From assembly GCA_903813345.2 (NCBI GenBank), contig CAIIXF020000001.1:16554001-16618000 (forward strand): 64,000 nucleotides of DNA, given 5' to 3'. Origin of the DNA: Owenia fusiformis. Lineage: Eukaryota. The number at the start of each line of letters is the position of its first letter. Position 1 is the first letter of the stretch. Position numbers and translations under genes: made by a program. The notes beneath the pieces were generated by a model. That model had not been told where the DNA came from and did not search any database. It saw nothing but the letters and a program-made list of their open reading frames with translations. This document shows positions 1 through 64,000 of this stretch, one piece after another.

Positions 1-192
1 TTTGTTATATGAACACTCAATGTGTAACATAAACATTTAGTGTCTTATGTGAAAATTCAGTGGGCCACATGGACGTTTAGTGTTACATGAACATCCATTG
101 TATGACCATTAACAATACATTATGTGACATATGAGCAAACGTTACGTAAAATACAATTTGTGATACATTCATGGCCGACCATATACAATGTA

Positions 193-1288
193 CGAGGGGT
201 GATCAATAAGTAATGGACGCTTTTTTACACAGATACTTTTTATAGACCAATCCCTTTGATTTTCCTACCAGTGATACATCATTCAATTATCTATCAACTC
301 TGAAGATTTGAAGACAAAATATCTAATACAGGTTGATATATCCTTATGTCTGTGAAGGAGGTACAGGTACCCCAGGACCGACATTTACGTCACATATTCT
401 GAAGCTATTTTAGCTTGTTTAACATGCAGTGCAGTTGAATGCAGGCTGTACAAAACAAACCATAATGCTCATGAATTACCCCCATTTTGTTTTGCCATAG
501 TTGATTTTAAATATTTTATCATCACTATGTGGTATTCATGTCATATTCATTCCACAGGGCACTCTATATAGGTTCCATAAAGTGCTACATGTACACAATT
601 CCTCATCCTCTTAACTCAAGATTGTGAGACAAGGCTGAATCCATTCTCTGACATGGTAGCAAGATGCAGTTGCATGGGTTGTTTTATCATGTTTATTTCA
701 TCAATGTCAATAAACCTACATCCTTTCTCTATAGAAATAAGTAGTATAGAAATTAACAAGTCACATGTGAGCAGATCTGGACAATATGGTGCATTGGCCA
801 AGGGCTCGATTTTGAGTTCCAGGGATATTGTTTTCCGAACATTTTGAGATCTGTTGGCAGGTGCATTGTCCATATGGAGTAGGGTGTTCCCTTCTCTCAC
901 CACCCCTTTCTTCCACAATGCTTTCTCAAATTGACCTGCAAACCCCTTCCATACAACACTCTGACATCACAATACTTTCTGTTTATGTGTTACCAGTCAG
1001 CAAAAAATTTCAAACAACACAACACTTGTTGCACATAAAAAGTTCCAATCTAACTGAAATTTACCAAACTGGCTAAAAACTGAATATGTGACGTAAATGT
1101 CGGTCCCGGGGTACCCGTACCTCCTTCACGGAAATAAGGATATATCAATAAGTATTATATATTTTGTCTTCAAATCTTCAGAATTGATAGATAATTGAAT
1201 GATGTATCACTGGTAGGAAAATCAGAGGGATTGGTCTATAAAAAGTATCTGTGTAAAAAAGCGTCCATTACTTATTGATCACCCCTCG
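193..1288 (-). mobile_element. Mariner-derived defective DNA transposon with long (~200 bp) TIRs
   Basis: TA|CGAGGGGTGATCAATAAG...CTTATTGATCACCCCTCG|TA. The inverted match extends ~193-400 vs ~1081-1288. Internal ORF 616..918(-) carries mariner catalytic motifs (LLHMDNAPA ... APYCPDLLTCD, cf. HDNAPxH / PYSPDLAPxD) but lacks the N-terminal part. Confidence 0.9.
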
Positions 1289-1674
1289 TATTACATGAGC
1301 ATAATATGTGTTATATTAGCACGTATTGTGACCAAACCTCGCTGTTATTAATAAGTCTAGGATTATGGGCAATCTCTCTTTTGACCTAGTGAATGTTTTA
1401 GCCAATATGATTTCAACTCTATATATTGTCATCAATGTCCGACTTTGTATTCTAGCGTAGATACATGTATGTCTGTCATGTTTTATATAATGGTTAATTT
1501 ATTGTTACACAATCCATGTATTTATATTTATATTTCAATTGTTTCAATGACATGTGTACGTTTTGTTTAGATTTAAACATCCATACGGTTAACACGTATA
1601 TTAATGTGAAATAAAAAAGACAAAAATATCTATACAAAAGTTTACTTTTAAATTATTTTCTAATTTCAAAAATA

Positions 1675-2021
1675 CAGGGTGGGCCAATAAAAATTGGAAC
1701 ATTATTCTATTTATTCAATTATCTTTATTTTTGCAGTTCAATCCACAAAAATTCAGATAATGGTAAACTGATTATTTGTGAAATTTTCTGCATGTGTCAT
1801 AAAAAATTCTCAAGCAGAGAAAATTTGGAATATGTTCATGACTTACACAGTATACAGATCATGACCATGAGAAGCCAAATATAATCATACATACATATTT
1901 GTATCATTGACATTTTCACAAATAATCATTTTATCATTATCTGAATTTTTGTGGACTGAACTGCAAGTATAAAGAAAATTGAATAATTAGAAAATGTTCC
2001 AATTTTTATTGGCCTACTCTG
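1675..2021. mobile_element. Tc1/mariner-type MITE
   Basis: TA|CAGGGTGGGCCAATAAAAATTGGAACATT...AATGTTCCAATTTTTATTGGCCTACTCTG|TA, with ~110-bp imperfect TIRs and no coding sequence. Confidence 0.8.
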
Positions 2022-4018
2022 TAGATGTATTTGTTACAGGGTGGTCCAGAAGTAATGTCAAAGATGTTGCCATTTCAAAACTACTAGACCAATCTTCTAG
2101 AAACTTGGTACCGATGTTCCCCAAACATTATTCAGTGCATTCCCCAAATATAAAGATTCTACTAGTTGATTGGTTAATTTCATGGTAACTACAGCAACCA
2201 AATGTGACGCAGGAAAAATTTAATAAAGACAATATTACTGTCAATTTTAAACACTTTATTTTATCAAAATCATGAACACTTAATTGCTCATTTATTGTAT
2301 ACATCGGATTATAATATATCTAGTGCTGCTATATAAATGAAGAAGAAATGGTCTTAGCGCCTGGCAGGGGGCACATTTCATGTTAATGAATGCTCTTTCG
2401 TGGGAGTGTTGTTTATAACAAGATCAACATTGATGTAGAATTTGGTTCCGATCAACAACAAAAATACTCGTATATACATATAGAAAATACAATAATATTT
2501 AGATAATAGTTGTATAATGCAACAAATAACAATCAACAAACGTTGAGTAAGGATAAAATACCCCTGATCATCATTACTATAATGAACATCATTGTTTGAA
2601 TAGAGCAATTAAAGTACGTGACATTAGGAGTTATAAAACATGTAATTTTTAAATGCAATCTTCACAATAATACATTATGATATCTAAAATACTATATTTA
2701 AAGAAACAATATCTTTCAAATCGGGCTTTTGTTTACATTGTTTGATTGGATAATATATGAAGGCTCCTATGTACCCTGAATAAATTGAAATAATACCTAA
2801 AACTAACGCATGTTCATATTTATAGATTGCAAATTGGCAAGTTTCATATACCGACACAATCATATATATTATATATATATCAATACTGTCATGCCATCAA
2901 AATAATATTCATGCATGATTGATCATCATGTGAAATAATGATTAACAAGAACAAAAGATGGCACACTTGTACATATTATTTAGAAACTGGTAACGATTTT
3001 TGGACCGCTCTTTACATCGGTTCCTTCAAGCATTTACGGCATCTTTGTGATATAAACATCTTCGGTTGTGGCACATCGGTGCTCCCCCAATAAGAAACAA
3101 TGTGTTTGGTGCCCTGTTGACATTCACCCGAACATGACTATCAACCCTTGGCTATCAACACTCCGCAGATACCATAAATTGGCCACAATAATCATAAAAC
3201 AAATAACAAAAATACATCAAATTCAAAATGTAAGGTTTTACCTGTCATGTATGAATAAAATATAATTCACACATAGCTAGGCCTGATATATCAAATTCCA
3301 AGGATCACAGTACTTCTAACAATCTGTATTTCTGAAATTACAACCAAGCATGGCTATTGGCTATTTTCAGATTCTAGTGTTTTTTCCCCTTTTAGATTTC
3401 ATCAATTTCATAATTGGTTGGTGGATGCTGGTTTTAGATTTCTGCAGAAAAATAATTGATTTAGCTATTGTTTGGGGTGATTAACTTTGTCTGATTAAAA
3501 GTTTTAATATATCTTGGTAAAATAACGCTTTACTTACTTACTTATTTCCCCGTGATCTTATTTCTTTGACATAACTAAATTTTTGAGAAACGGTGTATAC
3601 TTGGGATTTGAAACTGCAATTGTAATTTTAGATAAAACATAATTTTGAACCCTTTGAAATGAAACTGGCAATTCTAATTATTATGCAGGAGTATTGATTT
3701 AATCGAGATGTTCATACGATTTCAAGTGGCGAAAAACGCAACAAGTTATATCATTTTAAAATATATTTCAACTTTCATAATTTTTTACAATAATATACAT
3801 TAAATGTTCAATATTTTACAATTTAGATCATATCCTCTGATGGCTCAAATTAGCACCTACATTATTGAAAAAACATCAATCCACCATAAATAGTTGGGTT
3901 TGTATAAAATGTGGATATGTCTAGTCAAAAGTAACACATATCCATTTCAGATTACTGAATAACATGGACATTTATTAGCAAACCAATGAGTATTTTTGCT
4001 ATCTGAGTAATCTATATT

Positions 4019-7000
4019 TTACATTATTGAACATGTTTTCGAGGTTTGGTTTATATACAGTACAGTGTCCGACTGGGGCCGTGTTCTGGGTACAGGTTTC
4101 ACTTTCCTTAATCTCTCCTTATCTCTTGGACCCAGACTCAATACTGAGGGAGGTCTTGAATATGGCGGATCGTCCCCTTGGTCCACTTTATCCCAGGTTC
4201 TTGACATCCTGCCGTCATCCACGGCCTCTAATTCTTGTGCCCTGCTTGGAACTTTAGCGAGAACTTCATCTATGGCATCTCGTTCCTCATCAATGATGAC
4301 GTATGATACTATGGTACCATCTTCACATCCTATCACAAGTGTCCGTTGATCCTCACAAAGTTCAACACATGATATAACACTATGAACATCGCATCTTGCT
4401 ATTTCTTTCGCAGACGATCTCTGGATGATGATCACTTCTTGCCCCTCGCAGTACACGATGACCTCACCGTTTAAAGCAATCTTCTTCGGTTGACGTTCTT
4501 GTGGATGGACATTTTTAACGAAATAACCATTGGTTGTGTCGTATACATTTGAGAGGTTGTCTAGACAGAATTTTGTATCTTTGCTGAATAGGATGCGATC
4601 ATCGGTGGGAGATGATTGGGCCAAAAAGTTGTCACATATTTGGGTAACTACTCCACTTCTGATATCTAAGATCAAGAATCCATTGTATTTCACATATACG
4701 CTATCGTTCAGTGTTGAGCGTTCTCTTTGCATGAGATCACGATCCTCTGGTTCAAACTCGTTGTTAAATAGAACGAGGATGGAGTAAGGATTCATGGGAA
4801 TGGGACGGGCGTGGAGGATACGTTTTACATGCTGGAATGCTGTAAAGTCTTTGGCGTTAAACTTATTCAATGGGAAGTCACGTTCCTCCATACTGACTGC
4901 ACATATTGTAGGCCTACTGTGATGGGCGTTCATTTGGTCATAGTCGTCTGCACTGATGATCACCAGGTATTTATCCTCTGGTGTAATGAAGGGCTTGATC
5001 AGCACATACTTGATCGGCTCTTTCAAGGTTTTCTCTATCACCCTTTCACCATCAAACGAATACAAAGTGATGTGATAAGGTTCTTTGAAATTCATCTCTT
5101 TCTGGCATACATGAGCAATTGAGTCCTTGTTTGTGAAAGAGATACAATGTCCCCCTACATTACCGAATTCCTTGATCACCTTCCTGTCGCCAAGATACCA
5201 TATCTTGTTACTGCAATTTGGTTTCTTTGGCTTCAGGGACACAAGGGTATACTCTCCATTTGGTGATATTGCTAGATCTGTTACTGGACTCTCGTGGGTC
5301 AACAAATCCTGGAGTTGACCGGTTGTCATATCAATCACACCGACCTCGTCACTGTCATGGCATCTTACAAACGCTTGACTGGCATCCTCGGTGAACTGAA
5401 TTTCAGCTACGGATCCAGTGAGTTTATCTAGAAGTCGACTTTGGTTGATTGCTGCTTCGAAATTCCAAACATGTATGGCACAGGAATCCTGTAGGTGTGT
5501 CAAAATCTGCTTGCTATGCTTTGGAATCATCATATCAGCAATAATACCGACGGGGGCTTGAAGCGTTGTGATCAACTTCCCATTAGAGATACTGTAGACA
5601 TAGACATTTCTGAATATAGAGAGCAGTACGAATTTGTCTTCACGTGAGAAATCTGCTTGTGTGAAGGCGATGTCAGTGTAGTGTGACTTTGGCAGCTTGA
5701 ACTCTTTTGGAATGTCGTTTGGCCTTTGGAATCGATGTACCAGCTGTTGGATCTCCATGTTGTAGAGCGCAATGTTGTTTAACCCACGGACCAAGAGATA
5801 CTGCTCATTGTTGGATAACTTGAGATGTTTGATACGATCATCAGGGAGGCAGTCTTCAAACGCAATTTTGTACGTAAGTTCAACATAGCCATTGTTGATA
5901 TGGGCAACCATGACTTTGTTTTCTGTTGGGGTAAAAACGAACGCCCTAGTACTGTCCTTAGAATATATAATACCAGATGGTTTGTACTCAAGTGGAATCG
6001 TTGAGATGTGAACCAGTGATGTAAGATCATATGACATCAAGTGCTCATTTGAATTGCAGAAAACACATTTGGAATCTGGCGTAATCTCACATATGGTGGT
6101 TTTCCCATCAAGTCCAAGAATTTGTAAAAATTTACACGTGTGTACATCTGCTATACATAGATAACTGGACTCTGTGGTGACGATCAAGCAGATGAAATCA
6201 TTGGAAACACTGATACAGTTCATTTTGTATTTTTCCTTTGGAGAGAGTTGAATATGATTCATTGGAATCAACTGTCCCAGAAATTCTCCACTGTTAGCTT
6301 TGTGTACCTTCACAGTTTTCTCCGTGACGTGGTCGACAATAACAAGATAGTTGCCATCTGGTGTTGTAAACATGTCGCCGCTTGATGCAATAATGTCATT
6401 CTTGTGCTCTCCGGTTGCAATATCAAGGACGTGGACATTGGCAATGTTTCTTGCTTTCGCAAGGAGATATCGGGAATCGGACGTCAAGAAGAAATCCTGG
6501 ATACTTGATGACGTTTGTATGGTATATTGTAAAGGACTGCCGGGAATTTGGTGGTATGGGAAATTTGGAATGAGGGCACATCTCTTCAGGCCATCTTTGT
6601 CACACTGTCGAATTAAGTCTCGTATATTTGAATGTGTGGCATAGTATGTCATCAATCGCCCGGATATTTCTATAGCCATATTGTCGATGTTACTCTCTAT
6701 GATTGGTTGAGCGCCTCGCATAGCATCTTCAAGCAGACTGGCTTCTGTACTTGGGTTGAGGGCGAAATCTTGAATGATATGCTGAAGAGATAATGCTTTC
6801 ATCTTGTTATAAAGCCACTCGTAGTTAAAAAGAACCAGTTGGTTTAGCTCCTTTCGCCTCCCTGACATAAGCAAATGGAGTGGCACTTGATCGTACTTCC
6901 GTTTGTTGAAACGAGTGGTCCCTTCACTGCTTTGGAATGTCAGGGGCTGGGATGGTACGAATCGATCAGCCTCACCATGCGGTTGCTCATTAAAAGTGAG

Positions 7001-10000
7001 TGTCGCATTTTCTTCATCTATGATGTCGTAGGGTTTAGGTGTACCATGCCAAGTACCTAGGAAGTAGTCAGCGAGACAAGAATGTGTGTCCTTAATTACC
7101 TTATCAGCGGAAAGATACCTCTGTTTGATGGTTTCACAAAACAAACGGTGACTGAAATCAAACACAGTAACACCATCAGCTTCTTTTTGGACCATAAACG
7201 CATCAATGTCACTTCGCAAGTGAAGCCAGAGAAGTGGTGGTAAACGACGCACTGTTGGTGTGGACGTTTTGAGAACCTCATTCATAACAACTTCATCAAG
7301 GGATAGAAGATCTTCTATCTCACAATCACTAAGTCCTGTGTGCGACGCTGCTATATATGCTATTGCGTGCGAAGTCAGTATGGAACCATGTTTAAGCTCT
7401 AGTCGATCAAACATAGCATTGATGAACGACGTGCAGTCGCTATATGGTATTTCCTCGATTTTCTCATACGAACTTAATGTCTTTACACCGTTTGCTACGA
7501 GCTTGACAAATAAAGGAAGGCCACATTTTGCAAATGCTTTCTGTACTGCACTCGTTTGTTCCATGGTAAGTGAGCGCTGATCAACGTTCAAAAGAGTTTG
7601 TAAAAGATCAGTACAGTCTGTAACACTTAAATTGTCCACATGGACAAAGCTGGAACCATCTTTGATGACTTCGTTCTGGAGACGATGAAGTATCTGTGTT
7701 TCATCTGGAGTGGATGTCGTCACAATAATCTTCACATTGAAGTTCAAGTTCTTTGGTATCCAGTAGAGGAAATGGGCATTGTATTCCTGGGCAAGAACAT
7801 CGAGGTTGTCCAACAAAATAACCAAATATTGGTCCTCGGGGAAGGATCTGAGTCGTTCTTGAAAGTAGGACAAAAGATCCTTGTATTCCGCCGGTATTTT
7901 TGACACGTCAAATCCGAAGAGACACGCCAGCTGGGTGCAGATATTGTGGAGTATTTGTCGAATATCTGAGCTAGCAGGTGTTAAACCGATTTGTCGTACG
8001 ATCACAGTGACATTTTGGAGACACTCGCCAATCTGAAAAAATAAATGATATGCATTCAATTGCCTTAAAATCACTACTGTAATAGCATTATATAGAGCAA
8101 TGCCGATCAAACAAAGTACCAACCTACAGAGGCCACAATACTGTAGTAGATTGTCTGTTCACAACTAATTTAACCAATCCTTCATAATCTCGTCTTTCTT
8201 ACCTCATCTATGGCCTTTCCAATGATAGCACTTTTCCCGGAACCTGCATCGCCGTAAAGGACCAACGGTTGCGTGTCACCTTCATATAGAATATATGAGT
8301 GAATTTTGTCCAGGATGTCCTCTCGACCAAAAAAACTTTGGCAGCAGTTTTTGTAATGCAGCATGTGTTGTCTGACTTCATCAAACACTGGGAATGGACT
8401 GGATATGTCGGTTTGCTTAGTAACCACGTCATCGATTAGTCTTTGTAGGCATTCATGAGCGGTATTGCTAAACTGATCTAAGTAAGACTTGTGGAGGGTT
8501 GGGTTAATCCCTCCTTCAAATCTCCACAAAACTTGAAATGTCTGAATTGTTTCGGTGGCAGACCATTTCTGGAGCTTGTTCTCAATTAAATCAGTGAGAA
8601 GATCTTGAACTTCACTATCAATCTTGGTCTTCTCTTCTTTATCATCGTATGTGACTTCCATGAACTTCGGGGTTATTGGTTCATTGATGTAATTTTTTAG
8701 GTCGACTATTTTTCGTACAAAGACCTGGCACTCGTGTTGGGCTGTAGACGCTTTACCAATGCCTTCGATTACTTCACTTTCTAGTTCTGGAAACAAAGTA
8801 AGCATTTGGTAAATAATCGCAGAGCACAAACGGCAACATTTGAAAACAAGAACATACTAAAATTTGAAGAACAATTACACATCAGCCTCGATAGAAGCAA
8901 CATTTAAATTTGTGAACAGTAGGGGTCAAACATGACTTAGAAAGCAAAGGTGACGCATTAAATGTAACTTGCGAGGTTGTACTCAAGACTCAAGACAGTA
9001 CTCGCCCAGTGCAATACCAGGAGAGTGAAGATGACAATGTCGGACATTGAGAACAAGGTAGTACTGTTTTATGTAATATCAAACAAAATTACTAGCTTAA
9101 CTGGAGAAAAATATTTTCTGTACCCGATCTTACGATGATAAAGAAGAGAAGACCAAGATTGATAGTGAAGTTCAAGATCTTCTCACTGATTTAATTGAGA
9201 ACAAGCTCCAGAAATGGTCTGCCACCGAAACAATCTGCTATTTCAAGTAAAGAGCATACGGTTTCCTATGGCATTTAGAGGGAGCTATTTGATTACAATA
9301 CATCAACAATCAATATCCTTTTAAACAGTGATCGTATGCATCGATTCAGTAGATGTGTTGCATAAAATAACATACCAGATATACAATATTTGTGTTTCGA
9401 TTCTGCGGGTAATTTTTCTTCAGTAATAGCATACTCGACACCAAGCTGTAGGAGTTTTCTCAATGTAGTTTGGACACCCTCCCATCTTTCTTTTCCTTGC
9501 TTTTGCATTTCCTCGTTATCCTGAAATACAAGAAAAACGTAAATATTGACTGAATATCGTATCGTTATTATTAAAAAAGAAACAAAAAGGCAGATTAAAT
9601 CAAGATATTTAAATAGTAAAATAAACATGAGAAAAAAATTAAAAATCAACCAAAAAGATATATGAACAGCTTCACGTAGGCAATCTCAAGTAATATAGAG
9701 CTTGGCAAAACTTACATTTCTTACACTTACATTATTATTGAAGTCTGTAATGACACTGTTAATTGGTTGCAGAATGTAGACATGTGGGTTGGCGTTCGTA
9801 TCTTTCTTATACCAGATGTCCAGTTGTCCTTGCTCTCTTGTATCTCGGTTCTTGTGATGTAACAAACAGTCCCTGATGATGTCATATTCTGCACCAACTA
9901 TACGGGCTGGTAAAGGCCGTCGACCATATCTCTGACCAAAAAGTACCTAAAGGGGATGACAAATTATTGAATAATTCGTGCAGGCTACGCCGTGTATAGT

Positions 10001-11385
10001 ATTTCAATTACGAATTACGGTAATGCGATCATTATTTCCAAAACTAACATTAGTAATTAGAGGCCTATGTCTCACAATAAAACCCGTCTTTATATGTTGC
10101 TTTAGCATTAATAAAGTCTGGGCTAGAAAGGTTGGTTATCGAAACCCCATTGTAATAAATCATAGCATTGCTGAGTTATTGCATGGCAATTACCACTTTG
10201 ATATCGACAGTTTGCTTCAGACTCAGAGGATAGACACAACTCGATTCATTTCATAAAAAATATACTTGGATTATACTTATACTTCTCGTTATATCAAGAC
10301 CAATCTCTGGAGATATCTAAAGTTGTAGTACTTTGTTAATTATTCATAAAGGGGTGTCGAATTGAGCTGTTATTGCTTTTTGTTTTAATACAGTTATTAG
10401 TAAGTAGTGCTCTCACCATGAAGTTTGGACCGGAAGACAGTTGTTTGCATCTTTGTATTTCTTTAATGTGTAATTGTAAGGCAGAGTGGTCGTTCCACCA
10501 ACTCTCCTGTACACCCCATCGTAGGTCAACAACCTGCAAGTGACAGTAGATAAAGACTGAAATATTTCAATGCTACTGAGAATTTGATTGGAGATAGATT
10601 TGAATATTTCGAGAATACGATACGCACATGTAACTTGAAAATCAAAATTGAAACAAATTTGCCAATAGTCATTAAAATTGAATGACTAAAAATATCATCA
10701 ATCGTACATTTATATTGATATTAATTAGTACGTTATTAACTAACATTAATTACTAATTTACATCACCCATGACTCCCAAGGGAATCGCAGGGGCCACTTA
10801 TATGGTATACTGTATAATATACACCACTTACCTGGAAATCGTGGCCATATTTTTCACGGCAATATTCTCGTAATTTTGGATAAACCCTCTCCACCAATGC
10901 ATTTCGTTCTTGAACTGTATCTAAAATAACATAAATTCTAGATATAATTCTATGAATATAAATGAAACATAGTACTATATAAGGCATATACACCATGTAG
11001 GCTTATATACGATACAGTACGCTAGATGCAGGCAATTCAACATTAATAGTCTAGACATAGGTGACGTGATTCGCGTTTACGTTCGATTTGTTTTACAATG
11101 GGCTCTCTTGAATGCCCATGGTTTTACACAGGTGGCAGGATTCATACATTAAGAGTTGATTTGTTTTTATTATTACAAAATTTCAAAATTTGGGATTTAA
11201 GTTCAAACCATCATTTTGAATAAATGAGTGTCACACGTTAGGTACTTACCAGTCCACGTAGCACTCATGTAGACCCTGACAACCTTTGCTGGGATATCAG
11301 GTACATCCTGCAGGCGACATTTCCCTCCAAGTATATCATGGACGAGATCATTTTCCTCAAGAACTAAACTTTTTAAAAGTTCCAT
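4019..11385 (-). CDS. NACHT and WD repeat domain-containing protein (NWD1/NWD2-like), ~1766 aa
   Basis: Exons (-): 11385-11250, 10920-10832, 10533-10417, 9946-9731, 9520-9376, 8786-8203, 8032-4019. All introns are GT-AG with consistent phase (5301 nt total). N-terminal DUF4062-like segment (VRVYMSATWTD..ERNAL..YPKLREYCREKYG..VVDLRWG), Walker A LYGDAGSGKS, Walker B LVILLDNLD, then a long beta-propeller-like C-terminus ending CSIM*. Confidence 0.9.
9131..9234 (+). repeat. 104-bp inverted duplicate of NWD exon 6 (8546-8649) located in intron 5
   Basis: 9131-9234 (TACGATGATAAAGAAGAGAAG...GCCACCGAAACAAT) is the reverse complement of 8546-8649. I found no mismatch by eye. Confidence 0.92.
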
Positions 11386-12539
11386 TTTAGTTTAACATCT
11401 GTTGATTAGACTATTAGATAATTCATTCTTCCAGTAAATCCAGTAGCAGATTTAACAAACATGTGTAAACCTTGTTTTAACCATTCAGTTAAATATGCAT
11501 ATGGTTTTATCGCCAATAACATGTAAGTTGTATTTCCAATGGCTGCTTATTGCTTTTACCATTCATAGTGTAAGGTCCCTGGTTACCCATAGCGACAGTA
11601 AACTAAGTCTATTTGTTCGTACACTTTGCTCTTGATTAAGTGGGAGCGTTTGTTATTTATTAACCATTTCTATATACTTAGCGATAATTTTGCCAAGAAT
11701 GGTAATCAATAACTACATACCCATAATTACATACTTCTCTTTAAGTTTAAGTTGACATCAAAGAGCTTTTTAATTAAATGCGCTTAAAATAAATCCGATA
11801 CCTTTATAATGTTTATATTGATATCATTCGAGTGGTATATCGATATTCGAAGACATAGGTATATTTTACCTTACTATACATACTATACAGTCGCAGATTT
11901 CCTCATTGTATTTATCTTTGATACTAATTGAACCAATGCCATTCAATCAATATAGCCTTGTAGTACATGTAGTATTACTAACACGGCTAAAAGATGACAA
12001 TATTCCAAGCAAGAAAAATGTTATTAAATTGATTATTGCGAAGTGTCAAAAAGTGCCGATCAAAGAGGGCCGAGTGAAGAAGACAAATGGAAGTGTTTCA
12101 ATGGGTGCGATGTGTAAATATGTGTGTAAAAATATACACATAAAATAATATGTAATGATTTTTTGTTGTCAATTTTGATGTCTTATTGTCAACTTTGATG
12201 TCTCGTATAACATAGCGTCCGTCCGCTTAATATGGAGACTTTAGTGTTCATTGGATTAAGGTTTAAGCTGTTTTCATACCTGAATGGAACACTGGTATTA
12301 CAAAATGATTATTTCAAGTATATTGACAATTTTCTATAATTTATTTTAATGGCGTTTACAAAATTCCATTAAATACAGTGTGTGTCATATAGACATCATT
12401 TTTATATTTCTATTCCCAATTTATGATTCATGGATTTCACCGTTTCCGAAATCCAGGAATAATTACAGGCCTAAAATGTTGGATGTAACGTCTGAGGTTT
12501 GGCCGAATTATCCAACTCCATAATCTCTACATTGTTTAC

Positions 12540-14063
12540 ATTCAAGCTTCCAGTTAATTACCTACACCATAAAATCAATGTTCTAGCTTCTAGTAAATTA
12601 CCTATCACCATAAACTGTAACGTTCAAGTTTCCAGTAAATTACCTCCCACAATAAAATTAACGTACAAGCCTCGGGTAAATTACCTACCACAATAAAAGC
12701 AATGGTAAGCTTCCAGTAAGTTGCCTACCACCATAAATTGTAACGTTCAAGTTTCCAGTAAATTACCTACCACAATAAAATTAACGTTCAAGCCTCGGGT
12801 AAATTACCTACCACAATAAAAGCAATGGTAAGCTTCCAGTAAATTACCTACCACCATAAAGTGTAACGTCCAAGCTTCCATGAATTGCCTACCACCATAA
12901 AATGTAACATTCGTGTTTCCATAAATTGACCTATCACAGTGAAATGTAACGTTCAAGCCTCAAATGAATTACCTATCACAATTAAATTTTAACGTTCAAG
13001 CCTCTGGTATCTGCCATCATAAAGTGTAACGTTCAAGCCTCCAGTAAATTACCTGCCACCATAAAGTGTAACGTTCAAGCATCCAGTAAATTACCTGCCA
13101 CCATTAAGTTTAACGTTCAAGCCTCCAGTAAATTACCTACCACCATAAAGTGTAACGTTCAAGCATTCAGTAAATTACCTACCACCATAAAGTGGAACGT
13201 TCAAGTTTCCAGTAAATTGTCTACCACCATAAAATGTGACGTTCAAGTTTCCATAAATTGCCTCGTTGACCAATGTGACGTTCAATCTTCAAATAAATTA
13301 CCTACCACAATGAAATGTAACGTTCAAGCCTCTGGTAAATTACCTGCCACCATAAAGTGTAACGTTCAAGCCTCCAGTAAATTACCTGCCACAATAAAGT
13401 GTAATGTTCAAGCATCCAGTAAATTACCTACCACCATAAAATGTAACGTTCAAGCTTCCATCAATTACCGACCACCATAAAATCTAACGTTCAAATTTCC
13501 ATAAATTGCCTACCAATGACACGTTCAAACTTCAAATAGATTACCTACCACAATAAAATGTTACGTTCAAGCCTTTGGTAAATTACCTGCCACCATAAAG
13601 TGTAACGTTCAAGCCTCAAGTAAATTACCTACCACCATAAAGTGTAATACGTTCAAGCTCCCAGTAAATTACCTACCACCATAAAGTGTAACGTTCAAGC
13701 CCCAATTTCCATAAATTGCCTACCAATGACACGTTCAAACTTCAAATAGATTACCTACCACAATGAAATGTAACGTTCAAGCCTTTGGTAAATTACCTGT
13801 CACCATAAAGTGTAACGTTCAAGCCTCCAGTAAATTACCTACCACCATAAAGTGTAACGTTCAAGCTCCCAGTAAATTACCTACCACCATAAAGTGTAAC
13901 GTTCAAGCTCCCAGTAAATTACCTACCACCATAAAGTGTAACGTTCAAGCTCCCAGTAAATTACCTACCACCATAAAGTGTAACGTCCAAGCCTCCAGTT
14001 AATTACCTACCACCATAAAGTGTAACGTTCAAGCCTCTAGTAAATCACCTATCACCATAAAGT
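12540..14063. repeat. 42-bp minisatellite, ~1.5 kb
   Basis: Unit ~AAGTGTAACGTTCAAGCCTCCAGTAAATTACCTACCACCATA, which translates as KCNVQASSKLPTTI repeats in the ORF track. Indels and stops occur across the array. Confidence 0.95.
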
Positions 14064-14880
14064 GCCAGATATTTAACTTAATTAATTTCGATGTTAAAAC
14101 CTTTGCCATCATATGCGTACCATATACGTATAGCTATACCATCACCAAGCCTCAGAAATGTCACAAAAGGTTAACCCACAACCAATCACGTGATAAAAAG
14201 GCTTCACCGACCAAAGTATGTATCACCACACCCAGTTTAAATTTGATCCCATTCACCACCATTTTTAGATAAAATCATCACAAAGAATCTTCCATATATA
14301 ATGCATACAAGTATTTATATTTTTATAATTTACATGCATATTGTTTAAATAATTGCTTAACAATGGTGACACTGCACAGTTAAATAGAAATGTTAGTTTT
14401 GTTCTTATTTCTTAATGTTGCCATTTGTGCTTCCTTATGATGATCTGCAGCAAATTCTAAATGATGATGATAATACCAAAGATGGAAACAAGTATGCAAA
14501 GAAAGATGTCAGCAACCATAGAAAATTGGAAAGCTCGAACAAAGATAGGAGATAAAGATAGCTGTGTATGCAAAATGTAATTATAGAAGCTGTAGAGTAT
14601 ATTCAAAATGCTCAAAACTAATATAATGAATATGTATAATCCTAAAAAGACAATCAGGTCCATAAACGTTTCGGTCATTGATGATGTAGTTTACCAGCAT
14701 CATTAGTTTATATGTTTACGTGGATTCGATTTATTGAATCACCCACTTCGACCAATTTAGTCAAAGTTATCATATTTTCAAATCAGTGTCTTTGTTGGTA
14801 ACACTTTTTCATGGATGTACTCCTATACTGGTTGTATCGATTCAGCATCATAAGGCAAAATATTTTCATTGTGTCAGGTT

Positions 14881-17800
14881 TCAACACTGTCCACATGCCT
14901 TAGCACAATTCGCTTGCATCCAATCTGGATTTGCACTGCATTCACCATTGGCAGCCCAAGTAGAGCACTTACTCTCATCAAAGCTGTTCACACAGTTACC
15001 CCCTTGAAGGAGAAAACCAAACTTACATGTTGTGTTTAGGGATACGATGACAAGGCAAATTTTGAAAACCGAACTGACAAACTATATTTATGAACATGCA
15101 TGAATTTAGAAAGTATGTATGTATGAGTCTATGAGAAATTCAAGTTCAGTCAGTGCCAGTTTGTATAATACAAGCAACAACAGAACTTATGGTCCTGCAA
15201 ATATGCGTGATGTGTTATATGGCTGTGACAGTGAGGGGATCCAAATAAATCCTAACACCATATACAAATGCAAAAAAATATGTATTCTCGCAATATGTAT
15301 CCTCACAATACCGAACCCTCACAACACAAAATCCAGACAATATCCAATATCTGCTCCATATCTCCAGAACACAGTACAGCACAAAATACAGGACCCGATA
15401 CCAAATCCCAACAACATCAAATCTGCACAAAACACCCTTTATACATAAAATATGCACAGCAGAAATACTAATAGAGTTGTTTCAAACTCGCCGACTCCGA
15501 CACCCGACACTCGATATAGACTAACAGCTACTGTAAATCATCATAGCATTGATATTTGCAATATTTATTTTCAAATAATTTGGATGTTATAAGAAATGAT
15601 AACAAATACAGCAATTTATGATACTATCAATCAATCAATAAGCATTCAGATATAAATGTATATATACATTGCCACTTACATTTATTTTGATAACTAATGA
15701 AAACCTATACATGTAAGCTACAAGTTCAAATATCTAGTTCATGAAATAAACTGATTTTTCGAACACTGAGCCCTGCACAATTTCAACTATTCTTGCTAAA
15801 TTTTTCCTGGGGTGTCTGGATAGAGTACCCATCACCCTGAAAGCCTTAAGATTACCAATGATGTTCAACATACACACGATTGGACCCGATAATCGTATTT
15901 AGTCGCTTGCATTTTCTCTTCAAATGCCCTGGCTTTGGTCTTAATTCAGATGATTTATATTTTCTAATTATAGGATATTTACACGCATAAATTTTATCTG
16001 CCAAAATTCTACAATCAGCTGGGAAAACTAAATGTTCATTTGGGCCAATCGAATCCATCATTGCAAATGTTTGGGCATCGTTCATATGTCCAAGAAACCC
16101 ACTATGAATGTGTCGGATAACCTTGTTGTTATCAATGATAACTTGAGTATGCATGCAGTGAAAGCCTCTGTTTCCAGAATAGAATTCTTCTTGATTTTCT
16201 ACCTTGGGCCGATAAACTTCATGTGAAGTGCCATCAATTGCACCTAGTGCAAATGGGAGATCATTCCATTGACCACGCATACCATTCCACTCGTCCAAGT
16301 TAGGCCATCGGACCTTTGGGGCATATAATTGATGAAGAATTGGCCATGTGTCATTTATCACCTTGCAAATGGTCGTCCTATGGACATCAAACATAAGTGA
16401 CAGGAGACTGTAGCACGGATATGATCTTAACCATAGGAGTGTCAGTAGGAGTCGATTTCGTGGGGATAGACTCTGCTGTTCCTGATGTCTAATTTGTGGA
16501 AGAAATTCAAGGTACATACTTTGGAAAGTTTCAAGTGTCTCTCCAATGGACTGAAAAAGTTCAAATTCATGCGATGAGAACATTTTGAAAACATCCCGAC
16601 CGTTCCAAACATTTTCCTCATGTGGAAATAAATGTTGCCGTATTCCCGGTAGGGGAGCCAAGGGTGTGATGGCCATTAGCAACAAAGGGATAATATTGGC
16701 ATCCATGATCGGTGGTAGTGGTATTGGTTGGAGTACAAACATAAGTATCGTGATGAGAAGTTGTTTCTGAACCATTGTTAGATGTACCTGGAGATAATTC
16801 AAAATATTTTCAGCAAAATAAATCGATTTACAATATGCCTGGGTCACATTTGCTCCGATCCATCGGCCGGCGCCCGGCCGATTGAGTATTTTTTTCAAAA
16901 GTGTATTCAATTGTGAACAAAATACTCAATCGGCCGGGCGCCGTAGTGAAAATCGGAGCAAATGTGACCAAGGCATTATTTATGGATCATTTCACACACA
17001 GCTTTGAGTAGTGCTACTTTTAGAGCCGCTTGAATCACTTGTTTTATTGATCAGTGTGTAACTTGAATTTGGTACACGTGGACATGGCCTCAAAAGAGCA
17101 ACATGCAGGTAAGTTATTTTGCTATGCACAACTTATGTAAACATGATATAAATGAACTTACGGGCATCTTGGAACGGTTTATTTCACCAACGTACGTATA
17201 GATTGTTTCCTAAATGCAAACACCGATATAACTGATCAAATGCGTTCACCAAAATTGATGAGAACAAGTAAACACTCATGCCTGGATCACATTTGCCCCG
17301 ATTCATCAGCTGGCGCCCGGCCGATTGAGTATTTTGTTCAATACTGAATACAATTTTGAACAAATTATTCAATCGGCCGGGCGCCGGCCGATGAATCGGA
17401 GCAATTTTTCTAGATCTAGCTAATTTTTAGGATTAAAATCTTGCTCGCATGTACAAAAATGTAATTTGATATTATCATATATTGCTGTTTTTGTTATAAC
17501 ATTATAACTTATAACATCCAAATTATTTGAAAATAAATATTGCAAATATCAATGCTATGATGATTTACAGTAGCTGTTAGTCTATATCGAGTGTCGGGTG
17601 TCGGAGTCGGCGAGTTTGAAACAACTCTAATACCAGTACACCAATAACACTACATCAAATCCCAACAACCTAACAAAAAGACATCTGCAGAGTGCTAAAA
17701 CATTGTGTATACAAACACAAAACGATGAACCTCTAAATCAAACAACACGATACCAAACCCACACAACGCTAAATCCCCAAAGCATTTAAACGTCATGATT

Positions 17801-20800
17801 ACAAATCAACGCTAAATCCCAAAAACATTTAAACGTCACAATACCAAATCAACACAACGCTAAATCCCCAAAACATTTAAACGTCATGATACCAAATCAA
17901 CACAACGCTAAATCCCCAAAACATTTAAACGTCATGATACCAAATCAACACAACGCTAAATCCCCAAAACATTTAAACGTCACAATACCAAATCAACACA
18001 ACGCTAAATCCCAAAAACATTCAAACGTCATGATACCAAATCAACACAACACTAAATCCCAAAAACATCTGAATGTCACAATACCAAATCCACATTAAAG
18101 ATAAATCCACACAACATCAAAACGACACAATACCAAATCTCCACAACGCCAAATCACAAAACATCAAAATCCACAGAATGGTAAATCCACACAACATCAA
18201 AGTACCAAATCAATCCAATGCTAAATCCACACAACATCAAAACGACATAATACCAAATCAACACAATGCTAAATCCACACAACATCAAAACGACACAATA
18301 CCAAATCAACACAATGATAAATCCACACAACATCAAAACGACACACTACCAAATCTCCACAACGCCAAATCACAAAACATCAAAATCCACAGAATGCTAA
18401 ATCCACACAACATCAAAATACCAAATCAACACAATGCTAAATCCACACAACATCAAAACGACATAATACCAAATCAACACAATGCTAAATCCACACAACA
18501 TCAAAACGACACAATACCAAATCAACACAATGATAAATCCATACAACATCAAAGCGACACAATACCAAATCTTCACTACGCCAAATCACTACGACACCAA
18601 TCCTACCTCCACTATGACTACCAGCATCATTACACGTACCTCCACTCGCAGGTTTATCATTGTTACCTGCAACCTTAGGCTGGTCTCCTTGCATATTATC
18701 AGAGTTATTTGCTTTGTCTCCATCTCCACCCTTGGCACCTACATGATCAAAAACAGTTTGGTCTATCGGTTGATGTAATTTCATTTGTACATTTACGTTT
18801 CATAGAAATAAAAAATGAGATATTCTATAGATAGGCCTATGTGTAAATTATTGTTATGATTGAAGGAACAGAAATGATATTATTTTGATGATGATATTTG
18901 AGTGTAAATGTTTTCCTGATATCTGAATCATGTAACTCAAAATGAAACATCTAATGACAATGTAATGATTAATGAGTACTTTGCTATATAGAAACGATGA
19001 TTTGATAACTATATAACAACGAAACATTAGTTTGATGCAGGGATATAGACAATACATTAATATATTTTACTTTACTCTTCTGGAGGGGTGGATTACATGT
19101 AACATTAAATGGTCATCATAGTCCATAATGTAGTGCAAGGTCTCGTGTCCTTTGAACACGCCACTGTCATATCTACTTAGTACCTTTCACAGTTGTGTGC
19201 ACAGCAATGTTGACACTATTCACCTTGTTTGGGTCGTCAGCTGGGTCTGTGGATAGAAAAAATTAAGATTATTTTATATTTATTGAAAGTGACTGTACTG
19301 TGGATAAGTACTTGAATATATTTTATTTTTATAGCATCTGGCTGCATTGTGGATTGTTATATTCTCTAATGGCCCGTTCTGTTTCCAGGTAGCTCTCTTC
19401 TTCTACATGAAGTAAAATAATTTCTTAGTTGCATGTTTTTCTTACCACACTTTTTGCAAGACTTCCTGCATACATCCGCCATCCACATCCACATCATGGC
19501 GTCCCATTCACACTGTCCCTGGTCCACAAAACCAGAACAATAGTCTATGCCATCTTTACATTCGACTACAATGAAATCAATATGTATTTCATTATAGTTC
19601 ACCACGATTGCATACATATGTATTACGTAAGTAGGACTTCAATTACCGCTAAACCTACAGTTACCAGACTCGATACAGAAAACCAAAGTGATGGGTCCAA
19701 CCATCAACAAGCAGCGAACGTCTAAAATTACTTCGAGGATAAATAAAATATTTTAATTTGTTCAGGGAACTCATAGATAGTCAATATCACTTGGAAGACC
19801 TTACCATCACATCCTGCTCCACTCCAGCCATCATCACAAGTACAACTGCACTCTTTCTTGTTGAACTTGCCATTCTTGCACCCAGTTAATGTGCATTCTA
19901 AATTAGTTATTAACAATGTACACCAGTTGTTAAATTGGGGACATGTTTCACCAGGGCTGTTTATAAATAAATTCAATCAGCTACTGGTATTATGGATAAT
20001 TTAGTTGGTTTTCTTGGTCGATGCAGCTTTGTTGATTATTGGTTTTATATATATCTTATACTAGTAGTTTTGAATGCCTTCTACCTGTTTTGGGCTGTGA
20101 AGCTACATGGAGCATTTTAAATAATGTTATATGACATAGTACTCACTGCAGTCGCCACCACCAGCACTGCACGCTCTCTTGGATGCTATAAAATATAGAA
20201 TATTTCAAGTTATCCATTTTGCTTTAGAATATACAGGGTGACAAAAAAAACTGGAACCCATAAATCATCAAATTTCTCGGAAAGTATAATACCTACATTC
20301 TTCATTTCTTCAGGGTAGAAACTAGACTGAATGCATGACAAAATGACACAATAATGAGTACTGTAGCTTAGATATTAATCATGCCATGGACGACAGGAGA
20401 AAATACTTATATTGTGAGAAAGCGTATCGAGACAAAATCCTATAAAGAGACACAGACTGCCTATATGAGAGATCACAGGGCAAGAAGAGCCCCTTGCAAG
20501 TCACAGATCTTTAGGCTTGTACAGAGGTTTGATTCGGAAGGAACTGTAAAACCAACAAAGAAGAAAAGTGATGGTAAACCAACCTATTCGGGGAGAGAGA
20601 GGTCTGTCAGAACTCAAGACAACTCAACAGTCATCTCAGAACGTTACATCCCTAACGTTCAAAAGTTTTGGAGAGCGCTGGGTAGACGACGTGACTTGAG
20701 AAGGGACCAGCAATGGCTCCAACAATATGGTGTCACACCCCACACCTCAAATGAGTCCATTCGATGGCTTCAGGCTCACTTTGGTGATCGATTAATCAGT

Positions 20801-23800
20801 CACCATACCCTCCACATCTGCCCCCCCCCCCACTCCCCTGATTTGAAACCCCAGATTTTTGTCTGTGGGGGTATCTCAAGGATAATGTGTATACAGATGG
20901 TCCACTGACCATAGATGACCTCAAAATCAACATTGGAAGATTAATTAGAGAGATAGACAGAGATGAATGCAGTCGGGTCATTGACAATTTTGCAAGAAGA
21001 ATCAATCTCTGCATCCAATGTCGTGGTGCACATTTGGAGCACATTATCTAATCGTGCTTCATTTAGAGACTAATTGATCTAGAATGCTGAAACTTTTACA
21101 TCTTGTCATACATTCAGTTGACTATACCTGTACCAGGTAACTAAGCTCAATATGCATAATTGACAAAGTTATTAAGACTTAAGTGGGTTCCAGTTTTTTT
21201 TGTCACCCTGTATTTAATAAATAGTGTCTGATATTATAAATGCGTCCAACGATCAAACGATCAAATACATACCACACAGAACATTGTCCATACAGAAGCT
21301 GTACCCAACAGGGCACTGGCTGCAAGGTTCTCCCTCAATGTAAGGTTTGTCCTCGATACCAGTTTCAGCATTTGCTGTATTTCCTCTATAAATAAATACA
21401 CGATGTGTCGTTATTGATACCATTGATGTTGACATGTTGACATGTCTACAATACCCAGTGTGAGATATTGCTGCCATTGATATTAATGTTGGCATCAGTA
21501 GCTGAATCACTATTATCTTAATGAAGATTTTTCTTCAATAAGGTCACAACTGTTGAGCTTTTTGGAAAAAAGGCATGACAAAAAACGATAAAAACAAAGA
21601 AAATTGTAAAATTGTGACAAACGTTTCGAAACTAACTCCCAACTCGTCTCTATCACTGCTAGAGAAAAGAATTTATTGAGATACAATGCAAGATAATTCT
21701 TTATTTAGATGATTTATAGGAGTTTGTGTCAATCTTGCACAATATTCTTCTATATTCAATCAAAACAAAAGGTTATTGAGTTCAAACCACTAAAAGGACA
21801 CAAACAACACTTGTTCCTGATGAATGGGTTGCAGACACACATGTTACATATAATGTGAGATTAGCATTATTAAAGTGGCAATTATTCATCTATATTCTTC
21901 TTAATGTGCAAATATGCATAATTTACCTTGGATGTAAACAAAAAAACATCGCCATATTGAACAATTGAAGGAATTGCCCTATGAGTCACTGTGAGTCTAA
22001 TCTCCAAAAATGGATCATATCAGAAAACATGCGGGATGTTATAACTTAAAGATACATCGTCAAGTTCTTTGTTTGTGGTTTTCTCTACTGGCTATAATGT
22101 ATATATGGACATTAACACATTCCACGTGACATACAGTATAATTAAAAGAGAGCATAGGAAATAACTCACTTTTCATATTGACATGTTCTTATGTTTTAGA
22201 GGGGTATATCCAACAGGAATGAAATTATGAAATAAAAATACTTGTGAAAATACGTTGTGATTTGCTTTTCAAATGTTGCCCTTGGTGTTTTATCATTGTA
22301 CTTGCACACTGTTTGTTGAAAACAAATAAAAACAAGCCGGATACTATTAAAAATATTACACTGAATAAAGGTTCCAGACGAACCAACAGCATGCTGAGAC
22401 CTTATTGGTGAACTTTGGACATTCAATCAATTAAAGTCCGTGTTTAACTACGGTATGATAATGACAATCCTCGAAGGTATCTACCCTGGATTAGTATTTT
22501 TACATCAGACTATACAACCTTATCAAGGCCAACATCATCAGCAAAACTGAGAAAACCCGTCAACATGAATGCGTTCATTCTTGCCCTAGCTATTATCATA
22601 TTGATGGGATGCGGCAACACTGCTAGGATCCCATTGTGCAAGAAGCCACAGATTGTTGAACTAAATAAACAACTGACTCAGCGAAATACAGACATTGGGG
22701 AAAGCCTAGAAGTTTTCTCTGGAACTGTTACAGGTGTTATAAGCACATTAGAAGTGAGCCAATCTCTCAAAGAGGCAGCCTTCGGCCAAATGGTAGCCAA
22801 ATATACAACCCTACTCAAATACTTAGAAGAGAAAATAGAACATCTTGAAGAAACCTGCAGCTGCTTCGGTAAGAAATTTAGATGCAATTGTAAATTAAAA
22901 TATGATTATGGTCAACAGTTCTTGACAAACTGAAGTAATGGGTATCATAAAGGTTACAATTTTATTTAATATTATTGTATTTTTGGACTCTAGTACTAAA
23001 GATAACCAAGTATTTAGCTCATAAGTTACTGAGAAAATACTTGTCAAAAGTGTCTCATTTGTTGGGACACCCGATATATGTATCACGATAATCAAAATAT
23101 GAACCCAATGGGGTGCTATTTTAAATGTATGTAGAGTCACGGTGGTCAAATGTCTGTCAAACATCTAAAACTGTGCTGTGACAATTTTTAAAACAAAATT
23201 GTTTTGTTCCAGCCAATCCAACAACACCAGCAGCAAAACCAGTAATACCAACGACACCAACACCAACATCATCTTCAACAACAGCAACAACAACAACAGA
23301 AAAAACAACAAACGGCACAGTAAGAGGGCTAGGGAGAGCGGGTGCAGAAACAACAGAAATGTATGACAGCTTTGATGTTAAGAAATGACAAACTCTATCT
23401 CACTCTATTTGGGGTATGACACCATTTCCATGGGAATGTCGTATTAACAAATAGCTGTGGTGTATGTTGTATGTTTAGACCTAATCATGATACCATGATA
23501 CAACTGGGTCCTAGGAATAGCCAAGATAAGGGATGGGTTTGAACCTTTAAAATGTATGATAAAATTGCAAAAATAGATATATATATTAGAACATATATTT
23601 TATTTTTTGTTGCATGGGCCATGTTATTATGTTACATGTATGTGATCTAGGGCAACACTTGATTAAAGTCCACAGTTGGTAGCTACTGAAGTCAAATCCA
23701 TTTTATGGGAAAGTAACCCATTTGTAAGTGAAATACCCAACCGTGCCTAATAGTTGGAAGACAAATGAATCTGACAGGATTGGATCTCTATAACTATCAT

Positions 23801-26800
23801 TGAACAAGACAAAGCATATATTGTAAGTTATGATAAAAGAGATGACTTCAATTTTGATATTATAGATTTTCCACACTTGGATAGTAATATTTAATTGAAC
23901 CCAGTATATGGGGTCTATGTTTCCCAGCCTATTAGATATAGCAGGACATGCTCGAAATATTAGTTTTGAATCAAGACATAATTATTTTAGGCCAAGTTTA
24001 AACAAGTAAAAAACGTAAACAACACTTTTTAGGCTTTATTGAAAAATATAGATCACTAGATCTAAGTTTTGCCACTTGACATGTTCAGGGACTTGGCACT
24101 TTTAGGGTGGATCCGACTTTGGTATTAATGGTTGAGAAATAGGGATCGAAACCAGCCATAGTTTTCTCCTGACGAGAATCGTGAAATATTGTTGCTTACT
24201 GATTATGGCGTCGGCTTTGCGGATGGATCTTGACACTTTGATAAACTTATGGATTTCGAGACAGGATTTTGTCTGTCCCACATCATTTGAGACTGAATGC
24301 TCTTGTATGAAAATAGTAGTACCTACAATTATTATTAAATGGTGGGGAGGGGGTATCAGACATTGTTTCTTTTAATGTTAGATATTGATTTGGGATAGTT
24401 GGGGCTTGTTTTCCTAATGACTGGAGTACTCTCAGATGTTTTTTGTCTTGCTGTATTCTGTAATAATTGTTTGTCATTTCCCTATGAGACTCATGCATAC
24501 ATATTCATTTGCGCAAAACCTTTTTTCCAATTTGTAATCCAATAAAAGTGTTTTCATGAAACTACTCATTATATCCTTATTCCTGACACTCTTCCCTTTC
24601 TTGCGGTATTTTGATAACCTTGGGGCAAATAGTGTTGACTCTCGTTTGCCCAACTACAAATCCCCATAAGCCATATTGATATGAGGAATTAACCTTCAAA
24701 ACTACGCGCATGACATTTGTAATTCACAAAAGTGTATAAGATTTAGACATAATGAGTTAGCATTCGTTTAACAAAAACAGTAAAATTCATTGGGGTTTCA
24801 ACATCTTCCTCACATTCTTTAAAATAAAATGATGCGCTTTATCTATTGATGAAAGGTCATTTTCTTTAAAACTTTTAGCATCAATAACCCATCTAGAATA
24901 GGATAGGCATGGCTCTAGCATGGATGCAGACATAAATTGATAGGTCATTGTCTTATGACTTCAAATGTTCATAATCATTTAATTTGACAAGAAAGGTTAA
25001 TGAGTGTATACCTAATCTTCCCACATAATTCCATAGTCACTAAAACGATATTGTTTTATAAATCATCAAACTTGACAGTTTGCATGAGTCTTGCTGATTA
25101 CAGAGGTGGAAAAACATAGCATGTTTTAACAATCTCCTATTGAAACAATTCCATGGTGATAAAATTGAGCTAAATGCATTTCAACTTGACAGTTTATATT
25201 GTACTGTAATGAGAAATTGTCATGATGACAATTCTGCATATAATAATAGATAGTATCATTTGGATGTATAAGTCAGATAAAATATAAAAATGCCATTCCT
25301 TGGAATGGAGGAAATGACGTGTCTTGATATGTCTAGTGACCTTTTATAGTTAATGAAAACACAAAACGATATTCTGCGCCAAGGGCTGATGTGAAAGAGT
25401 CAGTCCACCAATATAAATTATAATGCTTTCTTAATGCTAGGTTTTCTTCTCGGGTAAAGTTTAAAATCACCGTAAAGGTTCTACACTTTCATTATGGGTG
25501 TGAGGTACTATATATAATCATAAAAGAAACACATTAATTATGAGAGATCAAAACTTGTAAAGGAAATGGTTTTTGAGGTATAGGAATGACCAATTTCTGA
25601 GCCGAAGATGAGTTTTAAACAAAATTATCTATTGAAATATAGGTAAAGCAATGTTCAAGATGGATAAAATGCTCTAGATAAACAACCAAGATAAAGTCAA
25701 GCTAACCTAAATATGATGTCTACTGTCTGGGCACATCAACAGCATGCTGATAGCTAATTGGCCAGCCATGGAGAGCCAAAGTCAAGGATTGACGAGCAGA
25801 TAGTCACTGTCTCTGTGTCAGCTGTTACAAAATGATGATGATCTCTAGCCTATATCTAAAGTCTGTATCAATAGCGAGTGTCAAACAGTCGGCGCTACAG
25901 AGTAACATCGGCAACAAAACAAAACAAGACAAGAAGTCTCAAGATGAATGTATGCATTGTTGCACAAGTTGTATTAATCCTGGCATGTACCAGTTTTATC
26001 AGTGCCTATGTACCGCTTTGTAAAAAGCACCAGCTCATAGCTCTTACTGCGCAACTGGCAGAAAGAGATGCGGTCATTCAGGGAAAGCTAGATGGTCTTA
26101 ATGAAACAGTTGCTCTGATTGAAAACTCTATTGCAGCGAACGAGGCCAGCAATTCAGCAGCCTATGATCTCATGACAGCCAAGTTTGATGATCTTATTGG
26201 CATGCTAGAGGATAGGCTTGAAAATCTCGAGGAAAGTTGCAAATGCAGGTATCTTATGACAGGTAGGATTCTTTTTAACCTATTGGCAAAATCATGTTAA
26301 ATTATGGAGGATAGAGGAATGGATGATGTTTTGTTCAGATCTGATACTGTTTGGATAAAAACACTAAAATGTCATCGCCCAAAGCTTTATAAAAAGTGAC
26401 ATATTCACCCACCTCTCTAAACTTGTATAAATGTATGAAGACCGACTGGGCATTGACCGCTATATGCACTTGTCAAATGATTTTAGACCCAGTGTTCTAA
26501 AGTTTTGAGACACAACAGGATTCATGGTCAGTGAAAAATGTGAAGAAAGGGAATAAAGATGATGGATTGAGCCAATTTTGTAATTTAGGGATAGATGATC
26601 TCCCCACCCCATACTTTCGTTTCCATATAACCTCCTATCGTTTCATTTTATTTCAAGGCAATAGTGAACATATGGTTAACCATCTCATGTCTTTTGGTGT
26701 CCATAGTATATTACAATGACTACTAAATATTTATATAATTTTATTTCAAGGCAATAGTGAACATATGGTTAACCATCTCATGTCTTTTGGTGTCCATAGT

Positions 26801-29800
26801 ATATTACAATGACTACTAAATATTTATATAATTTTATTTCAAGGCAATAGTGAACATATGGTTAACCATCTCATGTACTTTGGTGTCCATAGTATATTAC
26901 AATGACTACTAAATATTTATATAATTTTATTTCAAGGCAATAGAGAACATATGGTTAACCATCTCATGTCCTTTGGTGTCCATAGTATATTACAATGACT
27001 ACTAAATATTTATATAATTTTATTTCAAGGCAATAGTGAACATATGGTTAACCATCTCATGTACTTTGGTGTCCATAGTATATTACAATGACTACTAAAT
27101 ATTTATATAATTTTATTTCAAGGCAATAGTGAACATATGGTTAACCATCTCATGTCCTTTGGTGTCCATAGTATATTACAATGACTACTAAATATTTATA
27201 TAATTTTATTTCAAGGCAATAGTGAACATATGGTTAACCATCTCATGTCCTTTGGTGTCCATAGTGATATTACAATGACTACTAACTACTAACTACTATG
27301 GTTTATATTTAGTGCCACCTTAATTTTAACGACACCGTAGTGTGAATATGTATTGTATTTCATGTACTCTTCTTTGAAGAACACCTTGTATTGCTGTACA
27401 ATAAATAATCAAAAGTTACATATTTGTGTTGTATGGAAAATGCAAAAGATTATTTCGAAAGTGCAGTATACAATCTATATACATGTACAGTTACATAATT
27501 CGAACAAAAGTAACTGTAGTATGTGGAACAAACTACTGTTCGAATTATTAAACAAGAATGCACTGAAATTCCAACAGTATAGAATTATAATATATAAACT
27601 TAAAATGTAGTGTTGAAAATAACGGTGTGCTATATTCTTAAAATTACAATTTTCAAAATATACCTGATGGAATATGACGGGTGAAAAAATGCATTTTTGT
27701 TTTAGGGTTTTTCTCAACTACAAAAGCATTTAAACCAGCAGCAAAAGCAGAAACAACCACAACAACAACCATCCGACCAACAACAACAACAAAATTAACA
27801 ACAAGAACAACAACAGAAGCAGCAAATGAAAGGGGAAGAGCGGGAGTAGAAACGCTAACAACAGAAATGTATGACAGTTTTGATGTTAAAAAATAATATG
27901 CATGTTATTTTCTTCTGTTTTTAAGTAGAGCATCATTGTCACTGTGGAACATTGTTGTGTGGTACATGATACGACATAGATGAAACTCTGAACAATGGTC
28001 TGGTTGCAAAACTCAAAATTGTATGATAAAATTGGGAAAATAAATATCTAAAAACACAAATACTTCTGTTAGCTGTACGTAACATGAGCCATGCTAGAAT
28101 CTTTATAGGTTGGATAGTAATGCAAAGCTGAAAATACACCCTATGTATACTGGAGCGAGCAGAAATAATCGGTGCGGATAACATGGGTGTGCAGTGCGGG
28201 ATAACGGTCATCTTTTAATTTCAATTTGCCACAACTATTTTGAACACCGATACTGTAAAATGCTGAGAAAATGAATAACACACTTATTCTAACAATTTCC
28301 TTGATATCGAATGTCAACTTTATATATAACTGAAACCCCAATGGCTTAGTTTAAAGGTATCATAAACAAGTTCAAATAACGATCGTTGTCTCCTCACCGC
28401 CCGCATTTATCAGCATGGGTAGTTTTCTGCGCGATCGGTCCCCATAGGTGAAATCTAAGTTATCAGATTCATCCCAAGGTCCAGGGGAAACATTTTGCTG
28501 ATGACTACATACCAATTAACCCAAATTTACGTGTTGATATAAAATATTCGACTTCCAAAATACACATACGATATCATTTCAGTTCCTCCAGGTGGTTAAC
28601 ATTACGGTGAAATAAAAAGTGATCGGATGTAAATGTTCCGCTCCAAAGATTTTAGTCATATTGAATGATGAATAGGTCATGTAACATGTAATGATAAACA
28701 AGGTCAGTGACATAAATGATATAGAAATAACACATCCTGTAGACATAAAGCTTATTATTAAATACTATTGTTTTACGACTATAAAATATATGAACGTGAA
28801 AAGATGAATATGTTTTTATTCCCAGTCATTGATGCATCATATGTTATGAGTTTTAGCAAACAATACCTTTGATTTAATATAATTTCAAAAAAAGTCATAA
28901 GTAGATATTTTCTGAATGAATGAGTTTATATGAACAATGAATGAATGAATGAATAATGAAAACTATAATTAAAAAAAACAATATGCTCGATCACAGAAAA
29001 AATGTTGAAACTTTAAAGTGTGCCTAAAATATTGTGATTTGACTAGTTTTTACCAGTCATGAGCACTTACAATTGGGTACACGTTTAAATCAAAGTTTCA
29101 TCTTTATACAAGAAAATTGTATAATCAAATTATTCTAATTAGATTTATATATTTCAAATACAAACACATACCAGACCGTAGCCAGCTTTTACCAAGGGGG
29201 GTCACTTCTTAGAAGTTTCCAGGGGTGTCACTTTTGACAATCTTGTTCCAAATATCGCCAAAATCACTTAAAAAGTTGCTCAGAATGGTGAAACATTGCA
29301 TGATTTTGAAAGAGGGGGGCACTAACCTATCGACCCCTCCCCCCCCCCCCCCCGGCTATGGGCCTGCATATGAAATTTCTAAAGGTGTTTGATAATTATT
29401 CCTAGTAACAAAATTGAAAAACATTAAGAGATAAAGCCTGTTCTATGCTGTAATAAACATTGATATACGTGCTGTCTAAAATATTATTAGAGATGATTCG
29501 CAACTCACTTATCATACTGTATATAGCATGTTCATTATTCCCAAATTATGAAGCGCCTGATTACTACGTCATCATTTATTGCTGTTTTGTTGGAAATGTG
29601 TTTTCATATAGCCTGTCCACTCAGTTTGCAACCATCGGGAGACATTTAGATAAGAGAGATGTTTCGAAGAGACAATGGTCGTCCTCTCAGATTATCTACT
29701 TTGATTTGCTCTATTCATAGTTCCCAGTTCCCCTCACCACCGCAGTCGCACTGCACTTTACATGCATGTATCTAAATTGTGCCATGTTATGTATCTTTAT

Positions 29801-32800
29801 GTATCTCACACTTTAAATCAAATATACAGTATTTCATATAACGATAAAAAATAATATGATTGATTGCATATCTTAAATGAATAATCAAACAGATAGTACC
29901 CTTCACATTCTACACTTGATGGTATATGTAGTTTGTGAAAGATAAGATTTTTCGATTTTCCATAAATATATGATTTGGATGGACACAATAGGAATATACT
30001 ATGGTTTTGAAAAAATATCATTTGTATCCATGAGTGTATATTGATATCTTCACGAGTGAGCACGGCGAATGAGTGAAGATATCGATATCCATGAGTGGAT
30101 ATTGAAAAACATGAAAAGAAATATTGATAAAATCTAAACCATCGAGTATCACATTTTGAGAAGTGATATTCGATAGTTTGAGAAGTGATATTCGATGGTT
30201 TGGGGAATTTTTGCTATAAAATGATATCTTGATCAACATATCAAATATAACTTCGCCTGATATTCGATCTATATCATTGTAACCATGGGATAAGATTGGA
30301 TTATATCTTTAACAGGCGTATAACTAACTTCCAAATCGAAAAACTTATTGTCATTAAATTATGCAACAAAAAACTTGTGTGTGGTACTCAAATAAAGTGT
30401 CTCGGCACATCAACAATGTTCTGAATGCCAATTGGTCAACTGTAAAGAGCAAAGTCTAGAACTGACAAATGGAAATAAAACATTATTGATTTTTGATTCG
30501 ATCCTGAACTTTGTCTTACATCTTTATATTATAAGAACTGCTTATCAGACAGTCAGCAACACAAAGCAACACAAGAGAAAGGAATAGCTCCGATATGAAT
30601 GCATCCATTCTCATCCAAGGTGTAATTATGCTGGTATATATCAGCATAATTGATGCTTATGTGCCGCTTTGTAAGAGGCACCAGATTCAGACGCTAACGG
30701 AAGAACTGGCAGAAAGAGATACAAATATTCAGGGAACGCTAGGCGATCTCAGTGCGTCCGTTTTGAGCATAGAAAGAGCAATTGCAGTTAGCAATGCCAT
30801 AAATAGTGCAGCCTACAATCACATGACAGCCAAGTTTGGTGACCTAATTGACATGTTTGAGGATAGGATTCGAAATCTGGAGGAGAGTTGTACATGCAGG
30901 CATCTTACGACACGTGAGGATGTTTTTATAATCTGTTGTAGTCATGAAGCGATAATGTGATACTTTTTTCATAATTATCTAATTCAATGATAGTCCCAGC
31001 TGATACATAACATTGAATGTATTGAAATGTCATTAAACAATCATTAAACAAGAAAACATTGAAATTTCAACAACTATAAATTATAAACTTTCATTGAAAA
31101 TAAAGTGACTGTAATGACTGGAATAGCATATTCATACAATCATTAAAAAGAAAACGTTGAAATCAACTGTTTGACTTATGTTGTTCGAAATCATGGTTCG
31201 CGAAATAGTGTATCAATAACATTATAGTATATTACTTTAGATGAGTGATATGTCATTTTTGAAACTGAATTAGCAATCCAGTGGTATATCATACACGAGA
31301 AATACCTGATGAATTATAAAATGAGCATGGACATGAAGGTGTACTCGTTATTTGACCATGTTTGTGTGTAAAGTGTATGATTGTGTAGTGTATAAATTAA
31401 AATTCTTAAAATAAGAACTTGATAGCTTCTGCAAAAGATCATTGCGAACATTTAAATATAAATGTTTGGGTATTTTGGGTAAAGGGGGTGCCATTTCTCC
31501 ATTTATATTTTATGTAAATTCAAATTGTTTACTCTAAAACACACAGAAATTAACTTTCTGCTAAAATACCCAAAAGAAAATACTTTGTTCGGAAACTAAG
31601 CAGATGAATGCGCCAATTGCTACAACAATCAAATCAGATTGTAGTTTGTAAAAATAGAAAGCAATAGTGTGACACAGTCCCATGTAAGTTCATCTTTCTG
31701 GTTTATATAATAGCTTAAAACAACTTTTTTCATTTAATTTTATTCATTCCTTGAAAAAGACTTGTGGACACAAGTCGAAAATCTTGATGTAATAAAATTG
31801 TTTTCTTTGTGTGACATATTTTTCAGTTTAAACCTTGAGAAAAAATTTTGTTTCAGAATTTCTCTCAACAACAAAAGCACCAGAAAACCCAGAAGTAAAG
31901 ATACGAGTAGAAACAGCAGAATCAACTAGAATGCCAACAACTACAACAACAACGGAAAGAACAACACAAACAACTACTAAAACAACACCAACAACAACAG
32001 AAAAAACAACCCCCACCACCGTCACAACAGTAAAAACAACCCCCACCACCGTCACAACAGTAAAAACAACCCCTACCACCGTCAAAACAGTAAAAACAAC
32101 ACCAACATCAACAACTGTGAAAACAACACCAACATCAACAACAGTAAAAACAACACCTACATCAACAACAGTAAAAACAACACCTACATCAACGACAACT
32201 ACTACAACAGTAAAACCAACACCAACTGCAACATCGAAAGTAGAAACAACACCAACTACAACCACAACAGTAAAAGCAACACCTTCTTCTACAACAACAA
32301 CAGAACCAACAACAGTAAAAGTAAAAACAACACCCACAGTGACTACAACAACAACTACAAAAGCAGCAACAACAACAACAGATGGAGAGGGAGATGGGAA
32401 GTGGAAGGGGGGTCAAAAACCGGGAAATGCAAAAGGACGTTTGGGAGAAACAACAGAAATGTATGACAGCTTCGATGTTTGAAAATGAATGTACATTTTC
32501 TTTACACATCAGTAAGCACAAATAAATGGAAACCTCGTTGGTGTTTTAATATTTATTAATCCCATTTGTATCTCAAGTGAATGATGTTTGTATAATATAG
32601 AGCAAAGAGTAAATTGGACAAAATAAATATATAATTTATTATCATTTTTCTCTTTCATATCTCAGTAATTAATGTGCAACGAAACATCAATTCAATAATG
32701 TATCCAATACTTAAATTCAGGCAATATAGCATATAATAGTAGGTATAAAACACATAAGATGCTTTACAAATGATCAAATCAACTCTCATCAACATGGAAG

Positions 32801-35800
32801 ATAAACAAACAAATAAACAAGTAAAAAGGCATTAACATGGAAAATGTCACCACCTTCCATTTGTTACTGACACCATACACCCGAACCCCGAATCTGGAAC
32901 ACCGTCCGCAAAAAATTGGAAGACTATAGCATCGCTTGTGGTGGTGACATAACAAAAACCAAATCTTACCCTGGTGCATAGTTACAGTGCATGATATCCC
33001 AGCCATCTCCACAGTCGTTATAACCGCATCCTACTAGGCTGGTTGTGGCCCACACGAGGGCAGTATAGTGCCCGCAGACAGCATTGCATGATGGTCCACT
33101 GTACGAATAGTCTTTATACTCATTGTACCAAGCATCAAATGACCTATAAAATGAAATCATGATCCAATATAAATTGTGTAACATTTTTTTCAATGATAGA
33201 TATTTTGTTTTGAATTGTTTTACAGAAGACGCACCACAGCAATTAAAAAAATACAAATCTTTTTTGCCTCTATCGCATTTGCCGCAGTGGTTGTAGGCTC
33301 AAAAATGCCTTCGACCAAAAGCGAACATTCCCAAGGTCACATACTGAATAGCAGCAGTAGTCACATATGTGGCAAAACCACTATGATGGAACCACTATGA
33401 TGAAAATGATGATAAGTAAACAATGCAATTATAAAACTTACTGTCGAATACCATAATTTCCTGCATAGTTTTGCCCTACAAATGGATACGGCTTAAACAT
33501 CCTCTCTTCATTGGTGTCATGTCCCTTTAAGCATGTATCAGCACGTCCTTGGGCACTTTTCTCCAGTCTATCATCCCATTCCTTAAAAATGTAAAGACCA
33601 TTTGCTTGGTACCAAGTTAAGTCAATCCTGGCAAACACGTGCGACCCCCCCCCCCCCCCCACAAAAACATAACCAATAAAAATGAAACCACTAGATAGAA
33701 GAAGAAAGGAACTTTGAAATGCTTTTTATTTGAAGCTGAATTTTGAAGGAAATTGCATCAATTTTTGTAAACTTCAAATCAAATCTAAACTTTTTTTTGG
33801 CTCGCTCATACCACGTTCGCACCCCCCCCCCCCCCCCTGACTGAAACCCCAAGTTTTGCGATCGCACCCCCCCCCCCCTGACTGAAAGCTGGCTACGCCC
33901 CTGTCACATAATCTACATCTACATTACCACCCCGGGTGATCAATATCCTGTGTTCCGAATTTCGTTCCAGCAAGTCAGTGACCCGAGTTGTGTTTTACTG
34001 AATCCCGACAAATATGGCGGCTAATTTGACAACAGACGATGTTGATGTCGACAATTATTCAAAACTTTCTGACAGCATAAGGTAAGACTGAATATAGAGT
34101 GGCGCATTCGGTGCCTAAATATGTTTGCAACATTTTCTTAGTTGTTTATCCATATGCGTTGGGCATTACTGCTAATCGAAGCATAAGTAAACGTGACCTC
34201 ATTTTCAACGCTCGCTGGAAAGTATGTCACCGAGCAGTTTTTGACCTTCTGTTAGTTAATGAGATAAACTGTTATCATGGTATAATTGCTGGGTAGACGT
34301 TCAAAGTATGTACCAACTCATACTTCCAGTGAATGTAAACCATTTCTTTGCATAAGCGTCCTAGAAGGCATAATAAGATATATTCCATAGTACCGAATAG
34401 GAATCGCCAGTGTTCCGACGCACTTCATGGATAAATGCTCATAGACTATTGAATCATAATGAACAGAAGCAGTGTATACTCACGTGTGATATCTTAATTT
34501 ATCAAAAATAAGAATTGAATGCATTTGATAATATTGATACTTTGCCAACTTGACTGATTTTTTTCTAGTCTGAGTAATTAATAAATGAGTAGTGGATTTG
34601 ATTAATTGAGGATTTCCCATGTTAAAATATGTGAAAATTGTCAAGAGGCCACACACATCAGAGGATGAGAGTACAATACAACATGTGTAAATTATGAGAC
34701 TATGTTGCAACACCTTCAAAGAATGGTCATTTCACAATCCACATTGCACATACTGTAGCAGGCATTTTTATGATATATTTTAACATTGTCACAAAAACCA
34801 GGGATTGACAAAAAATATAGCATATCATATAGCAGGTATATGCCAGGTATTGTAATATATTTCAACGTTGTCACTGTTAGAGTAGGCATTACAATTTACC
34901 CATAAAAATATAATAATATTGACAACAGGCTAAAAAGTCTTCACTTAGTAAGCCATAAATGTCACATAAAGGCGACGGTCACACCAGGCTTTCACGATAG
35001 CATTGCTAAGGTAATAGTCCCTGGTATGACTTCCGAATATGAAGGATCCGTAGCACACTATAGCGCAGCAACATTTGAAGCAATATTTATGAAGGTGTAT
35101 AGGTCTTGATTCTTTTATAATACCATTTGCCGAAAAAACTTCCGGCTTTCGGGTCGAAAAATGTATTTCATCACAAGGGGTCAAAAAACGTAAATATTTT
35201 GATTCGAACTTTTATAAATTTTATAAGACACAGACCGTTATTCTAAGCATACGAACAAAAAAATTGATTATCATAATGTCAAAATTACTATGATTTTACT
35301 GTAGATGTCGGTGTTTAATTAGTGTAATTACACAAGTGTGTTTTTCAGATTTTGTTTGATTTTTCAAATATGAGCTAAGCCGATTCAACAAAATTGTATG
35401 GAATATTTAGGTAATTTTTTTTGATTGGGAACGTATTCGTTTTCCGGGTAGTTTTCTTACCAGTTAAAACATTTTATTACCAGAATTTTTCCATATAATC
35501 GTAAAGGGTCTAACAACAAATTATTGTTGATGTTTTATAAAACATAATAAAATAACAAATAGGTAAGATTCATATCTAATTCGATGTTACAGAGGTATTT
35601 GCATGTTCATATATTCCAAGGGCATGTCTAATAATCAATTAGAGTCATATGCAGTCGAACGCCTTACAATTCTTCCTCGACGTTAGTTGTGGCTATCATC
35701 AAGTTTTCTGATGGTTGTTTCTTCTTTGACCTTACCGAAGGATGCAATCAAATTTTAGGAAGATAATGATAACGATTTTTCTCAATTATTCATGAATTCG

Positions 35801-38800
35801 ACCAAGTCTTGATGGTTGTTTCATAAGTAACTGAGCTATTTCTAACTACGAGAAATGGAATTTTAGCTGTAGTCGCAATTAGTCAAGGGAGAGCAATAGG
35901 CCCACCTTTATTGATAATGTTCACCGCTGAATAAAAGTTCATATCTTAAAACGTATTGAGACCCATTTTGCGAAAAACTAGCATAATTTAAGCATTTGTC
36001 ATTCTAATAGAAAAGTGATTCATTTGTAGCATTTATCTTATTAATACCCGAGAAACAATACAAAATGTCGATACACTGATGACATAATCTTTTGGTATTG
36101 AATAGAAAAATAACCTCAAACTTTTAGCTTAGAAACCTAAATCATATACTTAAAATCATATTTTATTATTTGCTATTGCATTGTGTACTCCAAATTGTAA
36201 AAGTTTGGAAGTTTATTTTTTGGAAATTTTTTGACCTCTGTTAATGGCAGGCATAATTTAGCCTTAAAGCCGGAAGTATATTAAACGGTTATAATAAAAA
36301 TTATTAGGGGACATATGTAGGTATGCTTATGTTAGGTCAAATATCGCTGCGCTATAGTGTGCTACCAGCTCCTTTATTAGACGTCCTAGAGATTTCATAC
36401 CATGGACTATAATGGCAGGATCCATGCATAATTTATTAAATCAGGCCCGCAGATAGGAGGGGGGGGGCCTGGTCAGATATTCTCTCAAAAACTTGCAGTT
36501 TTTCACCATTCTGAGCACTTTTCACATGATTTTTTGCCAAAACAACAGATGCCAGCCAGATCATACTTATAGTAGAAGGCTAGGCTCAAATAAACCTCAA
36601 ATTGAGGTATTATCATTGAGATACTGATACTATACATACATACGATCGTGCTATCAAAACTGTCAAAAAGCCCCACCCCCCCTTGGCAAAAACTCCACCC
36701 TTGGTAAAACCGCTCACCAATGGTGAATCCTGGATACGGGCCTGTAAATGGTCATCGTGGTTGTACCAGACAGCAATGCAATGTTTTGATTTGCACACAT
36801 TTTTTATTTTTAAAAATCTAATTGAGAGCATCCTAATCATGTGAAAAGTTCAATTTTTTTTGAATAGTTATATTCCTTCTATAAAGTGGGTACACTTTTT
36901 GGGACACCCTGTATTTGCAGTTCAATGCCAATGTGGAAATCAATATACAGGGAAATTCGATCTTGAATTTGTAAAATAATAACAAGAAAGGTAGCACCAA
37001 ATTAGCTTGATGTATTCATGAATTGGATTCTCAAAAGTATACAAAATATATATAATCTTATTCTGTAGCTTCGGGACAATGGCGATTCCTATTCGGTAGA
37101 ATGGAATATATCTTTCAACGACTTCTATGACGCTAATGAAAGGAAATAGCTTGGATTCAAACATAGCACAAGTTGAGACATACTAATAAGGTATACTTTA
37201 CAGTTATACAATGCTCAGAGTATCCATCATTACTTACAGAAGGCAAAGAACGACTCGCTGATATCGTTTTCTGCGAGCTTTTCGAATTGGGTCATGTTGG
37301 TTTCATGCTTCGATTTGCATTAATAGCCTACACATATGGATAATCGTTTATGAACATGTTGAAAACATATTCCAGCACCGAATGCATTACTCTATATTCA
37401 TTCTTTCCTTATGCTATCTGATTTGTTTGACACATTTTCGTCACCTGGCTCGTCGAGACGCCATATTCATCGGGATTCAGTAAAAACACAACTCGGGTCA
37501 CTGACTTGCTGGAACGAAATTCGGGACACAGGATATTGATCACCCGGGGTGATTACACTCTATGCAGATGTAGACTGTGGGAAATATTATGCGCTGTATA
37601 AAAACGACAATTTCAAAATCTAGGTAGGGGATGGGTTTAATGCATGGGTACCGCGTCGATAGAGACACTTGACTACACATATGAGTATATTTGAAGTCCC
37701 AAAATGGCTCAGTTTCATAAATATCCACCAAAAATTCAAAAATGACAGTTGCCTCTGCTTCAAACGCACATTTCTGCCGCACCAAATATTTCCCACAGGC
37801 TCCGTCTGCATCGGGTGCATTACATGCATTAAAGATATGTGAGTGAAGATCCAATCTTAGATGAAAAATTTAAATATGAATACCATAAGGAAAAACACTT
37901 ATGTAAGGGATTGAAAAAAACGAATTCATTGATGCTTTACCAACCATGTTGTAATTTTTCTGAAATAATTGTGCTGGATAATCCGGTTGATTGTGCCAAC
38001 TTCGAATTTGATTGTGCCAATTTTAATAAACGTCTAAGGCATAACATGAAGATCATCAGACTTCAAAGTTTGGTAAGTACGAAAAGCCTACGCAAATGGA
38101 CCAGACAGGGTATTTTAGCTTAATAAGGGTATGAGCAGCATTTCGCTTGTGGGAAATATGATTTCGGTGGAATATCCATTAGTTTTAGTTGTTTGGTTGG
38201 TCAGAGGGCTTTTTGAAGCTTTACATAACAATTTAGTTACTAGGCTAACCCTATTATATATGCATGATGCATAAATAACAAAAATTGGCATTGAAGGTCT
38301 TTCTCAGTGAATATAAGAAAAAGTCGACCGGAGATTACTTCTCAATAAAAAATAAAACTGAGAATATTTTACCATGAGTCACTATGCAGTATGCATCGTG
38401 CGATGCACATCTAAATGATGTAAAATGTCAAATCTAGCTACCATTTGTTACAGACGCGGACCGCCGAATGCCGAACACCAATCGGCGGACGCCTCGCCCT
38501 TAAGAAAAAAGCCATGGTAACCATGGTATTCCATGGTGCGCCCATGGTAATCCATGGTTTTCTATGTTATTTTCCATGGAAATTCATGGACGCCCATGGT
38601 AATCTTCCATGGATATTTACCATGATTTTCCGTGGTAATTGTTGGTTTGGTAATTAGTTTTTAATGGATGTGTCATGGAGATGTAAAATCAACAATTTTG
38701 GTAGGATTTGTATTTACCAAAATCTCCAAAATGAATGTTTTGATGATATATCCCAGTTAGACTGAGACTTATCATTGAGAAAAAAGGGTGGACTTTTCAT

Positions 38801-41114
38801 TTTGAAGGTATAGCATGAACATTCATCGAATGTTAGAGTCAGCTTACAAATGAGAAAATATGTGAAACAGCAGAGCAGAGAGTAGGCCACAAGATTTCAA
38901 AAACAATTGTGCAAAGGTCTTTTGTGTAGAACAAGACTAGATAGAGATTGCTTATTTTTTAGGCCAAACACTTCTTTCCTTTGAAAAAGATTAAGTCAAA
39001 CTAGCCCAAGCTCTGTTTTATTTCAATACTTTCTTTAATTTTCAGTTTAAAAAAATCAATATGAAGTAATTTAAGAAATAAATAACTAATTTTCTTAAAT
39101 TACATTTCGTACATTTGAGAATACAATCAAAAACCATGGTTTCTTTCTTTGAAGTTGAGAAAACTGCAATCAAAAGCCATGGAAGACGGTTGATTGCAAT
39201 CGAAAGCCATGCTTTTCCATGGTTATTTCTTTGATGTTTTGGAAAGTGCGATCAAAAGCCATGCTTTTCCATGATTATTCTTTTGATCTTTTGAAAGTCC
39301 ATGGTTTTCCATGGGCTATTTGTTTGGTCTTTTGGAAGCAGAAAAATGAATAATACATTGTTTCTAAATGAACTTCTCCAAATTAAGTCCCATTCAACTT
39401 TTATAAGCATATTATCTGAAAAAATCCACAGAAAAGTATATACTTTTACAGAATTTTGACTTGAAATTGAGATGGGGGATTAACACAAGCCTATGGCTGC
39501 AAACTGAAATGTTATACCTAAGTGATAAAAATTCAATTTGTCTATGTAAGAATATTATATTTAAAAAGAAGTTGCATGAAGGAAGGGGAGGGGGTTAACA
39601 ACACCATTTGGCTTAAAACATGAAACATAGTATAAGTAATTAAAATTGATTTGTCTTTGAATAGGAATAAATAATCATTTGCATAATTTTTAAATATTTG
39701 GTTGCCATTATTCTATGTTAATTAGGTGTCTTAACTCTCAAATTAATGTCAAAAGATTAATCTCTTTACAACAGATTATAAGAGTTAATTTGCATAATTC
39801 TTAAATATTCTGATCTTAATTGTTATTATATATGATAATCTTACTCTTTCTAATGCTCCCTCTTCAGTAATTATTATTGTCTGTGAGTGTAGACAGTGCA
39901 AGTCAAAAACTCATTGTTGATCAAATAAAACCAAATAGGATTTACTCCAAGTAAAAATGTTTATTCAGTCTGCAATAAGGGAATCCAGTGAGCTGATTTT
40001 ATCATTTATTTTGTCTTTTTTTACATAAGTGCCAAAGTTAAATGATAGCAAATCCCAGCAAACAAATTATTACTTTTAATTGTGGGGTCAAATCATCAAT
40101 TAAAAAATATATTAAGTAAACAGTTCTTTGTCATATGACACTATGTACAGAATGTACTAAACATATATTCAGATTGTAAAAACATGGTTGTATTTCAGGC
40201 CTGAAACCAGCTTTTGTCAAGAAGGTTGACTTTCTCAAAGATTTTGGGGTGGGGGGGGGGGTGTCATATTCTTTTATCTATGATTAATGAGACTAATTCT
40301 CAATCCAGCTTGGATTCATTCGTTAAAATATTGATTCAATTTTGAAGATTTGGGTAAAAACAAAACCTGCCAAAATTGTTGATTTTACAACTCAAGTGTC
40401 ATGGTAAAAACATGGCATGTTCATGAAAAAACAATTACCAAACCACCAATAACCACGGAAAATCATGGTAAATATCCATGGAAGATTACCATGGGTATCC
40501 ATGAATTTCCATGAAAAATACCATGAAAAACCATGAATTTCCATGGAAAACCATGGATTACCATGGACGCACCATGGAATACCATGGTTACCATGGCTTT
40601 TTTCTTAAGGGCGAGCCTCAATCGCCAAAGCACCAAAGACCACAAAAAGGTTGGAAATCATAACATGTCACCTCATCTGGTGGAGACATAAAAGTTACTT
40701 TTCAATGTTTCAAACTTTCTATCATTTTGCCATTCCAAATTTCCTCACCATGACAGCAATTTTGGAGAATAATCTTAATTTTCCCGACTTTTCTTAGAAT
40801 AATCTCTTTGAAAAGGGTGGATTTTAAATCGTTTCTAATAAAATTATAATATTTTTTATAAGCCGATATTCGATTATGTTTCGATTACATATTTTTATCA
40901 ATGACATATTTGCACTTACCATAGCAACCATATTTGCAGCCTTTGGCTGGTTTGGAGTCTCTCCTCTTGCGGTCTTTGCTCTATATTCATTATGTAAGTC
41001 GAGAAAATATTGCATTTCCTCTTTTGTCAAGTCCCTGTCGCCACTAACGTCGCCTCTGGACCACGCATAGTGAGATATTAAGCCAATAACCAGTATTAAA
41101 TATTGTAGAATCAT
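14881..41114 (-). CDS. Secreted CAP (SCP/CRISP/PI16-like) protein with an EGF-like and two ShK domains, ~385 aa
   Basis: Exons (-): 41114-40920 (signal peptide, LDLHNEYR, KAANM), 33581-33442 (EWDDRLE..GQN), 33143-32970 (WYNE, CGHYTALVWA, VGCG, CNYAPG), 21385-21273 (GN..PYIEGEPCSQCP), 20185-20147, 19897-19805 (EGF-like CKNG..CSCTCDDGWSGAGC), 19565-19446 (ShK-like C..C..GQC..WMADVCRKSCKKC), 19246-19184, 18738-18640 (alternative donor 18607), 15002-14881 (ShK CVN..CSTWAANGECSANPDWMQANCAKACGQC*). Splice phases are consistent. The two linker exons are the least certain. Confidence 0.82.
15740..16775 (-). pseudogene. Harbinger-type DDE transposase, frameshifted near the C-terminus
   Basis: HTH segment LSPRNRLLLTLLWLRSY..LMFDVHRTTICKVI, plus GAIDGT, HSGFLGHMND, ILADKIY and RVYVE. 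The ORF stops at 15852, but another frame continues IIGNLKAFRVMG..RIVEI, indicating a frameshift right after the catalytic E. Start and end positions are approximate. Confidence 0.8.
16836..17404. repeat. Two ~130-140 bp palindromic units in inverted orientation inside the Harbinger element
   Basis: 16836-16977 (ATGCCTGGGTCACATTTGCTCCGAT..GGCGCCCGGCCGATTGAGTA..TACTCAATCGGCCGGGCGCC..ATCGGAGCAAATGTGACCAAGGCAT) and 17278-17404. Each is self-complementary, and their loop sequences are mutually reversed. Confidence 0.85.
17750..18590. repeat. 48-bp minisatellite with higher-order variants
   Basis: Unit ~ATACCAAATCAACACAACGCTAAATCCCCAAAACATTTAAACGTCATG and a variant ..TCCACACAACATCAAAACGACACA. Degenerate related sequence lies at ~15240-15430, on the other side of the Harbinger insertion. 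Confidence 0.92.
20234..21210 (+). mobile_element. Internally deleted Tc1/mariner-superfamily transposon
   Basis: TA|CAGGGTGACAAAAAAAACTGGAACCCA...TGGGTTCCAGTTTTTTTTGTCACCCTG|TA. ORF from 20381 has an N-terminal HTH (IFRLVQRFDSEGTV), then WLQQYGVTPH..PPHSPDLKP (cf. QQDGAPPH / WPPRSPDL). A frameshifted tail ..CIQCRGAHLEH follows. Confidence 0.88.
22384..22440 (+). promoter_or_regulatory. Upstream module shared by the three nested paralogs (copy A)
   Basis: CAACAGCATGCTGA-N-ATTGGTGAACTTTGGAC...AAAGTCC, ~125-180 bp before the ATG. Homologous blocks lie at 25730-25786 and 30404-30458. Confidence 0.55.
22565..23388 (+). CDS. Nested paralog A: secreted coiled-coil / Thr-rich protein, ~159 aa, unknown family
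   Basis: Exon 1 22565-22868 (hydrophobic signal peptide, PLCKKPQ, heptad pattern, LEEKIEHLEETCSC; donor G|GTAAG). Exon 2 23213-23388 (acceptor TTCCAG, Thr/Pro-rich, ends GRAGAETTEMYDSFDVKK*). Phase-1 intron. Confidence 0.85.
23775..24060 (+). mobile_element. Decayed Penelope-like retroelement RT fragment
   Basis: From 23829 it translates YDKRDDFNFDIIDFPHLDSNI*LNPVYGVYVSQPIRYSRTCS, matching the Penelope-like RT thumb motif YDKRDDF.F.I..FP.L.SNIP...YGVY.SQL.RY.R.C. Contains an in-frame stop. Confidence 0.75.
25730..25786 (+). promoter_or_regulatory. Upstream module shared by the nested paralogs (copy B)
   Basis: GGCACATCAACAGCATGCTGA-N-AATTGGCC..GAGAGCCAAAGTCAAG, with a TATA-like CTATATCTAAA near 25850. 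Confidence 0.55.
25944..27896 (+). CDS. Nested paralog B: secreted coiled-coil / Thr-rich protein, ~169 aa, unknown family
   Basis: Exon 1 25944-26262 (MNVCIVAQVVLILACTSFISA|YVPLCKKHQ...LEDRLENLEESCKC; donor G|GTAGG). Exon 2 27706-27896 (acceptor TTTTAG, Thr-rich, ends GRAGVETLTTEMYDSFDVKK*). Phase-1 intron. Confidence 0.87.
26645..27285. repeat. 93-bp tandem repeat, ~7 nearly identical copies, in the intron of paralog B
   Basis: CAAGGCAATAG recurs at 26654, 26747, 26840, 26933, 27026, 27119 and 27212. Confidence 0.95.
29172..29366. mobile_element. Small G/C-tract MITE
   Basis: CAGACCGTAGCC...GGCTATGGGCCTG with flanks CATAC/CATAT. The internal TCAGAATGGTGAAA is shared in reverse with the MITE at 36442-36744. 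Confidence 0.6.
30404..30458 (+). promoter_or_regulatory. Upstream module shared by the nested paralogs (copy C)
   Basis: GGCACATCAACAATGTTCTGA-N-AATTGGTCAAC..AGAGCAAAGTCTA. TGAACTTTG lies at ~30506 and a TATA-like TTTATATTATAAG at ~30523. Confidence 0.55.
30595..32482 (+). CDS. Nested paralog C: secreted coiled-coil protein with a long mucin-like stalk, ~314 aa, unknown family
   Basis: Exon 1 30595-30913 (signal peptide, YVPLCKRHQ...FEDRIRNLEESCTC; donor C|GTGAG). Exon 2 31857-32482 (acceptor TTTCAG, VKTTPT(T/S) tandem repeats, ends GRLGETTEMYDSFDV*). Phase-1 intron. Confidence 0.87.
35015..36409. mobile_element. Nested non-autonomous element with TAG...CTA termini (Academ-like)
   Basis: TAA|TAGTCCCTGGTATGA...TCATACCATGGACTA|TAA. 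Subterminal inverted blocks GTAGCACACTATAGCGCAGC and ACTTCCGGCTTT occur at both ends. Confidence 0.7.
36442..36744. mobile_element. G/C-tract MITE with a 5-bp TSD
   Basis: TAAAT|CAGGCCCG...CGGGCCTG|TAAAT. Confidence 0.75.
38497..40611. mobile_element. Non-autonomous DNA transposon, CCC-type termini (EnSpm/CMC-like), CCATGG-rich subterminal repeats
   Basis: CG|CCCTTAAGAAAAAAGCCATGGTAACCATGG...CCATGGTTACCATGGCTTTTTTCTTAAGGG|CG. The inverted similarity extends >150 bp and there is no ORF. Confidence 0.82.
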
Positions 41115-41156
41115 GGTTGCAGATGAAGTTTTGGGGAGGGTAAAAATGATCATCCT

Positions 41157-41165
41157 TTTTATATA
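41157..41165 (-). promoter_or_regulatory. Candidate TATA box of the CAP gene
   Basis: TATATAAAA on the - strand, ~45 bp upstream of the ATG at 41114. Confidence 0.55.
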
Positions 41166-42823
41166 GCTCTCAGAATTGTTAACAATTAACTTTAAGTGTT
41201 CATTTAGTGTCATAATAATTGAGTTTAGGGTTCGTTGTATTTTACAAAATTATGTATTGGATTTCTGTATGCACCAATCTCCTCTGCTAGTATGCAATAT
41301 TTTTTTAATTTTTCATTTGTTTCCGATGATTGATTATGTTGCCTTTTTTATGATTTCATAATTTCAAATTAATTGTTAATTGTTGACAGTGATGCGTGAG
41401 TAACAGTCCTTTCTTATAAAAAATCCATTCTCAACACCAGCAGATGGTGAAAATGGGTGAGAGAGGGAGGGAGAGTGACTGAGCATACGATAAACAAAAA
41501 ACAAACTAATGAGTTAAATGTATATAACAATTCAATATTTTATTTACTATTGACTAGTAAAATATATGTATAGATCTATAATATCTAAAATACTACAATA
41601 TTATAAATAATACTGTCCATTAAAACCTCTGTTGGAAGGGACTAATTCGTCCCGATTATCAGCAGAATATAACAATACTATAATGTAACAATTATTATTC
41701 CAAATTACACAATATAATATATCTAATTATATTGATGCGTAATAAAAATTGGATAAAACAGGAGACAAACGTTAACAAATAATACGATGTATTATAATAT
41801 CACTAATGAGGCATATAAGGTTATGTTGGATCATAATTTGCTTTTGAATTACCCTGTCATATAGTAATTGGTAAGCTGACTAATAATGTACGAAATGAAA
41901 CAATTCTAACAAAATTGAATGCATTCTAAAAATTCATTTCGTTCGTTGTGTACCTTTACTTTACTAGGAGGTACGGATTGCACAGGACGAAAGGCTCGGA
42001 AATTGAATTAAAGTCATTAAATGTGTAAGTACAAGTGCCAAGGGGGTACAGACAAAAACAGAGATGAAATATTTAACAGTCCAACTGGTCATTAGGAAAC
42101 AAAATACCAACATTCCAAACAAAAATCCAAACAAAAAATGTGTTATGGGCTCCAACTTTCCACAATGGACCATTCAAAGCGTAAGATAACCATGCGCAAA
42201 GGTTGTAGATTTTGACAAAATAAAAATTGGACGGTCAAATTGCCTGCCAGGGGAGCAACCTAATGAATCAATTTCCTCACCCAGGGAGCAATGATAAATG
42301 GTTAAATATATTCAAAATTGCCATTAGCAGGAATATACTATTCTAGTACATGTTTACAATTCAAAAGTCCCTATTCCTGGCTTGAGACGGTGGATCAACA
42401 CACTGAACACATGGATATGTTACAGTTATGATAATACTACATTACATTAAATAAAACCATGGAATTGGCCGGGTGGATCTGTTTTCTAAACCTGAGCATA
42501 TAAAAATTATCACAGAGACAAGATATGTGCAAGATATGTGCAATTTGCTGAAAAATTAAGCAAGTTTAAAGTGAACCTGTGGATTTCCACGTACATTTCT
42601 CAAAACTATTTCCTTATTTACATTACGCTTGACCCAAAATAGTCTTCATGATTAGATGGACGGTCTGAGTACAATAAAAGGGTAAAATTTGCAATTTGGC
42701 ACACAAGTTCTTTTTAAAAATATATATGGCACTAAAACTAATACTTATAATTTCAAAATCAATATATCAACCAATAACAACCCTCAACCTTAAAAATTAA
42801 AACATAATGTCCTCAATAATGTA

Positions 42824-42905
42824 CAGTAAAACCTTTGTAATTAGAACACCCTCCATACCTCTAAAAGTATTCCACGAGAGGTGTTCCACCTGACAGGTTT
42901 AACTG
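42824..42905. mobile_element. Tiny pogo/Tigger-like MITE
   Basis: TA|CAGTAAAACCT...AGGTTTAACTG|TA. A related copy lies at 54650-54796. Confidence 0.65.
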
Positions 42906-42910
42906 TACAT

Positions 42911-45900
42911 TTAATACATTTTGGTTTTCTTTTGTTTTCTATAGTACAATATTGATATAAGCATTGCACAGTTAAGTGAAGCAGCAGTCCCGATTGTGAT
43001 CAGCATGGCAACATCTCCTGTTTGCACTAAGGTTGTAAATATGCGAACTAAAACAAAAGCAGACGAAGAGTTAGTAAGGAAGACCTTAATATTAATGTAT
43101 AAGTAATATTAACAAAATATATGAACTGTATAAAAACATATGTTATAATGTTACATAATTTAAGAAATCAATTTTCAGAAGGTATGCAGAATATTAATTT
43201 TTAAAATAATACTAAAAATCATTCATATTTATATTTTTTTACAAAGTTCCCCCAAACAATATGCAATCATTTTCAGTTCATTCAGAAAAGCTGAAATACC
43301 CTTGAAACAGAAAACTGCATAAAACAAGGCCAGTGATCTTTTATATGAATGGTTGATAATCCCCACTAACCCCTTGGGTTTTAGAGAACGAGGTGAGGAG
43401 TCTGAAGTCAGTATTCAGATTAATAGTTACTCACCAGAGGCAGTGTATGTTGCTATACCCCATGTTACAGCACTAATTGGACCGGGGTCACGGTTGACGA
43501 TTATTTGACGGAGCTGAATTAACTTACTACTGGCAGCAAGGGGAGTCACTGAACTCTGCAATTAAATATTATGGTTAGTACTACTGTATGGTATTTGAAG
43601 CAGGAGTTATCAAATTATTTGTTTGACATTAAAATATTTCTAAATCTTCAAAAATTCTGTAAAATAATAGACATATTTCAATATAGGTTCATATCCAAGA
43701 CACCATCAATGGCACAAGGATAGACCTTGTTTTTGACGGAATCGACAAGCATTTCATATAAAACCCTTTTTATCAACAAATGTTATGGAGTCACACTGGA
43801 TTAACATTATATGAACGTTTTTCAACAAACTGAACTTTTATAAAACAATGACTGTGTGTAGAAGATATATTGTTTATTTAAATTCATATCTTTGTGTCTC
43901 TTGTTGTAATGAATACAACATTTCCGTGGCTCATATTGTAAGATGTAAAACTATTACACGAGATAGACTTGACTTACTATGAGCATATACATAATTGAGC
44001 TGGGAAGCATCCCCATAGAAATCGCAGTAGAACCTGCAAAATATCTGAAAACTAGTTAAGAATTGTTTTGGTCTTGAAATGTGATGTTTGTCTGGACTGA
44101 CTTAACTGACTGGACTGACTGACTGACATTCAAAAAATTAATATTCCTAAGTATTGATGAACCATTCAAATCTCTGCCCAGGGTTCAATCTAGTGTCCCA
44201 TTCCTGGGAGCAATTACACCTGGTAACTGTAGCAATATATGTACAAGTATTTCAAAAGTCCCTTCTCCTTGGACAAGGTACTATCATGTCAAAATGACAA
44301 AATCCCATCCCAAAACAGACAGAAAACTTTTTATATTCCGTATATCAGACTCTATAAAATTTATAATAAATCTGACTTCTGGTTTTTGAGTTATGGATTT
44401 TCTAACCGAAAATCAAAAACATATATGACTTTTCTATATGAAATAAGGATACATTCCAAATGCAGCAATTGTCAGTATATTGAGGTGGCCTTGGTCATTC
44501 AGCAGTATAAGTAGAAGAATCATATCTGAAATTAAATCAACATTTAGATTATACACAAGAGTCATATCATAATAAGTGTCCAAGACAAAGACATAACTGC
44601 AAATAATATTTACAATATATCTCTAACATACTATTGAACAGTTGTCCAGCTGACATTTCTGTGAAGTTTTAATAAGAATTGAGTGTCAGATATGAAAAGG
44701 TATCTGACAGTGGAGTCCTGATAATTAATAAACTTTTTAGCTGTTGTTTGTATGGCATATATGGCATATATTCAAACAGTCTTGGTCAATCTCTCCTAAA
44801 GAGATTCACAGTCAAACTCTAATTAAAGGGTATTACTTACCTTGTATAAGTAGCATAGAGTACTCAACGTAGGCACTTAATGGATATTCATTGGCAAACT
44901 GGTAGCAGAACAAGATAGTAAACCTATGAAGAAATATTACATGTAAGTCAATCAATGGTGAAATAGACCAGATATATCATATATGATACAATATGTGAGC
45001 AGAGACTTAAAACAATAGATGACCAGAGAAATGGTATAATAATCATAGAATTGGTACAATATATGACCAGTGGCGCAGTTCAATGGATTGCCAGAGAAAT
45101 GGTTTGATAGATGTCTAATGACATGGTATAATAGTTGATCTGAGACAAAGTACAATAGAAAACAAGAAACAATGTACAATAGAGAGATAAGGATAATACA
45201 ATGGATGACAACATAAATGGTACAATTGATGACCTATGAATACTGATCGGAGATATGGACAACAGAGAACTTGAACAAGACACACAGTGATAAATATCGC
45301 ACTTTGAAGAGCAAACTGGCCACCATGCAATTTACCCAGCATGGCCAAAACCTAATCAGACCTTGGCACTAGTCTGCTCTTGCATCTGTAAACATTTCAA
45401 GTTGACAAGGTTAGCGGTTTTCCTGCAATTTTGATGACAAGAATTTATTTGTAGTCTTGAACTTTTTCAGACCTCAGTAGGTGTTTTGTAATTAAGCTGA
45501 CCTAAATTTAAATCCAAAATATCAATTTAGAAAATCAACTTTTTGACCTTTTCAAGGTCACTGAAGGTGAACGAAAGGTCAAATCTGAAATCTAAGGTCA
45601 GATTTGAACTTCTGAGAACTTGTAGATGTTTTTAAAAAAAAATTTGGTCAATTTGGAGCAAGTTGAAAATTCAAAATGGCCGCCAAATTGAAAAATTCAA
45701 AATGGCCACCATGTAATTCAGCCAGCATACCCAAAACCTAATCAGATCTTGGCAATAGTCTGCTCTTGCATCTGTAAAAATTTCAAGTTGAACGGAGAAG
45801 TGGTTTTCCTGGAATTTTGATGACAAGATTTGTTGAAAAATTCAAAATGGCCGCCACCTAGTTTACCCAGCATGCCCTAAACCTAATCAGATCTTGGCAC

Positions 45901-48900
45901 TAGTCTGCTATTGCATGTGTAAAAATTTCAAGTTGAACAGGTTAGCGGTTTTCTTGGAATTTTGATGACAAGAATTGATTTGTAGTCTCAAACTTTGAGA
46001 AACTTGGATAACATCATTTGTGACCTAGTTTAATGACCTTGACCTTCGACCTTGAAAATTTCACTTTTTCAGACCTCAGTAGGTGTTTTGTAACTAAGCT
46101 GACCTAAATTTAAATCCAAAATATCAATTTAGAAAATCAACCTTTTTACCTTTTCAAGGTCACTGAAGGTGAACAAAAGGTCAAATCTGAAATCTAAGGT
46201 CAGATTTGAACTTCTGAGAACTTGTAGATGTAAAAATTTGGTCAATTTGGAGCAAGTTGAAAAATTCAAAATGGCCGCCAAATTGAAAAATTCAAAATGG
46301 CCACCATGTAATTCAGCCAGCATACCCAAAACCTAATCAGATCTTGGCAATAGTCTGCTCTTGCATCTGTAAAAATTTCAAGTTGAACGGATAAGTGGTT
46401 TTCCTGGAATTTTGATGACAAGATTTGTTGAAAAATTCAGAATGGCCGCCACGTAGTTTACCCAGCATGCTCTTAACCTAATCAGATCTTGGTACTAGTC
46501 TGCTCTTGCATCTGTAAAAATTTCAAGTTGAACAGGTAAGCAGTTATCCTGGAAATTTGATGACAAGATTTGGTTTATGTCCCGCCCGCCCGCCCGCCCG
46601 CCTGCACGCCCGCATGCCCGCCCGCCCAACAGCACAAGACGACGACAATATAGCACTTTTTCAAAGTGCGATAAAAAGGGCACTATAACAGTACAATAGA
46701 TGATGAGTGACATGGTACATTTGATAACAATGGTATCATGGATCACCAAATATATGCCATGGTACAATAAACGACCACAGACAAGTTGCAAATAGATGAA
46801 ACCAAAAGTCAATAATACTTTAAAATGCGTCAGAGCGCTTAAAATACAACACATATTCATCCCCCCCAGACCCCACTTAATGTTAGTTTTTACTTCACTC
46901 AACTCACGTTCCCTTGTTGGCGTACTACTCATAAAAATAGCGCTAAGCCCATGATGACCAGAAACAGAACAATAGATTATCAGAGACATGGTACATAAAT
47001 ACAGTACTGTCAACCCCCAAAGATTTTCTCGCGGGACAGATTTTTTAGACCCAGTGCCCAAAATTCGCGGGATTTTGCGGGACATCTACTAAATTCGCGG
47101 GATTTTGCGGGACATTTAAGGGATTTGCGTGATTGCGCTAATAGGCCAAATTTTTTATCAAATTCGCGGGATTTCGCGGGACCATTCGAGGGACAAACAC
47201 CCTGATTGCGGGACAGTTAACAGGTTTACCACCAAAAACTTCATAGAGGGACAGATTTTTTAGACAAAGTGCCCTAAATTTGCGGGATTTCGCGGGACAT
47301 CCACCTAAATTTGCAGGATGTCTCGGGACATTCAAGGGATTTGCGTGATTGGGACAAATGTAAAAGCGTGTAAAAGTACTTAAATCAAACTTTCAGATAC
47401 TGATTAATCAAATATAATGCACCTTTACATTGTAACTTAAATAAACGTCGACACAATTTTACAAAATACGCATAGGAATATTATTTAACTTTATTGTAAT
47501 TTATCAAAAAATCAAAAATTCGGAACAATACTTTGCACTTCTGGCGTCGTGACCAACTATGAAACGCTTACCCCCATAATGTTATATATTAAAATGTACC
47601 CATTCATATACTGTAGGCATGGGCTTTCAATTGAAAGCCCATGATATAGGGGTTCGATTAATCTACATCAAATTATAGGGCATGAGGTTACTTTTCTAGA
47701 TAGGGTTTGTAGAAAAACCGGGTACCGGGTAGTAAATCCTCCATGCTGGGTTCAAACTTGGTACCCGGTCGAAAAAACCGGATACCCAAAAAACGAAATA
47801 TACGAATATACAACATAATTAGATCATTAGAAAACGTGTAAGATTTGTTTTGAATTTACAAAAATGTATGTAACTTCCTTCAAAATTGAGCTAGAAGCTT
47901 CAAATAAAAAGCATTTTAAGGCTCTTTTTTCCTCTATGGTCATATTTTAATGGTAATGAAGGGGGGGGGGGGGCGATCGCACCCCCTCCTGGCTACGCCA
48001 ATGACATTGTAAGACGATTTGAAAAACAAGACAAATCAATCTTACTCTATTTTCAATAGTTCGTATGTTGGTGCGTAAATTGTTTTGATTATGATTTAAA
48101 TCTGTAAATAGCTATCGTTGCTTTAGCAGAGAGCTGACGTGTGTTAATTTACATGATGCAACGTGTAAGATTTTGATTATTAATCATAATTTAAGTTATC
48201 CTAATTTTCGACAAAATGTCCACTGAATTGTAAGTTGTTATGTCTTACAATGTCATAGGCGTAGCCAGGAGAGGGTGCGATGGGTGCACCCCCCCCCCCC
48301 CCATAACCAATGAAAATATGGCCATGACGATAGAGGAAGAAAATAGCCTTAAAATATGCTTTTTATTTAAAGCTTCTAGCTCAATTTTGAAGGATGTTAC
48401 ATGCATTTTTGTAAATTCAAAACAAATCTTACACGTTTTCTCATAATCTAATTATGTTATATATTCGTATTTTTCGTTTTTTGGATACCCGTTTTTTTTG
48501 ACCCAGCATGGTACCCGGTTTTTTCTACAAACCCTTACTAGATATCAGCGTCCATTTATTGTAACTTGCGTTTGCTAACATTTGCTCAGTTCTGAGATGA
48601 AGCCACACGAGTAGTAAAAAGGCCAACGTTGGAACTATTTGTGACCTACATCTCTATTTTCGTAATTAAAATGAAAGTTGAACCCTTCCTCTTTATTTTG
48701 ATACCAAACAACAGCATGCTAGGTACTTAAAATTAGGTAAACTTTACTCCTCCAAAGTGCAAAAACTTAGCTTCTTATATAAGATAAGATAATCACAATA
48801 TAGGGGATTGCAACAATTTCGGAAATTCGCGGAGGTCAAAGCCACAATTGCGGGACTTCGCGGGACATTGCGGGACACGCGAATCAGCCTAATTTTGATC

Positions 48901-49692
48901 AAATTCGCGGGATAATCCCGCCATTCGCGGGACACTTGACAGCTCTGTAAATACATGTAACCACAAAAATGGCGCAATATTACAAGAGATAAAAATTACA
49001 AGAATCATAAATTTAGAAATGGAACAACATTTTTTTTTCTGGAAATTTTTGGATAATGACGGTATGGTAGTGATTCTAAGTATAGATCAGAGATGTGTTT
49101 AGTTACCTTTTTGTAAGGCTGTCTCTGTATTACTAATTTATTGGTTAGAGGATTGGGGCCTCGGGCCCCTCACTATCATTCATAATTCAGTTATTAGACA
49201 TTCTATCTACACCTGACAATTACATAAATTGGTGAAAAAAACTAGAAATAAGCTTTCAAGGGTTTTTTCACCAATAGATGACAGTCAGGTGTTGATACAG
49301 GTACCTGTGCTACTCCGTATGGAAAAGACACTACGGAGTCAAGGTGCAAAATTCAACATTTTGCGACATATGTGAAAGGGAACTGATTTGGGATGTGTTT
49401 ATTGAACTTTTTAAGTCTTCGTGTTTTAATCTAAGAGAGGAATAGAAGATGAAACCCATTGAAAAACGTACGCCCACATCTCCAACATCAAGCTGGTCAA
49501 ACTCAGTCCTTTGGTTGTCCCTGACTTCACAACAGCGATAATTTGAGGCACTTTCATGATCAAACATAATGCTACTACACTTCCGCCAAGTAAGTACACT
49601 ACAAACGTGAGTGTGGCATCATCTGAAGACATGTTTGAAGTTGAAATGTGTTCAGAATTTGTTTCACTTCCTTCATTCACGGGCGCTGACAT
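42911..49692 (-). CDS. SLC66A3: PQ-loop repeat protein 3 / solute carrier family 66 member 3-like, ~233 aa
   Basis: Exons (-): 49692-49472, 44923-44841, 44525-44453, 44044-43978, 43555-43435, 43047-42911 (702 nt, phase consistent). Motifs: MKVPQI..KGLSLTSLMLE, YPLSAYVEY, SSKLIQL..RDPGPISAVTW, RIFTTLVQTGD. C-terminal KKTKMY fits the dilysine KxKxx motif. Confidence 0.85.
45274..46677. mobile_element. Helentron-associated (HINE-like) non-autonomous element with internal tandem repeats
   Basis: Subterminal inverted repeat TATCGCACTTTGAA (45295) / TTCAAAGTGCGATA (46660), terminal hairpin GCACTTT-TTC-AAAGTGC, a (GCCC)n microsatellite at 46580-46628, and an internal ~600-bp direct duplication rich in AAAATGGCCGCC / TGACCT. 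Confidence 0.7.
47002..48947. mobile_element. Non-autonomous DNA element with a 6-bp TSD and CGCGGGA subterminal repeats
   Basis: TAAATA|CAGTACTGTCAA...TTGACAGCTCTG|TAAATA, with many (C/T)GCGGGA motifs near both ends. Confidence 0.72.
47702..48535. mobile_element. Nested hAT-like foldback MITE
   Basis: AGGGTTTGTAGAAAAACCGGGTACC...GGTACCCGGTTTTTTCTACAAACCCT, with ~300-bp inverted arms. The 8-bp flanks TTCTAGAT/TACTAGAT differ by one base and resemble a hAT TCTAGA-type target. Confidence 0.8.
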
Positions 49693-49945
49693 CTTGTATA
49701 TTCGGAGTGAATTGATCATGACACACCACATGTTATTTTTTACACAGCACGAAACGATCCCCAATCTTGATAGCAAAAGTGATCATCAGTGGAATTCGGA
49801 ACGTCCTATATAAGTCCCATAGCATCTTTCGACTAGGCTATTCCTATCTTGCCATTGAATGTGTATGACTAGTGCAGAATCAAAGTTTGATTAATCAGAG
49901 GCTGGCTATCCCTCTATTAATCAGAGAGAGCTCACCTCTTATATA

Positions 49946-50755
49946 TAGTGTGTCCCAAAAAAAAGGAAACCAGCAATAGATTGCTTATTTCTCAAATATG
50001 AATAATGATAGGAAAATTTCACAGCTACCATCTGATAGATTATGATGTCCTCTTTCTTATGATACCAAAGTTGTCTATTTTCCTTCACGGATGACTGAGT
50101 TATAAGGGATTTAAGTGACCATGTCAGAAATGAGTTTGTACCACTTTCAGCCAAGTCAATTTCACCATCATAACAAAGTGATAAGTAACAACAAACATCA
50201 GGATATCACTCTTTTACTCATTTATTCCAATTAAAATTACACATATCATATTTAATTCCCCTTTTAAATCCCAATGTCCATTCAAAGTTGTTTTAACCCC
50301 AGTGTCCTTCAACATGACCCCCATTCCTTTCAATGCAAATGTCTGCCCTTGATCTCATAGCACGGCACGTACTGCATCCCTGATGATGTCTCTCTGTCCC
50401 CTTAGATCCTCCACTGCTGCGACAATCCTGGCCCTTAGATCATCAACGTCTCTTGGTGATGTTGTGTAGACTTTATCCTTGAAGAAATACCCCCAAATAA
50501 CCATCCTGGCATAGCCATTTTAATCCCTCATTGTTCAGCCATTCATGACAGAAAAAGTGGCACAAACCAATTTCTGACATGGTCATTGAAATCTCTTAGA
50601 ACTCAGTCATCCGTGAAGAAAAATAAACACCTTTGGTATCATGAGAAAAAGGACATCATAACCTATCAGATGGTAGCTGTGAAATTTTCCTATTATTATT
50701 TATATTTGAGAAATAAGCAATCTATTGCTGGTTTCCTTTTTTTTGGGACACACTG
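49946..50755 (-). mobile_element. Tc1/mariner-derived element with ~200-bp TIRs
   Basis: TA flanks; (C/T)AGTGTGTCCCAAAAAAAAGGAAACCAGC at both ends. An internal - strand remnant reads WGY..KDKVYTTSPRDVDDLRARIVAA..CIERNGGHVE, typical of Tc1/mariner transposase C-termini. Confidence 0.85.
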
Positions 50756-51691
50756 TAGATATTCAACCAATTTTACATATCTCTGAGTCTATGCTGTCAT
50801 TGAATGCAGCACTTCAACGACTGATAACCCTATAGTTATTATCACCCTCTACCATACACCCTCCCTCAAATGAGGCTATTCAATAAGTTTAAGGCAAGAC
50901 AGCATCTATGTGGTGATATAGTATTGCTTTGGTGAGGGATGTTTTGGATCATTCTAATACTAGTAATTGAACCAGACACCTAAAATGTATAACGTCTCTG
51001 ATCGACCCTTCCTGTCCGCCATCTTTAATACTGACCAGTGTCTGATGGAACATCATTATAAATTATAAATAAACATAAGAACTTAACTTGTCTTCTGAAA
51101 TTTATTGTACAGAAACGTACACAGGAGGTACATATTTAATAATACATGTACTATAGTAATTATTTCACATTCAAGTGTGTAAAATCAACAATGATGCATC
51201 CTTTACTTCATCATCAATAGTACATACAGAAACGGTACATATAGAAACTATAACATATATTATATACTACATAATAACATGCTAGGTTTCTTATGCACAT
51301 ACATTAATACATATTCAAATCTACTAAGCATTTATCGAAAATAAAAATAAATAATTTTTTAAGTCCCAATTATCATCCAAAATGTTTTTTAAACTTAACA
51401 ACTCAACAAGTAGCCTATATTCCAATTTGATATTTTTGGATTATCAACTTTGGCATAAGTCTGTCTGTATTTACACCATGTATGTTGTAGTATTTATAGT
51501 CAATCATCACATCCTAATGTTCCTTTCAATAGGCCTAATATTGCATTGAGTCACATAGCTGTTGTCTACACACTAGGCCAATGACCACAAATGCAGGTCC
51601 TTTGGATCTTATATCTGGTGTTGTCTCCGTTCTATATGTCTCTATAGAGGATCATGAAATAATAGTCTCAAATACTCAATGTCAAGTCTCT

Positions 51692-57152
<5,461 letters not shown>

Positions 57153-57190
57153 CCGAAATTTCTGAAATAATGAAAGTTACGAAACACAGT

Positions 57191-57202
57191 TGCGCATGCG
57201 TA
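57191..57202. promoter_or_regulatory. NRF-1-like site immediately upstream of SDHB
   Basis: TGCGCATGCGTA (consensus YGCGCAYGCGCR), ~40 bp upstream of the ATG. Confidence 0.6.
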
Positions 57203-57304
57203 CTTTGAGAAGCTCTTACTTAATTTCCAAAAATATGGTTTGCGGACTCGCATTCGCATTGGACAATCGGTCTACATTACATATCAATAATCTGATGTTA
57301 TAAG

Positions 57305-57671
57305 CCCGGGGGGTTCACTCTAAATAATTTGGGTAGGTATGTGCAGCACAGGCAATTTTGGCTTTGAGCATAAAACATGGAACTTGGCCAATCTGAGAGG
57401 AAAAAAATATGGAAAATTGTCTCAGAAAGTACTCTTTTTAAGTCAAAATTCATTTTTCTACAGAAAATTATATTAAATTTGTTAAATCAGTTGCTGAGGC
57501 CTGGAACAAATTACTAGAAAAGTTGATTTTTTAGTCATTTATTAGTCTCAGAGGAATTAAACATGGAAACCTTCAATTTTGAGAGGAAATTGAAATGGAA
57601 AAAATGCTCAAAATGGGGGTCTTTGGGGCGGCACATAGGTATTAACAAGTATATTGGAGTGAACCCCCGGG
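57305..57671. mobile_element. MITE with an 8-bp TSD
   Basis: GTTATAAG|CCCGGGGGGTTCACTC...GAGTGAACCCCCGGG|GTTATAAG. Confidence 0.85.
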
Positions 57672-58242
57672 GTTATAAGCCCATTTAAGCAGATTATATA
57701 TATAGTTTAATCATAGTTTAAAGTGATCGAATTTAAAAAGAATACATATTTAAAATATAAAATTCAAAATGACCACCCATTATAGATGGCAGAATATTTT
57801 TGGAAATACATAAAGATATACTACTATTTATTTACCGGGATGTATTTCCTAAGAAAAACTCCGCCATCTATGCATTATGGGACTGATAACAGCCAGACGC
57901 CTACTTGAGCGGATTGTAGTTTTTTCCAAGAAAGAGCAACAAATAAATTATAGAACTAGAGTATCATGCTGAGACTAATATACTTATGGGATGAGACGAC
58001 CTAACCTGCAATGGTAGAATATTTTGGATACGGGTTTCCCTGGAGTCTTGGGTGGAAAAAGCTTTTGAGTTCTTATTTCTAAAAAATAGCCCTAAAATAA
58101 TGCCCAGTCAGGCCAGTTTGTTACCTAAATTGCCCACTGAATTTATGTGCGGATAAGCAGATTTTGGGCCCTGAACATTTTTTGAGCTTCAATTTTTGAC
58201 CACACCCATGGAAGGATCAAAGATAGATTAAATAGCATATAA

Positions 58243-58444
58243 CGCTGGCGGATCTAGGAGCTATCAAGGGGGCACACATTTCAAATCAGAAAAAATGTCC
58301 GACTATCTGGCCTAAAAAGGCCAAAAAAGGCCAAGTTCATGTATTCCCAAAAAGGCCCAATAATTGAGGCCCTTCAAAAATATTTCTGGGCCTAACCGAT
58401 GGGGCGGACCCAATCTCCCCCTCCCGCCCCTGGATCCGCCAGTG
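58243..58444. mobile_element. MITE with a 5-bp TSD
   Basis: TATAA|CGCTGGCGGATCTAGG...CCTGGATCCGCCAGTG|TATAA. Confidence 0.8.
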
Positions 58445-59574
58445 TATAATGCCCGGTATAATGTTACATCACGTCCTCTCGCCCCGATCATTTCGCTCCA
58501 AAGTGCACAGTAAACCGTTTACTACCCGTGATTTCTAAGGAAATAATGAATGCTCCTCAAAATTCATGACGTCATAAAAATCCAATATGGAAGTAAAAAG
58601 TTGAAAGTGAAAATTATCACAGCATTTTCACTGAATGTGTTTAAATGGGAAGGTATACACATCATCTTTTATGTAAATTATGTCCATGTTGTGTCTGATT
58701 TCATGCTGAAATTAGCTATTTTTCTTAATCGCTCGGATAAGTCTACAAATTCTCTACCTTTGTGTTGATCTCACACTGACTCGAAACATTTCTCGGGATA
58801 ATTTTTAGATTTTTGGCCCGCCTATGTCTCATTATACTTTAAATAGTCAGCTTATTCCACAAGGACCAGAATTGTAGAATTGACTGAAAATATCTACACT
58901 TCTAGGGGCGTAGCCAGCTTTCAGTCGGGGGTGCGATCGCCCAAAAAATTCGGTTTTCACTCAGAGTCAGGGCGCTGTGCGATTGCGGCATAATGTAAGC
59001 AACGTCCCTATTTTTATTTGTTATGGGGGTGTGATCTATCTACCCAGTGACTACGCCTATGTCTTCCAATCGGGTGAATTTTCTTTTTGGGACAATTATG
59101 CATGCTATAGTAAAGTGTCCCCAGTGCACATCTAGTATGTATCCAACAGACTGACTAGAAGTCAGTCTGTTATGATGTACCACTTTCCTGTGGAAATTGC
59201 AGTGAAATTTTTTGCACAAAATTATCAATTGGAGGAACCATTTCTCCAATAAAATAAACATAACAAAATTTCAATTAAATAGTAAGGTACAATTAAATGC
59301 AATAAAATTTAACACAGCATATTGTCAAGTGGAAATAAAGCTAGTTGAAGTAACAAATGTGCAAATTAATTTTACCCAATCGGCCATTTTGAATAGTACT
59401 TCCTATGTAAACAAATATTTAGAATTACCAAACTTTAACATAGGTGCCTTATAGTCTGAATATAATTCAGACTAAATAGGATATAGTCTAAGTGCACATC
59501 GACAAGCCTGCACTACTGTAGAAGTCATATAAATCTGACCCTCGTATGATGTTATTTGTTGTTATTTTTTCTGA

Positions 59575-60295
59575 TTTGGATATTTATTTTTCTTGCATAC
59601 GAGGGTCATACACACTCCCCGCATCTATATTGCGGGAAATGCTTTCCTGGCCTGTCTACCTAACCAAATTCACACAAATGATAAATAAATTTCTTTGCGT
59701 CAACTATAAGTATTTAATCTTACCTTAGGCACTAAAACGCTTGGTTATTGAAGAAATATAAGCATGCCGCTTGAATTTTAAAATTTTTTCATTTTGCCAT
59801 ACCAAGGTCACTTCCAGGTTAATCTGAGTATAGATGTAAAACTATATCAAACTAAATCATAAGTATTTGTTACACAAAGATTCAGTTGAAAGGGAAGCAG
59901 TGTCGTTAAGAAGGGAAGTTATTTGGAAAAGTTATTGTTTCAAAATGAGAAAAGTAATAAGTATGAGAATCGATCTCTGTGTAATGAATAATTATGATTC
60001 TGTTTCGATACATGTTTTACATTTAGACTACCAGAAACAACATTTAGCAACATGGCGATAATGAAAATATGAATTCAATTGATTATATTTCGTCAATTAT
60101 CAAGCGTTTTACATGTCTAAGGTAAGATTTAACACTTTGATGTTGGAGCTAAATAATTACTCGATAATTTTTGTGACTTTGGTTAGTATGGTAACTATGG
60201 TTACCCAGACAGGCCAGAAAAGCGTTTACCGCAATTTGTTAGCAATTATATCTATGACCTTATATGTTTAGAAAATGATAAAAAATAAATATCCT
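59575..60295. repeat. Diverged long inverted repeat (old MITE) upstream of the Kelch gene
   Basis: Colinear inverted blocks: GATATTTATTTTT/AAAAATAAATATC, CTGGCCTGTCT/AGACAGGCCAG, AATCTTACCTTAG/CTAAGGTAAGATT, AAAACGCTTG/CAAGCGTTTT. Confidence 0.6.
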
Positions 60296-60772
60296 AATAA
60301 GAACAAGGAATATCAAGAACAGCATACAACGGTCGGATTTATATGACTAGCACTACTGGTAAATAACGCAGTAGCCTGACAGTCTCCACTGGTGCATCTT
60401 CTCCGTCTAATTTTCAAATGAGTTGAAACCAAACCATAGATCTATTTTAAGATGTTATGTTTAAATTGTATTCTATTCAAAATATATCACTGTTAAATTA
60501 TATATCTGCTTTAAATGGGCTTATTAGCCTTTGCAGATTATTGACATAAACATCTGTTCCATTTCTATCTCTATACATTATAACTACATGTATATAAATA
60601 CATAGATCAAGAGTAGACTAGCTGAACATGTATAGCTTATTAAGTTTTATATTTTATTGCAGATGTGACATGAGCAAAAAAGATCCAAAATGAACATTAA
60701 CTATTCTAGTCAGACAAAGTATTAGCCCAAGTCTTATGAACCTAGTCTATTCCTTCCACCAGTACACAGAAT

Positions 60773-62488
60773 ATGGCAGAACGAGACAATGAACCAGTCG
60801 TGGAATCTACATATTTAATTCACGAGCCATTATATGGACAGGGTATTCTTGCCACGCTTAATAAGTACAGAATCTCAGGGACTTTTACTGACGCAATCAT
60901 AACAATTGAACATGAGGAATTTCCTTGTCATAGAGGGGTCCTAGCTGCTAGCTCCCCATACTTTATGGCACTATTCTCCAGTGATTTAAAGGAGGGGAAA
61001 GAGGCAAGAGTTGTATTCAAAGACATGTCAGCTTGGACTGTCAAGAGACTTATCGAATACGCATACAGTGGTAGTTTAGAAATCACCGTAAACAATGCCC
61101 AGGAGATACTGGCAGCAGCTAATCTTCTAGAATTTCCTGTAGTCGTAGATGCATGTTGTAGGTTTCTAGAGACTCAGCTTCATCCAACAAATTGTCTGGG
61201 TATTGAAAAATTTGCTCAATTACATTCTTGTGATCATTTAGCGAAAATTGCTCACAAGCAAGCTTTGGAAAATTTTAGCTCTGTCGTGGAGTCTGATGAG
61301 TTCCTTAATTTGAGTGTTGACATTCTATCACACTACATATCAAGTGATCATATAGACGTTAGGTATGAAGAGACTGTATATGAAGCAGTCATAAAATGGA
61401 TCAAGTCAGATATTGATATTCGTGTGAAATATCTTCCTGAACTTCTGCAGCATGTACGCCTTCCAACTGTTGATCTGAAATATCTCGAAGACATTGTGGA
61501 GAAGGACTCTCTTATTCAAAGTTCTGTTGAATGCCGAGCATTTGTCCAAGATGCCAAACTCTACCACGAAACAAAAACAGATCAAAGTGGTAAGCGAAGA
61601 CTGAGTATGCAAAAGACTACTTTACCCAGACCATCCACTGTTGCTAAGGAGTGCATTGTGATTGTTGGTGGTATCGATGTCTACATTCAAACCAGTGTAG
61701 AAATGTATGAGCCACATAAAGATAAATGGAGTAAGCTGCCTGATCTCCCCGAAATGGTATCTTGGTATAGTGTGTCATCATTACACAATAACGTTTATGT
61801 ACTTGGTGGAATCGTTAATGGTCGTATTGTGCCAACTGCCTGGAAGTTTGACTCAGCTAAACGACTCTGGTCAAAAATAATGCCTATGATTACAGCGAGA
61901 GCTAAGCATGTTTCGACAAGCATGGACAACAAGATATTTGTGTTAGGAGGGATTAAAGCAGATGATACCACAGATGTCGAAGAAATAGAATGTTATGATT
62001 ATGCTACCAAGCAGTGGAGTCTAGTCGGTAGATCACCTAGCCCCAGGAAGCAGTCGTGTATTGTGCCCTATAACCAGACACTTATTGAAGTCGGGGGAAC
62101 TGTTGGATCCAAAACAACCGAGAGTTACGTTTATAATGGCAAAACGTTAGTCTACAGTGGAGAACAATTTGTACTTTCTGAATCTATTCAATTCGCAAAG
62201 ATTGTGGTTCTTAATTCAGTGTTCTTCATTATATGGGAAGATAGCAAGCAAGTTATTGCAATGGACCCTGTAAAGCGAACATTCCGCCGTCTTGCAGACA
62301 TGAATTACTCTCATGTTCACAGTGGAATATGTGTAATTGATAACAGGATTTACATAACTGGTGGGCTAATGGACAGTAAACCAAGCCAGGTGATAGAGGT
62401 ATACGATTCAGAGTTAGATACTTGGACAGTTGTGAAATCTATGTATCTGGCCAGAGCTTGCCATGGATGTGTTAGCATTCAGATGTAA
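60773..62488 (+). CDS. Kelch-like protein (BTB-BACK-Kelch), 571 aa, intronless CDS
   Basis: BTB (FTDAII..FPCHRGVLAASSPYFMALF..YAYSG), BACK (CCRFL..NCLGI..EETVYEAVIKW..VRLP) and Kelch repeats with GG/Y/W motifs. A probable 5'UTR acceptor is at ~60662. The orthologue cannot be assigned. Confidence 0.93.
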   Translation: MAERDNEPVVESTYLIHEPLYGQGILATLNKYRISGTFTDAIITIEHEEFPCHRGVLAASSPYFMALFSSDLKEGKEARVVFKDMSAWTVKRLIEYAYSGSLEITVNNAQEILAAANLLEFPVVVDACCRFLETQLHPTNCLGIEKFAQLHSCDHLAKIAHKQALENFSSVVESDEFLNLSVDILSHYISSDHIDVRYEETVYEAVIKWIKSDIDIRVKYLPELLQHVRLPTVDLKYLEDIVEKDSLIQSSVECRAFVQDAKLYHETKTDQSGKRRLSMQKTTLPRPSTVAKECIVIVGGIDVYIQTSVEMYEPHKDKWSKLPDLPEMVSWYSVSSLHNNVYVLGGIVNGRIVPTAWKFDSAKRLWSKIMPMITARAKHVSTSMDNKIFVLGGIKADDTTDVEEIECYDYATKQWSLVGRSPSPRKQSCIVPYNQTLIEVGGTVGSKTTESYVYNGKTLVYSGEQFVLSESIQFAKIVVLNSVFFIIWEDSKQVIAMDPVKRTFRRLADMNYSHVHSGICVIDNRIYITGGLMDSKPSQVIEVYDSELDTWTVVKSMYLARACHGCVSIQM

Positions 62489-64000
62489 TCTCTTCTCTGA
62501 TTGGTCGACAAAAATTGGTGTGTTCGAGAGTTAAACTACACATAATAGTTTATTAACAGTGAATACACATTGTCATTTCTGGTAGATTAGATTATGTAGA
62601 ACAATCATAAAGGACCTTAGCTATAAATTGTTCAAAACTGACCGTTTCATACGTCATATGGCAAGTATGTACTCAATTAGTCTCAATCAGTTCTGAGAAC
62701 AAGTCAGTATTGTGCAAATGTAATATGATGTCACCACCGCAAATGCAACATATTGTTATAAACACCAACTTTTTGTGGACATTGTACATCAGTTGGGGTT
62801 CATTCACAGTTTGGTGTCTATAACAAATGGCAGGTGGGGACATTTTGCATGTTTATGCATTGTGTTTCATGTCGGTAGTTTTAATAATCATATTTATTTA
62901 TTACTTTAATCATTGTAATGATATTGTTTCATGTTTACACCCAGTATTAGTATATTGCAATATAATATTTATTATAAATAGTCATAATATCACATAGATT
63001 CTCATTGAAAATAACTGTAAAGACTGTAGATGCTAGATATATTCAAAACAGTCAATTATATCATAAATTGCTTAGAAACTTTGTATCTAGTAGTTTTAAA
63101 CATTGTTTATTAAATGAGGATTTGTTTAGAAATGTTTTTTGTTGTTGTTGTTATAACATGCTATAAAATCAGGAAAAGTGGACAGATGGAAATTCTGTTA
63201 ACCGATATGTGTTGAGCAAAATTCATTTATGTGCCTTGAAATGAATGCCCATTGATTTCAAGGAGGATTGGCTCCCATGCCCAGAGTGCAACATCGATAT
63301 TCTGTCCAATATCTGGGCATGTTGTGATACAAAATTCAAATTCGAACATTCGCCATTCTGTTCACTTAAACATTTGAATCGTGGATTTTGGTCTTATTTC
63401 TAATGAAAAATTCCAAAACTCGCAAGAAATGATCGAGATATCGGTTTGAATCTTTTGAACTGTTTATTTTGAATTTATTAGTCAGTTATAATTTCAGATA
63501 ATAATGACATTTCGACGTTTTTATTGTTTGAAAATATCGAGTTTCGATCCTGGGAGCCAATCCTCCTTGCATGGATTTGAAATGAATAATCGAGGGGAAT
63601 TTATAGAGGGTATTTATTCTGAGAAAATCAAACATTTTTGTGATATAATGTATTGGTAACTCTTTAATGTTTCTCATCATAATTCCTGTTCTTACAGTAC
63701 ATGAAAGCAGATTCAGTGTGTAGTTCCGGTATGATTCAACCAGGCAAATAGATTTTATGCCATACATATGCATATGCCATGCATATATTGATAATTGACT
63801 GTCCTAAGCCATGTAAGCATAACATAGATGTACTTTTTTTACATTTTGTTCTTAAGTTCAGATCATCAGTAGATGTTCTGTAACAGATTAAAACTACTTC
63901 AATATACTGGTATCTACATGAATATAAGTATGAACCAATTTTGACAATCTAATTAGAATTGTACATCATAATAAATAAATATTACAGTTTTTGAAATAAA

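Follow-up and report, generated by a model that had tools for sequence, protein, structure and literature searches.

Three nested tandem paralogues of Owenia fusiformis encode an apparently lineage-restricted secreted family with a predicted parallel coiled coil

Within a 64,000-nt stretch of Owenia fusiformis DNA (hereafter the window), we find three plus-strand, two-exon genes, A, B and C, which we read as tandem paralogues of an apparently lineage-restricted secreted family that is real, expressed and built on known principles. To judge by their sequences, they apparently encode a kind of secreted protein not previously described, so far in a single species. The exon-1 domain of the family is under purifying selection and is predicted to fold as a single helix of ~80 residues, copies of which associate in a parallel, in-register coiled coil.

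The spliced products of A, B and C are 159, 169 and 314 aa long, respectively, and each spliced frame is open with a single terminal stop. Their common layout comprises a signal-peptide-like start, the motif PLCK[K/R]xQ (PLCKKPQ in A, PLCKKHQ in B and PLCKRHQ in C), the predicted ~80-residue helix, the motif LEE[T/S]CxC (LEETCSC, LEESCKC and LEESCTC), a phase-1 GT..AG intron, a Thr-rich second exon and the tail TTEMYDSFDV. Gene A starts with the ATG at 22565; its exon 1 (22565..22868) carries PLCKKPQ, the helical domain and LEETCSC and ends on the first base of a split codon, followed by the GT donor, while exon 2 (23213..23388) encodes a 46-residue Thr/Ser/Pro-rich stalk, the tail TTEMYDSFDVKK and the stop. 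Exon 1 of gene B (25944..26262, ATG at 25944) holds 106 codons and one base, with a transcript contig that starts at or before 25889, and exon 2 (27706..27896) encodes a 51-residue Thr-rich stalk, the tail TTEMYDSFDVKK and the stop. Gene C likewise has an exon 1 of 106 codons and one base (30595..30913, ATG at 30595), with a transcript contig reaching back to 30523, and an exon 2 (31857..32482) encoding a 198-residue stalk, the tail TTEMYDSFDV and the stop. The second exons code for 58, 63 and 208 residues, exactly the sizes given in an earlier note on this DNA, whose coordinates, two-exon models, phase-1 introns and motifs were all confirmed. Every mature chain contains three Cys, namely an N-terminal Cys5 and the CxC pair at positions 78 and 80. 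Mature residues ~43–52, in the middle of the helix domain, are polar and rich in Ala, Asn and Ser.

Upstream of two of the genes lies a conserved 14-mer, CAACAGCATGCTGA, which holds a 10-bp palindrome and is itself followed by ATTGG. Its only exact copies are on the plus strand, at 22384..22397, which is 181 nt upstream of the start codon of A, and at 25737..25750, 207 nt upstream of that of B; by manual count, the aligned site before C (~30411–30424) has four mismatches. Rfam returned no matches over 21000–34000.

All three genes lie antisense within one intron of a CAP-ShK gene, a nesting proposed from the sequence and now borne out by transcript joints and domain matches. A 1323-nt contig from run X6 contains minus-strand CT..AC joints at 19246/19446, 19565/19805, 19897/20147, 20185/21273, 21385/32970 and 33141/33440, and the joint 21385>32970 delimits a minus-strand intron of 11,584 nt (21386..32969) that encloses A, B and C. 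In the flanking host exons, Pfam finds CAP at 36.3 bits (cut-off 21.1) and ShK at 22.5 bits (cut-off 20.9), and the joining of CAP and ShK exons in one X6 transcript places the host gene among the CAP superfamily genes with an ShK domain.

Four of the 14 listed runs were compared with the window: X1, which is DNA-like, X6, X12 and X14. Two of the three junctions that the earlier note had predicted were recovered, each in one contig and in X6 only. For gene B, an X6 contig joins 25889–26260 to 27704–27824 at depth 313, and its joint, 26260>27704, is equally 26262/27706 with GT..AG borders; for gene C, a contig has the joint 30913>31857 (GT..AG) at depth 47. X6 shows no depth in the B-intron bins 26505–27478. 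The junction of gene A, 22868/23213, was not seen, as X6 has a depth of 0 over 21635–24069 and no A joint occurs among the 15 of 24 joints listed. The X1 contigs 25934–26614 and 30390–30949 cross both exon-intron borders and contain no B or C joints; consequently, the spliced B and C forms are not retrocopies in that run. In X12 and X14 (raw RNA-seq, of which ~6% and ~12%, respectively, were read), the exon-1 bins of B and C have a depth of zero and the exon-2 bins have a depth of 0–0.4, a near absence that points to restricted expression. Most of the reads that these two runs place in the window match it only in part, at repeats and poly-C tracts.

In the mature exon-1 peptides, B and C agree at 53 of 85 aligned columns (62%), while identity between A and B is 35%, which reproduces the earlier manual count and the greater distance of A. 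A tblastn search finds exon-1 matches at these three places only within the 64 kb, and the copies match one another at E-values of 1e-15 to 1e-36; therefore, their similarity is not due to chance. Purifying selection on the exon-1 domain is evident from the B–C comparison of mature exon 1 (dN 0.253, dS 0.736, ratio 0.34). A–B has a dS of 1.96 and A–C one of 1.24, which makes the duplicates old. Between the intron of B and that of C there are only short matches, the longest being 49 nt.

Gene C is present in public data as an uncharacterised Owenia fusiformis protein, P0001, which equals model C letter for letter; its residues 1–106 correspond to exon 1, and the match continues across the exon junction. 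A and B were not found as public proteins in the protein searches (a word-index search for B exon 1 and a profile search). The profile search, run against 1.84 billion representatives, returned four proteins and, besides P0001, no relative. The other three, P0002, P0003 and P0004, were judged to resemble the profile only through repeats or coiled coils; P0002 (E 4.7e-10, 11 stretches) is a 743-aa protein whose tandem ...LNEALAERDTQIHGLN... repeats match profile positions 10–43 only. Pfam gave no family above cut-off for the exon-1 domain (best COG3_N, E 0.0076, with 16.6 bits where the cut-off is 27.9) and zero families for exon 2 of C. With these Pfam and profile results, the description of the family as unrecognised holds.

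Word-index searches of B exon 1 against proteins of near length and against longer proteins found none, the longer-protein search being weak since it also missed P0001; the same applies to a search of longer proteins with the 40 C-terminal residues of A (E up to 1), which found none and missed P0001 too. A PDB sequence profile gave nine rows (best dynactin, E 0.0093), none of them a chain of matrilin or COMP. The single-helix model had zero Foldseek matches in the PDB, a feature search with P0001 gave no usable match (structure rows at TM 0.12–0.21) and a metagenome scan with the family profile gave 590 pattern matches, none of which was confirmed. Relatives outside Owenia fusiformis were not found in the searches made. 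In the literature covered, we found nothing in print on such proteins and nothing that names the two accession numbers.

The helical nature of the exon-1 domain is predicted by AF2 from an input alignment of three sequences only. The mature domain of B is modelled as a helix over residues 4–84 (pLDDT 89.1, pTM 0.47) and that of A as a helix over residues 4–79 (pLDDT 88.8, pTM 0.43), with four of the five A models at pLDDT 63.5–71.5. In the best models of both, the helix is unbroken through the middle, where block pLDDT is 91–96. A helical hairpin stapled by a Cys5–Cys78/80 bridge was considered and dropped, since a single helix persists in the AF2 models.

Folding three copies of the B domain gives a score of 0.78, compared to 0.02 for the best of three controls, with at least 87% of contacts agreeing between runs and a partner pLDDT of at least 84. 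The lowest-error contacts are pairs of the same residue (38-38, 31-31 and 67-67), so the modelled B bundle is parallel and in register; its interface extends along the whole length from 4 to 78 and includes C78. At 17 of the 20 positions that recur in the interface, A, B and C all carry a hydrophobic residue, compared to 7 of 55 positions in the rest of the helix. These models agree with the helical, coiled-coil oligomer that had been suggested from the sequence. In calibration, the score's mark was reached by 21 of 30 microbial proteins whose solved form is a pair of one chain and by 0 of 23 whose solved form is a single chain; for eukaryotes the figures are 17 of 29 pairs (7 of 16 in animals, but only 1 of 7 among those lacking an earlier solved relative) and 0 of 30 single chains. 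The calibration concerns two copies, whereas the B fold has three, and a family alignment was not an input. Structure predictors accept coiled-coil bundles easily. The chains probably bundle in threes according to this model, in which three copies of B were the only stoichiometry folded, so that a trimer is not discriminated from other copy numbers.

Exon 2 has a different character. Thr, Ser and Pro together make up 0.52 of the 46 stalk residues in A, 0.41 of the 51 in B and 0.60 of the 198 in C, in keeping with the Thr-rich second exons reported earlier, and none of the stalks contains Cys. The C stalk has 91 Thr, 18 Pro and 9 Ser and is built of ~27–30-nt tandem repeats. The tail TTEMYDSFDV is identical at 10 of 10 residues in A, B and C. 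By manual comparison, its plus-strand DNA (33 nt, encoding (E/L)TTEMYDSFDV; A 23347..23379, B 27855..27887 and C 32447..32479) differs at one base between A and C, three between A and B and four between B and C. A and B carry KK before the stop, and C stops directly at V. A single conserved Arg lies 11–14 residues upstream of the tail (RGLGR/AG, ERGR/AG and KGR/LG). A C-terminal membrane anchor was dropped as a candidate, the tail being acidic and not hydrophobic.

Taking these features together, we lean slightly towards an assembly in which the tandem paralogues form a Cys-locked parallel coiled coil, carry an O-glycosylated stalk and use the invariant tail as their working end. After removal of the signal peptide, as read from the sequence, the mature chain would have the exon-1 helix at its N-terminus; the modelled parallel register would gather the Cys5 residues of the chains at one end of the bundle and the CxC pairs (78, 80) at the other, where inter-chain disulfides would lock the bundle. 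With three Cys per chain, a simple closed trimer would leave Cys unpaired, and one bundle may be joined to another through the spare Cys. Exon 2, rich in Thr, Ser and Pro, would be O-glycosylated to yield a stiff spacer of ~46, 51 or 198 residues. Once the KK that follows it in A and B is trimmed, the C-terminal TTEMYDSFDV would be the working end, as a ligand or anchoring peptide with a possibly sulphated Tyr. The tails would then be shown in several copies, held at varying distances from the rod, outside the cell in a secretion or matrix; the earlier note put forward mucus, tube cement or a coagulation-like secretion as possible settings.

The tail could instead be the product of a peptide precursor, cut at the conserved G-R upstream and trimmed of its KK, with the helix and stalk as pro-region or carrier. 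Such a precursor would fit the tail being the most conserved part of the proteins, unchanged across dS values of 0.7 to ~2, and the basic residue ahead of it in three of three copies; moreover, since A and B end in KK and C ends at V, one common mature C-terminus is feasible. However, there is one peptide copy per chain, and the sequences contain no dibasic or R-x-x-R site common to all three. Of the features expected of a neuropeptide precursor, a terminal KK is present in A and B only and the single conserved Arg in all three, with no common dibasic site upstream of the tail. The exon-1 dN/dS ratio and conserved hydrophobic core are also more than a spacer needs, and the repeat-expanded C stalk is hard to fit to a pro-region. 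We therefore regard a precursor as unlikely.

Two other readings concern the helix itself, and we consider each of them less likely still. The A/B/C hetero-oligomer of the earlier note, if obligatory, would take one chain from each gene into a three-chain rod like that of fibrinogen, each arm having a length of its own, which suits the same core register and Cys positions of the paralogues and the presence of B and C together in X6. As an obligatory form it fares badly, because A has a depth of zero in the very run where B and C are spliced (313 and 47), and because B alone gives a confident homotrimer model. Alternatively, there may be no stable bundle, the helix being amphipathic and surface- or lipid-binding, or folded back with an intramolecular Cys5–Cys78/80 bridge; the odd number of Cys and the polar middle could permit a turn, and the pTM of the monomer models is low. 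The unbroken helix in the best models of B and A, at high pLDDT through that middle, and the contacts of the three-copy fold from end to end argue against it.

The Cys-locked coiled coil that we favour resembles known systems in parts. Like matrilins, COMP and thrombospondins, the trio would be secreted and would fix its number of arms by a short parallel coiled coil with Cys beside the heptads; matrilin-1 uses a C-x-C pair in its inter-chain disulfide ring and COMP a C-x-x-C. In the trio, however, the helix is about twice as long (~80 residues), has Cys at both ends and forms the N-terminal domain, and the arms are mucin-like, whereas theirs are vWA, EGF or TSP modules. The three-copy model (parallel, 0.78 against 0.02, C78 at the interface) would be in keeping with the matrilin-type principle, and none of the matrilin, COMP or thrombospondin coiled-coil Pfam families is among the exon-1 matches at E up to 1. 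The tenascin assembly domain (hexabrachion) and the N-terminal knot of fibrinogen are three-chain coiled coils in which an extra N-terminal Cys joins two bundles head to head. A joining of this kind in the trio, which we infer purely by analogy, would use the spare Cys5. Pfam, the profile search and the PDB profile gave no homology to tenascin or fibrinogen; FN3, EGF and fibrinogen globes are absent from the trio, no fibrinogen family is among the Pfam matches and no fibrinogen-like protein is among the four proteins of the profile search.

At the other end of the chain, the comparison is with PSGL-1 and GPIb-alpha, in which an O-glycosylated mucin stalk rich in Thr and Pro carries a short acidic sulphotyrosine peptide, and with the acidic tail of hirudin. 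The trio tail similarly has acidic residues around its Tyr (EMYDSFD), making it a putative sulphation site. PSGL-1 and GPIb-alpha are membrane proteins with an N-terminal peptide, whereas in the trio the signal peptide is not followed by a membrane span, and the peptide is the free C-terminus. With secreted and gel-forming mucins the trio shares a signal peptide and a repeat-expanded Thr/Ser/Pro region, most clearly in C, but its proteins are very small and would oligomerise by a coiled coil; Pfam finds no vWD, cystine-knot, SEA or trefoil domain and the stalks are free of Cys, which sets the trio apart from gel-forming mucins.

The trio is a clean case of an expressed, selected, taxon-restricted secreted family only partly caught by standard annotation: of the three genes, C was found as a public protein. 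If the favoured model is true, the family would be a compact, sequence-unrelated answer to the valency problem solved by matrilins, COMP and tenascins, and a short C-terminal peptide would be marked out as its conserved working end. More speculatively, and with considerable doubt, Cys + 80-residue coiled coil + CxC may be a new extracellular module that forms disulfide-knotted trimers and, via the odd Cys, hexamers or chains, showing an invariant, possibly Tyr-sulphated C-terminal peptide on glycosylated stalks of 46, 51 and 198 residues. Such a system, specific to the lineage, would serve this tube-dwelling annelid of an early branch in recognition or anchoring, for instance in mucus, in the lining of the tube or in the coat of an egg or larva. 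Oweniids are an early branch of the annelids and build tubes; a role of the trio in secretion would therefore bear on the origin of such materials.

We found that genes A, B and C, which lie on the + strand and have two exons each, yield open spliced frames of 159, 169 and 314 residues with a single terminal stop (A, exon 1 at 22565-22868 and exon 2 at 23213-23388; B, 25944-26262 and 27706-27896; C, 30595-30913 and 31857-32482). All three introns begin with GT, end with a pyrimidine-rich run followed by AG and cut a codon after base 1, in agreement with the earlier note, which had described one layout and one phase-1 intron for all three genes and second exons of 58, 63 and 208 codons; the spliced models return these same lengths for A, B and C, respectively. 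The mature parts of the exon-1 peptides can be aligned without internal gaps and share P-L-C-K, L-E-E-x-C-x-C and a ladder-like series of hydrophobic sites. The manual count of 53/85 identical residues between B and C was correct (62% over 85 residues), and A is indeed more distant (35% identity to B and 36% to C). Every mature chain contains three Cys. The stalks, the Thr-rich regions of exon 2, contain no Cys and have Thr+Ser+Pro fractions of 0.52 (A), 0.41 (B) and 0.60 (C), with the stalk of gene C made of 27-30-nt tandem repeats. The C-terminal TTEMYDSFDV tail is present in all three chains, and in A and B two further residues, KK, come after it. A local tblastn search of the 64 kb matched just these three copies, whose exon-1 sequences find one another at E-values of 1e-15 to 1e-36. 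In build the window is eukaryotic, and it is rich in AT, with a GC fraction of 0.31-0.43 per 2 kb. The gene B intron holds a young minisatellite at 26645-27285 (93-bp unit, 6.9 copies, 98% identity) with zero depth in sequencing run X6.

We compared four of 14 listed sequencing runs (X1, X6, X12 and X14) with the window. The contigs of X6 have depth on exons and none in intron bins, and a single contig crosses each of two junctions with GT..AG borders: 26262/27706 of gene B (printed as 26260>27704 with 'cut +2'; depth 313) and 30913>31857 of gene C (depth 47). Run X1 is DNA-like, with 29 of 30 bins covered, contigs continuous across both exon-intron borders and no such joints. Consequently, the spliced B and C forms are RNA rather than retrocopies in that run. 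In the raw RNA-seq runs X12 and X14, the exon-1 bins of B and C have zero depth and the exon-2 bins at most 0.4, indicating that expression of B and C is restricted. The junctions proposed by the earlier note were recovered for B and C, and that of gene A was not: its X6 depth is zero and the joints listed, all but nine of the total, include none for it. Gene A remains a prediction, favoured by its intact frame, its conserved splice sites and an exact 14-mer copy otherwise found only before B. The gene C model is matched identically, exon junction included, by a public protein (P0001), which is recorded as unnamed and uncharacterised from Owenia fusiformis and is the sole member of its 90% cluster. 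Searches of public proteins found no counterpart of A or B. Poly-C tracts at 29334-29354 and 33645-33662 give rise in X12 and X14 to numerous spurious-looking joints and loose ends (29354>33645, 33662>29334), which we take to be low-complexity read artefacts.

A 1323-nt X6 contig with six minus-strand joints (CT..AC) bears out the antisense nesting of the trio within a single intron of the CAP-ShK gene. One of the joints, 21385>32970, jumps 11,584 nt, placing A, B and C all inside one intron. The host exon at 32970-33141 lies within an ORF matching Pfam CAP (36.3 bits) and that at 19446-19565 within an ORF matching ShK (22.5 bits). As compared by eye, the contig's loose end at 33582 resumes at 40921. 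This places the first exon at 40920-41115 (-), where it opens near 41115 with a signal-peptide-like sequence, and puts another large intron (33583-40920, about 7.3 kb) between it and the remaining exons. With this upstream extension, the host gene spans at least 19.2-41.1 kb. The summed X1 contig depth is about 1000-4400 at 24070-24556, 28940-29426, 29914-30400 and 20174-21147 and about 5-20 around them; these segments are dispersed repeats in the host intron. An ORF at 20372-20908 (+) has the HTH domain DUF4817 as its sole match and looks like a transposase remnant.

Elsewhere in the window, two long A/C-rich tandem arrays (12986-14002 and 17799-18678, +) have open frames reading as repeated peptides (…KCNVQASSKLPTTI…, …PNQHNAKS…) and strongly negative GC skew (-0.24 and -0.285); tblastn found no relation between them and the trio. 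At 4019-8158 (-), a 1379-aa open frame combines WD40 propellers with a winged helix like that of NWD1. The next ORF upstream (8182-8856, -) carries the beginning of a P-loop NTPase, scoring below cut-off for AAA_16, and the two frames resemble one gene of the NWD/NACHT-WD40 type. A 357-aa open frame at 15852-16925 (-) encodes a Harbinger/PIF-type transposase (DDE_Tnp_4 and HTH_Tnp_4), and an intron-less gene at 60746-62488 (+) encodes a BTB-BACK-Kelch protein of 580 aa.

A, B and C are old duplicates under purifying selection. Between the mature exon-1 parts of B and C, dN is 0.253 and dS is 0.736 (ratio 0.34); the dS of A is 1.96 against B and 1.24 against C, and the introns of B and C have only short matches in common. 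The tail is the part of the protein under strongest constraint, with 10/10 residues identical across the trio. Its 33 coding nucleotides, read by eye, differ by 1-4 bases between copies, and three such sequences are too small a sample for a claim of RNA-level constraint. Exact copies of a 14-mer, CAACAGCATGCTGA, containing the palindrome CAGCATGCTG, precede A (22384-22397) and B (25737-25750), and a degenerate counterpart precedes C (about 30411-30424). With ATTGG about 8-10 nt past the 14-mer, this block lies 181-207 nt before the ATG and may be a promoter element common to the trio.

AlphaFold2, given the 3-sequence alignment, predicts a single unbroken helix for the exon-1 domains of B (residues 4-84; mean pLDDT 89.1, pTM 0.47) and A (residues 4-79; mean pLDDT 88.8, the remaining four models 63.5-71.5). 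Because a helix 12 nm long would not be stable in isolation, we folded three copies of the B domain together. The score was 0.78, compared to 0.02 for the best of 3 controls, so that the coiled coil claimed from the sequence is upheld in prediction. The 0.78 mark was reached by 21/30 proteins solved as one-chain pairs and 0/23 solved as single chains, and among eukaryotes by 17/29 pairs (animals 7/16; 1/7 without an older solved relative) and 0/30 single chains, although this calibration used two copies and the fold three, with the trio alignment left out. Contact agreement between runs was at least 87% and partner pLDDT at least 84, and the lowest-error contacts join the same residue on different chains (38-38, 31-31, 67-67). 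The modelled interface (4-10, 13, 17, 21, 24, 28, 31, 35, 38, 42, 45, 49, 53, 56, 60, 64, 67, 71, 74 and 78) describes a predicted parallel, in-register coiled coil with 3-4 spacing and a register shift near residues 49-53, where C78 is in the core, C80 beside it and C5 in an N-terminal contact patch. Hydrophobic residues occupy 17/20 interface sites in all three paralogues, versus 7/55 sites elsewhere. The test is partly circular for B; it holds also for paralogues A and C, whose sequences were not part of the fold. The prediction supports self-association of the exon-1 domain and does not discriminate between 2, 3 and 4 chains; the trio is best modelled as a parallel coiled-coil oligomer. 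The interpretation offered in the earlier note is thus supported in part, its A/B/C hetero-oligomer and disulfide lock staying putative.

The number of chains would decide how the Cys are used. In a parallel dimer, every Cys could pair. If the bundle is a parallel trimer, a ring of three inter-chain bonds could form from the CxC pairs and would leave three N-terminal Cys that could not all pair inside one bundle and could instead link two bundles head to head or bind another protein. Either oligomer would form a rigid rod bearing Thr-rich arms, two or three (or six) in number, every one tipped by the same acidic, Tyr-containing peptide. The arms may be O-glycosylated spacers and the tail a ligand or anchoring end. 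As read from the sequence, the signal peptide would be cut after ISA, IDA or NTA and the tail Tyr may be sulphated; KK trimming would leave A, B and C with an identical free C-terminus.

The trio had been claimed as an unrecognised family, and the searches agree: Pfam gave nothing above cut-off, and a profile search of 1.84 billion representatives returned gene C itself and three repeat or coiled-coil look-alikes, nothing else. Searches of the PDB by sequence and by fold, the Atlas and a metagenome scan found no relative of the trio. One of these look-alikes, P0002 (743 aa), contains about 20 tandem …LNEALAERDTQIHGLN… copies and matches the LAERDxxIQG stretch of the trio helix, with an E-value of 4.7e-10 summed over 11 stretches. 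We take this likeness to be convergent coiled-coil sequence rather than homology.

In working principle, the nearest structures are the extracellular coiled coils, locked by Cys, of matrilins, COMP and thrombospondins, and the likeness to tenascin and fibrinogen lies in the additional N-terminal Cys that link their bundles. Unlike all of these, to which it has no sequence relation, the trio has a helix twice as long, Cys at both helix ends, and mucin-like arms with a conserved C-terminal peptide. The matrilin-3 coiled coil mediates both homo- and hetero-tetramers (PMC2726956). The animal's habit prompts the guess that the trio acts in mucus, in a coat or in the lining of a tube. As a family, the trio is real, unrecognised and expressed (B and C in X6): a new sequence family on a known principle, so far from one species.

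Follow-up and report, generated by a model that had tools for sequence, protein, structure and literature searches.

Three tandem two-exon genes

The window, a stretch of 64,000 nucleotides from the annelid Owenia fusiformis, contains three tandem two-exon paralogs (A, B and C), all on the + strand and within 10 kb. Their gene models share GT-AG, phase-1 introns and consist of the following exons.

22565..22868, + strand: paralog A exon 1; predicted signal peptide, Cys, long helix, C-x-C; phase-1 donor TTCG|GTAAGA
23213..23388, + strand: paralog A exon 2; short Thr/Pro stalk, linker, tail, stop; acceptor TTCCAG|CC
25944..26262, + strand: paralog B exon 1; predicted signal peptide, Cys-flanked helix; phase-1 donor ACAG|GTAGGA
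27706..27896, + strand: paralog B exon 2; stalk, linker, tail, KK, TAA; predicted spliced protein 169 aa
30595..30913, + strand: paralog C exon 1; predicted signal peptide, Cys-flanked helix; phase-1 donor ACAC|GTGAGG
31857..32482, + strand: paralog C exon 2; long Thr/Pro/Val/Lys tandem-repeat stalk, Gly/Lys-rich linker, tail, TGA; spliced protein 314 aa

The predicted spliced product of A has 159 residues, with an open frame and a single terminal stop, and spliced C is identical, letter for letter, to a database "unnamed protein product" (P0002). The order of parts is common to all three: a predicted signal peptide (an N-terminal hydrophobic, signal-like segment, read by eye), a Cys-flanked, ~80-residue helix, a stalk that is rich in Thr/Pro and differs in length, a conserved Gly-Arg and the tail. 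A aligned to B and C with 35-37% identity in tblastn (E 1e-15 to 1e-18), and exon 1 of B is 58% identical to that of C. Closeness differs by region, A and B being nearest in the linker and the terminal lysines (KK), and B and C in exon 1.

Paralog A was not found at any length in the protein collections searched, nor was B at 58-186 aa, and the apparent absence of both suggests that the annotation of a reference annelid genome is incomplete here. In three O. fusiformis RNA runs, coverage was essentially nil for B and C and reached only ~0.8-fold for A, in a single run; no splice joint was seen. The paralogs contain no known domain. No relative was present in 1.84 billion representative proteins, Pfam, PDB or metagenomes, and Pfam, PDB and NCBIfam returned only sub-threshold generic coiled-coil matches. 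Known peptide precursor families were not matched (none in Pfam above threshold, none among the 1.84 billion representatives), and neither Pfam nor PDB gave a sequence match to a fibrinogen-related domain or a fibrinogen chain. As no ortholog or other relative was found, the evidence for conservation comes from the three paralogs of one genome.

An invariant C-terminal peptide

The sequence-only reading had proposed that all three paralogs end in the same peptide, TTEMYDSFDV, and this was borne out. A degenerate back-translation of EMYDSFDV matched the window three times and nowhere else (+ strand, at 23356, 27864 and 32456), with 0 matches in 100/100 shuffles and 0 expected by chance. The tails translate to VRGLGRAGAETTEMYDSFDVKK in A, NERGRAGVETLTTEMYDSFDVKK in B and NAKGRLGETTEMYDSFDV in C, each followed directly by the stop codon.

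23350..23379, + strand: ten motif codons of A, then AAG AAA TGA at 23380-23388
27858..27887, + strand: ten motif codons of B, then AAA AAA TAA
32450..32479, + strand: ten motif codons of C, with the stop TGA at 32480-32482
32483..32488, + strand: in-frame relic AAA TGA of C, left from the earlier second Lys codon and stop

In 3/3 copies, 0 or 2 residues separate the motif from the chain end. As described earlier, the motif codons vary as AGC/AGT and TTT/TTC, and A also differs from B by AAG/AAA and TGA/TAA. The loss of the first lysine of C to a new TGA, also claimed, can be read directly in GTT TGA AAA TGA, where a nonsense change took away exactly KK and left AAA TGA behind. A contig from another individual has TAA instead of TGA as the stop of C (position 32481), and TAA is a one-step intermediate from AAA; none of the 8 (of 10) base differences listed for this C allele falls in the motif.

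We compared the tail with exon 1, where 28/106 alignment columns are invariant and the longest invariant run is 4 residues as against 10 in the tail; at the exon 1 rate, an invariant run of 10 columns at a given place has a probability of 1.7e-6. For the three pairs, exon 1 pN was 0.39, 0.41 and 0.23 and pS was 0.71, 0.59 and 0.46, with Jukes-Cantor-corrected dN/dS of 0.26 to 0.51 (0.55/2.13, 0.58/1.14 and 0.28/0.71), indicating that the paralogs themselves are constrained and old. In the ten tail codons, every pair has 0 non-synonymous differences in 25 sites and 1-2 synonymous differences, all variable positions being third codon positions of the + frame. At exon 1 rates, the probability of finding no non-synonymous difference in these sites is 4e-6 for A-B, 2e-6 for A-C and 1.5e-3 for B-C. 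Tail pS was 0.2, 0.2 and 0.4, and 1, 1 and 2 motif codons differ compared to the 4.1 expected at saturation from the genes' own codon usage (P(<=1) = 0.03). This mild shortage of synonymous change means that some homogenisation or nucleotide-level constraint may add to the identity, and leaves space for some past gene conversion.

In the DNA alignment the island of identity is ~33 nt long, its sharp edges coinciding with the linker upstream and the stop codon downstream. The flanks had been named beforehand as the check on selection, and identity does not run on into them: the non-coding 3' flank next to the motif is not conserved. A small second island does occur in the 3' flank.

28019..28050, + strand: small second conserved island (B), ~140-185 nt past the stop

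It contains AATAAA in B (28039) and C (32622), the counterpart in A (~23558) being AATAGA, and is probably the poly(A) signal region. A tail that is unchanged while exon 1 has diverged far (pN 0.23-0.41), together with identity that ends at both edges of the motif, makes purifying selection on the decapeptide, as the sequence-only reading had suggested, well supported. A tail under purifying selection is a functional one, and to this extent the earlier reading stands. The word 'knob' was too strong: what the disordered stalk carries is a short linear peptide and not a folded head.

Stalk, linker and helix

The part encoded by exon 2 has a mucin-like (PTS-domain) composition, with T+S+P reaching 46% in A, 38% in B and 58% in C, and the stalk of C contains tandem repeats with periods of 27/30/54 nt at 31935-32311. 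A Gly-Arg, preceded by a basic residue in 3/3 copies, stands between stalk and tail.

23332..23337, + strand: Gly-Arg codons GGG AGA of A, a candidate protease site; aligns with B and C
27834..27839, + strand: Gly-Arg codons GGA AGA of B; aligns with A and C
32435..32440, + strand: Gly-Arg codons GGA CGT of C; CGA (synonymous) in the second allele

A second basic residue is found at P3 or P5, and the furin-type R-x-x-R pattern is absent. The flanks differ from those of a convertase site, with basic-Gly-Arg or R-G-L-G-R upstream, and downstream KK in A and B and none in C. The linker from Arg to the motif varies in length, even between alleles: the C allele of the other individual has a Gly-Pro insertion three codons ahead of the motif. 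Cleavage at Gly-Arg and trimming of KK would be compatible with these sequences.

The review PMC6272617 describes the context of sulfated Tyr as acidic residues from -5 to +5, with a neutral or acidic, not basic, residue at -1. Around the Tyr of the motif, Glu occupies -2 and, in A and C, also -5; Asp stands at +1 and +4, Met at -1, and no Lys or Arg lies within 5 residues. These surroundings agree with the context described, and tyrosine sulfation is compatible with the sequence.

AlphaFold2 predicted one helix (residues 3-105, mean pLDDT 80), and C26, C99 and C101 are invariant in the exon 1 alignment. Three copies of B residues 22-106 were predicted to associate with an ipSAE of 0.77, compared to 0.08 for the best of 3 controls, in a job that used three copies where the calibration used two, was folded without an alignment and had its chain number chosen by the analyst. 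Contacts agreed to at least 86% across runs with a partner pLDDT of at least 83, and were in register (59 with 59, 52 with 52, 88 with 88) with 3-4 spacing, Cys99 included. The mark used for oligomers was reached by 21/30 solved one-chain pairs and 0/23 single chains from microbes, and by 17/29 pairs (7/16 in animals) and 0/30 single chains from eukaryotes, but by only 1/7 eukaryotic pairs without an older solved relative. The model supports helix pairing rather than demonstrating it.

A candidate docking peptide and its alternatives

We propose, with about an even chance of being right, that the paralogs are oligomeric, mucin-like tethers displaying an invariant C-terminal docking decapeptide to one conserved partner. 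A, B and C would have arisen by tandem duplication long ago, in a gene family that is to date known from O. fusiformis alone. The signal peptide would be cleaved and the protein secreted, and the 80-residue helix would pair, parallel and in register, into a coiled-coil oligomer, one Cys ahead of it and C-x-C behind being suitably positioned for disulfide locking of the chains. Beyond it, a Thr/Pro-rich stalk, presumably O-glycosylated and free to vary from ~35 to 190 residues, would lead to a short linker with the conserved basic-Gly-Arg and on to the tail. Acidic and aromatic, TTEMYDSFDV may serve as a short linear docking motif whose working form is a free C-terminus, Asp-Val-COOH; in A and B a basic carboxypeptidase of the secretory pathway would remove the two terminal lysines and produce the end that C encodes directly. 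Each oligomer would offer several tails on flexible tethers to one putative partner (a receptor, matrix component or enzyme).

Short-tract gene conversion among the copies, rather than selection on the peptide, could also have kept the tails alike, and their tandem arrangement within 10 kb, the motif pS (0.2, 0.2 and 0.4 against 0.71, 0.59 and 0.46 in exon 1) with its P of 0.03, and the AGA GCG GG common to the linkers of A and B agree with it. We consider it quite unlikely as the main source of identity, however, as the tract measures only ~30-55 nt, ends at the stop codon in every pair beside 3' flanks that cannot be aligned, and in pairs with C also ends a few codons upstream. Synonymous differences, AAG/AAA and three distinct stop arrangements survive within it, the flanking homology that conversion requires is absent at present, and conversion alone would not set the tract edges at the coding end three times. 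Extremely improbable, in our estimate, is a constraint on the nucleic acid (an RNA hairpin, a small-RNA target or an antisense host gene element) with the peptide incidental. The mild synonymous deficit and a small RNAalifold hairpin spanning the motif would suit such a constraint, but the consensus fold reaches just -7.7 kcal/mol over 109 columns, its covariation term is slightly unfavourable (+0.44), and of the two motif positions that vary, one disrupts a predicted pair. Variation falls exclusively on third codon positions of the + frame, and no Rfam family reached threshold in 22000-33000.

Two further explanations concern what the tail does. The tail might be a released signal (hormone, pheromone or cue), cut after Gly-Arg by a trypsin-like or convertase-type protease and trimmed of KK, with the coiled coil and stalk a mere carrier; the product would be an acidic peptide of 13-16 residues, AG.../LG...ETTEMYDSFDV, possibly Tyr-sulfated. 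The terminal KK resembles a dibasic site of prohormone processing, and basic-Gly-Arg precedes the tail in 3/3 copies. The Tyr context, too, agrees with the sulfation sites described in PMC6272617. Release is nevertheless unlikely, since the cut site is neither R-x-x-R nor dibasic (the second basic residue being at P3 or P5), an amidation Gly is absent, each precursor holds a single peptide copy, the carrier is very large and itself constrained (dN/dS 0.26-0.51), the distance from Arg to the motif varies between alleles too, and no known precursor family was matched. Alternatively, the tail could be a tag that the secretory pathway reads for sorting or processing, and not an extracellular ligand; a cargo receptor for free C-termini, for example, could route the protein to granules. 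Luminal receptors that read free C-terminal carboxylates exist, and the C-terminal position is held in all copies; but the tail matches no known luminal sorting motif, is not KDEL-like, lacks a hydrophobic GPI signal and, in A and B, is not terminal before KK is removed, which makes this an improbable reading.

For oligomeric tethers that display a docking peptide, four kinds of known system come closest. The fibrinogen gamma chain also ends in a short extreme C-terminal peptide, on a secreted, disulfide-locked coiled-coil protein (predicted in our case), with Asp-Val and a free carboxylate. For its AGDV, PMC4813479 describes an Asp side chain bound to the MIDAS metal of the integrin and a Val alpha-carboxyl that reaches the ADMIDAS metal through water; AGDV binds alone, and amidation weakens this ~6-fold. 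The likeness is one of mechanism only. The Owenia paralogs share no sequence kinship or fibrinogen-related domain with it, have Phe before the Asp where fibrinogen has Gly, and encode Asp-Val-COOH directly in C but in A and B only after KK removal. Mucin-stalk adhesion proteins of the PSGL-1 type, with their acidic sulfotyrosine peptide, and leech hirudin likewise present a short acidic Tyr peptide as a binding element at one end of an extended O-glycosylated stalk or small carrier. Hirudin has an acidic sulfated C-terminal tail; PSGL-1 is membrane-anchored and has several Tyr and an N-terminal peptide, whereas the Owenia proteins would be soluble, with one Tyr at the C-terminus. Neither is homologous to the paralogs, in which sulfation is predicted from context. 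A predicted parallel, in-register helix bundle with Cys directly at its ends resembles the disulfide-locked extracellular coiled-coil modules of matrilin, with its C-x-C ring, and COMP, and the 'bouquet' of proteins such as collectins; it would gather several arms, each with a binding element at its far tip. The Owenia bundle is N-terminal and has no Pfam match to those modules, and in place of a folded lectin, VWA or C1q domain its 'head' has just ten residues of peptide. With prohormones and neuropeptide precursors, whose terminal basic residues are removed by carboxypeptidase E/D, the paralogs share a signal peptide, a bioactive-looking C-terminal peptide and terminal basic residues. They differ in a monobasic Gly-Arg site that is not of convertase type, a single copy, the lack of an amidation signal, a large, structured and putatively glycosylated carrier, and the absence of related precursors from the databases searched.

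The family may even be a new kind of gated, tethered ligand, although we regard this as very unlikely: a disulfide-locked oligomer would extend several mucin tethers, each tipped by a latent acidic peptide. Removal of KK by a carboxypeptidase would expose Asp-Val-COOH, possibly next to a sulfotyrosine, for binding to the metal-ion site of a cell-surface receptor, much as the AGDV-COOH of fibrinogen binds an integrin, and a cut at Gly-Arg would then release the peptide, C being the constitutively 'uncapped', long-reach form.

Lineage-restricted secreted proteins form a large and mostly unread share of invertebrate genomes. Here the family's own paralogs single out the ten residues that matter, providing a ready-made synthetic peptide probe for the partner, and the change from KK to a stop in C hints, with unusual directness, at the free C-terminus as the end that functions. 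A role for the tail as a sulfated or metal-site ligand, if it proves true, would add an independent case of a C-terminal peptide ligand on mucin tethers. If the gated form were true, an annelid would have independently invented a fibrinogen-gamma-like bridging of cells or particles, possibly in tube building, mucus nets, or gamete and larval adhesion.

Gene models and setting of the paralogs

Each of the three tandem paralogs A, B and C could be modelled as two exons joined at GT-AG splice sites by a phase-1 intron, and conceptual translation gave the following proteins and C-terminal tails.

Gene models of the three paralogs (all on the plus strand)
Paralog A: exon 1, 22565-22868; exon 2, 23213-23388; 159 aa; tail VRGLGRAGAETTEMYDSFDVKK-stop
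Paralog B: exon 1, 25944-26262; exon 2, 27706-27896; 169 aa; tail NERGRAGVETLTTEMYDSFDVKK-stop
Paralog C: exon 1, 30595-30913; exon 2, 31857-32482; 314 aa; tail NAKGRLGETTEMYDSFDV-stop

Owenia fusiformis is a tube-building annelid. The spliced protein of paralog C is identical to a database entry, "unnamed protein product [Owenia fusiformis]". A and B look unannotated, because the protein collections searched held no entry for A at any length and none for B at 58-186 aa.

The N-terminus encoded by exon 1 is short and hydrophobic and, read by eye, resembles a signal peptide; it is followed by a Cys, about 75 helix-forming residues and a C-x-C element. In the alignment of exon 1, 28 of 106 columns were invariant, among them C26, C99, C101 and Leu, Ile and Val at core positions. 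Exon 2 encodes a stalk in which Thr, Ser and Pro together account for 46% (A), 38% (B) and 58% (C) of residues; its length differs about five-fold between paralogs, and that of C is made of tandem repeats. The stalk is followed by a linker with a conserved basic-Gly-Arg element and then by the ten-residue tail, TTEMYDSFDV. The intron of paralog B carries a tandem array of its own at 26645-27285, with 6.9 copies of a 93-bp unit that are 98% identical.

AlphaFold2 predicted exon 1 as a single helix (residues 3-105, mean pLDDT 80). A three-copy model of residues 22-106 of B reached an ipSAE of 0.77, where the highest-scoring of three controls gave 0.08, with a run agreement of at least 86%, a partner pLDDT of at least 83, and in-register contacts at a spacing of 3-4 residues that included Cys99. 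In calibration on microbes, solved one-chain pairs attained the ipSAE mark in 21 of 30 cases and single chains in 0 of 23. For eukaryotes the corresponding counts were 17 of 29 (7 of 16 from animals) and 0 of 30, with only 1 of 7 where an older solved relative was lacking; these figures were obtained with two copies, and B was run as three copies without an alignment, the chain number being chosen by the analyst. The modelling supports a putative parallel oligomer for the exon-1 domain.

The array is flanked to left and right by minus-strand exons of a CAP/EGF-like/ShK-ShK secreted protein.

Minus-strand exons flanking the array
32969-33298, minus strand, CAP-domain exon (Pfam CAP, E 1.1e-8)
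33441-33725, minus strand, probable second CAP exon (by eye)
19728-19976, minus strand, EGF-like ORF or exon (by eye)
19366-19638 and 14881-15081, minus strand, ShK exons (Pfam ShK, E 4e-9 and 1.7e-4)

This arrangement indicates that the paralogs probably lie antisense within an intron of about 13 kb in a CAP/EGF/ShK secreted-protein gene, the gene called the host in an earlier sequence-only reading of this DNA. Also present in the region are long satellite-like tandem repeats at 12986-14272 and 17799-18778 (plus strand), with open frames of repeating peptide units and a strong excess of C over G, which are probably non-coding. Two transposon relics were seen, one with a Harbinger-type DDE transposase ORF (15852-16925, minus strand; PF13359, E 1e-12; PF13613, E 1.5e-10) and one with an ORF bearing a DUF4817 helix-turn-helix (20372-20905, plus strand; E 1.4e-6). 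Farther out lie two large intact ORFs, one of 1367 + 215 aa (4019-8829, minus strand) that by eye resembles a P-loop NTPase with WD-like repeats, and a BTB/kelch-like one, also judged by eye, of 571 aa (60773-62488, plus strand).

Conservation of the tail

A degenerate back-translation of EMYDSFDV matched the window at exactly three positions, 23356, 27864 and 32456, all on the plus strand, versus matches in 0 of 100 shuffled sequences. Nucleotide differences within the motif were AGC/AGT and TTT/TTC, and every variable position was a third codon position of the plus-strand frame. Following the motif, A and B encode two lysines and differ by AAG/AAA and TGA/TAA, and paralog C ends GTT TGA AAA TGA, so that the old second Lys codon and the old stop remain in frame. 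Translation and codon reading thus bore out the sequence-only reading in every detail of the three-copy tail, including the quoted peptides, the codon differences and the relic AAA TGA of C.

We compared the tail with exon 1 by the Nei-Gojobori method. Exon 1 has diverged considerably between A and B (pS 0.71, pN 0.39), A and C (0.59, 0.41) and B and C (0.46, 0.23), and the Jukes-Cantor-corrected dN/dS of 0.26 to 0.51 points to old duplicates and to constraint on the genes. Against this exon-1 pN, the ten tail codons showed 0 non-synonymous differences in 25 sites, and the probability of zero at exon-1 rates was 4e-6 for A-B, 2e-6 for A-C and 1.5e-3 for B-C. The longest invariant run was 10 residues in the tail versus 4 in exon 1. 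The earlier proposal of purifying selection on the tail is therefore sound.

Identity extending equally into the non-coding flanks had been named as an observation that would speak against selection. In the DNA alignments (made with MAFFT), identity ended at the stop codon, and the flanks beyond could not be aligned until a second, small conserved island about 140-185 nt past the stop (23552-23590 in A, 28019-28055 in B and 32609-32640 in C). The hexamer in this island is AATAAA in both B and C, as against AATAGA in A, and the island is probably the poly(A) signal region. On the 5' side, pairs that include C lost identity after a few codons, and the linkers of A and B shared a further ~18 nt upstream of the motif. 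The identity therefore does not spread equally into the non-coding flanks.

Past homogenisation, or an added constraint on the nucleotides themselves, may contribute to the identity of the tail. The number of synonymously differing tail codons was 1, 1 and 2 per pair, as against about 4.1 in 10 expected at saturation under the genes' own codon usage; the probability of at most one differing codon was 0.03, or 0.01 under exon-1 usage. The sequence AGA GCG GG is moreover common to the linkers of A and B, yet the closest pair in exon 1 is B and C. An explanation at the level of RNA is weak. A small hairpin was predicted over the motif, but covariation did not support it, and it is disrupted at one of the two positions that vary in the motif; Rfam gave no match in 22000-33000, and confinement of the variation to third positions of the coding frame also argues against it. 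We therefore rejected an RNA-structure reading of the motif island.

Relatives, a second allele and expression

A profile of exon 1 searched against 1.84 billion representative proteins gave three matches at E <=0.001, one of which was paralog C; the other two were unrelated repeat or coiled-coil proteins. A word-index search returned C itself and one chance match (E 5e-3) for C, and no match for exon 1 of B. Only sub-threshold coiled-coil noise was seen in Pfam, NCBIfam and PDB sequences, and the ESM Atlas gave no feature match and, by structure, generic long helices only. In metagenome contigs, none of 587 pattern matches from the profile search was confirmed by tblastn, and the motif pattern had no match in the metagenome DNA contigs. 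The last 40 residues of A exon 2 found no longer protein at E <=10 among 155 candidates, in a search insensitive enough to miss paralog C too. Sub-strings of the motif did not occur in the full-text literature searched, and literature searches on the Owenia tube or secretion brought up nothing about these genes. On present evidence from sequence searches, the family appears restricted to the Owenia fusiformis lineage.

In one sequencing run the contigs continue through introns, so that this run is clearly genomic. It carries another allele of C, in which the stop TGA is TAA (32481), a one-step intermediate from AAA. The Arg codon of Gly-Arg is changed synonymously from CGT to CGA, a 6-nt Gly-Pro insertion is found at 32443 in the linker between the Arg and the motif, and a 6-nt deletion at 32314 in the stalk, both of them length polymorphisms between individuals. 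The allele shows changes in the stalk and 3' flank, and none of the 8 listed among the contig's 10 base differences falls inside the motif.

Three RNA runs of the species, of which about 6, 6 and 12 in 100 were covered, showed near-zero depth on B and C and, at this depth, no exon-exon joints of A, B or C. Paralog A was covered to about 0.8-fold in one of these partly read runs, in the orientation of plus-strand RNA. High-copy repeats lie at 24085-24441, 25156-25512, 29083-29439, 29797-30510 and 32653-33000, with word depths of hundreds to thousands in a genomic run. RNA reads on them are 95-99% alike and continue into unlike sequence, and hence derive from other genome copies.

A proposed role for the tail

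The sequence-only reading had viewed the tail as a functional ligand, possibly sulfated or released by cleavage at Gly-Arg. The motif, the selection on it and the domain layout are shown by the sequences; beyond these, we infer that the tail would be a short linear docking motif acting as a free C-terminus. The strongest single hint to this reading is the nonsense change in paralog C, which took away precisely two lysines and no more; an Asp-Val-COOH end is therefore viable, and probably the mature one. Terminal lysines like those of A and B are of the type taken off by basic carboxypeptidases of the secretory pathway, and would be trimmed in the same way. The conserved Gly-Arg is not a convertase motif, and could be a candidate cut site for a trypsin-like protease. 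A disulfide-locked coiled coil would display several copies of the tail on glycosylated tethers of differing reach. Sulfation sites are described (PMC6272617) as Tyr residues with acidic neighbours up to five positions away, a neutral -1 position and no basic residue close by, and the context of the tail Tyr fits this description.

The tail is analogous to that of hirudin, and the layout of A, B and C to that of disulfide-locked coiled-coil 'bouquet' proteins. Further analogies may be drawn to mucin-stalk proteins presenting acidic sulfotyrosine peptides and to prohormone precursors. The nearest documented working analogy would be the AGDV-COOH end of the fibrinogen gamma chain, which, according to PMC4813479, binds integrin alphaIIb-beta3 via the Asp side chain and the alpha-carboxylate of Val, binding being weaker when the carboxylate is altered. 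A, B and C are members of none of these systems; tests for the domains or processing sites that define them came out negative. We conclude that they form an undescribed, apparently lineage-restricted family of secreted proteins with an unusually sharp C-terminal motif, and that the tail gives a clear experimental handle.
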